Of a stretch of DNA of 64,000 bases, positions 1 to 64,000 are shown in pieces. Source of the stretch: a virus; the IMG/VR virus record IMGVR_UViG_3300030099_005838; one strand, given 5' to 3'. The notes below the pieces were generated by a model. The model did no database searches. It had not been told where the DNA came from and saw only the letters and a list, made by a program, of their open reading frames with translations. The position numbers were made by a program, and so were the translations under genes. The stretch's first letter is position 1. Every line of letters starts with the position of its first letter.

Positions 1-702
1 GCACAACAAAGAGTTGTAACAAAGGAAGATTATATTGTCAGAACCTATGCTTTGCCTCCTAAGTTTGGTAATATAGCAAAAGCATGCGTCATACAAGATA
101 GTCAACTTGACCTAAACAACACTGGTGATGCAAATGCAGACAGTAGAATTATGAATCCATTGGCTTTAAATCTTTATGTGTTGGGTTATGATGCACAGAA
201 AAAGTTAACACAAGTAAATAGGGCGGTGAAAGAAAATATACAAACCTATCTAACACAATTCAGAATGGTTACAGATGCAGTAAATATCAAAGATGCCTTT
301 GTAATTAACATAGGTGTAAAATTTAACATACTTTCAAAAGTTGGTTACAATGGTGAAGAAGTCGTTTTGAAAGCCATTCAGAGGGTGAGAAACTTTTTCA
401 TCACAGATAAGTGGCAAATAGGACAACCAATTATACTAGCAGATTTGGCCTATCAAATATCTTTAGTTGATGGTGTCTCTGCAGTTGTACCACCTGAAGA
501 AAATAATCCAAATGGTTTACCAGTATTGATTGTTAATAAAGTTCTAGCATCGCAAGGTTACTCAGGTAATATTTATGATTTAAATGCCGCAACCAAAGAA
601 GGAGTCATATATCCATCTCTCGACCCAAGTTGCTTTGAGTTGAAATTTCCAAATGTGGATATTGAAGGAAGAGTTGTGGGTAGTTCAGCGGGGGGTAACT
701 AA
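1..702 (+). CDS. Baseplate wedge subunit, T4 gp6-like (C-terminal part; 5' end outside window)
   Basis: Frame is open from base 1: AQQRVVTKEDYIVRTYALPPKFG matches the AQxRxVTxEDY motif of gp6/baseplate-J proteins. The ORF-track start at 52 is an internal TTG. Confidence 0.8.
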   Translation, partial: AQQRVVTKEDYIVRTYALPPKFGNIAKACVIQDSQLDLNNTGDANADSRIMNPLALNLYVLGYDAQKKLTQVNRAVKENIQTYLTQFRMVTDAVNIKDAFVINIGVKFNILSKVGYNGEEVVLKAIQRVRNFFITDKWQIGQPIILADLAYQISLVDGVSAVVPPEENNPNGLPVLIVNKVLASQGYSGNIYDLNAATKEGVIYPSLDPSCFELKFPNVDIEGRVVGSSAGGN

Positions 703-1826
703 TGCATTATTTTATTTTTCCAGAAAAGGATACAACTATATATCAAATGAGTGCAAGTAAAAATACAGGACTTGATGAGATTTTAGAAATTAGAAAAGAT
801 TTAAACGCATCAGGAAAAAATCCAAAAGTTTCACGTGCATTGATTCAATTTGATTTATCTTACATTTCGGCATCGATGGTTAGGGGTACAATATCAAATC
901 CAAAATTTTATTTAAATTTATATGATGCAGATCCTAAGAATTTATCTTATAGTCAATCACTTTTTGCCTATGCAGTAAGTCAGAGTTGGGTAGTTGGTGA
1001 AGGATTCTCAGCAGATAGTCCACTAACTGAAGAGGGATGTAGTTGGAGATTCAGAGATGGTAGTACACAGAGAACATTGTGGACAGGTTCTATATCAGCA
1101 TCAGGTGGAACGTGGTTTGATGATGTTTATGCATCACAATCTTTTAGTTATGAGACTAGAGATTTAAGAATGGATGTTACACCTATTGTAAACAAGTGGC
1201 TAGGTAGTACAAGACCCAATGAGGGTTTCATACTCAAGAGAAGTGGTAGCGTTGGAAACTTAGATATAAACACAGATGAGGGTAGTAATGATAGACTTGG
1301 TAATTTTTCATTCTTTTCAAGACAAACTAACACAGTTTATCCACCTAAATTAGAGGTAGAGTGGTATGATACACAATGGAGCACAGGTTCCTTATCACCA
1401 CTAAACTCAACGGAATTAGAGGATACGGTTGTTTACATGAAAAATATTCGTAAAACCTATAAAGAGAATTCACAAGTAAGGTTTAGATTGGTAGGTAGAG
1501 GAAGGTATCCTACTAAATCATTTTCAAATACCTCTTCGGAATTCCTAACTGTAAAGTATTTACCAAGCGGTAGTATAGAAAGTATCGGTGGTGACGGTGC
1601 TTACTATTCGGTTAAAGATGCAGATACCGAAGAAACAATAATACCGTTTGGAACAGGCTCTCTTATAAGCTGTGACTCTACAGGTAATTATTTCAATTTA
1701 TGGATGAATGGATTACAATCAGAAAGATACTATAAATTTGAATTTAAAGTTGTTAGTGGTAGTAATACCGCAAACGAAATTGTAAATTTTTATGATGACG
1801 ATTATGTATTTAAAGTTGAGAGATAA
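702..1826 (+). CDS. Virion structural protein (baseplate region)
   Basis: 374 aa; TAATG overlap with the gp6-like gene; beta-rich and SGS-rich like neighbouring structural genes. Confidence 0.55.
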   Translation: MHYFIFPEKDTTIYQMSASKNTGLDEILEIRKDLNASGKNPKVSRALIQFDLSYISASMVRGTISNPKFYLNLYDADPKNLSYSQSLFAYAVSQSWVVGEGFSADSPLTEEGCSWRFRDGSTQRTLWTGSISASGGTWFDDVYASQSFSYETRDLRMDVTPIVNKWLGSTRPNEGFILKRSGSVGNLDINTDEGSNDRLGNFSFFSRQTNTVYPPKLEVEWYDTQWSTGSLSPLNSTELEDTVVYMKNIRKTYKENSQVRFRLVGRGRYPTKSFSNTSSEFLTVKYLPSGSIESIGGDGAYYSVKDADTEETIIPFGTGSLISCDSTGNYFNLWMNGLQSERYYKFEFKVVSGSNTANEIVNFYDDDYVFKVER

Positions 1827-1828
1827 AA

Positions 1829-2137
1829 ATGCCTTACACACAAGAAGAACTTCAACAAAACGAATATTATCAAAATTTGATAAATGCAGATGAACAGGCT
1901 TATGAAGCACAAAGAGAACTTTATAGGACTGCTTTCTTAAATAGTGGTGGTGAAGATAATGGTAGTTTGTTGACTAGAGATCAAGATGGGACAATATTAC
2001 TATTTGAAAATCCGTATACAGGTGAGTTGTATGAGGATGAAACTACATCCTATCTTAAAACGCTAGAAGTTGAACAGTATAAAATCAATGAAGATATATT
2101 AGATGAGGTTATTAATAGAAATATAACGGAACTATAA
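1829..2137 (+). CDS. Hypothetical acidic protein
   Basis: 102-aa ORF tightly coupled to both neighbours; no recognised motif. Confidence 0.6.
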   Translation: MPYTQEELQQNEYYQNLINADEQAYEAQRELYRTAFLNSGGEDNGSLLTRDQDGTILLFENPYTGELYEDETTSYLKTLEVEQYKINEDILDEVINRNITEL

Positions 2138-5100
2138 TGGCGAGTAATCTAAGACAAGAAGATAAAAATTTATTATCAGCAGGTAATAAAATAAGAATTG
2201 GTAATAAGCCTTATGAGAATGGTGTGTTTGGAAGTAGAGAAAATCGTGATTTTATATTCTTTCAACTTTCAGACTTAAATGGCAACGTAATCGAATTTCG
2301 TAACATTCCATTTTCTCAAATAAACCTACAAGATAATGGTAATTTATTACTACAACCACCAGAACATTTCAAAGATTCTGAAATTACTTCAGGTACATAC
2401 AACGTAACTTATAGATTTCTGAGAAGATTAGCAGGCGATGATACAACAATTTTGGTAAGAACAACACCGAATGCAGAAGATGGTAAATTCCATATTTGGG
2501 AAGATTATCAGAATATTGAAATTACGGATGATGGTATCGTTTATGAAAAACTGAATGTAAATGGTGACTATTTCGAAAGAGGACAGGAATTACAAGTTAA
2601 AAATCTAAAATATCAGATTGACGCAATATCACCCTCTCGTACTGAGGTAAGATTAAGAGCTCAAAATTTTGATGGATTGAATTACAAAGAGGATTTTTTT
2701 AGATTAGGAGAGACGGTAAGAAAATCGATATCCATGCAAGGTTCTGTAATAGAATTTTTGGTGAATGAAGGCGAGAATTTAAATGATGTGAATACACTTA
2801 GGATAACCCCACAAATAGATGATTTTGTTTTTACACCAAGAATGGTTGATGGTACGATTACTATAAATGACGTATATCTTGTTGATGAAATTTTATCAAC
2901 ACCAAAGAGTGATGACATAGCAATTAATGGTGGTGGAGAACTTGTGGTTATTGGAGATTTAACTAATGTAAAATTTTTGGCAAATGAGTTTACATGGGAT
3001 GCAAACCTACATGAAAAAGCGATTGAGGTTCAGAATTGGAGTACAGGTTATTTAGGTTGGTTACAGAAACCGACATCAATATGGAATGAGACTATGGGTC
3101 TCGGTTATTGGGCACATTGGGTGCAAGATGAAGGAAAGGACGGTGGTGTATGTATGAAATTTCCAGATATCAATCAAACCTATGAACAGACAATAGATTT
3201 TTGGCCAGTAGGAGAACCGCACAGACCATTGCTGATACAACAAAACTATAGCACTAATCTAACCACATTTGGTGTAAGTCATAATGATAATATAATCGTT
3301 ACGTTTGATGCTAAAAGTACGGTAGTCAATAAGCCACTTAGAGTTACCGCTCGTTATCCAAATGCAGCTCTGACAGAAGATAAACCTACAAACCCACCTA
3401 ATGGCTTTTATGATCCTGAAGCTCCTCCTATTGAGGAAGAGATACCGCCGATACCCGATGGTTTTATTGGGCCAGGTGACCTTTCTGGTGTGGAACCTGA
3501 ACCACCAAGTAATCTAAATGGAATAGTTGAATACTTTAATCTAGATGCTCAACAAGCACAGGCGATAGCCATCGGTTTGAATGGCCCATTGAATATAGGT
3601 ATGACAACAGCTGATACGCTTTTTGGCGGGGTTGGATTTTGGAAAATTCAAAGTGTAGAGGGTACTAACAATACCCTAACAATAACATGGGAGATAAATA
3701 CCGATTATTCAGGTTTCAATCTATTTGATGGATTGGTAAGTGCTGGTGGACAATGGGTTTGGGATGGTATTGCTATCTCTTGGACACCAAATACTGGTAA
3801 TGGCTATTCACTACCCGAAGCCACACCCGGCACGGTTAGTGCTGAGGAATTTCCTAATGCAGTGAATAAAAGCATTTATCAACAACAGGGTGTGGGTGTG
3901 CCTGTCTTTGTAAGGACAACAAACGTAGGAGAAAATGCAGGTTGGGTTACGGGTTTTGTAGGCGGAGGTGGTGCTGATGCTAAAGCAGTATTAGTTAAGG
4001 ATGATTTACTTTGGGAGGTAACTCCTGATTCGAATTTCGATAATGCAAAACATTATACATTTACTGAATTTTTTCTTACATCAACATATAGTAGTGTCAA
4101 CTCATACTATGGTGCGATTAAGATGATTATCAACGAAGACGGTGATGGTGTTGTAGATGCTAATGGTAGAACTTTAGATTATCTGATATTTGCTAATGGT
4201 GGTTACATTCAGTCAATAACCAGAGATAGAAAATTAACCCAATCAGAAGATACACCAGAGGGTTATGTGATATGTTATAATGATGGTTTAGGTACGAGTA
4301 AATCAAACAAGATTGCAAATATATACAAAAATGAAGATTTTCAATATCAAATAGAAATAAAAGCTGTAGAGAATATTTCAGAAATATTGAATCAGTCTAT
4401 ACTGAATAACGGTAATCGCTATGAAATAACCCTTAGAACCAGGCCAGATAAATCTTATCGATTTGAATTTTTCGTTCTAGTCGGTAGTAAGGTATTTAGA
4501 CGAAGCACTTCTACCACTAGACATTTTTTAAATGCATTTCCTAGTGCCACATCAGCGGATTTTGAACCTTTTGAAGCACCCCAAAACATTTCCGAAAATG
4601 AAGAGTTTAATCTTTGGTTAGATAGCGAGCCACAGGTTTGTTTTGAAATGTATGGTATACCAGCTGGTAATGAGGATGATGATGAACAACTTCATTATTG
4701 GTCGAAATTCCATCACATAAAATTTAATGAACCTCAGACTGTTAAAATAGTTGGAACAGACGAGGTGTCTCCAGGTATCTTAGTAGGTAATGGAATACAA
4801 AATACTTCAGCAATTAATGATATTTTCTTCAACGCTGGTATTTCCCAGCGTGTGGATGATAGTGGAGGACAGGAATTACAGTTTGGAGTTCTAAACCCTT
4901 CTGCATTAAACTATAATCCACAAGCCGTTTATTTAGACAACCAGATTGAACCAGAATTTGATTACGCTGCAGATCCTAGAAAGATAGGTGTTTTATCACC
5001 TGGTGAATTTTGGAGGTGGAGCGGTGCGATTGATCCCGGCTGGGAGTATCAAGGTGTAGTGCCTCTTGCATATTCATACGCTAGACCTGCGGAACCACCG

Positions 5101-8100
5101 GTGAGAACTACTAAGTCGAATGAGTGGGAAACCTTTACTGTATCAATACCTGTTAGGGAGGATTGGATTTTAGGTTCAACAAGTACATGGTCATTAGTTT
5201 TTGAAGGACATGACATTTTTGGCACAGATACATTCGGCGTAAGTTGGATTGACAATGTTCAGGTTCGATTTGAATTTACAGCACAAAGTACAACGGAGGA
5301 AGTTTTAAAACCATTTGTAGCTCAGATAAAAACTGTAAGTGATGATGGATTGACAATTACAACAAATAAAACTTTTTCCGATGTTGCATTGGAGTTAGGT
5401 GAGGATGACAATCCGGCCGAAGCTTTTTATGATAATACCAGTAATAATGGTGTATATTCATCTTATCAAACTGAGTATTTAATTTTCAATCCTCGTGAGT
5501 TAAGAACTTACATCAAATATGAAAATAGTTTTTTCTTAACGACTAATTTTAGACAAGACAAACAATCAATCGGTAATTATCCACATGGTATTGTATTTAA
5601 ATTATACCAACCATTACCACAGGGTATAAAAAGATTTGATGAAATCACTATTGTAAAGGAAATGGCTGAGACTTCTGTAGAGCGTATGAAAGTTGTTGAC
5701 TTCATACCTGAAGAAGTAGGAGATAGAGTTTTAAAAAGTCCTGATTTGGGTAATTTAGATAGTGGTATCGTAAGAAGGTCATCTCAATTCAAAAGTGAAA
5801 CCGATTTACTAACATCTGATACCAATATATCTGAAACTCTAAGGAATCAATTCATATCACAAAGTTTAGATAGTGCAGAAATTAATGTTGATTACACACA
5901 ATACAAAAACTTTGTAAACTTTGGCTCGGTCCAAAGAAGATTAGAAAATTTTAAGTATAAATTAGAACTTATTGAATCTTACAATGCTCAAAGTGGTTCT
6001 TTGGAAAGTATTAGTGGTTCTCTCAAAGATATAACGAAATGGGAGACACTTACGAAAGAGGTTAAAAATAATTTTGATGCTTTTGAACATTATATGTTTT
6101 TCGAAAGTTCATCTTATGTAAGTAGTTCGTTGGGAGTATTTCACGATAATGCTTGGCCTAAAGCATCTGGTGCAGGTACAGTAAGAAGTCCTTATGTTCT
6201 TGCACATACAACATCATCACAAGCAACAGCTTGGTACACAAACTCAATTAAGTCTGCTTCATTGTATGATGAAGAAAATTTAAATAAATTAAGTTCTCTA
6301 TTACCAGAACACATAAGAATAGATACCAGTAATGAATTATATCTAAGGTTTACAGATATGCTTGGTCATCACTTCGATGAAATATGGTTATATATCAAAG
6401 CAATGGGAGATGTCTTTGATAGAAGGGAGAGTTTAGATCAGGGTATTTCTAAAGATTTACTGTATGAAGTTGGTAAATCTTTGGGTTGGACTTTGAGTGA
6501 TGGAACGGATTTAGTTGATTTACCTCGATATGCTACAGGTGCAGAAGTTACAGGTTCAGTCTACTCTGATTATTCTGCGGTAGCTGAAAAGGATATATCT
6601 CGTGAGATTTGGAGCCGTATTATAAATAACATGCCGTTCTTTTTAAAGAATAAAGGGACTGTAAAAGCATTAAAAGGATTAATAAATGTCTATGGTATAC
6701 CATCAACTATTTTAAGAGTGAAGGAATATGGGGGACCAGATGTTCCCAATAATGATTTACCACAGTTTGAGATAAGTAGAAAATTTACGAGAGCATTAGA
6801 TTTCAGAGGTTCTCAGTTTGTTAAGACACCTTGGACTGGAAGTCTAACAGGCACTGAGAGAAAGCCGGATACCATTGAGTTTAGATTTAGAGCAGCCACT
6901 GGTTCAAATCAGATATTAGTAGAAAAACAATCAGCAAATCCATCTTCAAGTTTTTACATAAGATTGAAAGACAATAATTCTACGGATAATTTTGGTCATG
7001 TTGCTTTTCAACTTAGCGGTTCGGATGGATTGAAAGAGGTATCATCATCAAACCTACCTGTTTATGACGGCGATTTTTATTCAGTAATGCTCAGAAGGAC
7101 CTCTGGATCAGATGCTAGTAACGTTTCTCAATCATTCGAATTATCCGTTGGTAAGTATGATGCAAGTAGAAGTAAACTAAATATTTTTTCTGCGGTTACA
7201 ATGTCAACTGATATTGCAGCATCATCATCTTTTAATTTAAATTATGCGACAGATGGTGATATTTACATAGGTGGTAGTGGTACTAAACCAAATGTTGGTG
7301 TTCAGTTTTCCGGTTCTATTATGGAGTACAGGCATTGGACTGAAACTTTAGGTGTGAAACACTTCAAAAATCATATATCCAATCCTCAAGCCTATGAGGG
7401 TAATCACCAAACATCTTCGTATCAAAACTTAGTGCTTAGATATTCATTCAATGATAATAAGAATTTAGCGACAGATACAGTCGGAATACTAGACGTAAGT
7501 TCGAAAGCAACACCTTCAACATCTGGTTCACATAGCGGGTTTAGTGGTAATTTTTTCAGAAACGTTGTGGATGAAACCAAAACTCATATACCAAGTATTG
7601 GTGCTTTAAGAAGGGTGACAAATAAGATAAGAATAGAAAGTAACCCTATAAAGCCTGGTGAGGTTTTACAGATTAACAAAAGAGCAACAAATAGTGCTTA
7701 CGACACTGCACCAAATGATTCTAATAAAGTTGGGATATTCTTTGCACCAACCGACGTGATTAACAATGATATTATAAATTCTGTTGGTGATTTAAACTTT
7801 GATAATATTTTAGGTGATCCTCGCGATGTTCAGGAACTTAGTTATAGGGGTTTGAAACAATCATCCGATTCGTATTGGAAAAAATATAATGCACCAAATA
7901 ATTTTTGGGATTATCTCAGATTATTAAAATTTTACGATCAATCTTTGTTTCCACAATTAAAGAAAATGATTCCTGCAAGAGCAAGATCAACAGTAGGGGT
8001 TTTGATTGAACCAAATATATTCGAAAGACCTAAAGTCATAATGGGTAGAAAGCCAGAATTTGAAGACCTTTCATTTACATCTTCTATAAACTTAACAGAT

Positions 8101-8874
8101 GGACACCTAGAGTTATCTGGATCTTATAATAGCGGAGTTGAGGCTTCTTCATTTGATGCATATACAGGAGAAATTTTAGTCAACAGTTATGAGACTGGTT
8201 CAACAAATTACAAATGGACTGGCAGTTATGATACTTATGAAGGTACTATATCAGATTTTAAAAATGGAAATTTCGATTTATCTATATGGCAACAGTTGGG
8301 AAGTGGTTTATATATATCATCGTCTGTAACCTTTGGAGATATCAAACCAAAAGAAGTTCATCAACCTATAATTAGTGGTTCAAGAATTTTTGGTAGAAAT
8401 CAACAAACAGAGAGATTTTATACTAGTCACGAAAATGCCACTAAAGGCATAGTTAATTCATCGTCTTTCAAAAATGTGGATATAGATAATCTTGCAGATG
8501 AAAATCTTGCAAAATTTAATTCTTTCTATGCAGGTGTTAAAAATACAGAAAATACAACAATTGATGGAGGTGCACCGATTGAAATTGTAATAACGTCACC
8601 TACAAAACTCGTTACACAAAAAGGTGGAGATTCTACTCTTACAACAGGTGATGGTATAGTACCAGGTTTTAAAAATGATAGTGAACCGAAGGGCAGTGAT
8701 AAAATTGGAGTGAAAGCTACTGGGCAAGTCAGTACTAACCCTATACAGGTAACGCCTGAAGAAATTAATATTATAAAAAAAGGTGGTATACCAAAAAAAC
8801 GAAAAACGAAGGGTAAACCAATAGATGTATTGAAAGTAGTTAAGTCAGGTAAGAAAGGTAAGAAAGGGAAATAA
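2137..8874 (+). CDS. Large baseplate wedge protein (gp7-like) with LamG/concanavalin-like and carbohydrate-binding-like domains
   Basis: 2245 aa. LLPEHI...MLGHHFDEIWLYIK...KGTVKALKGLINVYGIP resembles gp7/P2-gpI wedge segments, followed by a LamG-like stretch (TIEFRFRA...FSGSIMEYRHW). Lies in the baseplate cluster. Confidence 0.6.
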   Translation: MASNLRQEDKNLLSAGNKIRIGNKPYENGVFGSRENRDFIFFQLSDLNGNVIEFRNIPFSQINLQDNGNLLLQPPEHFKDSEITSGTYNVTYRFLRRLAGDDTTILVRTTPNAEDGKFHIWEDYQNIEITDDGIVYEKLNVNGDYFERGQELQVKNLKYQIDAISPSRTEVRLRAQNFDGLNYKEDFFRLGETVRKSISMQGSVIEFLVNEGENLNDVNTLRITPQIDDFVFTPRMVDGTITINDVYLVDEILSTPKSDDIAINGGGELVVIGDLTNVKFLANEFTWDANLHEKAIEVQNWSTGYLGWLQKPTSIWNETMGLGYWAHWVQDEGKDGGVCMKFPDINQTYEQTIDFWPVGEPHRPLLIQQNYSTNLTTFGVSHNDNIIVTFDAKSTVVNKPLRVTARYPNAALTEDKPTNPPNGFYDPEAPPIEEEIPPIPDGFIGPGDLSGVEPEPPSNLNGIVEYFNLDAQQAQAIAIGLNGPLNIGMTTADTLFGGVGFWKIQSVEGTNNTLTITWEINTDYSGFNLFDGLVSAGGQWVWDGIAISWTPNTGNGYSLPEATPGTVSAEEFPNAVNKSIYQQQGVGVPVFVRTTNVGENAGWVTGFVGGGGADAKAVLVKDDLLWEVTPDSNFDNAKHYTFTEFFLTSTYSSVNSYYGAIKMIINEDGDGVVDANGRTLDYLIFANGGYIQSITRDRKLTQSEDTPEGYVICYNDGLGTSKSNKIANIYKNEDFQYQIEIKAVENISEILNQSILNNGNRYEITLRTRPDKSYRFEFFVLVGSKVFRRSTSTTRHFLNAFPSATSADFEPFEAPQNISENEEFNLWLDSEPQVCFEMYGIPAGNEDDDEQLHYWSKFHHIKFNEPQTVKIVGTDEVSPGILVGNGIQNTSAINDIFFNAGISQRVDDSGGQELQFGVLNPSALNYNPQAVYLDNQIEPEFDYAADPRKIGVLSPGEFWRWSGAIDPGWEYQGVVPLAYSYARPAEPPVRTTKSNEWETFTVSIPVREDWILGSTSTWSLVFEGHDIFGTDTFGVSWIDNVQVRFEFTAQSTTEEVLKPFVAQIKTVSDDGLTITTNKTFSDVALELGEDDNPAEAFYDNTSNNGVYSSYQTEYLIFNPRELRTYIKYENSFFLTTNFRQDKQSIGNYPHGIVFKLYQPLPQGIKRFDEITIVKEMAETSVERMKVVDFIPEEVGDRVLKSPDLGNLDSGIVRRSSQFKSETDLLTSDTNISETLRNQFISQSLDSAEINVDYTQYKNFVNFGSVQRRLENFKYKLELIESYNAQSGSLESISGSLKDITKWETLTKEVKNNFDAFEHYMFFESSSYVSSSLGVFHDNAWPKASGAGTVRSPYVLAHTTSSQATAWYTNSIKSASLYDEENLNKLSSLLPEHIRIDTSNELYLRFTDMLGHHFDEIWLYIKAMGDVFDRRESLDQGISKDLLYEVGKSLGWTLSDGTDLVDLPRYATGAEVTGSVYSDYSAVAEKDISREIWSRIINNMPFFLKNKGTVKALKGLINVYGIPSTILRVKEYGGPDVPNNDLPQFEISRKFTRALDFRGSQFVKTPWTGSLTGTERKPDTIEFRFRAATGSNQILVEKQSANPSSSFYIRLKDNNSTDNFGHVAFQLSGSDGLKEVSSSNLPVYDGDFYSVMLRRTSGSDASNVSQSFELSVGKYDASRSKLNIFSAVTMSTDIAASSSFNLNYATDGDIYIGGSGTKPNVGVQFSGSIMEYRHWTETLGVKHFKNHISNPQAYEGNHQTSSYQNLVLRYSFNDNKNLATDTVGILDVSSKATPSTSGSHSGFSGNFFRNVVDETKTHIPSIGALRRVTNKIRIESNPIKPGEVLQINKRATNSAYDTAPNDSNKVGIFFAPTDVINNDIINSVGDLNFDNILGDPRDVQELSYRGLKQSSDSYWKKYNAPNNFWDYLRLLKFYDQSLFPQLKKMIPARARSTVGVLIEPNIFERPKVIMGRKPEFEDLSFTSSINLTDGHLELSGSYNSGVEASSFDAYTGEILVNSYETGSTNYKWTGSYDTYEGTISDFKNGNFDLSIWQQLGSGLYISSSVTFGDIKPKEVHQPIISGSRIFGRNQQTERFYTSHENATKGIVNSSSFKNVDIDNLADENLAKFNSFYAGVKNTENTTIDGGAPIEIVITSPTKLVTQKGGDSTLTTGDGIVPGFKNDSEPKGSDKIGVKATGQVSTNPIQVTPEEINIIKKGGIPKKRKTKGKPIDVLKVVKSGKKGKKGK

Positions 8875-8898
8875 TAGTAACAAAAATTAAATAAGTTT

Positions 8899-8907
8899 AT
8901 ATTTATA
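8899..8907 (+). promoter_or_regulatory. Putative late promoter motif ATATTTATA
   Basis: Intergenic, 46 nt upstream of ATG 8953. The same motif precedes eight other + strand genes. Confidence 0.55.
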
Positions 8908-8952
8908 TATGACTTCAAATATTTAAAAAAAAACATATCTTAGGAGTAAATT

Positions 8953-9630
8953 ATGGGATTTCTGAACAATACAACCATAACCGTTGATGCTATTCTAACA
9001 AAGAAAGGTCGTGAATTATTAGCACAAGGTACAAATGCATTTAATATAACAAAGTTTGCACTGGCAGACGATGAAGTTGATTACAAACTTTGGGATGTTT
9101 CACATCCAAATGGTAGTGATTTCTACGGTAAAGTAATTGAAAACATGCCTCTTTTAGAAGCACTACCTGATGAAAATCATGTTATGCGATATAAGCTTGT
9201 AACTCTACCGAAGAATACTTCTAAGATGCCTGTCTTAACACTAAATCCAAGCTCAGTAACTTTTGCGGCAGCAGGTGGTTTAAACCAACCATCAGTAACA
9301 GTCGCTGGAATTACGGCTAATGTATCTGATAACAGTTATACATTTATATTACATGATCAATCGGTTGTAAATATGGAAATTGCAAGTGGAGCAGGAGCTG
9401 GAGCACCAGGTGCTTCAACACCTTTCTTTTTAGGTGAAGATGATGCACCAAATAGTAAGACAGTTGTAGCTAATAGTGTAAGAATATCACTAATACCATT
9501 GAGTGCCTCAACACCTGATGGTGGTAAGGCAACTCAATTAACTGTAATCGGAAATGATACAGGTGCAACTTCATCAATAACAATTACAAATGCAGTGAGA
9601 GTCGCAAACGATTCAGTCGCACTTGATTAA
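8953..9630 (+). CDS. Baseplate/virion structural protein
   Basis: 225 aa; AGGAG RBS at 8942-8946; N-terminal TKKGRELLA...ITKFALADDEVDY resembles baseplate/tail-collar N-terminal segments. Confidence 0.6.
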   Translation: MGFLNNTTITVDAILTKKGRELLAQGTNAFNITKFALADDEVDYKLWDVSHPNGSDFYGKVIENMPLLEALPDENHVMRYKLVTLPKNTSKMPVLTLNPSSVTFAAAGGLNQPSVTVAGITANVSDNSYTFILHDQSVVNMEIASGAGAGAPGASTPFFLGEDDAPNSKTVVANSVRISLIPLSASTPDGGKATQLTVIGNDTGATSSITITNAVRVANDSVALD

Positions 9631-9640
9631 GGAGTAAAAA

Positions 9641-10666
9641 ATGGCAGTATATAAAATATTCGATCAAACCAATGATGTGATTTCAAACATCAAAGACACA
9701 GTATCTTCAGGTATGTGGGAAAATGGTAGCAGTACATTAACATCATTTTTTACATCTTCAACGCAATCTGGAAGTAGTGGTACACATTATTTCGATGTGT
9801 ATGGTACAAACCCCCAAACAACTACCACCGCAAAAGCACAATTTTCGATAGCATATGCCCATCTAAATGGAAGTGGTTCTAAAGGTGCATTAGGAGTTGA
9901 TGGGTTGAGAGCATCAGCTGCAGTATACAGACAGTTATCCAATACATTGTTAGGACCTAACGAAAGACAATTTACGTTCGCCGGTACGGGCACTCACATC
10001 AAACCAAAATTTGTATATGCTATTTCTATAGCGAGAGAGTTTCTAAGAGAGAAAATGGATCCAGGCAATTGGGAGCTTCATATTAGTGGTAGTGGTAATA
10101 CACTTTTAAAATTTATAGATGATAGTGGTGCCACTACAAATCCAACTGTGAATCAGGGTGGTAGAGTTTTCAATATTGTTAGCGGTTCAATCGCTAGTGG
10201 TACAGCTGTCACAAAAACTTCAGCTGCGAGTCAAGAAGGTGGTGGATACGGATTGTTCTATCCTGACTTAGGTATATTGGTTTTCAACGGGCCTGTATTA
10301 AATACATCTGCATCACTTGGACACGTGTCTGCAAGTAATACAAACGGTGATAACAACAATAAGTTTTATGAAAGAATTCGCGTTGCCGGTAAATTTCAGG
10401 CTAGAAGAGAGGAAATTATTACTTCCCAACATTATTTTGTAAGAGCAGGAAATCAGGAGTTTAATTTTAGTTCTAATCCAACATTTTCTACGGCTTCAGA
10501 TGGTTCTTTTACACAGCCAACTTACTTTAAAAATCCAAAATCTTTTATTACACAAGTCGGATTATATAATGAAGCTAATGAACTTCTGGCTGTTGCTAAA
10601 TTAAGTAAACCACTTTTGAAATCTTTTTCTAGAGAAGCTCTTATAAAAGTAAAATTAGATTTCTAA
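9641..10666 (+). CDS. Baseplate/tail-collar-type structural protein
   Basis: 341 aa; C-terminal ITQVGLYNEANELLAVAKLSKP is a tail-collar-fibre-type motif; AGGAG RBS at 9630-9634. Confidence 0.6.
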   Translation: MAVYKIFDQTNDVISNIKDTVSSGMWENGSSTLTSFFTSSTQSGSSGTHYFDVYGTNPQTTTTAKAQFSIAYAHLNGSGSKGALGVDGLRASAAVYRQLSNTLLGPNERQFTFAGTGTHIKPKFVYAISIAREFLREKMDPGNWELHISGSGNTLLKFIDDSGATTNPTVNQGGRVFNIVSGSIASGTAVTKTSAASQEGGGYGLFYPDLGILVFNGPVLNTSASLGHVSASNTNGDNNNKFYERIRVAGKFQARREEIITSQHYFVRAGNQEFNFSSNPTFSTASDGSFTQPTYFKNPKSFITQVGLYNEANELLAVAKLSKPLLKSFSREALIKVKLDF

Positions 10667-10683
10667 ACTGGGAGATATAGGTC

Positions 10684-11703
10684 ATGTTCAAACGACTAGA
10701 CCCAGGCGATAAAAGAATAACACCATTCAAAACATTTAAAGAGTTTACTGTTGCCAATACTGATAGTGGTAGTAATGTTTACAATTTTAGAGCGATTAGT
10801 GGTAGTACACGAAACTTTTCTACGTCATCGGCAGGTCTAACGTCTTACCCATCTGCATCATTCTATCATTTGTCTTCTTGGTATTTAATTAACAATCTGT
10901 ATTACAAACAAAAAAATGGTACTACAAGAAGACAGTTCCAACATATAAATCCATACGATAATTTTGGTGGTAACTCAGATAAACAATTTAGGTTCTTACA
11001 TACATCTGCATCCGTAATATCCATACCTCAATCTTTATATGGTGAAAGAATAAAACCTGGTTCTATAGAATTAACTGATGACTCAACTGGTGTGACTCTT
11101 TTACTTAAGGACGATGGTGAAGGTAACATCTATGATAACGCATATTCTTCTTCATATGTATCCTTCAAAAGTGGTTCACATCAAAATGGTAAATTTGATT
11201 TTTCAAAATTAACACAAACCACAGGTTCGGTAGTCGGTAATGTTTTTTACGATCATGGTGTCATAGTAATTACCGATACAGGTAGTCGTTATGTGGATGT
11301 CGCACAAAAAAGAGGTACTGATGGGTATTCTTTGAAATACAAAGCCACTCAGACGATATATGAACATGAGTATACTTGTTTGATAGGGCAGAACGAATTC
11401 AATGGTACAATGAACATATCGGCTACATTAAACAGAAGTGGTAGTATTACCGTATCGGGTTCTGAGAGTTGGAGATTGTTTCCACCAGGTGATGCATTAT
11501 ATAGTTCTGGTTCGTATAAACATTCTTATCAAGCTGCACCTTTTTATGAGAATTTTGTCACACACTCAGAATTTAGGCCATATATAACTAAGGTTGGTTT
11601 ATATAATGATTTCGACCAACTAATTGCAATTGGTTCATTGTCCGCACCGATAAAAAATGAAAAAGATTTGGACTTATCTATAGTCATAAGGTTTGATGCG
11701 TAA
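10684..11703 (+). CDS. Baseplate/tail-collar-type structural protein (paralog of upstream gene)
   Basis: 339 aa; C-terminal YITKVGLYNDFDQLIAIGSLSAPIK parallels the upstream gene, and internal segments also match (IKPGSIEL / MDPGNWEL). Confidence 0.6.
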   Translation: MFKRLDPGDKRITPFKTFKEFTVANTDSGSNVYNFRAISGSTRNFSTSSAGLTSYPSASFYHLSSWYLINNLYYKQKNGTTRRQFQHINPYDNFGGNSDKQFRFLHTSASVISIPQSLYGERIKPGSIELTDDSTGVTLLLKDDGEGNIYDNAYSSSYVSFKSGSHQNGKFDFSKLTQTTGSVVGNVFYDHGVIVITDTGSRYVDVAQKRGTDGYSLKYKATQTIYEHEYTCLIGQNEFNGTMNISATLNRSGSITVSGSESWRLFPPGDALYSSGSYKHSYQAAPFYENFVTHSEFRPYITKVGLYNDFDQLIAIGSLSAPIKNEKDLDLSIVIRFDA

Positions 11704-12092
11704 TGGGTAAGTTTAAAAAGATGATGGAACATTCTTTTCTTATTTCTGAAAGAATAGATTATATGGAAGTCGCTAAACAGTTAGTACGTTCTTATGGACT
11801 GAGGTCTAAAGTAAAAATGGGTAGAGGTAAAAATTTTGGTGAATATGTACCGGAAACTGATACAGTTACTCTTAGACCTAGCTATAAGTCTGTGAAAGAT
11901 TTTCTATTAACTATCTTGCATGAGATAGGACATGCATTAGATGCAAAAAGATTAGGGAAAAGAAAGTTTATGAAGAAATATACTCAAGCAGGTACGATGG
12001 CTGCTTATGATGGTTTAGATCCACACGATGATAATAAGTGGGAAGAAAAAGCAGAGAAGTTCGCTAAAAGAGAATTATCTAAGTGGTTATAA
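11703..12092 (+). CDS. Putative zinc metallopeptidase (HEXXH)
   Basis: TILHEIGHALDA motif plus a downstream WEEKAE glutamate; 129 aa. Confidence 0.6.
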   Translation: MGKFKKMMEHSFLISERIDYMEVAKQLVRSYGLRSKVKMGRGKNFGEYVPETDTVTLRPSYKSVKDFLLTILHEIGHALDAKRLGKRKFMKKYTQAGTMAAYDGLDPHDDNKWEEKAEKFAKRELSKWL

Positions 12093-12265
12093 AAATAAAT
12101 TTGTATTTGAAATAATTTCTTTATATATATTATTAATGTTAACATTTTTAATTTGGTTATAGAAAAATTCTGATAGATTTTCTTATAAAATATCTATGCC
12201 TTTTAATCAAAATAAAAATTAAGCATTAATAATAAGCAATAGCAAATAAATTAAGCAAAGCAATT
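12093..12265. promoter_or_regulatory. AT-rich intergenic control region upstream of the replication block (candidate promoter/operator/origin)
   Basis: Longest non-coding gap in the window. Contains TTGTAT/TTGAAA hexamers, a TATATATATT run, a perfect 12-bp palindrome AATGTTAACATT (12135-12146) and five AGCA repeats (12222-12262). Confidence 0.4.
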
Positions 12266-12601
12266 ATGAAAACAAGAAGCGCTAAAAATAAAGGCAAAAG
12301 GCTTCAAAATAAAGTTAAAGAACTTTTACTTGAATCGTTTCAACAATTAGAAGAAGACGATATCCGTTCAGCAATTATGGGTGAAACAGGAGAAGATATT
12401 AAATTATCACCGGCGGCTCGTAAACTTATTCCTTACTCTTTCGAATGTAAAAATCAAGAAAAAATAAATATATGGGATTCTTTGAATCAAGCAGAAGAAA
12501 ATAGTGGTGTTTACAATCCTGTGTTGATATTTAAAAGAAACAGAAGTAAAACATATGCTGTAATCAACATTGAAAAATTTATAGAACTAATATGCAAATA
12601 G
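12266..12601 (+). CDS. Holliday junction resolvase-like PD-(D/E)XK nuclease
   Basis: KGKRLQ...GEDI...YSFECKNQE pattern of Hjc-type resolvases; adjacent to primase. Confidence 0.7.
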   Translation: MKTRSAKNKGKRLQNKVKELLLESFQQLEEDDIRSAIMGETGEDIKLSPAARKLIPYSFECKNQEKINIWDSLNQAEENSGVYNPVLIFKRNRSKTYAVINIEKFIELICK

Positions 12602-13524
12602 TAAGTCTTTTAAATAAAGTCATAAAAAATCGCGGTAGACGATTAAAGAAGGCAGATGAATATATGTATTGGTCTCCCTTCACTTCACATCACAAACCTA
12701 AATTACAGATTAATATAAAAACTGGCAAATGGCATTGTTGGGTTAGTAATCAAGGTGGACATAACTTATTTCAGTTATTTAAAAAATTAAACGCATCTAA
12801 AGATGATTATGATGATTTGTCAGAAATATTTGGTGATGTCAAAAGATATAGAACCAAAGAGGAATCCTTAAGAAAACTACGTCTACCGAAAGAATTTAAA
12901 TCTATACTTGATGATTGTGATAGTATAGTCAAGAGACATGCTTTGACACATCTTAAAAAAAGAGGGATAGGCGATACCGATATGATTAGATATAATATAG
13001 GATACTGTGATTCTGGTTTATATTCTGATAGAGTCATAGTTCCCTCATATGATAGTAAGGGTGATTTAAATTACTTCATAGCAAGAAGTATTTTTGATGG
13101 TGGGATGAAATACAAAAATCCTCCTGTGAGTAAAGATGTGATTGGTTTTGAGTTATTTATAAATTGGGATGAACCTATAATATTATGCGAGGGTGTATTC
13201 GATGCTATAGCAGTAAAGAGAAATGCTATACCATTATTCGGTAAAACCATACCTAAGTCCCTAATGAAAAAAATATTTGAAAAAAGAGTTGGTAAGATAT
13301 ATATATTGCTAGACAATGATGCTTATTGGGATTCGATTAAGATGACAGACGTACTTATGAGAAATGGTATAGATGTTAAGATGGTTAGGATGAAAGATAA
13401 AGACCCATCTGATATGGGTTTTAGAAAAGTAACACATCTAATAAAAGATTCTCAAACTACATCTTTTTCTGATTTAATTAGGATGAAGTTAAATGGCAAA
13501 ACAAAAAAATATATGGAAATTTAA
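12592..13524 (+). CDS. DNA primase (DnaG/TOPRIM type)
   Basis: DRVIVP...NYFIARS...KYKNP, then TOPRIM ILCEGVFDAIAV...ILLDNDA...KDPSD; degenerate N-terminal zinc-binding region. Confidence 0.85.
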   Translation: MQIVSLLNKVIKNRGRRLKKADEYMYWSPFTSHHKPKLQINIKTGKWHCWVSNQGGHNLFQLFKKLNASKDDYDDLSEIFGDVKRYRTKEESLRKLRLPKEFKSILDDCDSIVKRHALTHLKKRGIGDTDMIRYNIGYCDSGLYSDRVIVPSYDSKGDLNYFIARSIFDGGMKYKNPPVSKDVIGFELFINWDEPIILCEGVFDAIAVKRNAIPLFGKTIPKSLMKKIFEKRVGKIYILLDNDAYWDSIKMTDVLMRNGIDVKMVRMKDKDPSDMGFRKVTHLIKDSQTTSFSDLIRMKLNGKTKKYMEI

Positions 13525-13711
13525 TGATGATGAATGGAAAGTTCACATTAACGATAACGACACTCTTAAAAAACTCAATGACGTTTTTGGCTTGGGTAGT
13601 TCTACTATATACTATGAAAGCGGTAGACTATCTCAAGAAACAGCTTGGGATGTCATAGTGCCAAATAGTAAAATTGATAAAGTTAAAAAATTCTTAAAGG
13701 ATAATACTTGA
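13493..13711 (+). CDS. Hypothetical protein
   Basis: 72 aa; overlaps both neighbours; no motif recognised. Confidence 0.55.
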   Translation: MAKQKNIWKFNDDEWKVHINDNDTLKKLNDVFGLGSSTIYYESGRLSQETAWDVIVPNSKIDKVKKFLKDNT

Positions 13712-16700
13712 TTAAAGAAAATGTTGTTAAAGTACCTTTTCGTAAGTTAAAATACATACATCATATTTCGGATATTCAAATCCGTAATCTAAAGCGACAT
13801 AAGGAATATGAAGAAGTATTCGAACGCACATACGAAGAAGTAAAAAAACATAAAGATAATGCCGTAGTCTATATTGGTGGTGATATAGCACACTCTAAAA
13901 CTGAAATGTCGCCTGAACTAGTCGATCAGCTCTCACGATTATTTAAGAACCTTGCAGATATATGTCCTACAATTATCATTGCAGGAAATCACGATTGTAA
14001 TCTCAATAATCGTTCTCGTATGGATGTACTCTCTCCTATCGTAAACAACCTACAACATTCTGATTTACACTATCTGAAACATAGTGGTGTTTATAAATGT
14101 GCCGATGTTAAATTTGTCGTATGGGATGTATGGGAAAAGGAAGATGATTACATTGAGGCTAAAGACTTTGATGGAGATACAAAGATAGTTCTCTTTCACG
14201 GAACAGTTGATAAGTCAGAAACGGATTTAGGATTCTTCTTACCATCGGATGTTAAGATTTCTAAATTCAAAGGTTATGATATGGGATTGCTAGGTGACAT
14301 CCACAAAAGACAGCATCTCAATAAAAAAGAAACTATATCTTACTGTGGCTCACTGGTTCAACAGAATCATGGGGAGGGGTTGAGCCACGGTTATTTACTG
14401 TGGGATGTTCCAAAGAGAAAGTCAAAGTATATAGAGATACCAAATGACTACGGCTATTATACCATCGACATCGAAAGTGGTAAAGTGCCAGATTGTCCTG
14501 ATATTCCAAAAAAAGCTCGTCTAAGAGTTAGAGTTTCAGATACTACACCATCCCAATTGAAGAAAGCTATGACTATGATTCATAGTCAATATGGGATTAA
14601 AGAAGTTTCAGTAACGAGAACAGATTCATTTACAGCTCAGGAAAAAGTCAGAGGACAGAGGATAACGGTTGGTGATGTAAGAGATGCAGACTATCAGTAT
14701 GGTTTGATAGAAGAGTATCTGAAACAAAATCATTATGTAGATGATGATACACTTATAGATATTAAGAAAATCAATAAAGATTTGAACTCAATGTTGCCTG
14801 CTGATGATTATAATCAAAGGGGTATAACTTGGGATGTAAAAAAGTTTGAATTTGATAATATGTTTAGTTATGGAGAAAACAACGTAGTTGACTTTACGAA
14901 ACTAAATGGCATAGTTGGGATATTTGCCCCCAACGCGAGTGGTAAATCTTCTTTATTGGATTCTCTTTCATTTTGTTTATTCGATACATCTTCTAGAGCT
15001 TATAAAGCATTGAACGTTCTGAATAATAAAAAAGATAATTTCTATTGTAAAGCCACACTAGAGGTTGAAGGTTGTGAATACTTTATAGAAAGAAAAGGTA
15101 AGAAACAAAGAAATGGTCATGTAAAAGTTGATGTAGACTTTTGGACATATGATGATGCCGGTGAAAAGCTATCTTTAAATGGCGACCAAAGACGAACAAC
15201 TGATGTAAACATTCGTAAGGTTATCGGTACATACGAAGATTTTATTATGACGGCATTATCATTACAGACAAACTCTACTGTTTTTATTGATAAGACACAA
15301 AAAGAAAGAAAAGACCTTTTGGCACAATTTATGGGTATAGGTGTTTTCGATCAGTTATATCATCTAGCATCTGAGGAGATATCGGATGTTAATTCTTTAC
15401 TAAAGTCATTTGCTAAAAACAATTACGATAAAGATTTAGCAGAAATTAAAACAGAGTTAGTTGATATGAAAAAAGATTCAAAAGAACTTACTTCAAAGAA
15501 AAAAGAATTGGTTTCTGATAAAAAAAGATATGACAAAAAGATAATCGATTTAACAAAGCAACTCAAAAAGGTTGATGAAACTGCGGAAAGTTTAGATGAG
15601 TTGCAAGAGCGTAAAATTAATCTTACAAATTCTTTGAATAAAGTAGATGAAAGGGTTGGTGAGATCGCTACATTATCAGAACAGTATACTGTAGAAGAAA
15701 CTGAACTGAATGAGAAGATAAAAATCTACAGAGAAAATGAGATTGATAAGAAATTTGCTCAATTAGAACAATATAAGTTAGATAAGAGTAACAACCAAAT
15801 TGAGATTGATAAACTGAAAATAGAAGTTCAGAACAAACTTGACAAAATAAATAAATTAGGTAACTTAGAATATGATCCTGATTGCTCTTATTGTATGGCG
15901 AATCCATTTACACTAGATGCTATGGAAACAAAAAAGAAACTAAATGATGATAAGATGTTAGCAGACACTTTCGTAAAACAATCTGATAATTTGGATGATA
16001 TAATAAATGGATTATCTCATATAACGGCACACAAAGAACAAATGGATGATTCTATAAACAGCCTGAGTTTGCTAACAACTAACATCAGTAAGTTAGATAG
16101 TGAGAAGAAACTTACTACTGAAAAAAGAAAGAATCTGATTAGTCAATTAGCTATAATAGAAGATAAGATTAATCTATATCACGAACAAGAAAAAGATATA
16201 ATCTTTAACAAAAGCCTACACAAAGAAATTGAGGATTCTCAACAACAGTCCGATGTAATAGAACAGTTCATAGATGATGCTGATAAGAAACTTCAAACTG
16301 TAAATGGTGAAATAAAAGTTTTAGAAACTCAAAGAAAAACTATTATACAAAATATTAAGAAGGTAGAGAAGTTAGAAGGTAAGTATGCTGCTTATCAATA
16401 CTATATGGATGCAATAAAAAGAGATGGTATACCTTACGAATTGATATCTAAGGCACTTCCAACTATAGAAGGTGCAGTAAACGATATCCTTTCACAGATA
16501 GTGGACTTCTCTATGATATTAGAAATGGATGGTAAAAATATCAATTGTTACATTGTTTACGATGATGATAATGTATGGCCTTTAGAATTATCTAGTGGTA
16601 TGGAACGATTTATCTCCTCTCTAGCCATGCGTGTGGGATTGATAAATGTGTCTAATCTTCCGGCACCAAACTTTTTAGCAATTGATGAGGGTTGGGGTAC

Positions 16701-16866
16701 TATGGATTCAGATAACCTAAACTCTGTTTACAATCTGTTTCAATACCTAAAATCACAATTTCAGTTTACGATGATTGTTTCTCATATAGATTCTATGAGA
16801 GATGCTGTTGATACCCTATTAGAGATAAAGAAAGAAAACACTTTTTCTAATGTTGCTTACGATTAG
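13708..16866 (+). CDS. Fused SbcD-SbcC (Mre11-Rad50; T4 gp47-gp46-like) recombination nuclease/ATPase
   Basis: N-terminal metallophosphoesterase motifs (HISDIQ, GGDIAH, AGNHD, FHG, LGDIH). Then Walker A APNASGKSS, a coiled coil with central CSYC zinc hook, signature LSSGME, Walker B AIDEG and H-loop VSH. TTG start. Confidence 0.9.
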   Translation: MIKENVVKVPFRKLKYIHHISDIQIRNLKRHKEYEEVFERTYEEVKKHKDNAVVYIGGDIAHSKTEMSPELVDQLSRLFKNLADICPTIIIAGNHDCNLNNRSRMDVLSPIVNNLQHSDLHYLKHSGVYKCADVKFVVWDVWEKEDDYIEAKDFDGDTKIVLFHGTVDKSETDLGFFLPSDVKISKFKGYDMGLLGDIHKRQHLNKKETISYCGSLVQQNHGEGLSHGYLLWDVPKRKSKYIEIPNDYGYYTIDIESGKVPDCPDIPKKARLRVRVSDTTPSQLKKAMTMIHSQYGIKEVSVTRTDSFTAQEKVRGQRITVGDVRDADYQYGLIEEYLKQNHYVDDDTLIDIKKINKDLNSMLPADDYNQRGITWDVKKFEFDNMFSYGENNVVDFTKLNGIVGIFAPNASGKSSLLDSLSFCLFDTSSRAYKALNVLNNKKDNFYCKATLEVEGCEYFIERKGKKQRNGHVKVDVDFWTYDDAGEKLSLNGDQRRTTDVNIRKVIGTYEDFIMTALSLQTNSTVFIDKTQKERKDLLAQFMGIGVFDQLYHLASEEISDVNSLLKSFAKNNYDKDLAEIKTELVDMKKDSKELTSKKKELVSDKKRYDKKIIDLTKQLKKVDETAESLDELQERKINLTNSLNKVDERVGEIATLSEQYTVEETELNEKIKIYRENEIDKKFAQLEQYKLDKSNNQIEIDKLKIEVQNKLDKINKLGNLEYDPDCSYCMANPFTLDAMETKKKLNDDKMLADTFVKQSDNLDDIINGLSHITAHKEQMDDSINSLSLLTTNISKLDSEKKLTTEKRKNLISQLAIIEDKINLYHEQEKDIIFNKSLHKEIEDSQQQSDVIEQFIDDADKKLQTVNGEIKVLETQRKTIIQNIKKVEKLEGKYAAYQYYMDAIKRDGIPYELISKALPTIEGAVNDILSQIVDFSMILEMDGKNINCYIVYDDDNVWPLELSSGMERFISSLAMRVGLINVSNLPAPNFLAIDEGWGTMDSDNLNSVYNLFQYLKSQFQFTMIVSHIDSMRDAVDTLLEIKKENTFSNVAYD

Positions 16867-17020
16867 AATATAATATTTTTCTAGGTTTAGTTTCTCCTCT
16901 TTTCAAACTCAGGATATACTGGTTAAGTACGCCAGACATAGTGGTGCTTTCTTCTCTAACATATACTCTAAACCAGTCTACCAGACTCTCTTCTATAGTA
17001 AATGAATATTTCTTTTTCAT
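16847..17020 (-). CDS. Small ribbon-helix-helix (CopG/Arc-like) DNA-binding protein
   Basis: MKKKYSFTIEESLVDWFRVYVREESTTMSGVLNQYILSL shows the RHH strand-helix-helix pattern. GGAG lies 9 nt before ATG 17020. The ORF-track N-terminal extension is likely spurious. Confidence 0.65.
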   Translation of the reverse strand: MKKKYSFTIEESLVDWFRVYVREESTTMSGVLNQYILSLKRGETKPRKILYSNRKQH

Positions 17021-17045
17021 ACCGATAATCTCCATACATTGTATA

Positions 17046-17084
17046 TATAAATAATTATTCTTTTTTGAAAGTTTTATATTTATA
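17046..17084. promoter_or_regulatory. Back-to-back TATTTATA motifs (divergent promoters)
   Basis: TATTTATA on the minus strand (17046-17053) points to the RHH gene; ATATTTATA on the plus strand (17076-17084) points to the 4202-aa gene. Confidence 0.55.
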
Positions 17085-17102
17085 ATTAAACAGATTATCA
17101 AT

Positions 17103-20100
17103 ATGAGTATAGTTAAAAAATTCAATCAATTAAAAAACTTAAACCAGTTAGACATGCTGGTTGATGACTTCAATGAATCAAGACATTTCGTCATAACTGA
17201 TTTACCCGAAAGTTTGCCACAGGGTAGAAGTTCATTTCTGATAGAAACAGGCCCTTTTCTTAAAGAAGGTATAGAACTACAAATAGACTTTGTTGATTCT
17301 GAAGGTAATTCTATCTATCACGAACCAATTGACGATTATTTAGAAGGTACTTCGCGTAGAATATCAGTAGAAGTATATAGTGATACTGGGCCGGGTGTGG
17401 CAAATCTAATCATAGTAGGTGAATTAGATTCTGTACCGACTTCACAAGGTTCTTTTTCCGATGTAGAAGAAGTACCTGAAGATTGGAGGGGTATTTATAA
17501 TGTAAGATTAACCAAAGAAATTATAATAAACCCAACTGAAATAAATACAGAACCGATAAGATTTTACACACAACCTAAAATATCTGTATCTGAAAAAAGA
17601 TTTGGCACTTTAGTTCGTACCGAAACAAGTGCGTCTATAAGTGCATCATTTAACTCAATAGAGGGATTACCAGATCAAAACTTTGAATTTACTGTATTTG
17701 AAACTGAAGAGCCAAAACAGGGTTCTTTATCTGAGGTGAGTGACAAAAGAACCAAGCCGAAAAATAAAACAGACTCTATTTTCAAATTAGGTAATCAATT
17801 TAAAAACAAAAAAGGTAAAAGGAAAAGTAGTATATTCAAAAGGATTGGACATATAGCAAGATCTCGTTCTCCAATAGAATATCCCTATTCATTTAGAATT
17901 ACTAACTCTGATGAATTTACTACAAAGGATATTGGTGCAAGAGTCATATTAAAAACAATAAATTCTTCTGCATACAATAGGGAGCAATTCGATACTTCGA
18001 ATATTCCATTTCCACCAACTCTAAATAATTATACTGGATCTATTGCAGAGCTTCGTAATAATAAAATTGCATTACTTGAAAAACCTTTTACCAATAAGAA
18101 TGCCAACGATCAGGATGTTATAATACCATTCTTTGGAACGGTTGAATTAGTAAAACAAGCAGAACCCACTTCTTCATACAGTACAGCAAATATAATCTCA
18201 TATGCAGATGTTGTGTTGAGTGATATGAGAACTTTTTCGGGTGACGTATTCAAAGCTAAGATTATGGTGAGAAGTGAAGGTTCGTTTGACGATTTCAAAA
18301 CTTTAGCAGAAATACCTGTTGAATCATCCGAACTTATGATAGACCCATTATCAGTTGGATTATCCGAGCACACAGGATATTATGAGAATCAACAAAATAT
18401 AAATACTTATTGGAATACAACAGGTGGAACATCAACATTTTCGAATAGTCCATTATTGGATGGCGTATATGTTTCAGGTAGCGTAGCGACCTTTGAAAAT
18501 CAGATTAAATTTAGTCTTAAAGATGCGTATAAATTTTCACTCACAAAAAATATAGATTTTACACTATCTTTTAATGCATATACAGAAAGGGGGAATGATA
18601 CTCGCTCTCTACTAGCAGTCTATATCTCAGGCTCATCATTTTCCCATAATAGTGACATTTTTGTAGACAGTGCAACTAATAAAGTTTTGGTTGATGACAA
18701 TACCTATGGATATAGATTGGGTACAATAGAGGTTGATGACCAGACTGAAAAAGACTTAGGTTTAGTTGTACAAAATTTCACACCACAAAATACAGGCGAT
18801 GCAGTCGTTCAATTTAGAGTTATAGAAGGTAGTTGGTATTTTTCTGATATATCAGTAAAACCATCTGAGGATACAGGATTTTCACCATCAACATTTACAT
18901 TTCAAAAGGAAATGCCTTTGGAGTTTCAACATAAGAGACCGGATACTTTTGAATTTTTAGTGGAGTTTTATGATGCAAATGATAATATTGCAGACAGTCT
19001 CGCATTCAATACAGGCTCATTATTTACTGGAGGAAATGTTGTTATAAGTGGTAATGATAATATACAAAGTGGAGATATGTTTTTGGGTGGAGATAGCACG
19101 GGTAGTGGTATTCATTTTGGTGGTGTCGATTCTGTATTACCTGAAACTGGCCAGGATGGAGCAGAGGGTTCTGGTTTTATTCGTTCTATAGGATATCAAG
19201 GATTTGTATCAGCATCTAATTCATCTCTTGGTGGTAAATTTGGATTTATGATTTATAGTGGTTCTGTATTACCAAGTAGTGGTGACAATTATGCTGGTGT
19301 AGGATTAGAATTGGTAGGTGCGAGTGGTTCTTTAAAATTTAGAACTAATCCATCTATATTCGAAGTTGTTGCAGATGCTTTTTTTGTAGGTTCAACATCG
19401 ACACAATTCATAAGTGGTTCTTCCGGTGCTATAGAAATTAGTTCTTCCAACTTCCATCTTACTCCTCAAGGAAATGTTACAATGAGTGGTATCATAACTG
19501 CAGAAGGTGGAAACATAGGAGACTTCAGAATAATAGGTGGACAGATAAGTGGTTCTAATATGACATTTAATGCACCTCGTTCACAATTGTTCAAAACCGA
19601 CCAAGGGCCAGGTAGTGATACAGTCGCACAGTTTGATGAGAAAAGAGATGAATATTATATAGATTTTACACCTAGCGGAAGTGGTGATGCTGATGGTACA
19701 AACTATTATATTAAAATGGGACCAAGCTTTATGGTTGATAAAGATGGTATCCTCATAGCTAGTGGAGCAGAGTTCGTAGGTACAATAACAGCATCTGCAG
19801 GTTTGATTGGTGGATTCACAACAGACTCCCATTCATTCAGTAGTAATAACATTTTCATAAGTGGTTCACCATTACAAGGGAGTGTTGATGATTCTAAGCA
19901 TATGTTTATCAGCACTTCAAACTTCAATGTCAAACAAAGTGGTGATATTACAGGTTCTAAAGTATTATTCACAGGTGGGAAGTTAGGTGGGTTTAATATT
20001 AACAATACATCAATAAGAGATGTAAACAACACAGTAGAATTGAGTAGTGCATTACCTGGTTTAAAAATAAAGGATAATGGTGGTACGGATAGAGTATTGG

Positions 20101-23100
20101 TAAAATCAGGTTCTTTATCCACAGTACAAGGTGGTACACAGTATATAGGTAATAAAAGTTTTGAAGAACAATTGGGTTCATTATCAGCTGGACGTAATTT
20201 TGTAGGTTCGATAAATAGTTGGTCTTTTTCCGAAGGTGGTAGTACAAATATAAGTTTAACAGATAGAAATGCTTTTGCTGATGATGATAAAGCAGTAAGC
20301 GGACGTGTAACGTTAGATGTTGTAGTTCCTGCAGGTTCTAGTAATTATTCATCAACTAATACTTATGAGATTAGACAAATAGTGACAGCTTCAATCGCGG
20401 CGGGTGACACACTTTCATTTAGTTCAGTCGCTCGTTTCAGTTCATCCTTTGGTGGTAGGGGTAAAGATAGAGCTTTACAACCACAATACTTTCGATTGGA
20501 GTATAGTGGTTCAGGCACAAATGGTTTTGTACCTTTTCTTCCACATCCAAATTTTACTGCATCTAATGGGTATGGAGAATATTTTTTAGGTAGTGGACAA
20601 TATAATAGTTTCGGTGCATCAGCTGACCTACCATCGTCTGCAGAATTCATTAAAGTGGTTCTTACAGGCTCTATAAACGATGATACAGGTTTTACAATAG
20701 AAAAGCCATTGTTCATTGGGGATAAAGGAACTGTTAATTCTGATATAAGTGGAAGGAAGTTTACTAAACAGGTAGTTGGTAGTACTACAGCAGAACATCC
20801 TGAAACTGAAATAACTTTCGATAATTTTTCTTTAAGGAGTAATTCACGAAGAGTTGAGATGACTCAAGAAGGATTGTTGATTTATAATTCTGAAGATAGT
20901 TTTATCAAAATGACGGGTGCTGGGATAGAAATCAGAGGTGGTAGCGGTGTAGCAAACTTTGGAACCGCAATCAATAGAGAAGCATCAACTAATGACAGTC
21001 AGGTTGCTGGTACATTAGGTGCACCAGCATTACAGGCTTATCAATCCGATCCTGAAGATATCGGAACAACGGCCTCTGATGGTAATGTTGGTGAGTTTGC
21101 AAAAGGTAACCATGTTCATAGATTAACATTTTCAACTCTAAACTCTGTTCTTGCCGGACAAACTTTGACTGGCACAACATTTAATGGTTTATTCGGTTCT
21201 AATGCCCGAATAGCTATAAGTGGTTCTTTGGGTGCGAATGCTGATGTAATTCGAAGTTTAAATAGGGATACTATTAGTGGTTCATTGGGTGCAAATGCAG
21301 CTGTCATAAGAACACTTACCAGAACAGGCATAAGTGGTTCACTTGGTAGTAATGCGGCATTAATAAGAAGTTTAACAGCAGTAGGTATTTCAGGTTCATT
21401 ATCTGCAAATGCAATTAGAGATTTAGGTGCTGGTATATTATCAGGTTCCGCAGGTTCAATGAGTAGTTTCAATATTACTGATGGCGTCACTACACAAATA
21501 ATTGCGGATAACAACAATTTGACATTTACGGCAGGCGAGGGAATAGACGTAGCAGTAAGTGCCACAGATACAGTCACTTTTTCTGGTGAAGATGCAAGTA
21601 CAAGTAATAAAGGTATAGCATCTTTTAGTTCTGATAATTTTAGTGTATCGAGCGGTGTTGTTACGATAAAAGATACTGGTGTTTCCAATGATGAACTAGC
21701 AAATAGTTCAGTCACCATTACGGCAGGTGATGGTTTGAAAACAGGTGGTAGTGTCACGCTGGGTTCTTCGGTGACGTTAGATGTCGATGTTAGTGACTTC
21801 GCAGGCACTGGTTTGAAAGACGAAGGATCCGAAAACCTAGGTATTGATTTTTCCGACAATACATTAAGAACAAATATAACTGGTTCTTCAACAATACTGT
21901 CTTCTTCTTTAGCAGGAAGAATTACAACGAATAAAACTAAATTGGACGGAATAGAATCAGGTGCCACAGCAGATCAAACGGCATCGGAGATTAGAACGCT
22001 TGTAGAGAGTGCTACCGATTCCAATGTGTTCACAGATGATGACCATAGTAAATTAGACGGCATAGAAGCGAGTGCTACAGCTGACCAAACAGCTTCTGAA
22101 ATCAGAACTCTCGTAGAAAATGCATCTGATTCCAATGTGTTTACAGATGCAGATCATTCAAAGCTTAATGCAATAGAATCAGGTGCTACAGCTGACCAAA
22201 CAGCATCTGATATCAGAGGTTTGGGTTTCTTTGATACTTCCAACGATGGTGCTTCTAGTGGATTAGATGCTGATTTATTAGACGGACAACACGGGAGTCA
22301 TTATTTAGATTTTGGAAATTTTGTAATTGATAATGATGAAATACCGATTGCAAAACTAGCATCGGATAATGTTAATTTTGGTGGTGTTACTGTAACATTA
22401 GGTGGTTCAGATACGACACCTGCATTTGATTTATCAGATGCCACAAGCTTGCCGATAGTTGCTGGAACAACTGGAACATTAAGTGTTGCTAGAGGCGGTA
22501 CAGGTGCGACAAGCTTAAATAATTTAATCACACTAGGCACTCACACAACAGGAAATTATGTAGCTTCATTAGTCGCCGGCACTGGTATTGACTTATCAAA
22601 TAATAGCGGTGAGAGTGCAACACCAACAATTGCTGTAGATGTATCAGACTTTTTATCAAATGGTGTTAATAATAGGGTTGTGACTGCAACTAGCGCAGAT
22701 GGACTTAATGGTGAAGACGGTCTTACATTTGACGGAAATGATTTAGGTGTTACTAGAAAAATATTTCATATAGGTGACACCGATACATTTATTAACTTTA
22801 CAGAAGACGACATAAACATTCAAGCAGGTGGTGTTAATTTTATAGACATCACTCAAGACAGCACAAATGAAATAACTTTTAATGAAGAAGGTGCAGATGT
22901 AAATGTTAGAATGGAAGGTGATAGTGAATCAAATCTATTTTATCTTGATGCTGGAAATGATAGGATTGGAATTGCAACTGGCGCTCCACAAACACTACTT
23001 CATTTGGTAGGTGCTGGTGAAATGATAAGAATTGAGAATGACACCAACGCTGTTGGTAATACTTTCATTTCATTTTACGATACCAGTGCACTAAAGGGGC

Positions 23101-26100
23101 ATATAGGATTTACAGGTGGTTCGACAGATCATTTGGTTCTTTATAATAATGAAAATGCAGATGTAAGATTTTTTACTAATCAAAATCTCAGAATGACTAT
23201 TGCCGCAGGAGGAAATGTCGGCATTGGGACCACGACTCCATCTCAAAAATTGCATGTAGTGGGAAATACATTAATTGATGGTACACTAACTGCTAGAGAA
23301 TTTTTTACAGACATAGTTTCATCTTCGATACAATTTACAAGTGGTTCAACAAAGTTTGGTGATACAGCTGATGATACCCATCAGTTTACTGGTTCTATTT
23401 TTACAACAGCCGATATTGCTATTGGAACTAGCACTATTCCATCAGGTGTTACTGCACAGATACAATCTGCAGATGATACAAAACTAAGAGTAGCAACTGC
23501 AAACTCTTCTTTTTATGCTGAACTAAAAGCAAGCGTTTCAAATGATACACCACTACAAATCATCGGTAGAGCTGGTGATGTCATGATGAAACAAAGAACT
23601 GCTGATACTGAAATAGAATTTTTGACTAATAATACAACAAGAATGTATTTGGATTCAACTGGTTTAGGCATCGGGACAACAGGTCCTAATACAAAATTAG
23701 ATGTTCGTGGTGCTATAACAGTAGATGAAACTGCTGGAACAACAAACTCTGCAGTGTTAAATTTAGTCGCGGATAGGGCAAGTGCAGACCAAGATTCTGC
23801 TGAAATAAGATTAAGAAATAATAGTGCAACTTCATATACAAGACTTGTAGGTGTAAGAGGTAGTGGAGATACTCATGGTGGTTTTCAAATTAGAACAAGA
23901 AATTCAAGTGGTGAAGGTACTCGTTTAGCAATTAGTGAGGCAGGCAATATCGGCATCGGCACCACGAGTCCTGATACTCTACTACATCTAAAATCAACTT
24001 CTGCAAGTAAACCGATATTAACAATTGAGAATGAACAAGGTGGAAGTAATCCAACAGCTCTTAGGTTCAAACGAGTCACCAGTAGTCCTGCTGATGCTGA
24101 TAATATAGGACAGATAGAGTTTAGAATCAATAATGACAATGATGAGGATATATTATATTCTCATATACAAGCCATAGCAACCGATGTATCCGATAGTACT
24201 GAAGATGGTAAATTAGATTTCTTTACGATGAAAGCTGGTACTTCAACGAGAACATTAACTATGGAATCTGGTCAAGTTAGTGTTACTGACCATTTCTCAA
24301 TTGCAGCAACTAAAGCAATATTTTTAGATGGTGGTAGTAATACTTTTATAAGAGAGTCAAGTTCTGATAATATAGAATTTGCTACCAATAATACTGTACG
24401 ATTAAATATTGGAAATTCAACCTCCGCATTTAGAAACAATGTTACATTATTAGATACAACAAATATAGGAACTTCAACATTCATATCAGGTATAACTGGT
24501 GATGGTTTTAGAATAGAAGATAATGGTAGTGATGGAACTCTATTAGAAATTGATAATATTGTTGTTAGAAATACATTGAGAACACATATCTTTCAGAAAG
24601 ATGTCGTTAAGGCAACTAACGGTATATTATTTATTTCAGATAGTGGTGTTATATCAGGCTCGACTGGTACAACAGGTACGGGTACAGTAACATTTGAGGA
24701 TGATAAGTCTGCTACATTTAGTGATGACGAAATACTATTGTTCAAAGATGCACAAGATAACGGAACAATAAATGCAGTAAGATTTCAAATCAACGGAAGT
24801 CCAATAACAGGTGGTTCAGTTCAGAGTGGTTTTACAAAATATAATGTTGATAATGTTGCCGGTAATCTAAGTAATCTTAACGTTGGTGGAACTGCAGCAA
24901 GAATTAGTGGTGGTACGGTTGCAATTGATGCATCATCACCTAACAGTCCCTTCGTTGATGTCAATTCTTCAAGTGGTTCAGCAGTTGTTCGTATGGGTAA
25001 TCTTGCAGGTATCACATCTCCAAGATTTGGGACATTATCAAATCAGTTTGGATTATGGGCATCAGGCTCTGCTTATCTTGAGGGTGCGATAAATGCAAAA
25101 ACTGGTAACATAGGTACTTGGGGAATAGGTGCTACTGCAATCAGTAGTTCAGGTAATAGTGTTACCATCGATGCATCGGCAAAAAGAATTACAATAAATG
25201 ACGGAAGTAATGATAGAGTTTATTTAGGTGAGACAGCCGGCAGTTCAACATTTGGTTTAAAAATATTCGATGGTACAGGTACCTCTACGGGTGATGTACT
25301 TGTAGACTTAGGTGCAGCTACAAACAGAATCGCTGGATGGGAAGTCATACCAGGAAAATTTCAATTCGATGATGCTAATGGTTCAATAGCATTAGATGCA
25401 ACAAACAAACAGGTCGCTATTTATACCGGTTCAATCGATACAGACAAACCAAAAGTTGTTATGGGTAATCTCCCAACAACAGGTGGTGCAAGATATGGGT
25501 TTGCAGTATTTAGTGGTTCGGCAAATGCGGACATAAATAATGACGATACATTTTCAGTATTAATTACTAAGGATAAGGCCAGGTTAGCGGGTTGGGATTT
25601 AGTACCTGGTGCATTAAGAAGTGGAACTGTTGCTGACATAAATGGTAATCAGGCAAAAATTGCATTAGGTGTAAATGCAAATCAGACACATACCACACCA
25701 CAAGCAAATCTGTTCTATGTAAGTGCTTCTGCTACTCCAACATTTTTTGTAGGTGAAAACTTTTCATTTATTAATAATACTCTAACAGCAGCAGGTTGGG
25801 AAATAGCAAGCACAAGTATCAAGAAAGGTACTGATGTTGTAATAGATTCAAGTGCAAAATCTATAACACTTGGAAATGGTGCTGTTGCAATAGAACATAA
25901 TAGTGGTACTCCAATTATAAGAAGTGCAACAAATTTTACTAGTGGGGATGGATTTTTCTTATCATCGGCTTCAACAAATAACTTTAGAGTTGGAGATGCT
26001 GGTGCAGCAAGATTACAGTTTACTGGTGATAATGTAGAGATTTATAATGCTTCGGATCAAAAATTAGTTTCATTAGGATCATCAAATCAAATTGCTGGCT

Positions 26101-29100
26101 GGACAGTCTCAACAACTTCGTTTTCTAAAAATTCTGTCGCATTAATATCTACAACAAATGCAGAAGGACTGTATGTCAAAAAGTCAAGCTTCGGAGATGC
26201 TACTGCTGGTGGCTTCTTAGGATTAGATGGAGGTGTCGCCAAATTTAGTGTAGGTGATGGTTCTAAATTTATAAAATTTGACGGTAGTGATTTTACGGTA
26301 GATGCCGGTAATTTTTCAATAGACTCAAGTGGTAATGTGACTGCTGGTGGTTCTAGTCACAAGTTCGGTGGTACAATCACTGCAAACGTAATAAATGCAA
26401 CAGGTTCAGGTGTGATTGGTGGATTTGAATTATCCTCAGATGAAATCAGACATAGTGGAAATGCACTTAGATTAAAATCAAGTGGGCAGATTACGGGTTC
26501 AAAAGTTCTTTTTCAAGGTGGTAAGATAGGTGGTACTACATTAGCTACGGGGTCAATGTTTAGTGGTACAGGCACACATGGTAATGGTAATACACCATTC
26601 TTTATGGATAGTGGTGGAAGATTTTCACTCGGTAATAAATTAGTATGGGATGGTAGTTCACTCACAGTTTCAGGTCAGATAAATATTACAAGCGGTACGG
26701 GATTTGCTTCACCAGCATCTGTAAGTGGAAGCTTCGGAACATCAGCCGCTATTAGTGGTAGTGTAAGTACATTGAGTGGTTCTGTTGCAACAGATGTCGC
26801 AGGTTTAACAGAAGCATCAGGAAATATGTCTACTCAGGTGTCGTTGACATCAGATGGAATGTCATTGAATGCGGCTAATGGTACAAGTCTTGCATCATAT
26901 GGTACTACAACAAGAATTGGTTTAGCTGCAGATGCTAGAACTGAAATTTCCTCTACTGCAATATCTATGTACTCAGGTAAGATATCTGGTACAGCTTACA
27001 AAAGAGTGGCTATAGATAATACGGGTAAAGTTGCTGTTGGTGGAGCTAATAATGCTGATGTATCCGTAAGTAGTGATAATGATGTTATTAGAATAGATCC
27101 TGGTACAGGTATTACAATTTTTGATAATAGTACTGATTTTGTTAGTATTACTTCTACTGGTATGAAAATACATAGTGGAAATGCAACAAACAGAAGTGCA
27201 GAGTTCGGTAGTGAGATTTCTCTCTATGGTGGTTCAACTTTTACTACAAGAACATTACACATAACAAACGATGGTATAAATATTGGAAAGGGTGCTACGG
27301 GTCCTCAGTCACCCAATACTCCAAATCCCGTAATAGGTAACATAAGTTTACATGGAGCCGGTGCTAGGATATATGGTGCTGCTGTAGATGATTATGTGGA
27401 TGTAAAATCAGATGGTGTCGATGTTGTTGCAGCTGGTGTAACACAAGCCGCTTTTGGTGCTACAACCACTATTGGTACTTCAACAGATAAGGTAACATTG
27501 AGTAGTTCTGGAATTACTATCAGAGAAAATGATATCGATACAATTGCCCTTTCAGGTGGTTCTGTCGTTGTTGGTGAGGTTGGTAATAGTAAATCCAATG
27601 TACAGATAACAAGTGGTGCGGTAAACCTTAGAAGTAACGTAACTAATAAAATGACATTGGCTGCAGACGGTAGTATTACAATTGGTAGTGATTTTTCGGT
27701 AGCATCCAATGGTAATGTCACACTAAGTGGTAACATTACTGCAGCTTCAGGAAACATAGCAGGTTTCACAATATTAGCAGCTAGGTTACACACAGGCACC
27801 AAGAGTACATTGACTAGTGTATCTCAGGGAGTTTACGTTGGGACTGATGGTATATCAATCACAGATACCGGTGGGGATGTGAGATTCGATCCTGATGGTG
27901 ATAACAATGACAATCCAGAGATAAGCATTGGTAGGGATAAAGGCTTCCTACCTGGTATAAGTGCTGGAGGAGGATTCAAAAAAATATTCTCTGCATCTGC
28001 AACAGGAAGTTTCTTCAATCCTACTACTGATTACACCACTAATCAAGATAAGAAAGTGGTGAATTTTAGTTTAGGTAGTGGTACAGCCACATTGGATTGT
28101 ACAATAGGACAAAAGGTATTTATAACCTCAAACGGATGGGGGACAAGTATAGCAGATAATCGTCTATTAGATCAAGGACAAGCAGGAACTGCATACACGT
28201 TCATAATAAGTAATGCAGATTTTACCACCAACCAAGGTACTGCAACTCTTTCTACGGCATTAACATCTGTTAGAATTGCGATAAGGGTTTTTCATAGTGA
28301 TACGAATGTTGTAAATGACGCAGTCTTATCTGAAGAATTAGGTACATTTCCATTAGCCTCTTCGGTTGCCGCACATGGTACTTCGATGAACATCGTGAAT
28401 GATTACAAACACTCTTCTACAGTATCAAAACGTTTCTTTTATTATGAATTTGAAGTTGTTGCTGTGAGTGCTTTAACGCAGGGTGCGGATATTGTTTGGG
28501 GACAAAAACTAGATGGTACTGGTTCTCCATTGATAGGTAATTTATCATTAGCCGGAACTGTATTTACAGGAAAGACTAGAATCACAGGCGTGGGCTTTCA
28601 AACCTATGCTGGTCCTCATCGTAGTCTCAAGTTCGGTGCAGAAAACGAAATCATCGGTAATTTAAATATAGAAAGGAATAGTTTCGGTGATGCCGGTGTA
28701 TTTAAGGTTGGGGGAATCGCAGTATTCGGTGATACATCAGCTAATGCCACAAAACCCAGAATTCCTAATCGGACCGGTCATGATCCTGATAGTAGTGTGA
28801 CTGGTCAAGGTGCAGTAGCAATTATGAGTTCCGGTAGTATTGATATTAAGGCACAAGAACAAAAGTGGTCATTAAGAACCGATGGTGGTTTTGCATTATC
28901 AGCAGGTACAACATCAGGAAATGCCTCAGTTAAAAACTTTGAGATTAGAAGATATACCAACGATAGAAGTACTGCACAAGTTAATGCGATAAAACTAGGT
29001 GATAGCACGGGTGGAATAGAGGCCGAAGGTGAAACTCATGCACATGCATTACAAATAGTGGGTAGTATATCCGACCCAAGTATGGTTATTACTATGGGTG

Positions 29101-29711
29101 ATTGTCAGGGTGATGGTAATGAAAACAGAATAGTGTTAGACGATGGAGCTAATACCTTTTTATTTAGTGGATTCAGTCAGGGTGTTACTATTTCGAATGA
29201 TTTATTCGTAAATGATTTTGCTAGAATAGATGCACTAAGAGTTGGAACAACTTCCACAGATCCTGGTGATGGAAACCTTCATGTCGAAGGGAATATTACT
29301 GTTGGTGGAGATGTGATAAGTGCCGGACAGAGAGGATACTTCGATGGTGGTGAAACAAGTACATTCACATCCGCTAGATACTTAGACTTCAACAACGGGA
29401 CTCAAATGGAGGATAATATAGGATACAGAATGCACAGGCCAGGTAGTATCACAGGTGTTTCATGTCAGTTCAAATGTACATCTAATAATGGTGGAAATGT
29501 TGATATAAATGTTCGTAAGAACGGTGCTACAGTATTTTCAAAAGACGGTATTTCCGTATCTTCAACAGGAAATTTTGGTGGTTCAGCAACTCAAGCAGTT
29601 GATGTTGATACTTTCGTAGCTGGTGATGTTTTAACATTATTCGTTGAGATAAATGGTAGTCTAACACTTGACAATTTTAATGCATTTATGGAAGTTACCT
29701 TTGATACATAA
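17103..29711 (+). CDS. Giant virion fibre/baseplate-attached protein (4202 aa)
   Basis: G/S/T-rich. Contains about ten Gx(I/L)(G/A)G(F/W) repeats, KLDGIExGATADQT repeats, NVGIGTTxP fibre motifs and a jelly-roll-like segment starting IGNKSFE. Confidence 0.7.
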   Translation: MSIVKKFNQLKNLNQLDMLVDDFNESRHFVITDLPESLPQGRSSFLIETGPFLKEGIELQIDFVDSEGNSIYHEPIDDYLEGTSRRISVEVYSDTGPGVANLIIVGELDSVPTSQGSFSDVEEVPEDWRGIYNVRLTKEIIINPTEINTEPIRFYTQPKISVSEKRFGTLVRTETSASISASFNSIEGLPDQNFEFTVFETEEPKQGSLSEVSDKRTKPKNKTDSIFKLGNQFKNKKGKRKSSIFKRIGHIARSRSPIEYPYSFRITNSDEFTTKDIGARVILKTINSSAYNREQFDTSNIPFPPTLNNYTGSIAELRNNKIALLEKPFTNKNANDQDVIIPFFGTVELVKQAEPTSSYSTANIISYADVVLSDMRTFSGDVFKAKIMVRSEGSFDDFKTLAEIPVESSELMIDPLSVGLSEHTGYYENQQNINTYWNTTGGTSTFSNSPLLDGVYVSGSVATFENQIKFSLKDAYKFSLTKNIDFTLSFNAYTERGNDTRSLLAVYISGSSFSHNSDIFVDSATNKVLVDDNTYGYRLGTIEVDDQTEKDLGLVVQNFTPQNTGDAVVQFRVIEGSWYFSDISVKPSEDTGFSPSTFTFQKEMPLEFQHKRPDTFEFLVEFYDANDNIADSLAFNTGSLFTGGNVVISGNDNIQSGDMFLGGDSTGSGIHFGGVDSVLPETGQDGAEGSGFIRSIGYQGFVSASNSSLGGKFGFMIYSGSVLPSSGDNYAGVGLELVGASGSLKFRTNPSIFEVVADAFFVGSTSTQFISGSSGAIEISSSNFHLTPQGNVTMSGIITAEGGNIGDFRIIGGQISGSNMTFNAPRSQLFKTDQGPGSDTVAQFDEKRDEYYIDFTPSGSGDADGTNYYIKMGPSFMVDKDGILIASGAEFVGTITASAGLIGGFTTDSHSFSSNNIFISGSPLQGSVDDSKHMFISTSNFNVKQSGDITGSKVLFTGGKLGGFNINNTSIRDVNNTVELSSALPGLKIKDNGGTDRVLVKSGSLSTVQGGTQYIGNKSFEEQLGSLSAGRNFVGSINSWSFSEGGSTNISLTDRNAFADDDKAVSGRVTLDVVVPAGSSNYSSTNTYEIRQIVTASIAAGDTLSFSSVARFSSSFGGRGKDRALQPQYFRLEYSGSGTNGFVPFLPHPNFTASNGYGEYFLGSGQYNSFGASADLPSSAEFIKVVLTGSINDDTGFTIEKPLFIGDKGTVNSDISGRKFTKQVVGSTTAEHPETEITFDNFSLRSNSRRVEMTQEGLLIYNSEDSFIKMTGAGIEIRGGSGVANFGTAINREASTNDSQVAGTLGAPALQAYQSDPEDIGTTASDGNVGEFAKGNHVHRLTFSTLNSVLAGQTLTGTTFNGLFGSNARIAISGSLGANADVIRSLNRDTISGSLGANAAVIRTLTRTGISGSLGSNAALIRSLTAVGISGSLSANAIRDLGAGILSGSAGSMSSFNITDGVTTQIIADNNNLTFTAGEGIDVAVSATDTVTFSGEDASTSNKGIASFSSDNFSVSSGVVTIKDTGVSNDELANSSVTITAGDGLKTGGSVTLGSSVTLDVDVSDFAGTGLKDEGSENLGIDFSDNTLRTNITGSSTILSSSLAGRITTNKTKLDGIESGATADQTASEIRTLVESATDSNVFTDDDHSKLDGIEASATADQTASEIRTLVENASDSNVFTDADHSKLNAIESGATADQTASDIRGLGFFDTSNDGASSGLDADLLDGQHGSHYLDFGNFVIDNDEIPIAKLASDNVNFGGVTVTLGGSDTTPAFDLSDATSLPIVAGTTGTLSVARGGTGATSLNNLITLGTHTTGNYVASLVAGTGIDLSNNSGESATPTIAVDVSDFLSNGVNNRVVTATSADGLNGEDGLTFDGNDLGVTRKIFHIGDTDTFINFTEDDINIQAGGVNFIDITQDSTNEITFNEEGADVNVRMEGDSESNLFYLDAGNDRIGIATGAPQTLLHLVGAGEMIRIENDTNAVGNTFISFYDTSALKGHIGFTGGSTDHLVLYNNENADVRFFTNQNLRMTIAAGGNVGIGTTTPSQKLHVVGNTLIDGTLTAREFFTDIVSSSIQFTSGSTKFGDTADDTHQFTGSIFTTADIAIGTSTIPSGVTAQIQSADDTKLRVATANSSFYAELKASVSNDTPLQIIGRAGDVMMKQRTADTEIEFLTNNTTRMYLDSTGLGIGTTGPNTKLDVRGAITVDETAGTTNSAVLNLVADRASADQDSAEIRLRNNSATSYTRLVGVRGSGDTHGGFQIRTRNSSGEGTRLAISEAGNIGIGTTSPDTLLHLKSTSASKPILTIENEQGGSNPTALRFKRVTSSPADADNIGQIEFRINNDNDEDILYSHIQAIATDVSDSTEDGKLDFFTMKAGTSTRTLTMESGQVSVTDHFSIAATKAIFLDGGSNTFIRESSSDNIEFATNNTVRLNIGNSTSAFRNNVTLLDTTNIGTSTFISGITGDGFRIEDNGSDGTLLEIDNIVVRNTLRTHIFQKDVVKATNGILFISDSGVISGSTGTTGTGTVTFEDDKSATFSDDEILLFKDAQDNGTINAVRFQINGSPITGGSVQSGFTKYNVDNVAGNLSNLNVGGTAARISGGTVAIDASSPNSPFVDVNSSSGSAVVRMGNLAGITSPRFGTLSNQFGLWASGSAYLEGAINAKTGNIGTWGIGATAISSSGNSVTIDASAKRITINDGSNDRVYLGETAGSSTFGLKIFDGTGTSTGDVLVDLGAATNRIAGWEVIPGKFQFDDANGSIALDATNKQVAIYTGSIDTDKPKVVMGNLPTTGGARYGFAVFSGSANADINNDDTFSVLITKDKARLAGWDLVPGALRSGTVADINGNQAKIALGVNANQTHTTPQANLFYVSASATPTFFVGENFSFINNTLTAAGWEIASTSIKKGTDVVIDSSAKSITLGNGAVAIEHNSGTPIIRSATNFTSGDGFFLSSASTNNFRVGDAGAARLQFTGDNVEIYNASDQKLVSLGSSNQIAGWTVSTTSFSKNSVALISTTNAEGLYVKKSSFGDATAGGFLGLDGGVAKFSVGDGSKFIKFDGSDFTVDAGNFSIDSSGNVTAGGSSHKFGGTITANVINATGSGVIGGFELSSDEIRHSGNALRLKSSGQITGSKVLFQGGKIGGTTLATGSMFSGTGTHGNGNTPFFMDSGGRFSLGNKLVWDGSSLTVSGQINITSGTGFASPASVSGSFGTSAAISGSVSTLSGSVATDVAGLTEASGNMSTQVSLTSDGMSLNAANGTSLASYGTTTRIGLAADARTEISSTAISMYSGKISGTAYKRVAIDNTGKVAVGGANNADVSVSSDNDVIRIDPGTGITIFDNSTDFVSITSTGMKIHSGNATNRSAEFGSEISLYGGSTFTTRTLHITNDGINIGKGATGPQSPNTPNPVIGNISLHGAGARIYGAAVDDYVDVKSDGVDVVAAGVTQAAFGATTTIGTSTDKVTLSSSGITIRENDIDTIALSGGSVVVGEVGNSKSNVQITSGAVNLRSNVTNKMTLAADGSITIGSDFSVASNGNVTLSGNITAASGNIAGFTILAARLHTGTKSTLTSVSQGVYVGTDGISITDTGGDVRFDPDGDNNDNPEISIGRDKGFLPGISAGGGFKKIFSASATGSFFNPTTDYTTNQDKKVVNFSLGSGTATLDCTIGQKVFITSNGWGTSIADNRLLDQGQAGTAYTFIISNADFTTNQGTATLSTALTSVRIAIRVFHSDTNVVNDAVLSEELGTFPLASSVAAHGTSMNIVNDYKHSSTVSKRFFYYEFEVVAVSALTQGADIVWGQKLDGTGSPLIGNLSLAGTVFTGKTRITGVGFQTYAGPHRSLKFGAENEIIGNLNIERNSFGDAGVFKVGGIAVFGDTSANATKPRIPNRTGHDPDSSVTGQGAVAIMSSGSIDIKAQEQKWSLRTDGGFALSAGTTSGNASVKNFEIRRYTNDRSTAQVNAIKLGDSTGGIEAEGETHAHALQIVGSISDPSMVITMGDCQGDGNENRIVLDDGANTFLFSGFSQGVTISNDLFVNDFARIDALRVGTTSTDPGDGNLHVEGNITVGGDVISAGQRGYFDGGETSTFTSARYLDFNNGTQMEDNIGYRMHRPGSITGVSCQFKCTSNNGGNVDINVRKNGATVFSKDGISVSSTGNFGGSATQAVDVDTFVAGDVLTLFVEINGSLTLDNFNAFMEVTFDT
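21216..21443 (+). repeat. Four in-frame 57-nt (19-aa) tandem repeats ISGSLG(A/S)NAxxIRxLxxxx
   Basis: Unit starts at 21216, 21273, 21330 and 21387. Confidence 0.85.
21939..22220 (+). repeat. About 2.5 in-frame 111-nt (37-aa) tandem repeats KLDGIExxATADQTASEIRTLVExAxDSNVFTDxDHS
   Basis: Unit starts at 21939, 22050 and 22161. Confidence 0.85.
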
Positions 29712-29750
29712 ATGTATCGTTAACAATTAAATTAATACTATGGGGGAAAA

Positions 29751-30080
29751 ATGAAATTCGAAATAGATGGTATAAGATTCAAAACATCAGGTTCAGTAGA
29801 AGGCTTTAGTGATAATGTTGCAAAACAGATATCCTACAGTATTTGTGAATCAGGCTCAGCCGGTTTTGAAAGAAGAGGCTTCATCTTAGATTTAGATGCA
29901 CCAAACACCGCATCATTTATAGGATGGAATGACTTATCCGAACAAAATGTAATAGGTTGGGTGACGCAGAGTTTAGGTACTGAAAAGTTAGAACAAATGC
30001 AGGGTTGGTTGGACAAGGCATTAGAAAGGAAAGGAAAGCCTGTTGTAAAATATGCCGCTAAAGATGAACTACCTTTTTAG
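29751..30080 (+). CDS. Small fibre-associated protein (possible assembly chaperone)
   Basis: 109 aa directly after the fibre gene. FIGWNDLSEQNVIGWVTQSLG resembles small proteins that commonly follow phage fibre genes. Confidence 0.55.
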   Translation: MKFEIDGIRFKTSGSVEGFSDNVAKQISYSICESGSAGFERRGFILDLDAPNTASFIGWNDLSEQNVIGWVTQSLGTEKLEQMQGWLDKALERKGKPVVKYAAKDELPF

Positions 30081-30098
30081 TAAATGTTTGAGAAACTA

Positions 30099-30107
30099 AT
30101 ATTTATT
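30099..30107 (+). promoter_or_regulatory. Putative late promoter motif ATATTTATT
   Basis: Intergenic, upstream of ATG 30130. Confidence 0.5.
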
Positions 30108-30129
30108 AACATATACAATTAAGGAAACT

Positions 30130-33100
30130 ATGGATAAATTAACAGAATTTTTAATCAAGCCATTTCTAACCGAAGGTGTCAGAGACCCAGGTATCTTTAA
30201 GGCCATATTTTTGGCAGGAGGGCCTGGTAGCGGTAAATCGTATGTTGCAAAACAACTTTTCGGTATACCTGAAAAGATAAATGTATCTAAAACTGGTTTA
30301 AAAATGGTAAATCAAGACACAGAACTTGAGATGTTACTAACAAAATATTTTGGAACTGTTGATTTAGATAACATGCCGACTGATTTATTTAAACAACTTA
30401 CAGACCCGAAGTACGATGATTATAGTGGATTAAGAGCGTACGCAAAAAGTCTAAGCAAAGAAAGATTGAGATTATATACAGAAGGTAGGTTAGGCGTTAT
30501 AATTGATGGAACTGGTCATAAATTTAAATCAGTCAAAGAAAAAAGAAAGAAATTGATGGATATGGGTTACGATACCTACATGGTATTTGTAAATACAAGT
30601 TTAGAGATTGCAATGAAGAGAAACGAAGAAAGAGCCCGTGCACTACCTGCTGATATTGTTAGAAAGAGTTGGCAAGATGTTCAGGGTAATCTTGCTTTCT
30701 TTCAAGGATTATTCGGTGCAAGTAATTTCCTTATAGTTGATAATAACAAATTCTTATCAGCTGCACAAGCAGAGAAAAAGTTTAGTATGTTGGTAAATCA
30801 GGGATTGACTAAGTTTTTAAAGAAACCACCTAAAAATAAAATTGCAAAGGATTGGATTAAAAAACAACAACATATCAAAAAAATAGATTTACCTAATTTG
30901 ATGAAAAAAGTGAAGATGGCAGAGAGTATTAAATTACCTGTAGAAATCGGTGATACCATTCTTATGGGTAGATTTAAAAACAAAAAAGTTGTTGTAAAGT
31001 CAATTGATTACAACGATAATGGAGATCTGTTAATCAATGGTAGACCAGCTTTAAAATTTAGAATTATGGAATCGATAAACGAATCTGAAGTAAAGACAAT
31101 ATATAGTCTTCTTCAAAAATATGGAAACTCTGAAAAAGATGCAAAAAATATGATTAGAAAAAATTATAAAAAGGTATCTAAAAAATTTAGAGGACAATCT
31201 GTTAGAGACAAAGCTATGGCATTAATAGGAATTTCTCTACTAGGTGAGAGTATGACAAAATCTCAGATTAAAAGTATGAGAGATAAATTCAAAAAAACAG
31301 GAGAGTTACCACCTCATTTGAAAAAGTTTGTAAAGGCCAAAAAAGAATTTGAGAAAAAGTTTAAGGTTAAGAATATTGTTGTACCTGGTTTAGAGTGGAT
31401 GTCTGATTTAAAAGAGGCACCAAGAGTGCCTCGTAAGAAAGGACAACATCGTGGTTCAAAATCACATTCTGATTTATACACAGACGAGAATCCAAAGGGT
31501 ACAATACATGGATTGAAATTTGCAACTGTAAAAGATGCTCAAGCATCTGTCAGAAAGATAAAGAGTAGTAGTAGGTCACATGCTCATAAGATACAGGCTG
31601 CTGTTGCTATGGAACAGAGAGCTAGAGAGATGGGTAAGACTTCACAAGCTGCTGTCTATAGAGCTTACATCAATAAGATGAAGAAGAAAACCAAAAAGAA
31701 GAATGAGGAGTTTGGAGCACCAGCTGGTATGTTACCATCACCGAGTCGTAAGATGGTAAAGAAGATGAAGAGAAAAGGTAACACCTCAGTTCCTTATGGT
31801 AGTGGTTATAAAAAAATACAAGAATTTATTAATAAACCAAAAATGAAAAGTGCATTACAAAAATTAGTCGATAAAAATCTAATACCAAAAATTTATACCA
31901 AAAATATTAGTAAGTTACAAATTTACCTTACCAATAACCCAGTGGTGATGACACAATTACTAAGATTACTTGGTGAAAATATTAATGAAAATGATAAAGT
32001 TCAATTGATGAAGTTGTACAATAAAGCTTTTAAGATGATGCCTAATAGTCCTGCACAAAAAAAAGTTAGAAAACAAATTGATGCTTTACGAAAAAAATTA
32101 AAAATGAATGAGGAAACTTCAAAGATAAAAAAAGTAATTGGAGTATTTGGTGGTAGATTTCAGCCTTTTCATCCTGGTCATTTAGCAACATATAAATGGT
32201 TAGCATCAAAGGTTGACGAAGCATATATAACAACATCCAACATCAAACAACCACCAAGACATCCAATGGATTTCAAAGAGAAAGTAAGACATATGGTAAA
32301 GATGGGTATTCCAAAGAATAGAATAATACAAGAAAAAACACCTTATGTTGCTGTAAATCTTTTGAAAAAATTTAATGCTGATACAACAGCTGTGGTGTAT
32401 GCATTTGGACAGAAGGATGCTGGTAGATTAAAAGGTGGTACTAAAAAAGATGGTAGTAAAACATACTATCAAGACTTTAATCAGAACAAAAATAATTTAC
32501 AGGGATATGAAACTCATGGTTACATATTGACTGCACCACAGCAAGGTAATCTTAGTGGGACAAAGATGAGAGATTTATTAGGAAACCCAAAGTATAGTGA
32601 TGATGAAAGACAGAAGACATTTAAGAAGACATTCAAATATTTCGATAAGGGTATATACAATATGATGACAAATAAATTTAAAAAATTATTTGAAACAATT
32701 GATATATCCGAAGATTTGATAAAAGAATTTTTATTAGAATATAGTGATAGTTTAAAAGGAAATTTAGATGATGGCCCTTCAACCTATTATCAAACTTTAA
32801 ATGCGTATGAAAAAACATCTAAGGAATGGTTAGATAGTATTTACAAAAAAGAGGGATGGAAGGTTGTTGATTACGCTGTCAGAAATAATATTATAAAACC
32901 AGAAGAAAATGTTGCAAAAGCTGTAGAAGACCATACTAGAAGAAAACCAGGACAAAAACATTACAATTCTGTACCACTAACTTATATGGATCATGGAACA
33001 CAAGGTGGTTCTAATACGGCTGTTAATAAATATAAAAAACATTTGGATGACGTTGTAGGCCCAATTGGTTGGCAGGTGATTGATTGGATGGGAACATCTG

Positions 33101-34485
33101 CGGCAATTGATAATATAATAGGAAGTGTATTTGCGGCTGGTGCAAGTGCGGAAATAGATAAAAGTTTCTTAGATACTATAGATTTAGACAACATCGAATT
33201 TTTAGAAGAAAAAACATTCTCTAAAGAATGGTGGAAAAAAGAATTGATGTTAGAGGGTGGAGCATATGGACATTTAAATCATCCATTTGATGATAAAAAA
33301 TTGACATTTTCAGATTTTAAGAAACTAATTATTAATACACTACAAGGTAAACTTGATAAAGAAGGACCGGTTACAGAAAAAACTGATGGACAGAATATAA
33401 TGATAAGTTGGAAAAACGACAAACTTATCGCAGCAAGAAACAAAGGACACATCAAAAACTTTGGTGCTAATGCTTTAGATGCCAATGGTATTAAGAATAT
33501 GTTTTCTGGTAGAGGTGACATAGAGAAAGCCTTTGTCACCGCAATGAATGATTTAACTAAAGCTTTAAAGGGTTTAAGTAAGAAACAAAAAGACAAAATA
33601 TTTGGTGAAGGTAAAAGATTTATGTCTTTAGAGGTTATGTATCCTGCTACATCAAATGTAATACCTTATGATAAATCTCTACTGCAATTTCATGGAACTA
33701 TAGAGTATGATGAATTTGGCTCTCCTATTGGAGAAAATAGAGAAAGTGCTAGGGTGTTGGCTGGTATGATAAAACAAATAAATCAAGACATACAAAAAAC
33801 TTATACAATAACGAAACCATTTGTTGCTAATCTACCACAGGTTAAAGATTTCAGTAAGAGACAGAGTTACTTTTTAGGTAAATTGAAAAAATTACAAAGT
33901 GAATATAAGTTAAAAGATACCGACACTTTGGCTGATTACCATCAAGCATATTGGATGGAGTATATTTATAATGGTGGAAAACAAACAGATTACAAACATC
34001 CTGATAATAGAATTTTGATGAAATTAACAAAGAGATGGGCGTTCTTTGATAAGTCATATAAGATACCACAAATTAGAAAAGATTTAGAAAAGTATCCGAA
34101 GTTTTTAGATTGGGTTTTGAGCACTGATAAGATGAATCATGCTAAACTACAAAAAGAACATATTAGGGATTGGGAAGTTCTCTTCTTTGAGTTGGGTGCA
34201 GAGATATTAAAAAATATGAGTGACTTTATTGCAGCAAATCCATCTGAGGCAGCTCAAAAAATTAGGAAGGATTTGGTGGGTACAATCAACAAAGTTAAAA
34301 AGTCTAAAGACCCAAAAGTATTGAACACATTAAAAGTTCAGTTAGATAGACTAAAAGCCTTAGGTGGATTAGATGCGGTTGTTCCATCGGAAGGGGTTAC
34401 ATTTGTTTATAAAGGTAAACTCTACAAATACACAGGAGCATTCGCACCAGCAAATCAAATTTTGGGTATGTTAAAATTCGTATAG
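30130..34485 (+). CDS. Multidomain polyprotein: P-loop kinase + basic small modules + HxGH nucleotidyltransferase + ATP-dependent ligase-like domain
   Basis: Kinase: AGGPGSGKS...IIDGTG. Nucleotidyltransferase: FGGRFQPFHPGH...SGTKMR. Ligase-like: EKTDG, AARNKG, SLEV, SEGVTF, LYKYTG. Modules are separated by [ILM]-x-E sites. Confidence 0.75.
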   Translation: MDKLTEFLIKPFLTEGVRDPGIFKAIFLAGGPGSGKSYVAKQLFGIPEKINVSKTGLKMVNQDTELEMLLTKYFGTVDLDNMPTDLFKQLTDPKYDDYSGLRAYAKSLSKERLRLYTEGRLGVIIDGTGHKFKSVKEKRKKLMDMGYDTYMVFVNTSLEIAMKRNEERARALPADIVRKSWQDVQGNLAFFQGLFGASNFLIVDNNKFLSAAQAEKKFSMLVNQGLTKFLKKPPKNKIAKDWIKKQQHIKKIDLPNLMKKVKMAESIKLPVEIGDTILMGRFKNKKVVVKSIDYNDNGDLLINGRPALKFRIMESINESEVKTIYSLLQKYGNSEKDAKNMIRKNYKKVSKKFRGQSVRDKAMALIGISLLGESMTKSQIKSMRDKFKKTGELPPHLKKFVKAKKEFEKKFKVKNIVVPGLEWMSDLKEAPRVPRKKGQHRGSKSHSDLYTDENPKGTIHGLKFATVKDAQASVRKIKSSSRSHAHKIQAAVAMEQRAREMGKTSQAAVYRAYINKMKKKTKKKNEEFGAPAGMLPSPSRKMVKKMKRKGNTSVPYGSGYKKIQEFINKPKMKSALQKLVDKNLIPKIYTKNISKLQIYLTNNPVVMTQLLRLLGENINENDKVQLMKLYNKAFKMMPNSPAQKKVRKQIDALRKKLKMNEETSKIKKVIGVFGGRFQPFHPGHLATYKWLASKVDEAYITTSNIKQPPRHPMDFKEKVRHMVKMGIPKNRIIQEKTPYVAVNLLKKFNADTTAVVYAFGQKDAGRLKGGTKKDGSKTYYQDFNQNKNNLQGYETHGYILTAPQQGNLSGTKMRDLLGNPKYSDDERQKTFKKTFKYFDKGIYNMMTNKFKKLFETIDISEDLIKEFLLEYSDSLKGNLDDGPSTYYQTLNAYEKTSKEWLDSIYKKEGWKVVDYAVRNNIIKPEENVAKAVEDHTRRKPGQKHYNSVPLTYMDHGTQGGSNTAVNKYKKHLDDVVGPIGWQVIDWMGTSAAIDNIIGSVFAAGASAEIDKSFLDTIDLDNIEFLEEKTFSKEWWKKELMLEGGAYGHLNHPFDDKKLTFSDFKKLIINTLQGKLDKEGPVTEKTDGQNIMISWKNDKLIAARNKGHIKNFGANALDANGIKNMFSGRGDIEKAFVTAMNDLTKALKGLSKKQKDKIFGEGKRFMSLEVMYPATSNVIPYDKSLLQFHGTIEYDEFGSPIGENRESARVLAGMIKQINQDIQKTYTITKPFVANLPQVKDFSKRQSYFLGKLKKLQSEYKLKDTDTLADYHQAYWMEYIYNGGKQTDYKHPDNRILMKLTKRWAFFDKSYKIPQIRKDLEKYPKFLDWVLSTDKMNHAKLQKEHIRDWEVLFFELGAEILKNMSDFIAANPSEAAQKIRKDLVGTINKVKKSKDPKVLNTLKVQLDRLKALGGLDAVVPSEGVTFVYKGKLYKYTGAFAPANQILGMLKFV

Positions 34486-34494
34486 GAGTAGGTT

Positions 34495-35019
34495 ATGGGA
34501 TATAGTAAAGAATCAGAAAGACAAAACAAAGTTTTAGGTGATTTATTATCTGGTAGAGAACCAGACAAAAGAGTTATGATTGGTTACGAGGGTAAAGGAA
34601 AAGAAAAGGGTGATGTAATACCAAAGATGACTGAATTAATGCAAGATGTTAGGATGCCTTTATTTTGTCCTTCTTGTAAGAAAGTAATGAAAAAAAGATT
34701 AGACGATAAAATGTGGAGACTCTACGAACATTGCTTTGATTGTCAATTAGATTTTGAACACAAACTTAGACTTGAAGGAAAGTATGATGAGTGGGAAAAA
34801 CAAAAAGTTAAAGAAAATAAAATATCTTTTTTAAAAGAGCAGATACAGGCAATAAAAGAATGGAAAGATATGAAAGCACCCGAATGGTATAACAATATCG
34901 GTGTCAATTATCCCGAATTGGAAAAAGAAACTTGGAATGTAGATACAGAAAAGATAAAGTCTATGGCTGATGAAGCATTAGAGAAATTTGAAGAAACCCT
35001 TAACGAATTGGAGAATTAG
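34495..35019 (+). CDS. Hypothetical protein with CxxC...CxxC zinc site
   Basis: FCPSCKK...HCFDCQL; AGGAG RBS at 34484-34488. Confidence 0.65.
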   Translation: MGYSKESERQNKVLGDLLSGREPDKRVMIGYEGKGKEKGDVIPKMTELMQDVRMPLFCPSCKKVMKKRLDDKMWRLYEHCFDCQLDFEHKLRLEGKYDEWEKQKVKENKISFLKEQIQAIKEWKDMKAPEWYNNIGVNYPELEKETWNVDTEKIKSMADEALEKFEETLNELEN

Positions 35020-35021
35020 TT

Positions 35022-35333
35022 ATGAAACTTTGGAAAGTAATATTAGGAATCTTTGGACTAGTTGGTGGCTTATTTGCCGCTAAGCAGGTAAAAAGTAAAG
35101 AAGTTCAGAAACTTAAAAAAGTTATTGAGGAAAACAAAAAAGAAGAGAAGAAAGTAGAAAAGCAAATCAAAGAATTAGAGGAAGCTAAGACTGCATCCAG
35201 AAGAGAAATAGGTAATATGAAAAGAAAACTAACTATCTCTAAAAAGAAAACTAAAAAGATGGAAGAAGTTTATGAAAATGATGAAGTCGAATCTGCTGAA
35301 GATTTTTTAAGAAAGTTTGCAAAGAGTAAATAA
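35022..35333 (+). CDS. N-terminally membrane-anchored coiled-coil protein (spanin-like)
   Basis: Hydrophobic N-terminus VILGIFGLVGGLFAA followed by a K/E-rich coiled coil. Confidence 0.5.
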   Translation: MKLWKVILGIFGLVGGLFAAKQVKSKEVQKLKKVIEENKKEEKKVEKQIKELEEAKTASRREIGNMKRKLTISKKKTKKMEEVYENDEVESAEDFLRKFAKSK

Positions 35334-35334
35334 T

Positions 35335-35691
35335 ATGAAGTATATCTGGATATTACTTCTAACACCTCTTTTAGCACAAACAACTTTTACAGAGGCAGAA
35401 GCTTTAGAAATGATTAAAGCACGTGATGCTCAATGGGAAGGTAAGATTGAAAAAGCTGATTCTTTAATTTCATCACAAAAAGTATTAATTAGTGATTATG
35501 AATCTTTAATAGAAAAATTTGAAGAATCTTCTAATGTCGATTCATTACTGATAGAAGCTAAAGATTCTCAGATCAAATTACTGAAAGCACGTGACGAAAT
35601 GAATGAAAAGTTGGTAGAGTTAGTTGAACCAAAGTGGTATGAGAATCAATATCTTTGGTTATTTATTGGATTTATTTTAGGGAAGATATAA
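35335..35691 (+). CDS. Signal-peptide + coiled coil + C-terminal TM protein (spanin-like)
   Basis: MKYIWILLLTPLLAQ signal peptide; C-terminal YLWLFIGFILGKI; start placed at 35335, just after the upstream stop. Confidence 0.5.
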   Translation: MKYIWILLLTPLLAQTTFTEAEALEMIKARDAQWEGKIEKADSLISSQKVLISDYESLIEKFEESSNVDSLLIEAKDSQIKLLKARDEMNEKLVELVEPKWYENQYLWLFIGFILGKI

Positions 35692-37268
35692 TGAAACCTG
35701 CACCATTAAAAGAAGTAATCAAAAAAGAATATGTGAAATGTGCAAAAGATCCAGCATATTTTCTTAAAAAGTATTGTGTGGTTCAACATCCAATGAAGGG
35801 TAAAGTCCCTTTTCATCTTTGGGATTTTCAAGAAAAATCACTGCAGACTTTTGAAGACCACAGGTTTAATATCATACTAAAGGCTCGTCAGTTAGGATTA
35901 TCAACACTAACTGCCGGATATTCTTTGTGGATGATGACGTTTGGACAGGACAAAAATATACTAGTAATCGCTACTAAACAAGATACTGCAAAAAATTTAG
36001 TCACTAAAGTAAGAGTAATGCACGCCAATTTACCCTCTTGGTTGAAACAGAATTGTGTTGAGGATAACAAACTATCTCTAAGATACAAAAATGGTTCACA
36101 GATTAAAGCGGTCTCAAGCGGAGAAGATTCTGGTCGTTCTGAGGCTCTTTCATTATTAATATTGGATGAGGCCGCTTTCATTGATAAGATTGAACCAATA
36201 TGGGCAGCCGCTTCACAGACATTATCTACTGGTGGGCAATGTATTGCACTATCTACTCCAAATGGTGTGGGTAATTGGTTTCACAAAACTTGGGTAGGTG
36301 CAGAAGATGGAACAAATGATTGGAACTTTATTAGATTACATTGGAATCTACATCCTGAAAGAAATGATGAGTGGAGGGGTGAGCAAGATAAACTATTAGG
36401 TCCTTCATTAGCAGCACAAGAGTGTGATTGTGATTTCATCACTTCTGGTCAAACAGTAGTCGATGGTGTAATACTAGAGGAGTATAAACAAACACATACT
36501 AATAATCCTTTAGAAAAAAGAGGAATCGATAGTAACTTTTGGGTATGGCAACCTGCTAACTATACAAAAGATTACATTGTATCTGCTGATGTAAGTAGGG
36601 GTGATGGAACAGATTATTCCGCTTTTCATGTTATGGATGTAGAAACTATGGAGCAGGTAGCAGAATATAAAGGTAAGTTATCAACAAAAGATTTTGGTAA
36701 TATGTTAGTCAACACCGCTACAGAATATAACAATGCATTATTAGTTATTGAGAATAACAATATTGGGTGGGCGGCAATACAACAGGTAATCGATAGAGGA
36801 TATGAGAACCTATTTTATACAAGTAAAGATTTACAATACGTGGATACAGAAAAACAAATAAATAATAGATATAGAACACAAGACCGAAATATGGTACCTG
36901 GTTTTTCTATGACAATGAAAACCAGACCTTTGGTAATCGCTAAATTAGAAGAATATTTTAGAGAAAAGTCAGTAATTGTTCGTTCAAATCGATTAATTGA
37001 TGAACTTTTTGTATTTATATATAATAACAATAAAGCCGAAGCTATGCAGGGGTATAATGACGATTTAGTTATGAGTTTTGCTATCTGTCTTTGGGTGAGG
37101 GATACTGCATTAAGATTGAAACAAGAAGGTATCGACTTACAGAAAAAAGCACTAAGTGGTGTAGCAACACAAATGTTACCTCAGACACCAACGGAAAAGA
37201 AAGACACTTGGGAAATGGAAGTGGGTCCGAATGGTGAAAAAGAAAGAATAGACTGGCTATTAGGATAA
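35691..37268 (+). CDS. terL: Terminase large subunit (T4 gp17-like)
   Basis: Walker A LKARQLGLST, Walker B LILDEAAF, STPNG, RNase H-like ADVSRGDGTDYS and final NDDLVMS. Start placed at 35691 (TAATG overlap). Confidence 0.95.
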   Translation: MKPAPLKEVIKKEYVKCAKDPAYFLKKYCVVQHPMKGKVPFHLWDFQEKSLQTFEDHRFNIILKARQLGLSTLTAGYSLWMMTFGQDKNILVIATKQDTAKNLVTKVRVMHANLPSWLKQNCVEDNKLSLRYKNGSQIKAVSSGEDSGRSEALSLLILDEAAFIDKIEPIWAAASQTLSTGGQCIALSTPNGVGNWFHKTWVGAEDGTNDWNFIRLHWNLHPERNDEWRGEQDKLLGPSLAAQECDCDFITSGQTVVDGVILEEYKQTHTNNPLEKRGIDSNFWVWQPANYTKDYIVSADVSRGDGTDYSAFHVMDVETMEQVAEYKGKLSTKDFGNMLVNTATEYNNALLVIENNNIGWAAIQQVIDRGYENLFYTSKDLQYVDTEKQINNRYRTQDRNMVPGFSMTMKTRPLVIAKLEEYFREKSVIVRSNRLIDELFVFIYNNNKAEAMQGYNDDLVMSFAICLWVRDTALRLKQEGIDLQKKALSGVATQMLPQTPTEKKDTWEMEVGPNGEKERIDWLLG

Positions 37269-37278
37269 GGAATAAATT

Positions 37279-39096
37279 ATGGCTGATACAACATTTTTAG
37301 GAAGATTAAAAAGATTATTTTCTACTAACGCTATAGTTAGAAACGTTGGTGGAAGAAAATTGAAAGTTGTAGACACAGGAAAGCTTCAATCAGTAGCTAA
37401 AAACAGTTTGGTGGATAGATACCAAAAATTGTACTCGAACATGCAAAGTTATGGATATAACGAGCTGTTACAAGTTCAACAACTAAGATTAGGTTTGTTT
37501 AGAGATTATGAGTCTATGGATTCTGATGCGATTATTGCATCTGCACTAGATATTTATTCTGACGAGTCTACTATGAAGAACGAGTATGGTAAAGTTCTTT
37601 CCATCAATACGACAAATGATAATATACATGATATATTACATAACCTTTTTTATGATATCATTAACATAGAGTTTAATCTTTGGCCATGGATTCGTAATAT
37701 GAACAAGTATGGTGACTTCTTTCTCAAATTAGAAGTCAATGAAAAATATGGTGTAACAAATGTTATGCCTTTATCACCATATGATACCGCTAGATATGAA
37801 GGACATGATCCTGAAAATCCTAATTTGGTTCAGTTTGAATACATCCCCCAATCAGCCGGTGGAAGTCACGGTGCAAGACATACCAAAAGGGATAGAGAAA
37901 TCACTATGTTCGAAAATTATGAGGTAGCACACTTTAGATTACTATCTGATTCCAACTATGTTCCTTATGGTCGTTCTATTTTAGAGGGCGGTAGAAAGGT
38001 ATGGAAACAAATGAGTCTAATGGAAGATGCTATGTTGATACATAGGATAATGAGAGCACCTGAGAAAAGAGTATTCAAATTAGATATTGGTAACATACCA
38101 CCAGCAGAGGTTGACAACTTTATGCAACAGGCTATGACCAAAATGAAGAAAGCACCTGTGATGGATGAGAAGACTGGTGAGTACAATCTTAGATATAACA
38201 TACAGAATCTTACAGAGGATTTCTTCCTACCTGTTCGTGGTGGAGATAGTGGAACAAATATAGATACCTTACAAGGACTTACTTACGAAGCGGTTGATGA
38301 CATTGAATATTTGAAAAATAAGTTGTTGGCCTCATTACATGTACCTAAAGCATTTTTAGGATATGAAGAGGGTTTGGGTTCGAAAGCTACATTAGCCGCA
38401 GAGGATGTAAGATTTGCTAGAACAATTGAAAGAATACAAAGAATTGTAACGAGTGAGTTATCAAAAATAGCGGTAGTTCATTTGTATGCACAAGGATTTA
38501 GAGACCAGGATTTAGTTAACTTTGAATTAAACCTAACCAATCCATCAACAATATATGAGCAGGAAAAGATAGAATTGTGGAACAATAAAACATCTCTTGC
38601 AGATTCTATGTTAAGAGATGGATTAGTATCATCCGAATGGGTTTATAAGAATGTATTTAAATTCTCAGATGAAGACATAAAACAAATGGATGAACAAATA
38701 GTATTTGACTATAAGACTAAATTCAGAAGACAACAGATTGAGGCTGAAGGTAATGACCCTGCAAAAAGTGGACAATCACAAGGTACACCATCTGATTTGG
38801 CTATGGGTAGAAGTGGACATGAGTTAGATGATGAAGGTGGTTCACCTGAAGGTGGTTTTGAAGGTGCCGGAAGACCAAAGGAAGCAAATAAGTATAGTAA
38901 AGATAGTGGTGCAAGGGGTAGAGATCCATTGGGAGCACATGATATGAAGAAAGCCTACAGCACACAATCATTATCAAAGTACGAAAATGTTTTAAAACAT
39001 TTAGGGAGTACAGGAAAATCATTATTAAGTGAGAGTAGTGAGGTTGAAGAGGAGTATAAATCCGAAGTAAACTCTCTTATTACTAATAAAAATTGA
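37279..39096 (+). CDS. Portal protein (T4 gp20-like)
   Basis: YGRSILE...WKQMSLMEDAMLIHRIMRAPEKRVFKLDIGN...EDFFLPVRG...DDIEYLKNKL is a gp20-type signature; directly follows terL. Confidence 0.95.
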   Translation: MADTTFLGRLKRLFSTNAIVRNVGGRKLKVVDTGKLQSVAKNSLVDRYQKLYSNMQSYGYNELLQVQQLRLGLFRDYESMDSDAIIASALDIYSDESTMKNEYGKVLSINTTNDNIHDILHNLFYDIINIEFNLWPWIRNMNKYGDFFLKLEVNEKYGVTNVMPLSPYDTARYEGHDPENPNLVQFEYIPQSAGGSHGARHTKRDREITMFENYEVAHFRLLSDSNYVPYGRSILEGGRKVWKQMSLMEDAMLIHRIMRAPEKRVFKLDIGNIPPAEVDNFMQQAMTKMKKAPVMDEKTGEYNLRYNIQNLTEDFFLPVRGGDSGTNIDTLQGLTYEAVDDIEYLKNKLLASLHVPKAFLGYEEGLGSKATLAAEDVRFARTIERIQRIVTSELSKIAVVHLYAQGFRDQDLVNFELNLTNPSTIYEQEKIELWNNKTSLADSMLRDGLVSSEWVYKNVFKFSDEDIKQMDEQIVFDYKTKFRRQQIEAEGNDPAKSGQSQGTPSDLAMGRSGHELDDEGGSPEGGFEGAGRPKEANKYSKDSGARGRDPLGAHDMKKAYSTQSLSKYENVLKHLGSTGKSLLSESSEVEEEYKSEVNSLITNKN

Positions 39097-39104
39097 TGAC
39101 ACTT

Positions 39105-39113
39105 ATATTTATA
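39105..39113 (+). promoter_or_regulatory. Putative late promoter motif ATATTTATA
   Basis: Intergenic, upstream of ATG 39150. Confidence 0.55.
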
Positions 39114-39149
39114 TATGAAGTACTATACAAAAACGATTGGAGTTCGTAA

Positions 39150-40007
39150 ATGAGTAATAAAATAAAGCACTCAAAAATAAAGAATACTGCTATTCTTTTT
39201 GAGCTATTAACAAGACAGATCACAGTTGATGTACTCAATGATAAAGAGGGAGAAGCTGTAGGTATGTTGAAAAAATATTTTTCACCAAAATCGCAACTTG
39301 GTAAAGAATATGAATTATATAAAATTTTAAATACTGAAAAGTACAGTAATGATAGTAAGGCTAATCACCTTATAGAAGCCGTTGTAAAGGCATACAAAGG
39401 CATCAATAAAAAACAATTAAAAAACGAAAAGTATAATCTTGTCAAAGAAATCAAAAATAATTACGATGTAAATGACTTTTTTAATGCAAGAATTCCAAAT
39501 TATAAAGTACATGCTTCAATATACAAATTATTTGAGTCAGTTTACACACAAGATCCTAAAGAAGAAACCGAAAGTAGGTTTACTATTATAGAAAATATCA
39601 CTAAAAAGTCAATTTCCGTAAAGAGAAAAGACAAAAAAGTCTTAGAAAACTACAAAAAGCAAGAAAAAGACTTGAGATTACTTACTTACACAGTATTGGT
39701 TGAAAAATTCAACAAGAAGTATAAGAAACTTACTGAAAGTCAAAGAGACTTACTAAGAAAGTATATCTACAACATATCTAACACCAACTCTTTAAAAGAG
39801 TTTATTGAAAAAGAATCTATTCAAATCAAAAAACAACTCCAATCGTTTTTGCCCAAGATAGATGATAAGGTTACTAAGATAAAATTAACAGAGGCTATCA
39901 ATCAAATAGGTAATCTTTTGAAAGGTAGAATAGTTGAGGATAATCAAGTGGTAGCTTTAATGAGATATTATCAATTAGTTAGGGAGCTCAAGGATGTCTC
40001 TAAGTAA
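39150..40007 (+). CDS. Head morphogenesis-associated protein (unknown function)
   Basis: 285-aa basic helical protein between portal and protease. Confidence 0.6.
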   Translation: MSNKIKHSKIKNTAILFELLTRQITVDVLNDKEGEAVGMLKKYFSPKSQLGKEYELYKILNTEKYSNDSKANHLIEAVVKAYKGINKKQLKNEKYNLVKEIKNNYDVNDFFNARIPNYKVHASIYKLFESVYTQDPKEETESRFTIIENITKKSISVKRKDKKVLENYKKQEKDLRLLTYTVLVEKFNKKYKKLTESQRDLLRKYIYNISNTNSLKEFIEKESIQIKKQLQSFLPKIDDKVTKIKLTEAINQIGNLLKGRIVEDNQVVALMRYYQLVRELKDVSK

Positions 40008-40416
40008 ACTCAAAGAATACATAAGAGAAATTATTAAAGACGAACTAGAAGAAGCGTCTACATCGGCCAATGTTCCTGGTTATCAGACACCCTTTGCATT
40101 TTCTGACCCAAAGAAAGATAAGAAGAAGAAAAAGAAAAGGGATTTAGGTTCAACTGGCTATAATTATGTTAGTGAGGGTAAGTATCACGATTATAGAAAC
40201 GATGAAACTTTAACACCAAAACAAAAGATTGGTAAGTCTATGAGAGAGATTAGAGATAGTCTCAACAATTTAGATAAAGTAGTAAAAATGAATGTACGTT
40301 TGAAGAATGAACTAAATGTAGATTCTAGGTCATATTGGAAAAATACACATAAGGCTTTGAATAAAATTAGTGAGAGGTTAGTAAAACTAGCGAACAAAGT
40401 AGGACAGTTAAAGTAA
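39994..40416 (+). CDS. Putative prohead core/internal protein
   Basis: N-terminal LKEYIREIIKDELEE followed by further x-x-E sites; in head module. Confidence 0.5.
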   Translation: MSLSKLKEYIREIIKDELEEASTSANVPGYQTPFAFSDPKKDKKKKKKRDLGSTGYNYVSEGKYHDYRNDETLTPKQKIGKSMREIRDSLNNLDKVVKMNVRLKNELNVDSRSYWKNTHKALNKISERLVKLANKVGQLK

Positions 40417-40427
40417 CTGAGGTCACT

Positions 40428-40613
40428 ATGCCATTCGAAGATAAAAAGAAGTCCTATATGGACACGCTTTTTAGTATCTCAACTTTGTTGAAAAGATGGC
40501 AGGTTGAAATATCTAAAAAGGACATAGATAAGAATTACATGATTAGAAGACTTAACCAATGGATAGAACAATTGGAAAGTCTGAAAACAGAAATAATGAT
40601 GGAGAAAGACTAA
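40428..40613 (+). CDS. Hypothetical protein
   Basis: 61 aa, coupled to the next gene (TAATG). Confidence 0.5.
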   Translation: MPFEDKKKSYMDTLFSISTLLKRWQVEISKKDIDKNYMIRRLNQWIEQLESLKTEIMMEKD

Positions 40614-41257
40614 TGATTTCCCTACTAGAAATTGCAAAAAGCATCAATGAAGTTGATGACGACAAAATCATCAAGTATAGGGATGAGGAAGGTGAATCTC
40701 AAGAAATGCCAGCCAGTTCTGCAAAAAAACTCCCTAAAGATCATCCGGCAAAGATAGCTTATGATACGATGGGTAAATATGATGATTATCAGGACAAAAA
40801 AGATGATAGTGAAAAGGATGCCGGTGGTAAGTTAGGTGGTGGCGATTTCGATAGAGATATGGGTGATGATACAAAAGATGACAACGCAGAAAGTGATGAT
40901 GTGGAAATATCAGATGCTAACTCTGGTCCTATTGATAGAGATGATATTATGGATATGTTGAAGAACGATTCTGAGATAATGGATAAGATAGGCACAGGGG
41001 ATGATGAGGATTTATATTGGGATGGCATGGATTTAGTAAGTTCAAAGTTTGATGATGCTACAGTAGCATCCATACCCGATGATGCTAATATGACTTTAGG
41101 AGATTTGAAAAAACAGATAATGGATTATGAAGAAGATATGGATGAGACTAAAACAATAAACGGAGTTAAGTATAAACCAATCAAAGAAGAAAAGAAAAAA
41201 TCTAATCCTCGTGTATTAAAAGAGATTTATGATAGAACATTTAGGAGTCTAAAATGA
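40613..41257 (+). CDS. Acidic putative internal head protein
   Basis: Start placed at 40613 (GGAG at 40601-40604). MISLLEIAKSINE N-terminus; very D/E-rich. Confidence 0.55.
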   Translation: MISLLEIAKSINEVDDDKIIKYRDEEGESQEMPASSAKKLPKDHPAKIAYDTMGKYDDYQDKKDDSEKDAGGKLGGGDFDRDMGDDTKDDNAESDDVEISDANSGPIDRDDIMDMLKNDSEIMDKIGTGDDEDLYWDGMDLVSSKFDDATVASIPDDANMTLGDLKKQIMDYEEDMDETKTINGVKYKPIKEEKKKSNPRVLKEIYDRTFRSLK

Positions 41258-41856
41258 AACAATTAATAGTAGATTACCTACCATTTGAAGTAGGGCCCGA
41301 CCAAATAAATGAGGCCATGAAAGAAAACAACGGAAAGTTAGTTGTTCGTGGTGTGTTACAAAGAGCTGACACTAAGAATCAGAATGGTAGAGTGTATCCT
41401 AAAGATATTCTAATGAGAGAGGCTAAAAAGTATTCCGAAGGTTTCGTAAAACAAAAAAGAGCTATGGGTGAATTAGACCATCCTGAATCATCTGTTGTTA
41501 ATCTACAGAATGTATCTCATAATATTACAGAGATGGCATTTAATGGAGATGATTTAGTTGGAACTGTTGAGATACTTACCACACCAAGTGGTAATATTTT
41601 AAGAGAGTTATTTAAGAATGGAATTAAACTTGGTATTTCTTCTCGTGGTATGGGTTCTGTTTCTCCGATGAATGAGAATGGTGCTCAGGAGGTGGGTGAT
41701 GATTTTGAACTGATTGCTTTTGATTTCGTAAGTAATCCATCTACACATGGGGCTTTCTTATATCCAATGAATGAAAGTGTTGATAAGAGTACACCTATTC
41801 GTGATAGTAAGTATGGAAAGGTTGAAGCAGTTATCAATGATATATTAAGGGGATAA
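41254..41856 (+). CDS. Prohead maturation protease (T4 gp21-like)
   Basis: KNQNGRVYP, GELDHP, GISSRGMGS and FDFVSNPS motifs. Confidence 0.93.
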   Translation: MKQLIVDYLPFEVGPDQINEAMKENNGKLVVRGVLQRADTKNQNGRVYPKDILMREAKKYSEGFVKQKRAMGELDHPESSVVNLQNVSHNITEMAFNGDDLVGTVEILTTPSGNILRELFKNGIKLGISSRGMGSVSPMNENGAQEVGDDFELIAFDFVSNPSTHGAFLYPMNESVDKSTPIRDSKYGKVEAVINDILRG

Positions 41857-41858
41857 TA

Positions 41859-42095
41859 ATGAAAGAAATTATTGAAATTAATGGTAAGAAGTACAGAAGA
41901 GTCGAACAAGCTAAAAATAAATATGGCTCTTATGGAAAAAACAGATATGTAATAACCATGAAGTTCGGAGACAAAATGCAATATCAAGGCGAAATGGCCT
42001 TAAATGCAGATAGTGAAGCGGAAGCAAGGAAAATTTATTCAAAACAATCAAAGTCTGGTGGTAAAGGAATTGTCAGTATTAAAAGGGTTGGTTAA
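41859..42095 (+). CDS. Small basic protein, putative internal head protein
   Basis: 78 aa; MKEIIEINGKKYRRVE N-terminus. Confidence 0.5.
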   Translation: MKEIIEINGKKYRRVEQAKNKYGSYGKNRYVITMKFGDKMQYQGEMALNADSEAEARKIYSKQSKSGGKGIVSIKRVG

Positions 42096-42794
42096 ATGCC
42101 AGCTAAATCCAAACAACAACAGAAGTTTATGGGGTTAGTTAGGGCAGTTCAGAAAGGTGAGGTGCCTAAAAGTAAGGTATCCAATGCAATCAAAAAGGTA
42201 GCTAAAAGTATGAAGAAGAAAGAAGTTGAAAAGTATGCTTCTACTAAACATAAGAATTTACCTCAAAAGGTAAGTGAAGCACCTGATGATTTTATCGATA
42301 AGAATTTATCACCTGAAGAATTGTTGATAAGAAAGAAGAAGTATATGCATGAACGTAAACTAAATGAACTCACTCCACAACAGGCTATAAGTATACAAGT
42401 CACTACTGCTATTGATAGATGTGATAAAATTATTAAAGACCTTATCAAAAACGAAGTTGCTAGGAGAGATAAAAAGAAGGCTTTAGAACTTATGAAACTT
42501 TACAAAAAATATTGGGTGGAGTTTTCATCAAGAGCCAAATCTGCTAATCCACTTAAAGAAAATATAAATGAGGTAAAAGATCCAGATGTAATAGCAAAAA
42601 TTAGAGATGTTGTGAAGAATAAACAAAATAAAGTGATAAAGGATCCGGTTACAAAAAGAAATATGAGAATGGATGGGTTTTCAGCATCTGCAATAATACA
42701 GGTGTATGATGCAATCAACACATCAAACAAAAAGAAATTTGCAAAATTACCATTACTAAAAATGCAAAGTATTGCGTTTAAATTTGTGAAATAG
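42096..42794 (+). CDS. Basic modular protein, putative internal head protein
   Basis: MPAKSKQQQKFMGLVRAVQKGE...KYASTKHKNLP module, then modules separated by VSE/LNE/LKE/INE. Confidence 0.55.
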   Translation: MPAKSKQQQKFMGLVRAVQKGEVPKSKVSNAIKKVAKSMKKKEVEKYASTKHKNLPQKVSEAPDDFIDKNLSPEELLIRKKKYMHERKLNELTPQQAISIQVTTAIDRCDKIIKDLIKNEVARRDKKKALELMKLYKKYWVEFSSRAKSANPLKENINEVKDPDVIAKIRDVVKNKQNKVIKDPVTKRNMRMDGFSASAIIQVYDAINTSNKKKFAKLPLLKMQSIAFKFVK

Positions 42795-42796
42795 AT

Positions 42797-42805
42797 ATAT
42801 TTATA
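42797..42805 (+). promoter_or_regulatory. Putative late promoter motif ATATTTATA
   Basis: Intergenic, upstream of ATG 42821; AGGAG at 42810-42814. Confidence 0.55.
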
Positions 42806-42820
42806 TCTAAGGAGAATATT

Positions 42821-43441
42821 ATGATTAAACTAAAAGATTTATTGAAAGAAACTATTACACAAGGTGGTGTGGTATCACGTAATCCTTGGATAAAAGAGCA
42901 GGATGATACTCCGAAGATTAATGTCAAAGAGTTGGTATCTCAGATTAACAATTTTAATAAACTTGGTGAGGCAATTACTGGTAAGGATAGTTTGAAAGGT
43001 ATAGCAGAAACCTTATCTTCTATTGCAGAAGGTGCAGCACAACACACTCTATCTGAGACAGATGATATGTTCGATAAAGTTACAGTTAGTCGTAATATGA
43101 AAGAACTTACAACACTATCAAAACAGTTTGGTAAAGTTGCTAGTGAAGCAAATTCACTACAAGAAAGAATGACTGGTTTGTATGAGGATATGGGGCACAT
43201 CTTAAATCGCTATTATGAAATCAATGAAACTCATGTGTATGGACATGATGATGAAGATTCAGAAGAAATGGATGAAGCAGATAAAATGATGTTTAGAGAA
43301 GAAGATGATTACAAAGCATTCTTCAAAAAAGCAATGAAAAAATTCAATGTATCTAATATTGAAGATATGGATTCAGATGAGAAAAAAGATTTCTTCAACT
43401 ATGTGGATAGAAACTATAAGGCAAAAAACGAAAAAGACTAA
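42821..43441 (+). CDS. Putative prohead core/internal protein
   Basis: MIKLKDLLKE N-terminus, coiled-coil middle, acidic C-terminal part. Confidence 0.55.
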   Translation: MIKLKDLLKETITQGGVVSRNPWIKEQDDTPKINVKELVSQINNFNKLGEAITGKDSLKGIAETLSSIAEGAAQHTLSETDDMFDKVTVSRNMKELTTLSKQFGKVASEANSLQERMTGLYEDMGHILNRYYEINETHVYGHDDEDSEEMDEADKMMFREEDDYKAFFKKAMKKFNVSNIEDMDSDEKKDFFNYVDRNYKAKNEKD

Positions 43442-43450
43442 GAGGTAAAT

Positions 43451-43678
43451 ATGTCAATAAAGGTTGTCGTAAAGAATAATAATTACGAAAAAGCTCTCAG
43501 TATATTCAAACGTAAGGTAAAAGAATCAGGTATTCTATATGAATTGAGAGAAAGAGAACACTATAAAAAACCATCTATGCTTAAAAAAGAGATGAAAAAT
43601 AAAGCAAAAGCCCGTAATCATTGGAAAAAAGTCAAACTTTTAGAAGAAGATTCATACAAAAAGGGTAGAAAATTCTAA
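43451..43678 (+). CDS. rpsU: Phage-encoded 30S ribosomal protein bS21
   Basis: IKVVVKNNNYEKALSIFKRKVKESGILYELREREHYKKPS matches the bS21 pattern (V.V....E.ALxxFKRK...G...E.R.RE.YxKPS); GAGGT RBS. Confidence 0.9.
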   Translation: MSIKVVVKNNNYEKALSIFKRKVKESGILYELREREHYKKPSMLKKEMKNKAKARNHWKKVKLLEEDSYKKGRKF

Positions 43679-43684
43679 TTTCTT

Positions 43685-43693
43685 ATATTTATA
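43685..43693 (+). promoter_or_regulatory. Putative late promoter motif ATATTTATA
   Basis: Start of the intergenic region leading to scaffold and capsid genes. Confidence 0.55.
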
Positions 43694-43708
43694 TATATCA
43701 AAACTAAA

Positions 43709-43792
43709 TACACCGTTCCTACCTATACGGTGTAACCGAATGTAATAATTCTATTATAGTTCCCAATAACTATACTAAATCCTAAATAGGAG
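43709..43792 (+). promoter_or_regulatory. Structured 5' leader of the scaffold/capsid operon (two hairpins plus RBS)
   Basis: TACACCGT/ACGGTGTA stem (43709-43734), TATAGTT/AACTATA stem (43755-43774), AGGAG at 43788-43792. Confidence 0.5.
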
Positions 43793-43799
43793 AATAATA

Positions 43800-44906
43800 A
43801 TGGATGATCTCTTAAAAGAAGCGATTGCCGACGCTAAAGCAGTTCGTGAAACAGCTTTAGAAAATGCAAAGATGGCTTTAGAAGAGGCTTTCACACCTAA
43901 ACTTCAGAATATGTTGTCTAAGAAAATCCAAATGGAAATGGAAGATGAAGATGAAATGAAGGAAGGTGAACACGAAGATGAGATGGAAGAAAGAGCACAT
44001 GATGACGATATGGAAGAAAGATCTATGATGAAAGCAGGTGAAGAGGATGAGATGGAGGAAAGAGCACACGATGATGATATGGAAGAAAGATCTATGATGA
44101 AAGCTGGTGAAGAAGATGAAATGGATGAGTCTAACGTAATCGAAATCGATGGTGTTAAGTATGCACCAGTTGTTTCCGAAGAAGAAGATGAAGAAGAGAT
44201 GGAAGAAAGATCTATGATGAAAGCTGGTGAAGAAGACGAAATGGATGAAGATGCAGATCTTGATCTTGAGGCTGTTATCAAAGAGTTAGAATCAGAAATT
44301 AATGAGGAAGAGGAAGAAGAGATGGATGAAACTGTCGATGAAAACGATGTATCCTCAGGAATCGGAAAATCTGATAATAAAGTTGATAAGAAAGCTGGTG
44401 ATTCTTCAGGTATCGGAAGCGATGGAAAAGCAAAACTCAAAGAAGGTGAAGATAAAGAAGATATGGAAGAAGATATTGATCTTGAAGAAGTATTGAAAGC
44501 ACTTTCTGAGGAAGAAGAGGAAGAAAAAGAAATGGATGAAGTTTCTGAATTGAAATCTTCTTTAGAAGAACATCGTAACGTAATCGAAGACCTTCGTGAA
44601 AAGCTAAATGAAGTTAACTTGCTAAATGCTAAACTTCTATTCACAAACAAACTATTCAGAAAGTATGGTTTGAATAACGAACAGAAGATGAAAGTCGTTG
44701 AGCAATTCGATAGAGCTAGTAACCTTAGAGAAGTCAAGTTAGTTTACTCTACACTTGGTGAGTCTTTTGGTGCTAGAAAGAATGAAATAAATGAATCTAA
44801 AGGAGCTGCTTCCAAACCAGTCGCCTCAACCAAATCTGAAAAGAAAGTAATTTCTGAAGGAAATGATTTGAGAGATAGGTTTAAGAAGTTGGCAAACATC
44901 CTTTAA
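43800..44906 (+). CDS. Prohead scaffold protein (T4 gp22-like)
   Basis: Extremely acidic coiled-coil protein immediately before the capsid gene; conserved-looking ends (DLLKEAIADAKAVRETA; LNEVNLLNAKLLFTNKLF). Confidence 0.85.
   Translation: MDDLLKEAIADAKAVRETALENAKMALEEAFTPKLQNMLSKKIQMEMEDEDEMKEGEHEDEMEERAHDDDMEERSMMKAGEEDEMEERAHDDDMEERSMMKAGEEDEMDESNVIEIDGVKYAPVVSEEEDEEEMEERSMMKAGEEDEMDEDADLDLEAVIKELESEINEEEEEEMDETVDENDVSSGIGKSDNKVDKKAGDSSGIGSDGKAKLKEGEDKEDMEEDIDLEEVLKALSEEEEEEKEMDEVSELKSSLEEHRNVIEDLREKLNEVNLLNAKLLFTNKLFRKYGLNNEQKMKVVEQFDRASNLREVKLVYSTLGESFGARKNEINESKGAASKPVASTKSEKKVISEGNDLRDRFKKLANIL
43974..44250 (+). repeat. 69-nt tandem duplication plus a partial third copy in the scaffold gene
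   Basis: EDEMEERAHDDDMEERSMMKAGE at 43974-44042 and 44043-44111; partial copy from 44196. Confidence 0.85.
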
Positions 44907-44923
44907 TAATTGGGAGACATAAA

Positions 44924-46591
44924 ATGTCAAATTTCGATAATCTCGATCAATTGATGAATGGGCATAACCCTCATCAAGAGCTCCTATCACAGACTCGTAA
45001 GTTAGTAGATAAGTGGGAGCCAACCGGATTGTTAGACGATATGACTGATTCCACTAAGAAAACAGGTATGGCTGTTCTTTTAGAAAACCAGGCGACTCAG
45101 CTTATTAAAGAAGCTTCAGGTACAGGTACTGGTGGATCTAGAGAAGAATGGTCTGGTGTTGCTTTACCATTGGTTCGTAGAATCTTTGGTGAGATTTCAG
45201 CACAAGAGTTTGTTAGTGTTCAGCCAATGAACCTACCTTCTGGTCTTATATTTTATCTAGATTTCAAATATGGTTCTGCTAACCAAGCAAATCACTCTCA
45301 AAATACAGATGTATTTGGTGTGACTTCAGGTTCAGGCGATCCTAATCAAGGTCTTTACGGAGCTGGTAAATCTGGATATTCAATTAACGATAAAGTAACT
45401 GCAATTCAGTTGTCAGGTTCTGCTGTTGCGAATGCAGTATTCACAGTAACACACCCGACATGGAAAGAGTTAGAATTTGAACCAGATTTGAGTGCTTCTT
45501 TATCCGCTGGTAACTTATCTAAGTTAACAGTTGATTCAGATGCTTTTACCAATCCTGATACCGAAGGTATTAAGGCTTGGGAAGTAAGTGGTTCATTTAT
45601 TGATGCTATTTTCCCTCAGTATACAAGTATCGCTGCAAATGGTGATGTATCTTTTATAGTACAACACGGTGAAACACATTCTGCTGATGATAACATTACT
45701 ATACTGAACTCAACTGCTACAGCATCTGTGCTTTATCATCAACAGCCAACTGCGACCGCACGTGGTGATTTCGAACAAAGTTCATTCACCGTACCTGGTC
45801 CAGCTGCTGCAGATGATTTACAGATTCCTGAAGTAGACATTCAGTTAAGATCAATTCCAATTGTTGCTAAAACTCGTAAGTTGAAAGCAGTATGGACTCC
45901 TGAGTTAGCTCAAGACCTTAATGCTTATCACTCTGTCGATGCAGAAGCTGAGTTGACAGCAATGTTAAGTGAATACATCGCAATGGAAATCGATTTAGAA
46001 ATCCTTGATATGTTACACTTGAATGCAGTTGCTAAAACAGCTTACTGGTCAGCTAAGGTTGGATTTGAGTATGATGGAAGTGGAACAGGTGCACCTGCTT
46101 GGACACAAGTAAGTGGAGCTTCTAATGCTTATACTAAGTCTTCTTGGTATCAGACATTAGGTATTAAGATACAATCTGTTTCTAATGCTATTCATCAGAA
46201 AACACTACGTGGTGGTGCTAATTTTGTTGTTGTTTCACCTGAAACTGCTACAATCTTAGAATCCGTAAGTGGATATCTAGCAAACACTGGTGATGCATCT
46301 GCTAAGACATATGCAATGGGTGTTGAAGCTGTTGGTTCAATCAATAACAGATATACTGTTTATAAGAACCCTTACATGCTAAACAACGATATACTTGTTG
46401 GTTTCAGAGGAAGTAATTTCTTAGAAACTGGTGCTGTATATGCTCCATATGTACCAATGATTATGACTCCATTAGTATACGATCCTCAGAACTTCACACC
46501 TCGTCGTGGAGTAATGACTCGATATGCAAAGAAGATGGTCCGTCCAGAATTCTATGGAAAAGTCATTGTTGCAGACATCGACCAAGTTTAA
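44924..46591 (+). CDS. Major capsid protein (T4 gp23-like)
   Basis: LPLVRR...VSVQPMNLPSGLIFYLDF, KTRKLKAVWTPELAQDLNAYH, EIDLEIL, YAPYVP...PRRGVMTRY. Confidence 0.95.
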   Translation: MSNFDNLDQLMNGHNPHQELLSQTRKLVDKWEPTGLLDDMTDSTKKTGMAVLLENQATQLIKEASGTGTGGSREEWSGVALPLVRRIFGEISAQEFVSVQPMNLPSGLIFYLDFKYGSANQANHSQNTDVFGVTSGSGDPNQGLYGAGKSGYSINDKVTAIQLSGSAVANAVFTVTHPTWKELEFEPDLSASLSAGNLSKLTVDSDAFTNPDTEGIKAWEVSGSFIDAIFPQYTSIAANGDVSFIVQHGETHSADDNITILNSTATASVLYHQQPTATARGDFEQSSFTVPGPAAADDLQIPEVDIQLRSIPIVAKTRKLKAVWTPELAQDLNAYHSVDAEAELTAMLSEYIAMEIDLEILDMLHLNAVAKTAYWSAKVGFEYDGSGTGAPAWTQVSGASNAYTKSSWYQTLGIKIQSVSNAIHQKTLRGGANFVVVSPETATILESVSGYLANTGDASAKTYAMGVEAVGSINNRYTVYKNPYMLNNDILVGFRGSNFLETGAVYAPYVPMIMTPLVYDPQNFTPRRGVMTRYAKKMVRPEFYGKVIVADIDQV

Positions 46592-46616
46592 TTGAATATC
46601 AATTAATCTTATTCTT

Positions 46617-46648
46617 AAAAAGGGGAAGTGTTTACTTCCCCTTTTTTT
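46617..46648 (+). terminator. Rho-independent terminator after the capsid gene
   Basis: AAAAA GGGGAAGT-GTTT-ACTTCCCC TTTTTTT: 8-bp stem plus U-tract. Confidence 0.9.
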
Positions 46649-46657
46649 GTTTCTTAT

Positions 46658-46666
46658 ATATTTATT
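46658..46666 (+). promoter_or_regulatory. Putative late promoter motif ATATTTATT
   Basis: Immediately after the terminator, upstream of ATG 46698; AGGAG at 46687-46691. Confidence 0.55.
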
Positions 46667-46697
46667 ATTGAATATGTATATCTTTTAGGAGAAAATA

Positions 46698-47858
46698 ATG
46701 GAAGCGATTTGGCCAGGTAGTAGTTCATTTGCAAGTGGACAAACACCATATGGATTTTACGATAGCGATACTGAATTTTCAGGTTCAGGTAATCACTCTG
46801 TAGATAAGTTTGCAAATTGGGCAGCAAAAAGATTAGGGTTTCCTATAATTGCGATAGAATTACAAGATGTTCAATTCTATGCATGTTACGAAGAGGCAAT
46901 TACAGAATACTCAGCACAAGTAAATCAATTTAATATCAAAGATAATATATTATCTTTACAAGGACAATCCACAGGTTCAAATATCACACATACAAAGGTA
47001 ACACCAACCTTTGGTAGAACTATACAATTATCAGAACAGTATGGTTCAGAGGCAGGTGTTGGTGGAACTATAGATTTTAAAAGTGGTTCAATAAACATAG
47101 TAAGTGGTTCTCAGGTTTATGACCTAAATGCATGGGCTACAGTAAGTGAAAGTGTTGCACAATCAGGTTCCGGCATAGAAATTAGAAAAGTTTTCTATGA
47201 AGGTTCACCGGCAATCACTCGATACTTCGATCCATACGCTGGTACGGGAGATGGTTCATATAATATGTTAGATAATTTTGGATGGGGTAATTACTCACCT
47301 GCAGTACAATTTATGATGATGCCGATGTATGCAGATTTGTTAAAAGTACAGGCGATAGAGTTCAACGACCAAATAAGAAAGTCTGCATATTCATTTGAGT
47401 TGGTAAATAATAAACTAAGAATTTTTCCACCCCCAACTTCTAATTATAAATTACACTTCAAATACTTACTCAAAGATGATAGGAATAATACTGCTCAAGG
47501 AAAAACAACCGGCGTGGTTTCTGATATTTCAAACGCACCTTACGATAATATGGAGTTTAAATTTATAAACGATGTCGGTAAACAATGGATAAAAAAGTAT
47601 GGTTTGGCTTTATGCAAAGAATTATTAGGAACTATAAGAAGTAAATATGCATCTTTACCCATACCAAACTCAGAAGTTAATCTAGATGGTGATACTTTAA
47701 GAACAGAGGCATCTACAGAGAAGGAATTGTTAATGACTCAGTTAAGAGAAATTTTAGAACAGACAAGTAGAAAAGCATTGTTAGAAGCTGATAAGGAAGA
47801 AGCACAACATCTACAAGAAAAACTACAGAAAGTTCCGTACCCAATTTACATAGGATAA
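46698..47858 (+). CDS. Neck/head-completion protein (T4 gp13-like)
   Basis: WAAKRLGFPIIAIELQD...ACYEEAI N-terminus; WIKKYGLALCKELLGTIRSKY...LDGDTLRTEA C-terminus; first gene after the capsid gene. Confidence 0.8.
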   Translation: MEAIWPGSSSFASGQTPYGFYDSDTEFSGSGNHSVDKFANWAAKRLGFPIIAIELQDVQFYACYEEAITEYSAQVNQFNIKDNILSLQGQSTGSNITHTKVTPTFGRTIQLSEQYGSEAGVGGTIDFKSGSINIVSGSQVYDLNAWATVSESVAQSGSGIEIRKVFYEGSPAITRYFDPYAGTGDGSYNMLDNFGWGNYSPAVQFMMMPMYADLLKVQAIEFNDQIRKSAYSFELVNNKLRIFPPPTSNYKLHFKYLLKDDRNNTAQGKTTGVVSDISNAPYDNMEFKFINDVGKQWIKKYGLALCKELLGTIRSKYASLPIPNSEVNLDGDTLRTEASTEKELLMTQLREILEQTSRKALLEADKEEAQHLQEKLQKVPYPIYIG

Positions 47859-47862
47859 TAAA

Positions 47863-48351
47863 ATGGCAGGAAGATTTTTACCTCAAAAGGACGTCGACCT
47901 TATAACAAGAATAACAAAAGAGCTTGTTGGTGATAAGAAAAATAGTAAAGATGGTATTATTAATCAGGAAGTAGTCATCTATAAACCATCACTGCAGGAA
48001 TCTGCAACTAACATGTATGGTGAAGCTGCTGGTGGTAACAAAGTTTACAAAAATGGTGTTCAGATGAATTGTCTAATAAATGCATCAGATTTCGATTATA
48101 ATCAGGATGACTTTAGTGTTGATAATAGACAGACAGTAGAATTCTCATTTTTGAGACAATCTTTTATAGATGCTAGTATGGTATTAGAAATAGGTGATTT
48201 AATAGATTGGAACTACGGATATTTTGAGATTGGTTCAATAAATGAGAACCAGTTGATTGGTGGTATGTTTGAACAAAATTATTCGGTTGTAGCAACATCC
48301 TTTTTAGTGAGAAAAAGTTCTGTACAAATAGAAAGAGTTAGGAGTATTTAA
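47863..48351 (+). CDS. Neck/head-closure protein (T4 gp14-like)
   Basis: NMYGEA...LEIGDLIDWNYGYFEI pattern; position after the gp13-like gene. Confidence 0.65.
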   Translation: MAGRFLPQKDVDLITRITKELVGDKKNSKDGIINQEVVIYKPSLQESATNMYGEAAGGNKVYKNGVQMNCLINASDFDYNQDDFSVDNRQTVEFSFLRQSFIDASMVLEIGDLIDWNYGYFEIGSINENQLIGGMFEQNYSVVATSFLVRKSSVQIERVRSI

Positions 48352-49892
48352 TGGCTCGTGAAAAACCAATACCACGTTCAAGAAGAAAAGATTTTAATCG
48401 TGGTTTTAAAAGATCTAGAAACGATGATGAAGTAAAAAACTTTTCAATTGGTCTAACCGATATAGATGCAACAATTATGTTTTATTTCAATAATGTCATT
48501 AAACCACAAGTTGCAGAAAATGGTGAAATCATTAAAGTTCCGATTATGTATGCAAACCCTGAAAGATGGTCGATGGTTCAGAAAAAAGGTTTCCTATACG
48601 ATAATAAAAAACAATTAATAATTCCTCTTATTGCATTCAAAAGAACTTCAATAGAAAAAGATAATGATTTGACTGTCGATAAGTTAAACCCACAGGACCC
48701 ACAGCTACAATATACCTTTCAAAAACAATACTCGGATAAAAATAGATATGATAAATTTTCTGTTCAACAGGGACTAAACCCTACCAGAGAATTATACGCA
48801 GTACCTGTTCCTGATTATGTAAAACTTTCATATGATTTTGTCATATGGACTTCATATACGGAACAAATGAATTCCATTGTTGAAAAATTAATTTATTCAG
48901 AAGGTGCTTATTGGGGGGAAGATGGTAAGTTTAAGTTTAGAACACAGATAGACAATTATACAGATGCTAGTGAAATAAATATAAATCAAGAAAGAATTAT
49001 AAAAACCACATTTAGTGTTACAATGAACGGTTATCTCATACCGGAGGAGTTCAGCAAGGTGGTTACAACCCAAAAGAAACTAACACCTAAAAGAATACTA
49101 ATAGGTGATGATGTATCTATTGATTTGGGAGCAATAACTAAGACAGGACAAGATGTAAATATAACAGTACAAAAAGCAGCTGGTGCAGGTGGTGGTGGTT
49201 TAGAGAATCCTATCAATTTTGTGGCAGGAACAGGAGTAACAATAGGTGGTGGTTCAACATTTGATGGAACATCCGAAGGTAATTTCAGTTTTAGTATAGG
49301 CCAGGCAGTCGATACAACAAGCACGGTGCAGTTTGCAAATGTATCTGCTTCTAGTACAATTCACGTCGGTCCAACGTCATTTGAAATATCACAAAGGGAT
49401 GATGGTAAAGCTCAAGTAAATACTGATTGGGTAGTATTAGGTAACATTATTGCTGAAAACTATATAGTCTCGTCATCTGTTACTCATATGACAACTTCTT
49501 TTGCAAGTGGTTCGAATATATTTGGTGATAGTTTAGATGATACACATAGGTTTACGGGTTCAATGAATGTGACAGGTTCTCTTACTGTAAATGGTGTCGC
49601 TACAACAACAACTAATGATTATCTTCGAAAAAACTTTGTTAAAAAAGCAACTTCGATAACTGTACCTTCTACTGCAAGTTTTACTGCAATTACCGCATCT
49701 GCACCTAGTGGTGTTACAGCCACAAATGAACAAGACTTTTTGTTTTTTATAAATGGTCAGTATATGGAACATGATGCATTGACAATCAAACAAACAGGTT
49801 CAACATTTCTACTACTCGTTGATAATAGTAGTATTGGTTATGATTTAGAAACCGATGACGAAATAATTGCTCAAGGTAAATTTAATTCCTAA
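48351..49892 (+). CDS. Tail terminator/sheath stabiliser (T4 gp15-like) with C-terminal fibre-like extension
   Basis: N-half IKVPIMYANPERW...PLIAFKRTS...VPVPDYVKLSYDFVIWT; C-half G/S/T-rich and contains a module shared with the fibre genes. Confidence 0.65.
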   Translation: MAREKPIPRSRRKDFNRGFKRSRNDDEVKNFSIGLTDIDATIMFYFNNVIKPQVAENGEIIKVPIMYANPERWSMVQKKGFLYDNKKQLIIPLIAFKRTSIEKDNDLTVDKLNPQDPQLQYTFQKQYSDKNRYDKFSVQQGLNPTRELYAVPVPDYVKLSYDFVIWTSYTEQMNSIVEKLIYSEGAYWGEDGKFKFRTQIDNYTDASEININQERIIKTTFSVTMNGYLIPEEFSKVVTTQKKLTPKRILIGDDVSIDLGAITKTGQDVNITVQKAAGAGGGGLENPINFVAGTGVTIGGGSTFDGTSEGNFSFSIGQAVDTTSTVQFANVSASSTIHVGPTSFEISQRDDGKAQVNTDWVVLGNIIAENYIVSSSVTHMTTSFASGSNIFGDSLDDTHRFTGSMNVTGSLTVNGVATTTTNDYLRKNFVKKATSITVPSTASFTAITASAPSGVTATNEQDFLFFINGQYMEHDALTIKQTGSTFLLLVDNSSIGYDLETDDEIIAQGKFNS

Positions 49893-49919
49893 ATTCCACT
49901 TTTCTTTTACCATTTCTTT

Positions 49920-49928
49920 ATATTTATT
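49920..49928 (+). promoter_or_regulatory. Putative late promoter motif ATATTTATT
   Basis: Intergenic, only 3 nt upstream of ATG 49932, so it may serve the next gene (50191) instead. Confidence 0.4.
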
Positions 49929-49931
49929 TAT

Positions 49932-50210
49932 ATGAGGAAAAGACATTGGAAGAATCGAAAAAATAGACCTTGTCCGGATTGTGGAAAAGTATTAACGTAC
50001 TCTAGAAAAGATTCTTTTGATAGAGCAGTTGGTAATAATTCAGTTTGTAAATCTTGTGCCCAATCAGATAGAAAGCTTACTATGGATACGATTCACAAAA
50101 TGAAACAACCTAAAACTACGCAACATAAGAAAAGAATATCTAAATCTATTTCAAGTTGGTGGGTAGATAGGAAAGAAAAAGAGATGACATATGGCACTAA
50201 TACACAGTAG
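49932..50210 (+). CDS. Small zinc-ribbon/NUMOD3-like DNA-binding protein (homing-endonuclease-like fragment)
   Basis: CPDC...CKSC followed by TIHKMKQPKTTQHKKRISKS; no nuclease domain. Confidence 0.5.
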   Translation: MRKRHWKNRKNRPCPDCGKVLTYSRKDSFDRAVGNNSVCKSCAQSDRKLTMDTIHKMKQPKTTQHKKRISKSISSWWVDRKEKEMTYGTNTQ

Positions 50211-51438
50211 GCAATTAAATCCGAAATTAACTGGTTCATTTACCGTAAGTGGTTCACTTTCTGTAAACCAAAGAGAACTTGACTTAGTAACTGTAAGTCG
50301 TGACCAAGTGCTAAAATTTAATGGTAGTAAGTTTGTGGCTGCAGATGAAGGTACAACATTCGTATTTACTATAGCCGATTTTGACACCAACGATGGAACA
50401 AGTCCACAATTAATAGGAACGGGATCGTGGAAAGCAGTAGGTGCTTTGACATTTACCGCGACATATAATAATGGCCCACCTGATGGACATAGCGGTGGAG
50501 CTGAAGGTGCTCCTAAAATAACATCAATTATTGATGGTTCAACAAGTGGTTCTGATATGTTTCCTTTGAGTTCAAGTTTTTCATCAGGTACCAATAGTAG
50601 AGCAATTATGTTTCCACCGAATAGTAGTGATGATATTAGATTCAGATTGTTTGCATCGGCCGGTAGTGATACATCTAATAGTTTTTCCGACCAACGAATA
50701 TTCTTTTTTAATCAGTTTGTTTTTGGAGATTTGAGTAAAAATAGCGGATTTAATCAGGCTGATATTAGAACACTAGCTTCAGCAAATAGTGTAACATCAA
50801 ATGATACAACGAGAACAATAAGTGTATCCATCGGTAGTTCGAATTTCTTAAATTTTGCACATAGAACCGGTGACACTAATGTTACACAGGTATACTGTGG
50901 CTCAGACCCAAATAGATTAACAGTAGCAATGGATAGAACCGATGCTACAACCAAAACACCTTTAAGAGAAACAGTAAGTTATCTGAATACTGCAGGTAAA
51001 ACTGAAAACTTTTTTGTATATGCAAGTAAGTTACAAAACATCGATGCACATTCTACTACATTTGTAACCAGTACTTCATCACAAATTAAAAATTATATCT
51101 ATTGGGGAACCGGTTCTTCTTGGACTAATAACGAAACCAATGTTGAGGGATTGACGAACAAAAGCACAACATTAGACGATGGTTCTGTGACAGGTAACAC
51201 ACTATCAGTTGGTTCATTTACAAACCAATTCGTAATAGTTGCAATACCAGCGAGATATGGAGATAATGATACAGACTATCAACTGAAGGATAATAGCACA
51301 AATCTTCCTTTTAGTTTTAACCAACAGTCTGATGTCACAGTCACTAATGCTGTTGGATTTCAGGAAGATTATAGTGTGTATAGGTCGACTAATCAATTAA
51401 CAATGACTAATGCAACTGTATTGATAGATACAGTATAA
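50191..51438 (+). CDS. Virion structural protein
   Basis: 415 aa, S/T/G-rich and beta-rich; follows the neck genes. Confidence 0.55.
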   Translation: MALIHSRQLNPKLTGSFTVSGSLSVNQRELDLVTVSRDQVLKFNGSKFVAADEGTTFVFTIADFDTNDGTSPQLIGTGSWKAVGALTFTATYNNGPPDGHSGGAEGAPKITSIIDGSTSGSDMFPLSSSFSSGTNSRAIMFPPNSSDDIRFRLFASAGSDTSNSFSDQRIFFFNQFVFGDLSKNSGFNQADIRTLASANSVTSNDTTRTISVSIGSSNFLNFAHRTGDTNVTQVYCGSDPNRLTVAMDRTDATTKTPLRETVSYLNTAGKTENFFVYASKLQNIDAHSTTFVTSTSSQIKNYIYWGTGSSWTNNETNVEGLTNKSTTLDDGSVTGNTLSVGSFTNQFVIVAIPARYGDNDTDYQLKDNSTNLPFSFNQQSDVTVTNAVGFQEDYSVYRSTNQLTMTNATVLIDTV

Positions 51439-51448
51439 GGAAAGTAAA

Positions 51449-51838
51449 ATGAGTGTAAAAGTAACAGGACAATTTGTACCAGCTGGTGATTTTTCAATAG
51501 TAGATGGAAAAGACATATCGGGTAATATAACCGGTAGTGCAGTCAGTGCTAGTGGAACTGCTTCGTTTGGTGCTTTAAATTTAGACACATTGTTTAGATA
51601 TGGTAGTAGTATCTGGCAGGAATCAAGTGGTACAAATACATTTACTGGTTCGAAGTTTACATTTAAATCAAGCGACTCTACTGATTTATTAAGGGTACAC
51701 AATAGTAATGATGAATTAGTTTTCAGAGTAGGTGATGGATTTGTTGTATTGAATGCTCAATCATCACCACCTACAGCGGTTTCAGGAGGAATTTATTACG
51801 ATACAGATGATGAATGGTATCTTGGATTCGATTCATAA
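51449..51838 (+). CDS. Small fibre-type structural protein
   Basis: 129 aa; ITGSAVSASG and C-terminal PTAVSGGIYYD typical of fibre end segments. Confidence 0.5.
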   Translation: MSVKVTGQFVPAGDFSIVDGKDISGNITGSAVSASGTASFGALNLDTLFRYGSSIWQESSGTNTFTGSKFTFKSSDSTDLLRVHNSNDELVFRVGDGFVVLNAQSSPPTAVSGGIYYDTDDEWYLGFDS

Positions 51839-51850
51839 TTTAAAAAACTG

Positions 51851-51859
51851 ATATTTATA
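51851..51859 (+). promoter_or_regulatory. Putative late promoter motif ATATTTATA
   Basis: Intergenic, upstream of ATG 51890. Confidence 0.55.
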
Positions 51860-51889
51860 ATTAGATGATATCATTTAGGGAGAAGTAAA

Positions 51890-53515
51890 ATGGCAAATTG
51901 GAAAAAAGTAATTGTAAGTGGTTCTGCTGCAGAACTCGCTTCTTTGCAATTAGACACTGCGTTACCAGTAGCACAGGGTGGTATTGGTGCAACATCTTTG
52001 ACGGATAAAGCGGTTCTAATATCGCAAGATAGTGGGACTGATGCAGTAGGTTCACTTGCCTTATCGAGTAATGGAAGTTTAATAATAGGTGGTACTAGTG
52101 GCCCTGCCGTAGAAGCAGCTAGTGATTTAGCTGGTTCAGGTTTAGCAGCAACCACAGGTGATGGGACTCTAGCTTTATCAATTGGTGCAGGAACTGGTAT
52201 AGATGTTGCAGCAGACGCAATCTCAGTTGATGTATCCGACTTTATGACAAATGGTTCTAACAATAGAATTGTTACGGCTACTGGTGCTGATGCAATGAAT
52301 GCAGAAGCAAATCTTACCTTTGATGGTAGTGGGTTAAGTGTTACAGGACATGTAAGTGCAAGTGGTAATATGAGCGGTTCTGCGTCGTCCACAGGTTCTT
52401 TTGGTAGATTACAAACCGCAGGTGCATCGGAAATTGGAGGCAATCTCACTCAAAAGGGTGGTACTTTTCTAATAGAGAGTTCTAATATACCAACAATAAA
52501 GAGTTTGTCTGGTCATCCATTAGTCATAGACCAAAGAAATCCTGTTGCTCCAACCGCAATATACAATCAGTTGAGATTCAATTCTTCTTTTGGTGCAGAA
52601 TTAAGACAATTTTCTACAACTCTCAAACTTTCTAACTCAACAGGTAATGCAAATTATTGGAAATTTGAACAAAACACTTTATCCACACCAGACGGAGTGG
52701 GAAATGTTAGTGGTTCAGCGACTTCAACCGGTTCATTTGGATTTATTACAGGTTCGAAAATTCAAGGTACTTTCTTAGGTGACGGTAATGCATTAGATTT
52801 GAGTTCAAATTCAACAATAGGTAGTAATATTTTCAGTACAGTAGCAGTCTCTGGACAATCAAATATAGTAGCAGATAGTAACTCCGACACACTAACACTA
52901 GCTGAATCTACAGGTTTAGGAATAACTACAAATGCAGGAAATGATACCGTAACATTCGCATTAGATTCTGCACAGACTACAATACAAACTATTTTTAATA
53001 CAGGATTAATTGTTGGTAGAGCTTCAGGTGATACAACAATAGATTTTACTGCAGATGATGTCATTGTGTTCGATGCAGGTGCTTCGGAAAAAATGAGAGT
53101 GGATACATCTGGTGTAGATATTACGGGTGCCTTAACGGTTAGTACTAATGCAACAATACAAGGTGACTTGGTTGTAAATGGAAGTACGACAACTTTATCA
53201 ACAACTAATTTAGCAGTTGGAGACCAATTCATATTCGCAGCAACCGGTTCTGCGGGTTCTAATGTGGATGCTGGATTGGTAGTACAAAGTGGTTCGGCAG
53301 CAAATACAGGTTCAGCTTTTTATCATGATATAAATTCACAAAGATGGGCAGTTGCAAAAACAGTAGCATCAAATGCTGTAGCAGTAACTCCTAACCAATT
53401 TGTTGGAACAATAACTTTAAATTCAAACCCACCATCAGATTCAGATGGTGAGTATGGTGTCGGCGAAATGTGGATAGAAACCGATACACAGGATATCTTT
53501 ATTAGAACAGGTTAA
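51890..53515 (+). CDS. Fibre-type structural protein
   Basis: 541 aa; MANWKKVIVSGS N-terminus; two SGSxxSTGSFG repeats; LPVAQGGIGAT motif. Confidence 0.65.
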   Translation: MANWKKVIVSGSAAELASLQLDTALPVAQGGIGATSLTDKAVLISQDSGTDAVGSLALSSNGSLIIGGTSGPAVEAASDLAGSGLAATTGDGTLALSIGAGTGIDVAADAISVDVSDFMTNGSNNRIVTATGADAMNAEANLTFDGSGLSVTGHVSASGNMSGSASSTGSFGRLQTAGASEIGGNLTQKGGTFLIESSNIPTIKSLSGHPLVIDQRNPVAPTAIYNQLRFNSSFGAELRQFSTTLKLSNSTGNANYWKFEQNTLSTPDGVGNVSGSATSTGSFGFITGSKIQGTFLGDGNALDLSSNSTIGSNIFSTVAVSGQSNIVADSNSDTLTLAESTGLGITTNAGNDTVTFALDSAQTTIQTIFNTGLIVGRASGDTTIDFTADDVIVFDAGASEKMRVDTSGVDITGALTVSTNATIQGDLVVNGSTTTLSTTNLAVGDQFIFAATGSAGSNVDAGLVVQSGSAANTGSAFYHDINSQRWAVAKTVASNAVAVTPNQFVGTITLNSNPPSDSDGEYGVGEMWIETDTQDIFIRTG

Positions 53516-53530
53516 TTATAGAGGTTTTAT

Positions 53531-53737
53531 ATGGCTTTAAAAACAAGAGGTGGAATAAACATAGTAGGAAAGGAAGCTTATGTTCATCCACTTGAATTAG
53601 AGGATTTGGAATTTTTAATCAAAATGATTGCAAATACAAGTCATAAAGGTAGTGACATTGGTATGGTTATCAAAGTCACAGAAAAATTAAAAAAAGAGTA
53701 TGATGAAATAATTCAGATAAATACTCAAAAATCTTAA
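53531..53737 (+). CDS. Small helical protein (possible fibre assembly chaperone)
   Basis: 68 aa between two fibre genes; GAGG RBS. Confidence 0.5.
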   Translation: MALKTRGGINIVGKEAYVHPLELEDLEFLIKMIANTSHKGSDIGMVIKVTEKLKKEYDEIIQINTQKS

Positions 53738-53738
53738 T

Positions 53739-53779
53739 GTTGGCCCGTAAGGGAAGTGGGCTCATAAAGAGTAACCAAC
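53739..53779 (+). ncRNA. Candidate structured RNA element (three-way junction with GNRA tetraloop)
   Basis: GTTGG(53739-43)/CCAAC(53775-79) closes CCC-GTAA-GGG and GCTC-ATAAA-GAGT; a GC-rich island in an AT-rich genome. Confidence 0.5.
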
Positions 53780-53799
53780 CACGATTAGGAGTAAAGTAA

Positions 53800-56700
53800 A
53801 TGCCAAGTTGGAAAAAAGTAATAACATCTGGAAGTAATGCTGCACTGAATCACATAACTTCTTCCGGTAACATAAGTGGTTCGGCAACCTCAACAGGTTC
53901 GTTTGGCCAGTTAGACTTACTTAGTAAGGGAAGTTTAAGAATTAATCAAGGTGGTCGTGGTGACGAGGGTTCTGGAAATAACAATGGTATAACTTTATTT
54001 CAATCGACCACATTTACAGGTAATTTAACTACTACTGCTAATCTCTTCAGTCGTATTTTTGATGACAATAAATTAGTTTTAGCAAACCATTTTAATAACG
54101 CTGGTGGTGGGATATCCTTACGGACAATGGCTGGTGGCTCTCAAAACTCAGCTATTGATATAGCTGGAAATACAGGCATAACTACAATAAATAAAGGACT
54201 TGTAGTAAGAGACTCAGCAACAATAAACACCGATTTAATAGTTACAGGAAGTATAAGTGGTTCGTCATCCTCAACGGGTTCATTCAGTAGGGCAGAAATA
54301 GCTGGTACAGGTAAATTTGGTAAGATAGGTATCAATGTATCAAATCCAGGTGAAGCATTAGAAATCAATGCTGGTAAATTAAAATTCTCAGGTCATGCCT
54401 CAGGTTTCGGAGCAGGGATGATCGGAATGACATCCAATTTTTTAGCACTGGTTGGTGGTTCTAACGGTATAGTGATAAATGGTGATAGCAACGGACTAGA
54501 TAAAAATAGCTTTACATTCACTGCTGCAAAAATAAGTGGCTCATCAACCTCAACTGGTTCTTTTGGTAGACTGGAACTTGGACAATCAAATGGTGCTCCA
54601 ATGGCAGTATATGGAAATGTTGGTACTGCAGGTATAAGACTTGAAAATTATAAAGGCTATCTTGAAATTGATCCTCACACTTCCACAGTTAACATAACTT
54701 CAAATAAAAATGAGATACAATTTCAGAATAGAATTGGCGCCAGATTTGGAATTACAGGCTACTCAACTAGTGATTTAGTATTTTTTACAAATAGTGGGAA
54801 TACAACTCATGCAACTTTTAGTCCTACAACCGGAACATCATTTACGCAAAATATAACAGGTAGTGGAAACTTAGAGATAGCTGGAAACATAAGTGGTTCA
54901 TCAACCTCAACTGGTTCGTTTGGTATGGGGTATTTCAACCAATTAGGAATATTAAATAAAAATCCATCTATACAGACTTCAGATGCTGATGATTTGGTTA
55001 TTGGGGATGGTGCTAGTGGAGTAAGTAGAGGAATCACTATATTCACAAGTGCTGGTAATAGTCTTGGCTCAATTCGTTTTAGTGACGACACAAGTGGAAG
55101 TTCAAGAAGAAGAGGTGAAATAAGATATGACCATGCTGATGATACCTTAACATTAGCAGCTAGTAAGACTGAGGTATTGGAAATTACTAGTGGTGGTGGA
55201 TTAGAAGTATTAACTGGAAACATAAGTGGTTCATCAACATCAACTGGTTCGTTTGGCACACTCGAAACACATGCTAATTCATCTAGTTCCTTTGGTGGTA
55301 GATTGAAAATAACGGGTGATATTATACCAGAAAATGATAATAAATGGAGATTAGGAGTTCTTGCTGGTTTTGGTGCTTGGAAGGAAATTCATAGTTATCA
55401 ACTTAATTTAAACAATGGAACTATAACAGGTCAAAATGGTGGTGATATTCATTTAAAAGCTGGTAGCGGCCCCACCGGTCAGTTATTTTTAGCAAGAAGT
55501 GGTGGTGGTAATGGTGTAGGAGTTCATACAAATTCACCTAATAGTAATACATTTCATGTAGCGGCATCAGGTGGTATTTTTTCAGAAAACAACATAAGTG
55601 GTTCAGCAGGTTCAACTGGTTCGTTTGGTTCAGTCCACACATCGGGCCAAATAGGAATACAAACAACTGCACCAAAGAAAGCTCTTACGGTTAAAGCAAG
55701 CGGTAACGATGATGGAATAGCACTTCTTGCAAGTAATGGTCAATTTGCTGCTCTTCTTCACCAACAAGACAATGATGCCGGAATGTTAAGATTACATGAT
55801 GATTCTTCAACCACAAAAATTGCTTTTAATGCTGATGATGGAGCTGATTCCTTCATTAACAATGGTGGAAGCTTTGGCATCGGCACCACAAGTCCAGATG
55901 GGTTAGTACATGCCTTTAGTGGAAATGCATCTCAAACAGCAAATGCGGCTGCAAATCAACTAATTGCAGAAAATAACACAAATGCTGGTGTCTCTATTTT
56001 GTCAGGTACAAGTCATAGTGGTGCAATATATTTTGGAGATTCTGGTAATGCTAAAATAGGAACTATAATTTATGACCACGGAGATGAACAGTTAAGGATT
56101 GGAGTAAACGATGCTGTTATTTTAACATTAACGGATTCAAAAATAAGTGGTTCATCAACCTCAACTGGTTCGTTTGGAAAGTTGTCTGTTGGCAGTGGTA
56201 ATATCACAACTTCAGGTAATATGGTACTTGATGCAGATGGTGCACAGATTAGATTGCAGGATGGTGGAACAGAGTTTGGTAGGATAAGTAGAGTCTCTTC
56301 GGACCTGGTTATAAAATCAATAAGTAATAATAATGATATATTGTTTAAAGGAGTCGATGGTGGTGGTACAATAACTGCACTACAGTTGGATATGTCAGAG
56401 GGTGGTAATGCAATATTTAGTGGGAATGCTACTGTACCTGGAACTTTAGCAGTTGATACCAATACATTATATGTAGATTCTTCAGCAAATAAAGTTGGAA
56501 TAAAAAGAATTGATCCCCAGTTCGAATTGGATGTTATCGGTGATATAAGAGCTACTGGTGATGTCATTGCAAAAAGGTATGTAATTAGTTCTTCTGTAAG
56601 TCACATTACATCAAGTTTCTCAAGTGGCTCAACAATTTTTGGTGATACTATCGCCGATACACATCGGTTCACAGGCTCGTTGAGTGTAACTGGCAGTGGT

Positions 56701-59700
56701 GATAAAGTTTTTGAAGTTGCATCTTTTTCAGGTGCGGTGCCAAGATTTAGAATAGATAATGATGCTACCAATACAATTGGTATCAATACAACTCCATCAA
56801 CAGGTTTGGTTGCTATAAGGTCGACTGGTAATGACGCTAATCAACTTTCTTTTCTAAACGGAGCTGGTACACATACAGGTGGATTCTATGATGCGGGTGG
56901 AAGATTAATATTACAATTAAAAAATTCAAGTGGTGCTACAAAGGTAAATATTGAACCCGGCGGTGATTCATATTTTAATGGTGGCAATGTCGGCATCGGT
57001 ATCACAAGTCCCGAAGGTTTATTACATATCTTTACTGCAGATGCCTCAATCGCACCAAATGTTGATGCGGATGAATTAGTTGTAGAGAATAGCGGTAATG
57101 CTGGTATTTCTATATTAAGTGGAAACACTTCTAATGGTGCTATATACTTTGGTGATGCTCAAGACAATAATATAGGTATGATTGATTATGACCATGCACT
57201 TAATAAAATTTCTCTTACGGCTGGTGCTACAACTCTTCCTGTATTTTCAGTTACAAGTAACACTGCAGAGTTTGGTCCTACTGTACTAAAAGTAAGTGGT
57301 TCATCAACCTCAACTGGATCGTTTGGTTCGTTGGTTATTTCCGATGCTATTCAAGGAGGTGGGAATGTTAAAGGTGGAGACTTTCAAATTAGTGCAAATG
57401 ATTTAGTAGTAGACGGTTTGGCAAATGCCACAGAAAGAGGTTTAGTGATTAAACATAGTGGTATGACTAGCAATACGGTTTCCTTAGTTCAAGATGCGAA
57501 CAATTCAAGGGGTGAATTGAATACAAAAAACAGGTCACTTTTTATTCAGGCAGGAACTGATGGTTTTGGTTCTGGTGAGAGGTTTAGAATATTGGTGAAC
57601 CAAATCGCGAGTCAAGATATTTTAAATGATGGAACAGTATTATTTCCTGTTGCTAATCAAAAAATAAGTGGTTCATCAAGCTCAACGGGGTCGTTTGGGC
57701 ATTTATTTATTGGACATAAAACTGGAAATGGTCATGCTAAGATAAGACTTTCGGCCGAAGCAGATACTAGTGGTGAAAGAGCGATAGAATTTTTTGAAGG
57801 TTCATTTAACAGATGGAGAATAGCTAATAGGGGAGCTAATGGTAATTTTAATATAGAAAGAAGTACAGATGGTACTACATTTGAATCCACACCTGTTTTG
57901 AGTATAGAAAAATCAAGTGGAAATGTAGAATTTCCTGTTGCTAATCAAAAAATAAGTGGTTCAGCAACATCAACCGGTTCTTTTGGTAGAATTGATGTAG
58001 CAGGTAAATTGTTTGTAGGTGGTTCTGAAGTGGGTGCTGGTGGCGGTGGTGGTAGCGCGGATAACTTGGGTAATCATACTGCAACACAAGATTTAGATTT
58101 AAATAGTAAATCAATTAAAAATATAATTCACATTACAGGTAGTGGAAACATAAGTGGTTCTACAACAACCACAGCATCATTTGGAAGTTTACAACTTCAT
58201 GGAAAAACAATACACACCACTAAGGCAAGTAAGGTTGGATTAGGTACAACTAACCCGTTAGGAAATAAACTACACATTCATGTTGGTGATTCTGGCACAG
58301 ATACAGTCACAACAAACAGTAGTTTAGTAATAGAAAGTAATACAAACAACTTTATACAAATGTTGAATCCAAACGGAAACAATAGTGGTATTATATTTGG
58401 TGAGCATAATGATATAGATATTGCAAGTATATTACATGACGGTGGGGATAACTCATTAAGATTTAATGTTGCAGCTGCAGAAAGAATTAGAATAAACGGT
58501 TCAGGTAATGTCGGCATCGGCACAACAAGTCCTTCTAAAACATTTCATGTCTACGCAAATGTATCAAGCGATTATGCCGCTCTCGTAGAAAACGACCAGG
58601 CAACAAGCGGACATGGACTACAAATACATAGTGATGGTAATGGAAGTGGAACAATACTATTTGATGTAGATGCCGCTGGCTCAAGTAGATTTAGAGTCAG
58701 AGGTGATGGTAGTGTATTGGTTGGATTTACAACATCTCAAGCTGAAAAGTTAGCCGTCAATGGTGATTTCAGAGCAACTGGAAACATAAGCGGTTCATCA
58801 ACCTCAACCGGTTCGTTCGGACATGTAATGCAAGATGGTAAAGGTTTACCACCACAATTTACAACAGGAAGTTCTATATTCATTGGTGAAAATGCTGGTG
58901 CTTCTGATGATGGTTCTAATAATAGAAATATCGGAATTGGTAAAAATGCTTTAGACGCTGCTACTACAGGACATTTAAACATCGCTATTGGTGATGATGC
59001 TCTAACTGATGTTACAACAGGAAATCATAATGTAGCAATAGGATTTGAATCACAAAAAGATACGACAGGTGGAAATAATACATCTGTTGGATATAACTCA
59101 TTAGAATTTAACACTTCAGGAAATAACAATGTCGCCATAGGTTATGCTGCTGCGGGTGGATTTACTTATTCCGGAGCTGATAATGTTGCTATAGGATTTG
59201 CGGCACTTGGTGGAAATAATGTGTCAGGAGATTTTAATATTGCTATTGGGAAACAGGCATTATATGCTAATACTACTGCAGATGACAATCTGGCAATTGG
59301 AGACTTTGCACTTACCAGTGTAGGTACAGATGCTAACTCTAGTAGAAATCTTGCAATAGGTTCTGAAGCACTAAGACATATTGTATATACTGCTGGTTCA
59401 AGTGGTTTCAACAATACTGCTTTAGGTTGGAACGCAGGAACAAGGTTTGGAGATAATGCAGGAAACTTAACAAGTGCAAGTTATGGTGTATATATCGGAC
59501 ACACAACTTATCCACTTGAAAATAATTCATATAACGAAATATTAATAGGTAGTCAAGTAAGGGGTAAAGGTTCAAATACGGCTACAATAGGTGATGGTAA
59601 CATTACAGACATTTATTTGAGTCAAGACCAAGGTGCAACTGTTCATACAGGTAATGTGAGTGGTTCAGCAACTTCAACTGGATCGTTTGGTAGAGTTTTC

Positions 59701-62577
59701 TCTGCAGATGATATTGAGTTGAAGGGTAATGCGGTAATTTTCAATATTTCAGATGGTTTTGTAACAAACGCTGGCGGAGCAATGACCATACAAGGAACTG
59801 GTAATGTGGTATTGGATGCTGGAGCTGGTGCTGATGAAGTTACATTAACAACAACATCACTTACAACAACAGTACCCTTTACAGGTTCAAGTGCTACATT
59901 TTCAGATAATGTAGAAATAATAAGCAGTAATGCATCAAATACAAAATTATTAATTGAAAATAACCATGCAAGTGCAAACGCTTTATTGCAGATTGATTCT
60001 TCAAATGATAGAGATTCAGTTATTCAATTACTTGAAAATGGTACTGCAAAATGGGATATAAGAAATGATGGTAATGATTCTGATAAATTAAAAATATCTG
60101 ATGATGGTCTTGTTAGAGTTACCTTAGATCAATCAGGTCAATTCGGCATCGGCACCACAAGTCCTCAAAAAGATTTACATCTTCATCAAAACAACAGTAA
60201 TACATTATTTGAAGCGCTTACAATCCGAACCAACTCAGCCGGAGAAGGATTAACTTTAGGTATTAATTCTACAAACGATGGATTTATTACCAGTCAAGTG
60301 GGTACAGCTCTAAGATTAGCTGGTGATAGTCAATCATATGCAACCGGTCATTTGTTGATTTACTCTGGCTCTGGTGATATAGAAGCCGTCAAAGGAAACA
60401 TAAGTGGTTCATCAACCTCAACCGGTTCGTTTGGAAAACTATTAGGTGATGGTAGTGATTTAACAGGTATAACTTCTTTCGCTGGTTCAGCCGGAACTGA
60501 AACATCTTTTAGTGGCTCAGCAGCCTCAACTGGTTCGTTTGGTGCAATAGGAATATTGACTCCTCCTACAAAACCATTTCACATAAATTCTTCAGGTGTA
60601 CACAGACCTATGCTTATTAAGTCTACAGGAGATCAAAATACGTTTATCGTAATGGATTCTAATAGGTCTGGTGCTGCATCTTTTACGGGTGGTATTGTTG
60701 GAAAATGGAACGGAACAGAAGTTTCATCTATCTATTTCAGAACTGGTGCTGATACAACAAATAAAGACGACGGATACATATCATTTCAAACTGCTGGCGA
60801 CGGTTCAGCATCTGAAAGAATGATAATTACAACTGGCGGAAAAGTTGGAATCGGAGGTCAATCACATGCAAATGTTGATGGCCTACTTCATGTTCATACC
60901 GGTACTGCAGGTTCTGTAACTTCTCCAGCTGTCGCAGATGATTTAGTTGTAGAAAATAGTGATCATGCAGGAATATCGATATTATCACCAGATGATAAAT
61001 TTGGAACATTAGGCTTCGGTAGTCCATCAGACTCAATAGCGGCTATGGTAAGATTCGATGAAGCCAATAAACGAATGATTATTGGAACAGTTGAAGGAAC
61101 AAGTGCTGGAAACATAAGGTTTGTTGTTGGAAATGAAACTACTGCTGCAGAAATTGATAGCAGTAAAAATTTAACATTATTTGGAAACATAAGCGGCTCA
61201 TCAACCTCAACTGGTTCTTTTGGTTCATTGGTTGTTGCTGATAAAGTACAAGGTGATTTAACAGTTGTTGGTAATGTAGTGGCTGAACAATACATTATAT
61301 CATCTTCTGTGACTCATCTGACTCAATCGTTTAGTAGTGGTTCAACCATATTTGGTGATACTTCAGATGATACCCATCGATTCACAGGTTCATTAAATGT
61401 TGATGGAAATATACAAAGCACTTCAGGTGATAATTTAAGTATCGGTACATCTTGGTCACCCGCTGGAACTTATGGAGTAGGCCGCTTTCATGGAGCACAT
61501 AACGGTGGTGGTACTCGTGTTATGTTCAGTAATGCTAATAGTAGTGTTAGATACGGTATTGTCATGCATGGTTCAGATACAGGAACTGCCGATAAGTTAG
61601 GCATCGGTTTGTTACTGAATGAGAATGCTACTTTTGCAAATGCATCTCCAGCAATGACGATAGATTCTAGTAAAAACATCGGGATGGGAACTCAAAGTCC
61701 TTCCACTAAACTGCATGTTTTTAGTTCAGGAAATGGTGGAATAGAAATAGATGGTTCAGGTGGTGCTCCAACACTATTTTTTGATATTCCTGGTAATGAA
61801 CAAGGAAGAATTTACTTTCAAGAAGATGATACACTACTCGGTGGTATAGTTTATGAGACAACAAGCACAGATTATTTGTCTTTTAGAGTAGGAGGTTCAA
61901 GTGCTAATGTTGAAAGACTTCGTATCACAGGTGATAATAAGATAAGTGGTTCAGCAACCTCAACTGGTTCGTTTGGTTCAGTTGAATCTGCTGGAAATAG
62001 TAGAATAAAAGGATTATTAAATGTTGAGGGTTCAAATGGTTTTGCAATAGGTTCACTTGCAGATGTAAAGAGAATTGATTCTGCAGGAAGTAGTAATAAT
62101 ACATTTAGATTCTTAGCAGCTAACGGACAATTTACAGGTATACATGCCAAACAGGCACTTTTTACTGATAATGTTATAGTCGCTGGTAACGTAAGCGGTT
62201 CAGCAACCTCAACTGGTTCGTTTGGTGCATTATCCGTACCTGGTCAGGCCACCATAGGTAGTGTGGTAGAAGCGTCTTCTATTATGTATAAAGAAAATGT
62301 CAAACAGATAGAAAGTCCATTAGAAAAGATAACAAAACTTCGTGGTGTAGAATTTGATTATAAAAAAACTAACGAACATAGTATAGGTATGATTGCAGAA
62401 GAAGTAAATGAAATATTTCCTGAACTTGTTGCAAAAAATGAGGATGGGGATGTAACTGCAATGTCTTACACAAGAATGACTGCGGTGTTATTAGAAGCAG
62501 TAAAAGAATTATCTGCTGAAGTCAAAGAACTTAGGAAACTTAATAATTATAGTAAATCAGGAGATAAAAAGAAATGA
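53800..62577 (+). CDS. Long modular fibre protein with C-terminal intramolecular chaperone (peptidase S74-like)
   Basis: 2925 aa; 18 SGSxxSTGSFG joints; GIGTTSP motifs; N(V/I)AIGxxAL repeats at about 58850-59600; C-terminal SSIMYKENV...LEKITKLRGVEFDYK...IGMIAEEVNEIFPELV. Confidence 0.85.
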   Translation: MPSWKKVITSGSNAALNHITSSGNISGSATSTGSFGQLDLLSKGSLRINQGGRGDEGSGNNNGITLFQSTTFTGNLTTTANLFSRIFDDNKLVLANHFNNAGGGISLRTMAGGSQNSAIDIAGNTGITTINKGLVVRDSATINTDLIVTGSISGSSSSTGSFSRAEIAGTGKFGKIGINVSNPGEALEINAGKLKFSGHASGFGAGMIGMTSNFLALVGGSNGIVINGDSNGLDKNSFTFTAAKISGSSTSTGSFGRLELGQSNGAPMAVYGNVGTAGIRLENYKGYLEIDPHTSTVNITSNKNEIQFQNRIGARFGITGYSTSDLVFFTNSGNTTHATFSPTTGTSFTQNITGSGNLEIAGNISGSSTSTGSFGMGYFNQLGILNKNPSIQTSDADDLVIGDGASGVSRGITIFTSAGNSLGSIRFSDDTSGSSRRRGEIRYDHADDTLTLAASKTEVLEITSGGGLEVLTGNISGSSTSTGSFGTLETHANSSSSFGGRLKITGDIIPENDNKWRLGVLAGFGAWKEIHSYQLNLNNGTITGQNGGDIHLKAGSGPTGQLFLARSGGGNGVGVHTNSPNSNTFHVAASGGIFSENNISGSAGSTGSFGSVHTSGQIGIQTTAPKKALTVKASGNDDGIALLASNGQFAALLHQQDNDAGMLRLHDDSSTTKIAFNADDGADSFINNGGSFGIGTTSPDGLVHAFSGNASQTANAAANQLIAENNTNAGVSILSGTSHSGAIYFGDSGNAKIGTIIYDHGDEQLRIGVNDAVILTLTDSKISGSSTSTGSFGKLSVGSGNITTSGNMVLDADGAQIRLQDGGTEFGRISRVSSDLVIKSISNNNDILFKGVDGGGTITALQLDMSEGGNAIFSGNATVPGTLAVDTNTLYVDSSANKVGIKRIDPQFELDVIGDIRATGDVIAKRYVISSSVSHITSSFSSGSTIFGDTIADTHRFTGSLSVTGSGDKVFEVASFSGAVPRFRIDNDATNTIGINTTPSTGLVAIRSTGNDANQLSFLNGAGTHTGGFYDAGGRLILQLKNSSGATKVNIEPGGDSYFNGGNVGIGITSPEGLLHIFTADASIAPNVDADELVVENSGNAGISILSGNTSNGAIYFGDAQDNNIGMIDYDHALNKISLTAGATTLPVFSVTSNTAEFGPTVLKVSGSSTSTGSFGSLVISDAIQGGGNVKGGDFQISANDLVVDGLANATERGLVIKHSGMTSNTVSLVQDANNSRGELNTKNRSLFIQAGTDGFGSGERFRILVNQIASQDILNDGTVLFPVANQKISGSSSSTGSFGHLFIGHKTGNGHAKIRLSAEADTSGERAIEFFEGSFNRWRIANRGANGNFNIERSTDGTTFESTPVLSIEKSSGNVEFPVANQKISGSATSTGSFGRIDVAGKLFVGGSEVGAGGGGGSADNLGNHTATQDLDLNSKSIKNIIHITGSGNISGSTTTTASFGSLQLHGKTIHTTKASKVGLGTTNPLGNKLHIHVGDSGTDTVTTNSSLVIESNTNNFIQMLNPNGNNSGIIFGEHNDIDIASILHDGGDNSLRFNVAAAERIRINGSGNVGIGTTSPSKTFHVYANVSSDYAALVENDQATSGHGLQIHSDGNGSGTILFDVDAAGSSRFRVRGDGSVLVGFTTSQAEKLAVNGDFRATGNISGSSTSTGSFGHVMQDGKGLPPQFTTGSSIFIGENAGASDDGSNNRNIGIGKNALDAATTGHLNIAIGDDALTDVTTGNHNVAIGFESQKDTTGGNNTSVGYNSLEFNTSGNNNVAIGYAAAGGFTYSGADNVAIGFAALGGNNVSGDFNIAIGKQALYANTTADDNLAIGDFALTSVGTDANSSRNLAIGSEALRHIVYTAGSSGFNNTALGWNAGTRFGDNAGNLTSASYGVYIGHTTYPLENNSYNEILIGSQVRGKGSNTATIGDGNITDIYLSQDQGATVHTGNVSGSATSTGSFGRVFSADDIELKGNAVIFNISDGFVTNAGGAMTIQGTGNVVLDAGAGADEVTLTTTSLTTTVPFTGSSATFSDNVEIISSNASNTKLLIENNHASANALLQIDSSNDRDSVIQLLENGTAKWDIRNDGNDSDKLKISDDGLVRVTLDQSGQFGIGTTSPQKDLHLHQNNSNTLFEALTIRTNSAGEGLTLGINSTNDGFITSQVGTALRLAGDSQSYATGHLLIYSGSGDIEAVKGNISGSSTSTGSFGKLLGDGSDLTGITSFAGSAGTETSFSGSAASTGSFGAIGILTPPTKPFHINSSGVHRPMLIKSTGDQNTFIVMDSNRSGAASFTGGIVGKWNGTEVSSIYFRTGADTTNKDDGYISFQTAGDGSASERMIITTGGKVGIGGQSHANVDGLLHVHTGTAGSVTSPAVADDLVVENSDHAGISILSPDDKFGTLGFGSPSDSIAAMVRFDEANKRMIIGTVEGTSAGNIRFVVGNETTAAEIDSSKNLTLFGNISGSSTSTGSFGSLVVADKVQGDLTVVGNVVAEQYIISSSVTHLTQSFSSGSTIFGDTSDDTHRFTGSLNVDGNIQSTSGDNLSIGTSWSPAGTYGVGRFHGAHNGGGTRVMFSNANSSVRYGIVMHGSDTGTADKLGIGLLLNENATFANASPAMTIDSSKNIGMGTQSPSTKLHVFSSGNGGIEIDGSGGAPTLFFDIPGNEQGRIYFQEDDTLLGGIVYETTSTDYLSFRVGGSSANVERLRITGDNKISGSATSTGSFGSVESAGNSRIKGLLNVEGSNGFAIGSLADVKRIDSAGSSNNTFRFLAANGQFTGIHAKQALFTDNVIVAGNVSGSATSTGSFGALSVPGQATIGSVVEASSIMYKENVKQIESPLEKITKLRGVEFDYKKTNEHSIGMIAEEVNEIFPELVAKNEDGDVTAMSYTRMTAVLLEAVKELSAEVKELRKLNNYSKSGDKKK

Positions 62578-64000
62578 CGATGTTCATATCAAGTTCATCA
62601 ACCTCAACTGGATCTTTTGGCTTAGCACAATCAGAATTTGTACAGCATAGAGTTTTAAAAGGTTGGTATCAAGGTAATAATATATATGATTTACCAAGTG
62701 GCGGTAGTGCAGGAATTAGGATTGCACCACCAACACCCGCGAGTGGTAACAGCTCCCTACCTATTCAATTTACCAACAATGCTGTCCAAATACAAAGAAG
62801 TCATAATACTCTTAGATTGGAGGCTTTTCAAGGATCCGTTGCAATATATGACACACTTAATACAGAAACAATTGCTACATTTGGTAGAAGTGGCCTTACT
62901 TTTAGTTTGGGAAGCATATCAGGTATTACTCATGTATCAGCTAGCGGTAATATAAGTGGTTCATCAACCTCAACTGGTTCGTTTGGTACATTACGAGTTG
63001 GTACTAATGTAGGAAGTTTATCTTCAGGTTTAGTATTTGGAGATGGTGATACTGGTTTCTACGAACATGCTGACGATGATGTATTTTTCAAAAGAGGTGG
63101 TAATACTGTATTTAGAGCAAATACATCTTCACAATTAGACTTTGGTGTTCAACATTTATTTTTTAATACAACTGGTGGTTTTTTTATTACTACAGGAGCT
63201 GGTAGTGCAGCAGCACCAAACTATGTATTCAGAGGTGACCAAGATACAGGTATGTTCCGTATTGATGCCGATAGACTTGGTTTTAGTGCTGGTGGAGCAT
63301 TACAATTAGAAATATCTTCAAATAAAATAAGTGGTTCAGCAGCCTCGACTGGTTCATTTGGAAGAATAGAGGTACATTCTAATACTGGTTCGTTTGCACA
63401 TATTGAAAATTCTTCAAATATCAGAACTGCAAAATTATCGTTGACTGGCGGAGGTGGTGGAGACACTACATTTGTAGTAACAAATTTTGGCGGTGGTAAT
63501 TTATTGACATTGACAAATGCTGCAACATCTATACTATATGATGGTAGGCACGGACAATCTGTCGCGGGTTTATATTTTAATGTAAATAATACAGCTATGT
63601 TGGGTAACTTGGCATCATCCGCAACAGTACCAGCATTTAAATTTAAAGGTGATACAGATACAGGATTAGGTCGTGCAGATTCAAATCAATTATCATTAAT
63701 TACAGGTGGTGTAGAAGCTTTAAGGGTAACAGAAACATTGATAAGTGGTTCAGCAACCTCAACCGGTTCGTTTGGTGAGTTACAAGTCAGAGGTGCTGGT
63801 CAAGAAAAAATAAGTTTATTTGGAAATGCACAACAATTTATAAACTTTGGTGATGCCGCAGATAGTAATACTGGTATGATACAATATGACCATAATAATA
63901 ATCAGTTTCAATTTTATGCTAATGCTACAAATATATTAAGAGTTTTAGGTAGTGGATTTGTATTACCTTCTTCTAATGAAGGTGTTAGTTTAGGTTCGAC
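62574..64000 (+). CDS. Further modular fibre protein (3' end outside window; absent from the ORF track)
   Basis: ATGA overlap with the upstream stop. I read the frame open to base 64000: MTMFISSSSTSTGSFGLAQ...; it contains four repeat joints. Confidence 0.8.
   Translation, partial: MTMFISSSSTSTGSFGLAQSEFVQHRVLKGWYQGNNIYDLPSGGSAGIRIAPPTPASGNSSLPIQFTNNAVQIQRSHNTLRLEAFQGSVAIYDTLNTETIATFGRSGLTFSLGSISGITHVSASGNISGSSTSTGSFGTLRVGTNVGSLSSGLVFGDGDTGFYEHADDDVFFKRGGNTVFRANTSSQLDFGVQHLFFNTTGGFFITTGAGSAAAPNYVFRGDQDTGMFRIDADRLGFSAGGALQLEISSNKISGSAASTGSFGRIEVHSNTGSFAHIENSSNIRTAKLSLTGGGGGDTTFVVTNFGGGNLLTLTNAATSILYDGRHGQSVAGLYFNVNNTAMLGNLASSATVPAFKFKGDTDTGLGRADSNQLSLITGGVEALRVTETLISGSATSTGSFGELQVRGAGQEKISLFGNAQQFINFGDAADSNTGMIQYDHNNNQFQFYANATNILRVLGSGFVLPSSNEGVSLGS

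What the first reader, a model, noticed from the sequence alone, without database searches (positions are those of the whole stretch)
52370..63776. In-frame cassette array: 24 conserved DNA joints partition fibre genes into exchangeable modules
Seen in the sequence: a ~36-nt repeat separates unique modules at spacings of 108-1149 nt, always a multiple of 3 within a gene. Conservation extends to synonymous sites. Of the 22 copies from 53872 onward, 15 use TCG for the last Ser, 13 use ACC for the first Thr, and most use AGT-GGT-TCA, although the genome is AT-rich. Copies at 54889 and 62952, in different genes, are identical over 36 nt. Copies at 57664 and 57952 share a 34-nt identical stretch extending upstream. 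Many modules are diverged paralogs (GIGTxxP...LHV...AGISILS...FGD...YDH). Inference: the joints are frame-preserving recombination points allowing deletion, duplication and swapping of fibre modules, an integron- or shufflon-like way of varying fibre length and receptor range without a reverse transcriptase.
Basis: partly seen in the sequence, partly recalled or inferred. Interest (0 to 1): 0.8.

Follow-up and report, generated by a model that had tools for sequence, protein, structure and literature searches.

The report
Codon-locked recombination joints in phage fibres
The giant tail-fibre genes of an abundant uncultured marine T4-like phage are strings of unlike modules, each opened by the same ~36-base stretch spelt in the same (partly rare) codons, and related phages have swapped, lost or reordered modules at that stretch, so it is very likely an in-frame crossover point for rebuilding host-recognition fibres.

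Summary
There are 24 in-frame copies of a ~36-nt stretch encoding (N/K)ISGS(S/A)TSTGSFG in three adjacent fibre genes. The full locus, seen in an identical contig, holds 32 copies. Third-base choice is fixed well beyond codon usage: ACC 13/18 against 9% background, TCG 15/24 against 7%. Conserved residues of paralogous modules show no such excess.

The same spelling recurs in more than 500 copies on 137 viral or metagenome loci. Some of these phages have a capsid protein only 53-63% identical to this one.

Relatives carry the window's modules at 79-98% identity but in other orders and in other genes. Of 39 homology ends, 28 lie within 15 nt of a joint, against 5.9 expected. Two independent Tara assemblies are 99.9% identical to the window for 14-18 kb up to joint 61945. 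They then lack one 83-codon module and continue at 82% identity.

The integron- or shufflon-like reading is not supported. All copies are direct, and no site-specific recombinase was found. The arrangement is letter-identical in five independent assemblies. General homologous-recombination genes are present.

The closest known case is conserved-motif recombination in T-even gp37/gp38. This case differs in using one position-independent joint on a much larger scale.

The scan has reported the same principle before: for the GNVGIG joint of this genome, and on other DNA.

The parts
51890..53515 (+). Fibre gene A, 541 aa. N-terminal anchor MANWKKVIVSGS. Two weaker joints.
   Evidence: The exact protein is seen on 41 or more contigs.
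53800..62577 (+). Fibre gene B, 2925 aa. Anchor MPSWKKVITSGS, 18 J1 joints, 4 J2 motifs, C-terminal self-cleaving chaperone.
   Evidence: The exact protein is on 4-5 contigs.
62574..64000 (+). Fibre gene C. It runs off the window and is 1504-1506 aa in identical contigs. It starts by ATGA overlap with gene B and has a joint at codon 6.
52373..52405 (+). J1 copy (SGSASSTGSFG), gene A, weaker DNA match
52709..52741 (+). J1 copy, gene A, weaker DNA match. A relatives' homology break lies 24 nt downstream.
53875..53907 (+). J1 copy, first joint of gene B. Collinearity with 11 relatives' loci ends here.
54256..54288 (+). J1 copy, degenerate (ends ...SFS)
54535..54567 (+). J1 copy. Breakpoint in L121 and L202.
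54892..54924 (+). J1 copy. In L121 the DNA to its left is joined to the DNA to the right of joint 56146.
55225..55257 (+). J1 copy. Breakpoint in L091 and L202.
55597..55629 (+). J1 copy (SGSAGSTGSFG). Breakpoint in L202 and L035.
56146..56178 (+). J1 copy. Breakpoint in 6 loci. Contig L284 ends inside it.
57295..57327 (+). J1 copy. Breakpoint.
57667..57699 (+). J1 copy. Together with 57955 it brackets the 288-nt module B09, which L061 lacks.
57955..57987 (+). J1 copy. Breakpoint in 4 loci.
58153..58185 (+). J1 copy, the most degenerate (SGSTTTTASFG). It is the only gene-B joint that a relative's homology spans.
58789..58821 (+). J1 copy. Breakpoint. In contig 6037 the module that follows it lies in the next gene.
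59659..59691 (+). J1 copy. Breakpoint.
60403..60435 (+). J1 copy. Breakpoint.
60511..60543 (+). J1 copy. Breakpoint.
61192..61224 (+). J1 copy
61945..61977 (+). J1 copy. It is the crossover point of the natural variant haplotype L287/L288: 99.9% identity to its left, module B17 missing, 82% identity beyond.
62194..62226 (+). J1 copy, just ahead of the chaperone module
62589..62621 (+). J1 copy at codons 6-16 of gene C (SSSSTSTGSFG). In L287 homology ends here.
62955..62987 (+). J1 copy, gene C. Shares a 37-nt exact run with 54892.
63330..63362 (+). J1 copy, gene C
63744..63776 (+). J1 copy, gene C
55867..55896 (+). J2 motif (GSFGIGTTSP), a second joint type. Homology ends here too. Contig L283 ends inside it.
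56983..57012 (+). J2 motif (GNVGIGITSP)
58504..58533 (+). J2 motif (GNVGIGTTSP). Breakpoint in L061 and L201.
60136..60165 (+). J2 motif (GQFGIGTTSP). Breakpoint in L030.
62278..62430 (+). Peptidase_S74 intramolecular chaperone domain at the C-terminus of gene B (residues 2827-2877)
13708..16866 (+). Fused Mre11/Rad50-type nuclease-ATPase (Metallophos + SMC_N/AAA_23), comparable to T4 gp47/gp46. Part of the general recombination machinery.

Best explanation
J1 is a ~36-40-nt in-frame stretch (GGA AAC ATA AGT GGT TCA KCA ACC TCA ACT GGT TCG TTT GG). It encodes (N/K)ISGS(S/A)TSTGSFG and opens nearly every structural module of the adjacent tail-fibre genes of an uncultured marine T4-like myophage.

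The peptide is presumably a conserved structural seam of a trimeric fibre. Its DNA is kept almost letter-identical in every module, in every fibre gene, and across a whole clade of phages.

This short patch of identity, always in the same codon phase, is where general homologous recombination crosses over. The crossover can be between co-infecting relatives or between different positions of the locus. The enzymes would be a phage RecA/UvsX-type recombinase with an Mre11/Rad50-type nuclease. The products are in-frame module replacements, losses, gains, reorderings and transfers between genes, which change fibre length and probably receptor range.

Shown here: the repeat, the third-base lock, breakpoints at joints in relatives and in a 99.9%-identical haplotype, the presence of homologous-recombination genes, and the absence of site-specific recombinases from what was scanned.

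Inferred: that homologous recombination acts at the joint, that the lock is either selected for recombination or kept up by it, and that the swaps alter host range.
For: (1) There are 24 in-frame direct copies, against 0 expected by chance.

(2) Third bases are locked. Codon identity among same-class codon pairs is 0.656 against 0.467 expected. The rare codons ACC and TCG give P=7e-11 and P=4e-12. Conserved residues of paralogous modules outside the joints give 0.479 against 0.469, which is saturation.

(3) The lock holds across the clade. In 422 copies on 117 IMG/VR loci, TCG is 54% against a 4% background and ACC is 42% of Thr against 8%. In a set found by gene-A protein homology rather than by joint DNA, TCG is 42/64 and ACC 22/37. 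Carriers have a capsid protein down to 53% identity. Joints differ about as much within a genome (4.48 nt) as between genomes (4.80 nt).

(4) Relatives hold the window's modules at 79-98% identity but in other orders and genes. Of 39 homology ends, 28 lie within 15 nt of a joint, against 5.9 expected (P about 1e-15). Only the most degenerate joint in gene B is spanned.

(5) Alignments at base resolution show the breaks. Four phages are identical through the anchor and the first joint and unrelated directly after TTTGG. L121 equals the left flank of joint 54892 joined to the right flank of joint 56146. L061 lacks the 288-nt module bracketed by a 34-nt exact repeat.

(6) A natural recombinant exists on a near-clonal background. 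L287 and L288 come from two different Tara samples and differ from each other at 10 positions. They are 99.89% and 99.97% identical to the window for 14-18 kb up to position 61980, inside a joint. They then skip module B17 and continue at 82%, and they become unrelated after the next joint.

(7) Recombination genes are present: an Mre11/Rad50-type gene in the window and RecA/UvsX-like genes in two relatives' records, including the contig of L061.

(8) There is precedent. Exchanges within or near conserved motifs of T-even adhesin genes are described in PMC3157838, which cites Tetart 1996 and 1998. Conserved DNA motifs flanking receptor-binding domains have been proposed as recombination hotspots (PMC10408124).
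Against: The arrangement is letter-identical in five independent assemblies, so events are rare on the population time scale.

Exact identity between joint copies is short: at most 37 nt, with a median longest run of 12 nt. As I recall it, Singer et al. 1982 found that T4 recombination falls steeply below about 50 bp.

Most comparators are single short-read metagenome contigs. The 2601-aa relative protein is on one contig only, and two contigs of the window's own phage end inside joints. Some mosaic orders could therefore be assembly errors.

The data cannot tell whether the codon lock causes recombination at joints or results from it.

The structure of the joint is unknown. Both AlphaFold models were of low confidence, and no solved structure carries the motif.

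Eleven of 39 homology ends are not at J1 or J2.
Confidence: 0.8

Rival explanations
1. Selection at domain boundaries only. Recombination is illegitimate or random along the gene, and only products joined at the structural seam fold and survive. The DNA identity of the joint plays no mechanistic part.
For: The peptide is strongly conserved: S, G, S, T, S and F are invariant in 23 aligned copies. It sits at every module start, so viable chimeras would have to break there anyway. Eleven of 39 homology ends lie elsewhere.
Against: This does not explain the third-base lock on rare codons, which is absent from other conserved residues and holds across the clade. The one joint whose DNA has decayed while its peptide remains recognisable (58153) is also the one that homology spans, though this is a single case.
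Confidence: 0.08
2. The codon lock reflects selection on translation or RNA, for example a rare-codon pause at each domain boundary that aids co-translational folding. Recombination at the joints is then an incidental result of the identity.
For: The two most deviant positions use rare codons: ACC at 9% and TCG at 7% of their class. They sit at module boundaries.
Against: Common codons are locked too. TCA is used in 20-21 of 23-24 copies at two positions, and in all 12 Ser codons at a third position that is Ala in other copies, against 47% background. ATA is used in 18/18 and AAC in 9/13. A pause would need rare codons but not the same ones at the same position in more than 500 copies. This rival was not tested directly.
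Confidence: 0.07
3. A programmed cassette system of the integron, shufflon or diversity-generating-retroelement kind, in which a dedicated enzyme recognises the joint.
Against: All copies are direct and on one strand. No Phage_integrase, Resolvase or reverse-transcriptase hit appeared among the window ORFs scanned. No integrase or resolvase was found in five relatives' records. Five assemblies carry identical arrangements. The whole genome could not be searched.
Confidence: 0.03
4. The mosaicism is an artefact. Short-read assemblers jump between phages, or between positions, at the repeated joint.
For: Two contigs of the window's phage end inside joints. The two variant contigs also end about 1.1 kb into gene C'. 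Most relatives' arrangements rest on one contig.
Against: The window's arrangement is reproduced exactly by MEGAHIT and SPAdes assemblies of different samples. The variant junction is reproduced in two samples, and the two contigs differ by 10 SNPs. Across diverged contigs (80-99% identity), 51 joints are spanned collinearly. Exact repeats are at most 37 nt, which is shorter than the reads and the final k-mers.
Confidence: 0.03

Closest known systems
Conserved-motif recombination in T-even distal tail-fibre and adhesin genes (gp37 'His boxes', gp38 glycine-rich motifs). Tetart et al. 1998 J Mol Biol 282:543, as listed in the references of PMC10408124; Trojet et al. 2011, PMC3157838.
   Same: Short in-frame motifs are conserved inside otherwise hypervariable fibre genes of T4-type phages. 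Natural and laboratory exchanges occur within or near them. The enzymes are general homologous-recombination enzymes, not a site-specific one. The result is chimeric host-recognition proteins.
   Different: In gp38 the motifs differ from each other and keep a fixed order, so segments are swapped like for like. Here one and the same joint recurs 32 times in four genes. Modules can therefore be deleted, inserted, reordered and moved between genes. The joint is locked at third bases, including rare codons, across a clade with 53% capsid identity. No sequence similarity to gp37 or gp38 was found.
Conserved DNA motifs flanking receptor-binding domains of lytic E. coli phages, proposed as recombination hotspots (Virol J 2023, PMC10408124)
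   Same: DNA-level conservation brackets an exchangeable host-recognition unit and reaches across taxonomic borders.
   Different: There, two or three motifs of 20-95 bp flank one domain per gene. Here a single repeated joint divides giant genes into about 30 units.
The GNVGIGTTSP ('J2') joints of the same genome and of other fibre genes, reported earlier in this scan (e1-5810313, e1-5711522)
   Same: Same locus, same logic. In my data homology ends also fall on J2.
   Different: J2 is a different motif, with GC-rich codons, and sits inside one module family. J1 is the more general boundary: 24 copies in the window against 4.
Shufflons and integrons
   Same: Repeats bound exchangeable units of a surface or adhesion function.
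   Different: Those systems need a dedicated recombinase and specific (inverted or hairpin) sites, and they switch at high frequency. None of these features is present here.

Membership tests
Conserved-motif homologous recombination in tail-fibre genes (T-even gp37/gp38 type) | A short motif conserved at DNA level inside otherwise divergent fibre genes | tested here: met
Conserved-motif homologous recombination in tail-fibre genes (T-even gp37/gp38 type) | Breakpoints of natural chimeras fall in or next to the motif | tested here: met
   28 of 39 ends against 5.9 expected; alignments
Conserved-motif homologous recombination in tail-fibre genes (T-even gp37/gp38 type) | General recombination machinery is present and no dedicated site-specific enzyme | tested here: inconclusive
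   An Mre11/Rad50-type gene lies in the window. RecA/UvsX-like genes occur in 2 of 5 relatives' records. No integrase or resolvase was found. The window's whole genome is not held, and the relatives' records are 26-70% complete.
Conserved-motif homologous recombination in tail-fibre genes (T-even gp37/gp38 type) | Recombinants at the motif obtained in crosses | not testable with these tools
   No cultured host or phage. No isolate phage matches.
Shufflon (Rci-type) | Inverted repeats bounding invertible segments | tested here: not met
   All matches are on the + strand
Shufflon (Rci-type) | An adjacent tyrosine recombinase | tested here: not met
   No PF00589 hit among the window ORFs scanned or in 5 relatives' records
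Integron | IntI integrase with attC-bounded promoterless gene cassettes | tested here: not met
   No integrase. The units are in-frame pieces of one ORF, not genes.
Diversity-generating retroelement | A reverse transcriptase with a template/variable repeat pair | tested here: not met
   No reverse-transcriptase family among the Pfam hits of the window ORFs. The repeats are conserved, not adenine-mutated.
Trimeric fibres ending in a Peptidase_S74 intramolecular chaperone | A C-terminal S74 domain above the Pfam cut-off | tested here: met
   PF13884, 44.6 bits against a cut-off of 22, residues 2827-2877. Match to PDB 6f45 at E=0.0015.
T4-like (distant, 'Far-T4'-type) myophage | Gp23 capsid, gp20 portal, T4-type terminase, gp15- and gp13-like proteins | tested here: met

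The most novel reading that the evidence does not exclude
J1 is a clade-wide standard connector held in one DNA spelling by selection for evolvability. Because the same joint is used at every boundary, in every fibre gene and in every phage of the clade, any module can be placed anywhere in frame. That would make it a natural position-independent assembly standard for host-recognition fibres, in contrast to the like-for-like swaps known from T-even phages.
Probability: 0.35. Interest if true: 0.75.

Novelty: new variant of a known kind. Interest (0 to 1): 0.6.

Why it matters
Tail fibres decide which cells a phage can infect. How the abundant uncultured marine phages diversify their fibres is largely unknown.

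This is a very clear natural case. About 30 modules in four giant genes are separated by one universal, codon-locked joint. Both the long-term outcome (fully reshuffled fibres on 84-94% identical backbones) and a recent event (a 99.9%-identical haplotype recombined at a joint) are visible in public ocean metagenomes.

It gives a concrete, testable sequence for asking whether phages maintain recombination sites by selection. It also warns that such loci break or mislead short-read assemblies. Finally, it suggests a natural design rule for modular fibre engineering in laboratory phages.

Tried and rejected
Structure of the joint. An AlphaFold2 monomer of gene A with a 36-sequence alignment gave mean pLDDT 53, with the joints in unstructured low-confidence regions. 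A single-sequence fold of gene B residues 355-610 gave pLDDT 39.5. Neither model is usable, so no fold search was run. Complex prediction (a trimer of that segment) was not available. A profile of the 29-residue joint context against PDB sequences gave only chance hits, E of 0.2 or more. The whole gene B matched only through its chaperone domain.

Whole-genome searches were impossible because no genome is held for this window.

Isolate phages. Megablast of the locus found nothing. tblastn of gene C found only a weak Synechococcus phage S-SM2 hit.

Literature. The string STGSFG occurs in no paper of the library. Nothing was found on fibres of 'Far-T4' phages.

Reciprocally verified swaps. I looked for cases where both arrangements are each confirmed by a second, diverged contig. 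None turned up at strict thresholds among the loci held at that point, L001-L280. The L287/L288 pair, fetched later, gives such support for one variant junction.

The exact 2601-aa relative protein is on one contig only.

Simple recent duplication was rejected because the modules are unrelated or only 24-45% identical while the joints are near-identical.

Homogenisation purely within a genome was rejected because joints are nearly as alike between genomes as within them.
Full report
**What the window is.** All long ORFs lie on the + strand, and GC content is about 35%. The window encodes these T4-type proteins:
- a Gp23-type major capsid protein (44924-46591)
- a Gp20-type portal
- a T4-type large terminase
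- a prohead protease
- a gp13-like protein and a gp15-like protein

The capsid protein is 47-56% identical to those of Flavobacterium phage immuto, Microcystis phage Mel-JY01 and an uncultured phage. It is only about 26% identical to T4-like coliphage capsids. This is therefore a distant T4-like myophage, uncultured and marine. No isolate phage matches the fibre locus.

The phage is abundant and near-clonal. The window is 100.000% identical over 11-21 kb to contigs assembled independently from several Tara Oceans runs, by both MEGAHIT and SPAdes.

**The locus.** Downstream of the neck and baseplate genes lie four fibre genes:
- Gene A: 51890-53515, 541 aa.
- Gene B: 53800-62577, 2925 aa. It ends in a Peptidase_S74 intramolecular chaperone.
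- Gene C: starts at 62574 by ATGA overlap with gene B. It is 1504-1506 aa in identical contigs.
- Gene D: beyond the window, at least 2175 aa, also S74-terminated.

Genes A and B share an N-terminal anchor, M(A/P)(N/S)WKKVI(V/T)SGS.

**The observation.** A protein-level search finds 24 in-frame copies of SGS(S/A)TSTGSFG, usually preceded by (N/K)I. Two are in gene A, 18 in gene B and 4 in the visible part of gene C.
- The identical contig L285 shows 5 more copies in gene C and 3 in gene D, which makes 32 in the locus.
- A 32-nt consensus with up to 3 mismatches matches 19 times, against 0 in shuffles. All matches are on the + strand and inside the fibre genes.
- The other giant ORFs of the window have no copy.

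The choice between AGT and TCN serine codons is fixed by protein-level selection, because switching classes needs two steps. AGT also already makes up 88% of AGY codons.

The free third bases are the real test, and they are locked:

| Position | Observed | Background within codon class | P |
|---|---|---|---|
| First Thr, ACC | 13/18 | 8.6% | 7e-11 |
| Last Ser, TCG | 15/24 | 7.1% | 4e-12 |
| Ser (TCA), two positions | 20-21 of 23-24 | 47% | 1e-4 to 1e-5 |
| Ser/Ala position (TCA) | 12 of 12 Ser codons | 47% | 1e-4 |

Overall, same-class codon pairs are identical in 65.6% of comparisons, against 46.7% expected. As a control, identical residues in aligned paralogous modules outside the joints give 47.9% against 46.9% expected, so those sites are saturated. 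The modules themselves are unrelated or only 24-45% identical. Simple recent duplication is therefore excluded.

**The lock is clade-wide.** I scanned IMG/VR with a pattern degenerate at all third bases.
- On those loci, 422 protein-level copies use TCG at the last Ser in 54% (background 4%) and ACC in 42% of first-Thr codons (background 8%).
- A set ascertained by gene-A protein homology, not by joint DNA, gives the same result: TCG 42/64 and ACC 22/37.
- Carriers include phages whose capsid protein is only 53-63% identical to the window's, and whose gp15-like protein is only 37-48% identical. At that distance, synonymous sites cannot be identical by descent.
- Joints differ almost as little between genomes (4.80 nt of 33) as within a genome (4.48). 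The spelling is therefore a shared standard of the clade, not mainly the result of homogenisation within a genome.

**Do relatives break synteny at the joints?** Yes. Contigs whose backbone genes are collinear with the window at 84-94% nucleotide identity lose collinearity at the first joint of gene B. Beyond it they carry the window's modules at 79-98% identity, but in different order, number and even gene. Examples:
- In contig 6036 (L117/L121), the module ending at joint 54892 is followed directly by the module that starts at joint 56146. At base resolution the switch lies inside the joint.
- In contig 5510, the module 54892-55225 is followed by the module 60403-60511.
- In contig 6037 (L061), modules 57955-58544 precede 57295-57698. 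The module 58807-59691 sits in the next gene, after the chaperone-terminated one.
- L061 lacks the 288-nt module that the window brackets with a 34-nt exact repeat.
- L201, L202 and L061 differ from each other by single modules inserted between two joints.

Statistically, 28 of 39 ends of module-scale homologies lie within 15 nt of a J1 or J2 joint. About 5.9 are expected, and the maximum in 5000 permutations was 15 (binomial P about 1e-15).

At that stage 280 loci were held (L001-L280, before the identical and variant contigs were fetched). Among them, no homology spans a gene-B joint with at least 80 nt on both sides, with one exception: the most degenerate copy, at 58153. In an all-against-all comparison, diverged homologies stop at 119 joints and span 51.

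**A recent event on a near-clonal background.** The protein cluster of gene B contains a 2841-aa form on two contigs from different Tara samples.
- L287 is 99.89% identical to the window over 14,181 nt, and L288 is 99.97% identical over 18,181 nt. In both, identity runs up to position 61980, inside joint 61945.
- Both then lack the 83-codon module B17 and continue with a chaperone module only 82% identical to the window's.
- After the next joint, at codon 6 of gene C, they are unrelated to the window.
- The two contigs differ from each other at 10 positions, so they are independent observations of one haplotype.

This is the signature of homologous exchange with a diverged donor, with the crossover in the joint.

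**Mechanism.**
- All copies are direct.
- No integrase, resolvase or reverse transcriptase appeared among the window ORFs scanned.
- None was found in five relatives' records, which are 26-70% complete.
- The window encodes a fused Mre11/Rad50-type protein, the counterpart of T4 gp47/gp46.
- Two relatives' records, including the L061 contig, encode RecA/UvsX-like proteins.
- The arrangement is invariant across five assemblies.

The best reading is rare general homologous recombination at a short, phase-locked patch of identity. It is not a programmed integron- or shufflon-like switch.

The data do not settle why the spelling is locked. It may be selected because it promotes exchange, or it may be kept uniform by the exchange itself. 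A translational-pause explanation fits the two rare codons. It does not fit the equally locked common codons.

**Caveats.**
- Most comparators are single short-read contigs.
- Contigs of this phage sometimes end inside joints, so the repeat does trouble assemblers.
- Against a pure artefact: exact repeats are at most 37 nt, the window's order is reproduced by two assemblers in several samples, and the variant junction is reproduced in two samples.
- The three-dimensional role of the joint peptide remains unknown.

**Comparison with what is known.** Recombination within or near conserved motifs of T-even fibre and adhesin genes is established (PMC3157838, which cites Tetart 1996 and 1998). Conserved DNA motifs flanking receptor-binding domains have been proposed as hotspots (PMC10408124).

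What is new here is the form. A single universal joint is repeated about 32 times across four giant genes and locked at synonymous sites across a broad uncultured clade. It permits position-independent shuffling rather than like-for-like swaps.

Earlier follow-ups in this scan reached the same conclusion for the GNVGIG joint of this genome and for joints in other genomes. My data also show homology ends at that second joint.

Noticed in passing
window 55867, 56983, 58504, 60136: A second joint type, G-x-(V/F)-G-I-G-T-T-S-P, spelt GTCGGCATCGG. Relatives' homologies also start or stop here (L054, L035, L061, L201, L030). Gene D beyond the window has 7 copies.
   Followed up: partly
window 56623-56687 and 61336-61400: A third conserved block, 65 nt at 78% identity, encoding SGSTIFGDT..DTHRFTGSL. 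Several homologies that do not end at J1 or J2 end near it (56700, 61303). It may be a further crossover site.
   Followed up: no
window 53800-53874: The first 75 nt of gene B (anchor MPSWKKVITSGSNAALNHITSSGN) are almost letter-identical in four phages whose neighbouring gene A is only 81-94% identical. The anchor is under unusually strong conservation, possibly at DNA level too.
   Followed up: partly
L283 (end = window 55886) and L284 (end = window 56171): Two independent contigs of this same phage stop inside a J2 joint and a J1 joint. The repeat fragments short-read assemblies of this locus.
   Followed up: partly
window 62574-62621: Gene C has no WKKV anchor. It overlaps the stop codon of gene B (ATGA) and opens with a joint at codon 6. 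In the variant haplotype the homology ends at this joint.
   Followed up: partly
window 59020-59200 (module B12, 58789-59658): Three copies of a GN-x-NVAIG-x-x-A repeat. Two distant homologues of gene B (P0143, P0217) carry Pfam PF05658, which as I recall is the YadA head repeat. This module may therefore be an adhesin-head-like beta-roll. Pfam itself did not hit gene B here.
   Followed up: no
window 43451-43678: A ribosomal protein bS21 gene (PF01165 in the gene calls of the identical contig L281) lies among the head genes.
   Followed up: no
window 17103-29711, 2137-8874 and 30130-34485: Giant ORFs of 4202 aa and 2245 aa have no Pfam match at all. The 4202-aa ORF has one GNVGIGTTTP motif. 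A 1451-aa ORF carries AAA_33 kinase-like and cytidylyltransferase-like domains.
   Followed up: no
L281-L285, L287, L288: The phage genome is letter-identical over 20 kb in several Tara Oceans runs from two projects. This points to a widespread, near-clonal population with at least two fibre haplotypes.
   Followed up: partly
window 52167-52765 (gene A): In L121, L202 and L203 the middle of gene A, which holds both weak joints, is replaced while both ends stay 81-87% identical. One break lies 24 nt after joint 52709. The other (52167) is not at a joint.
   Followed up: partly
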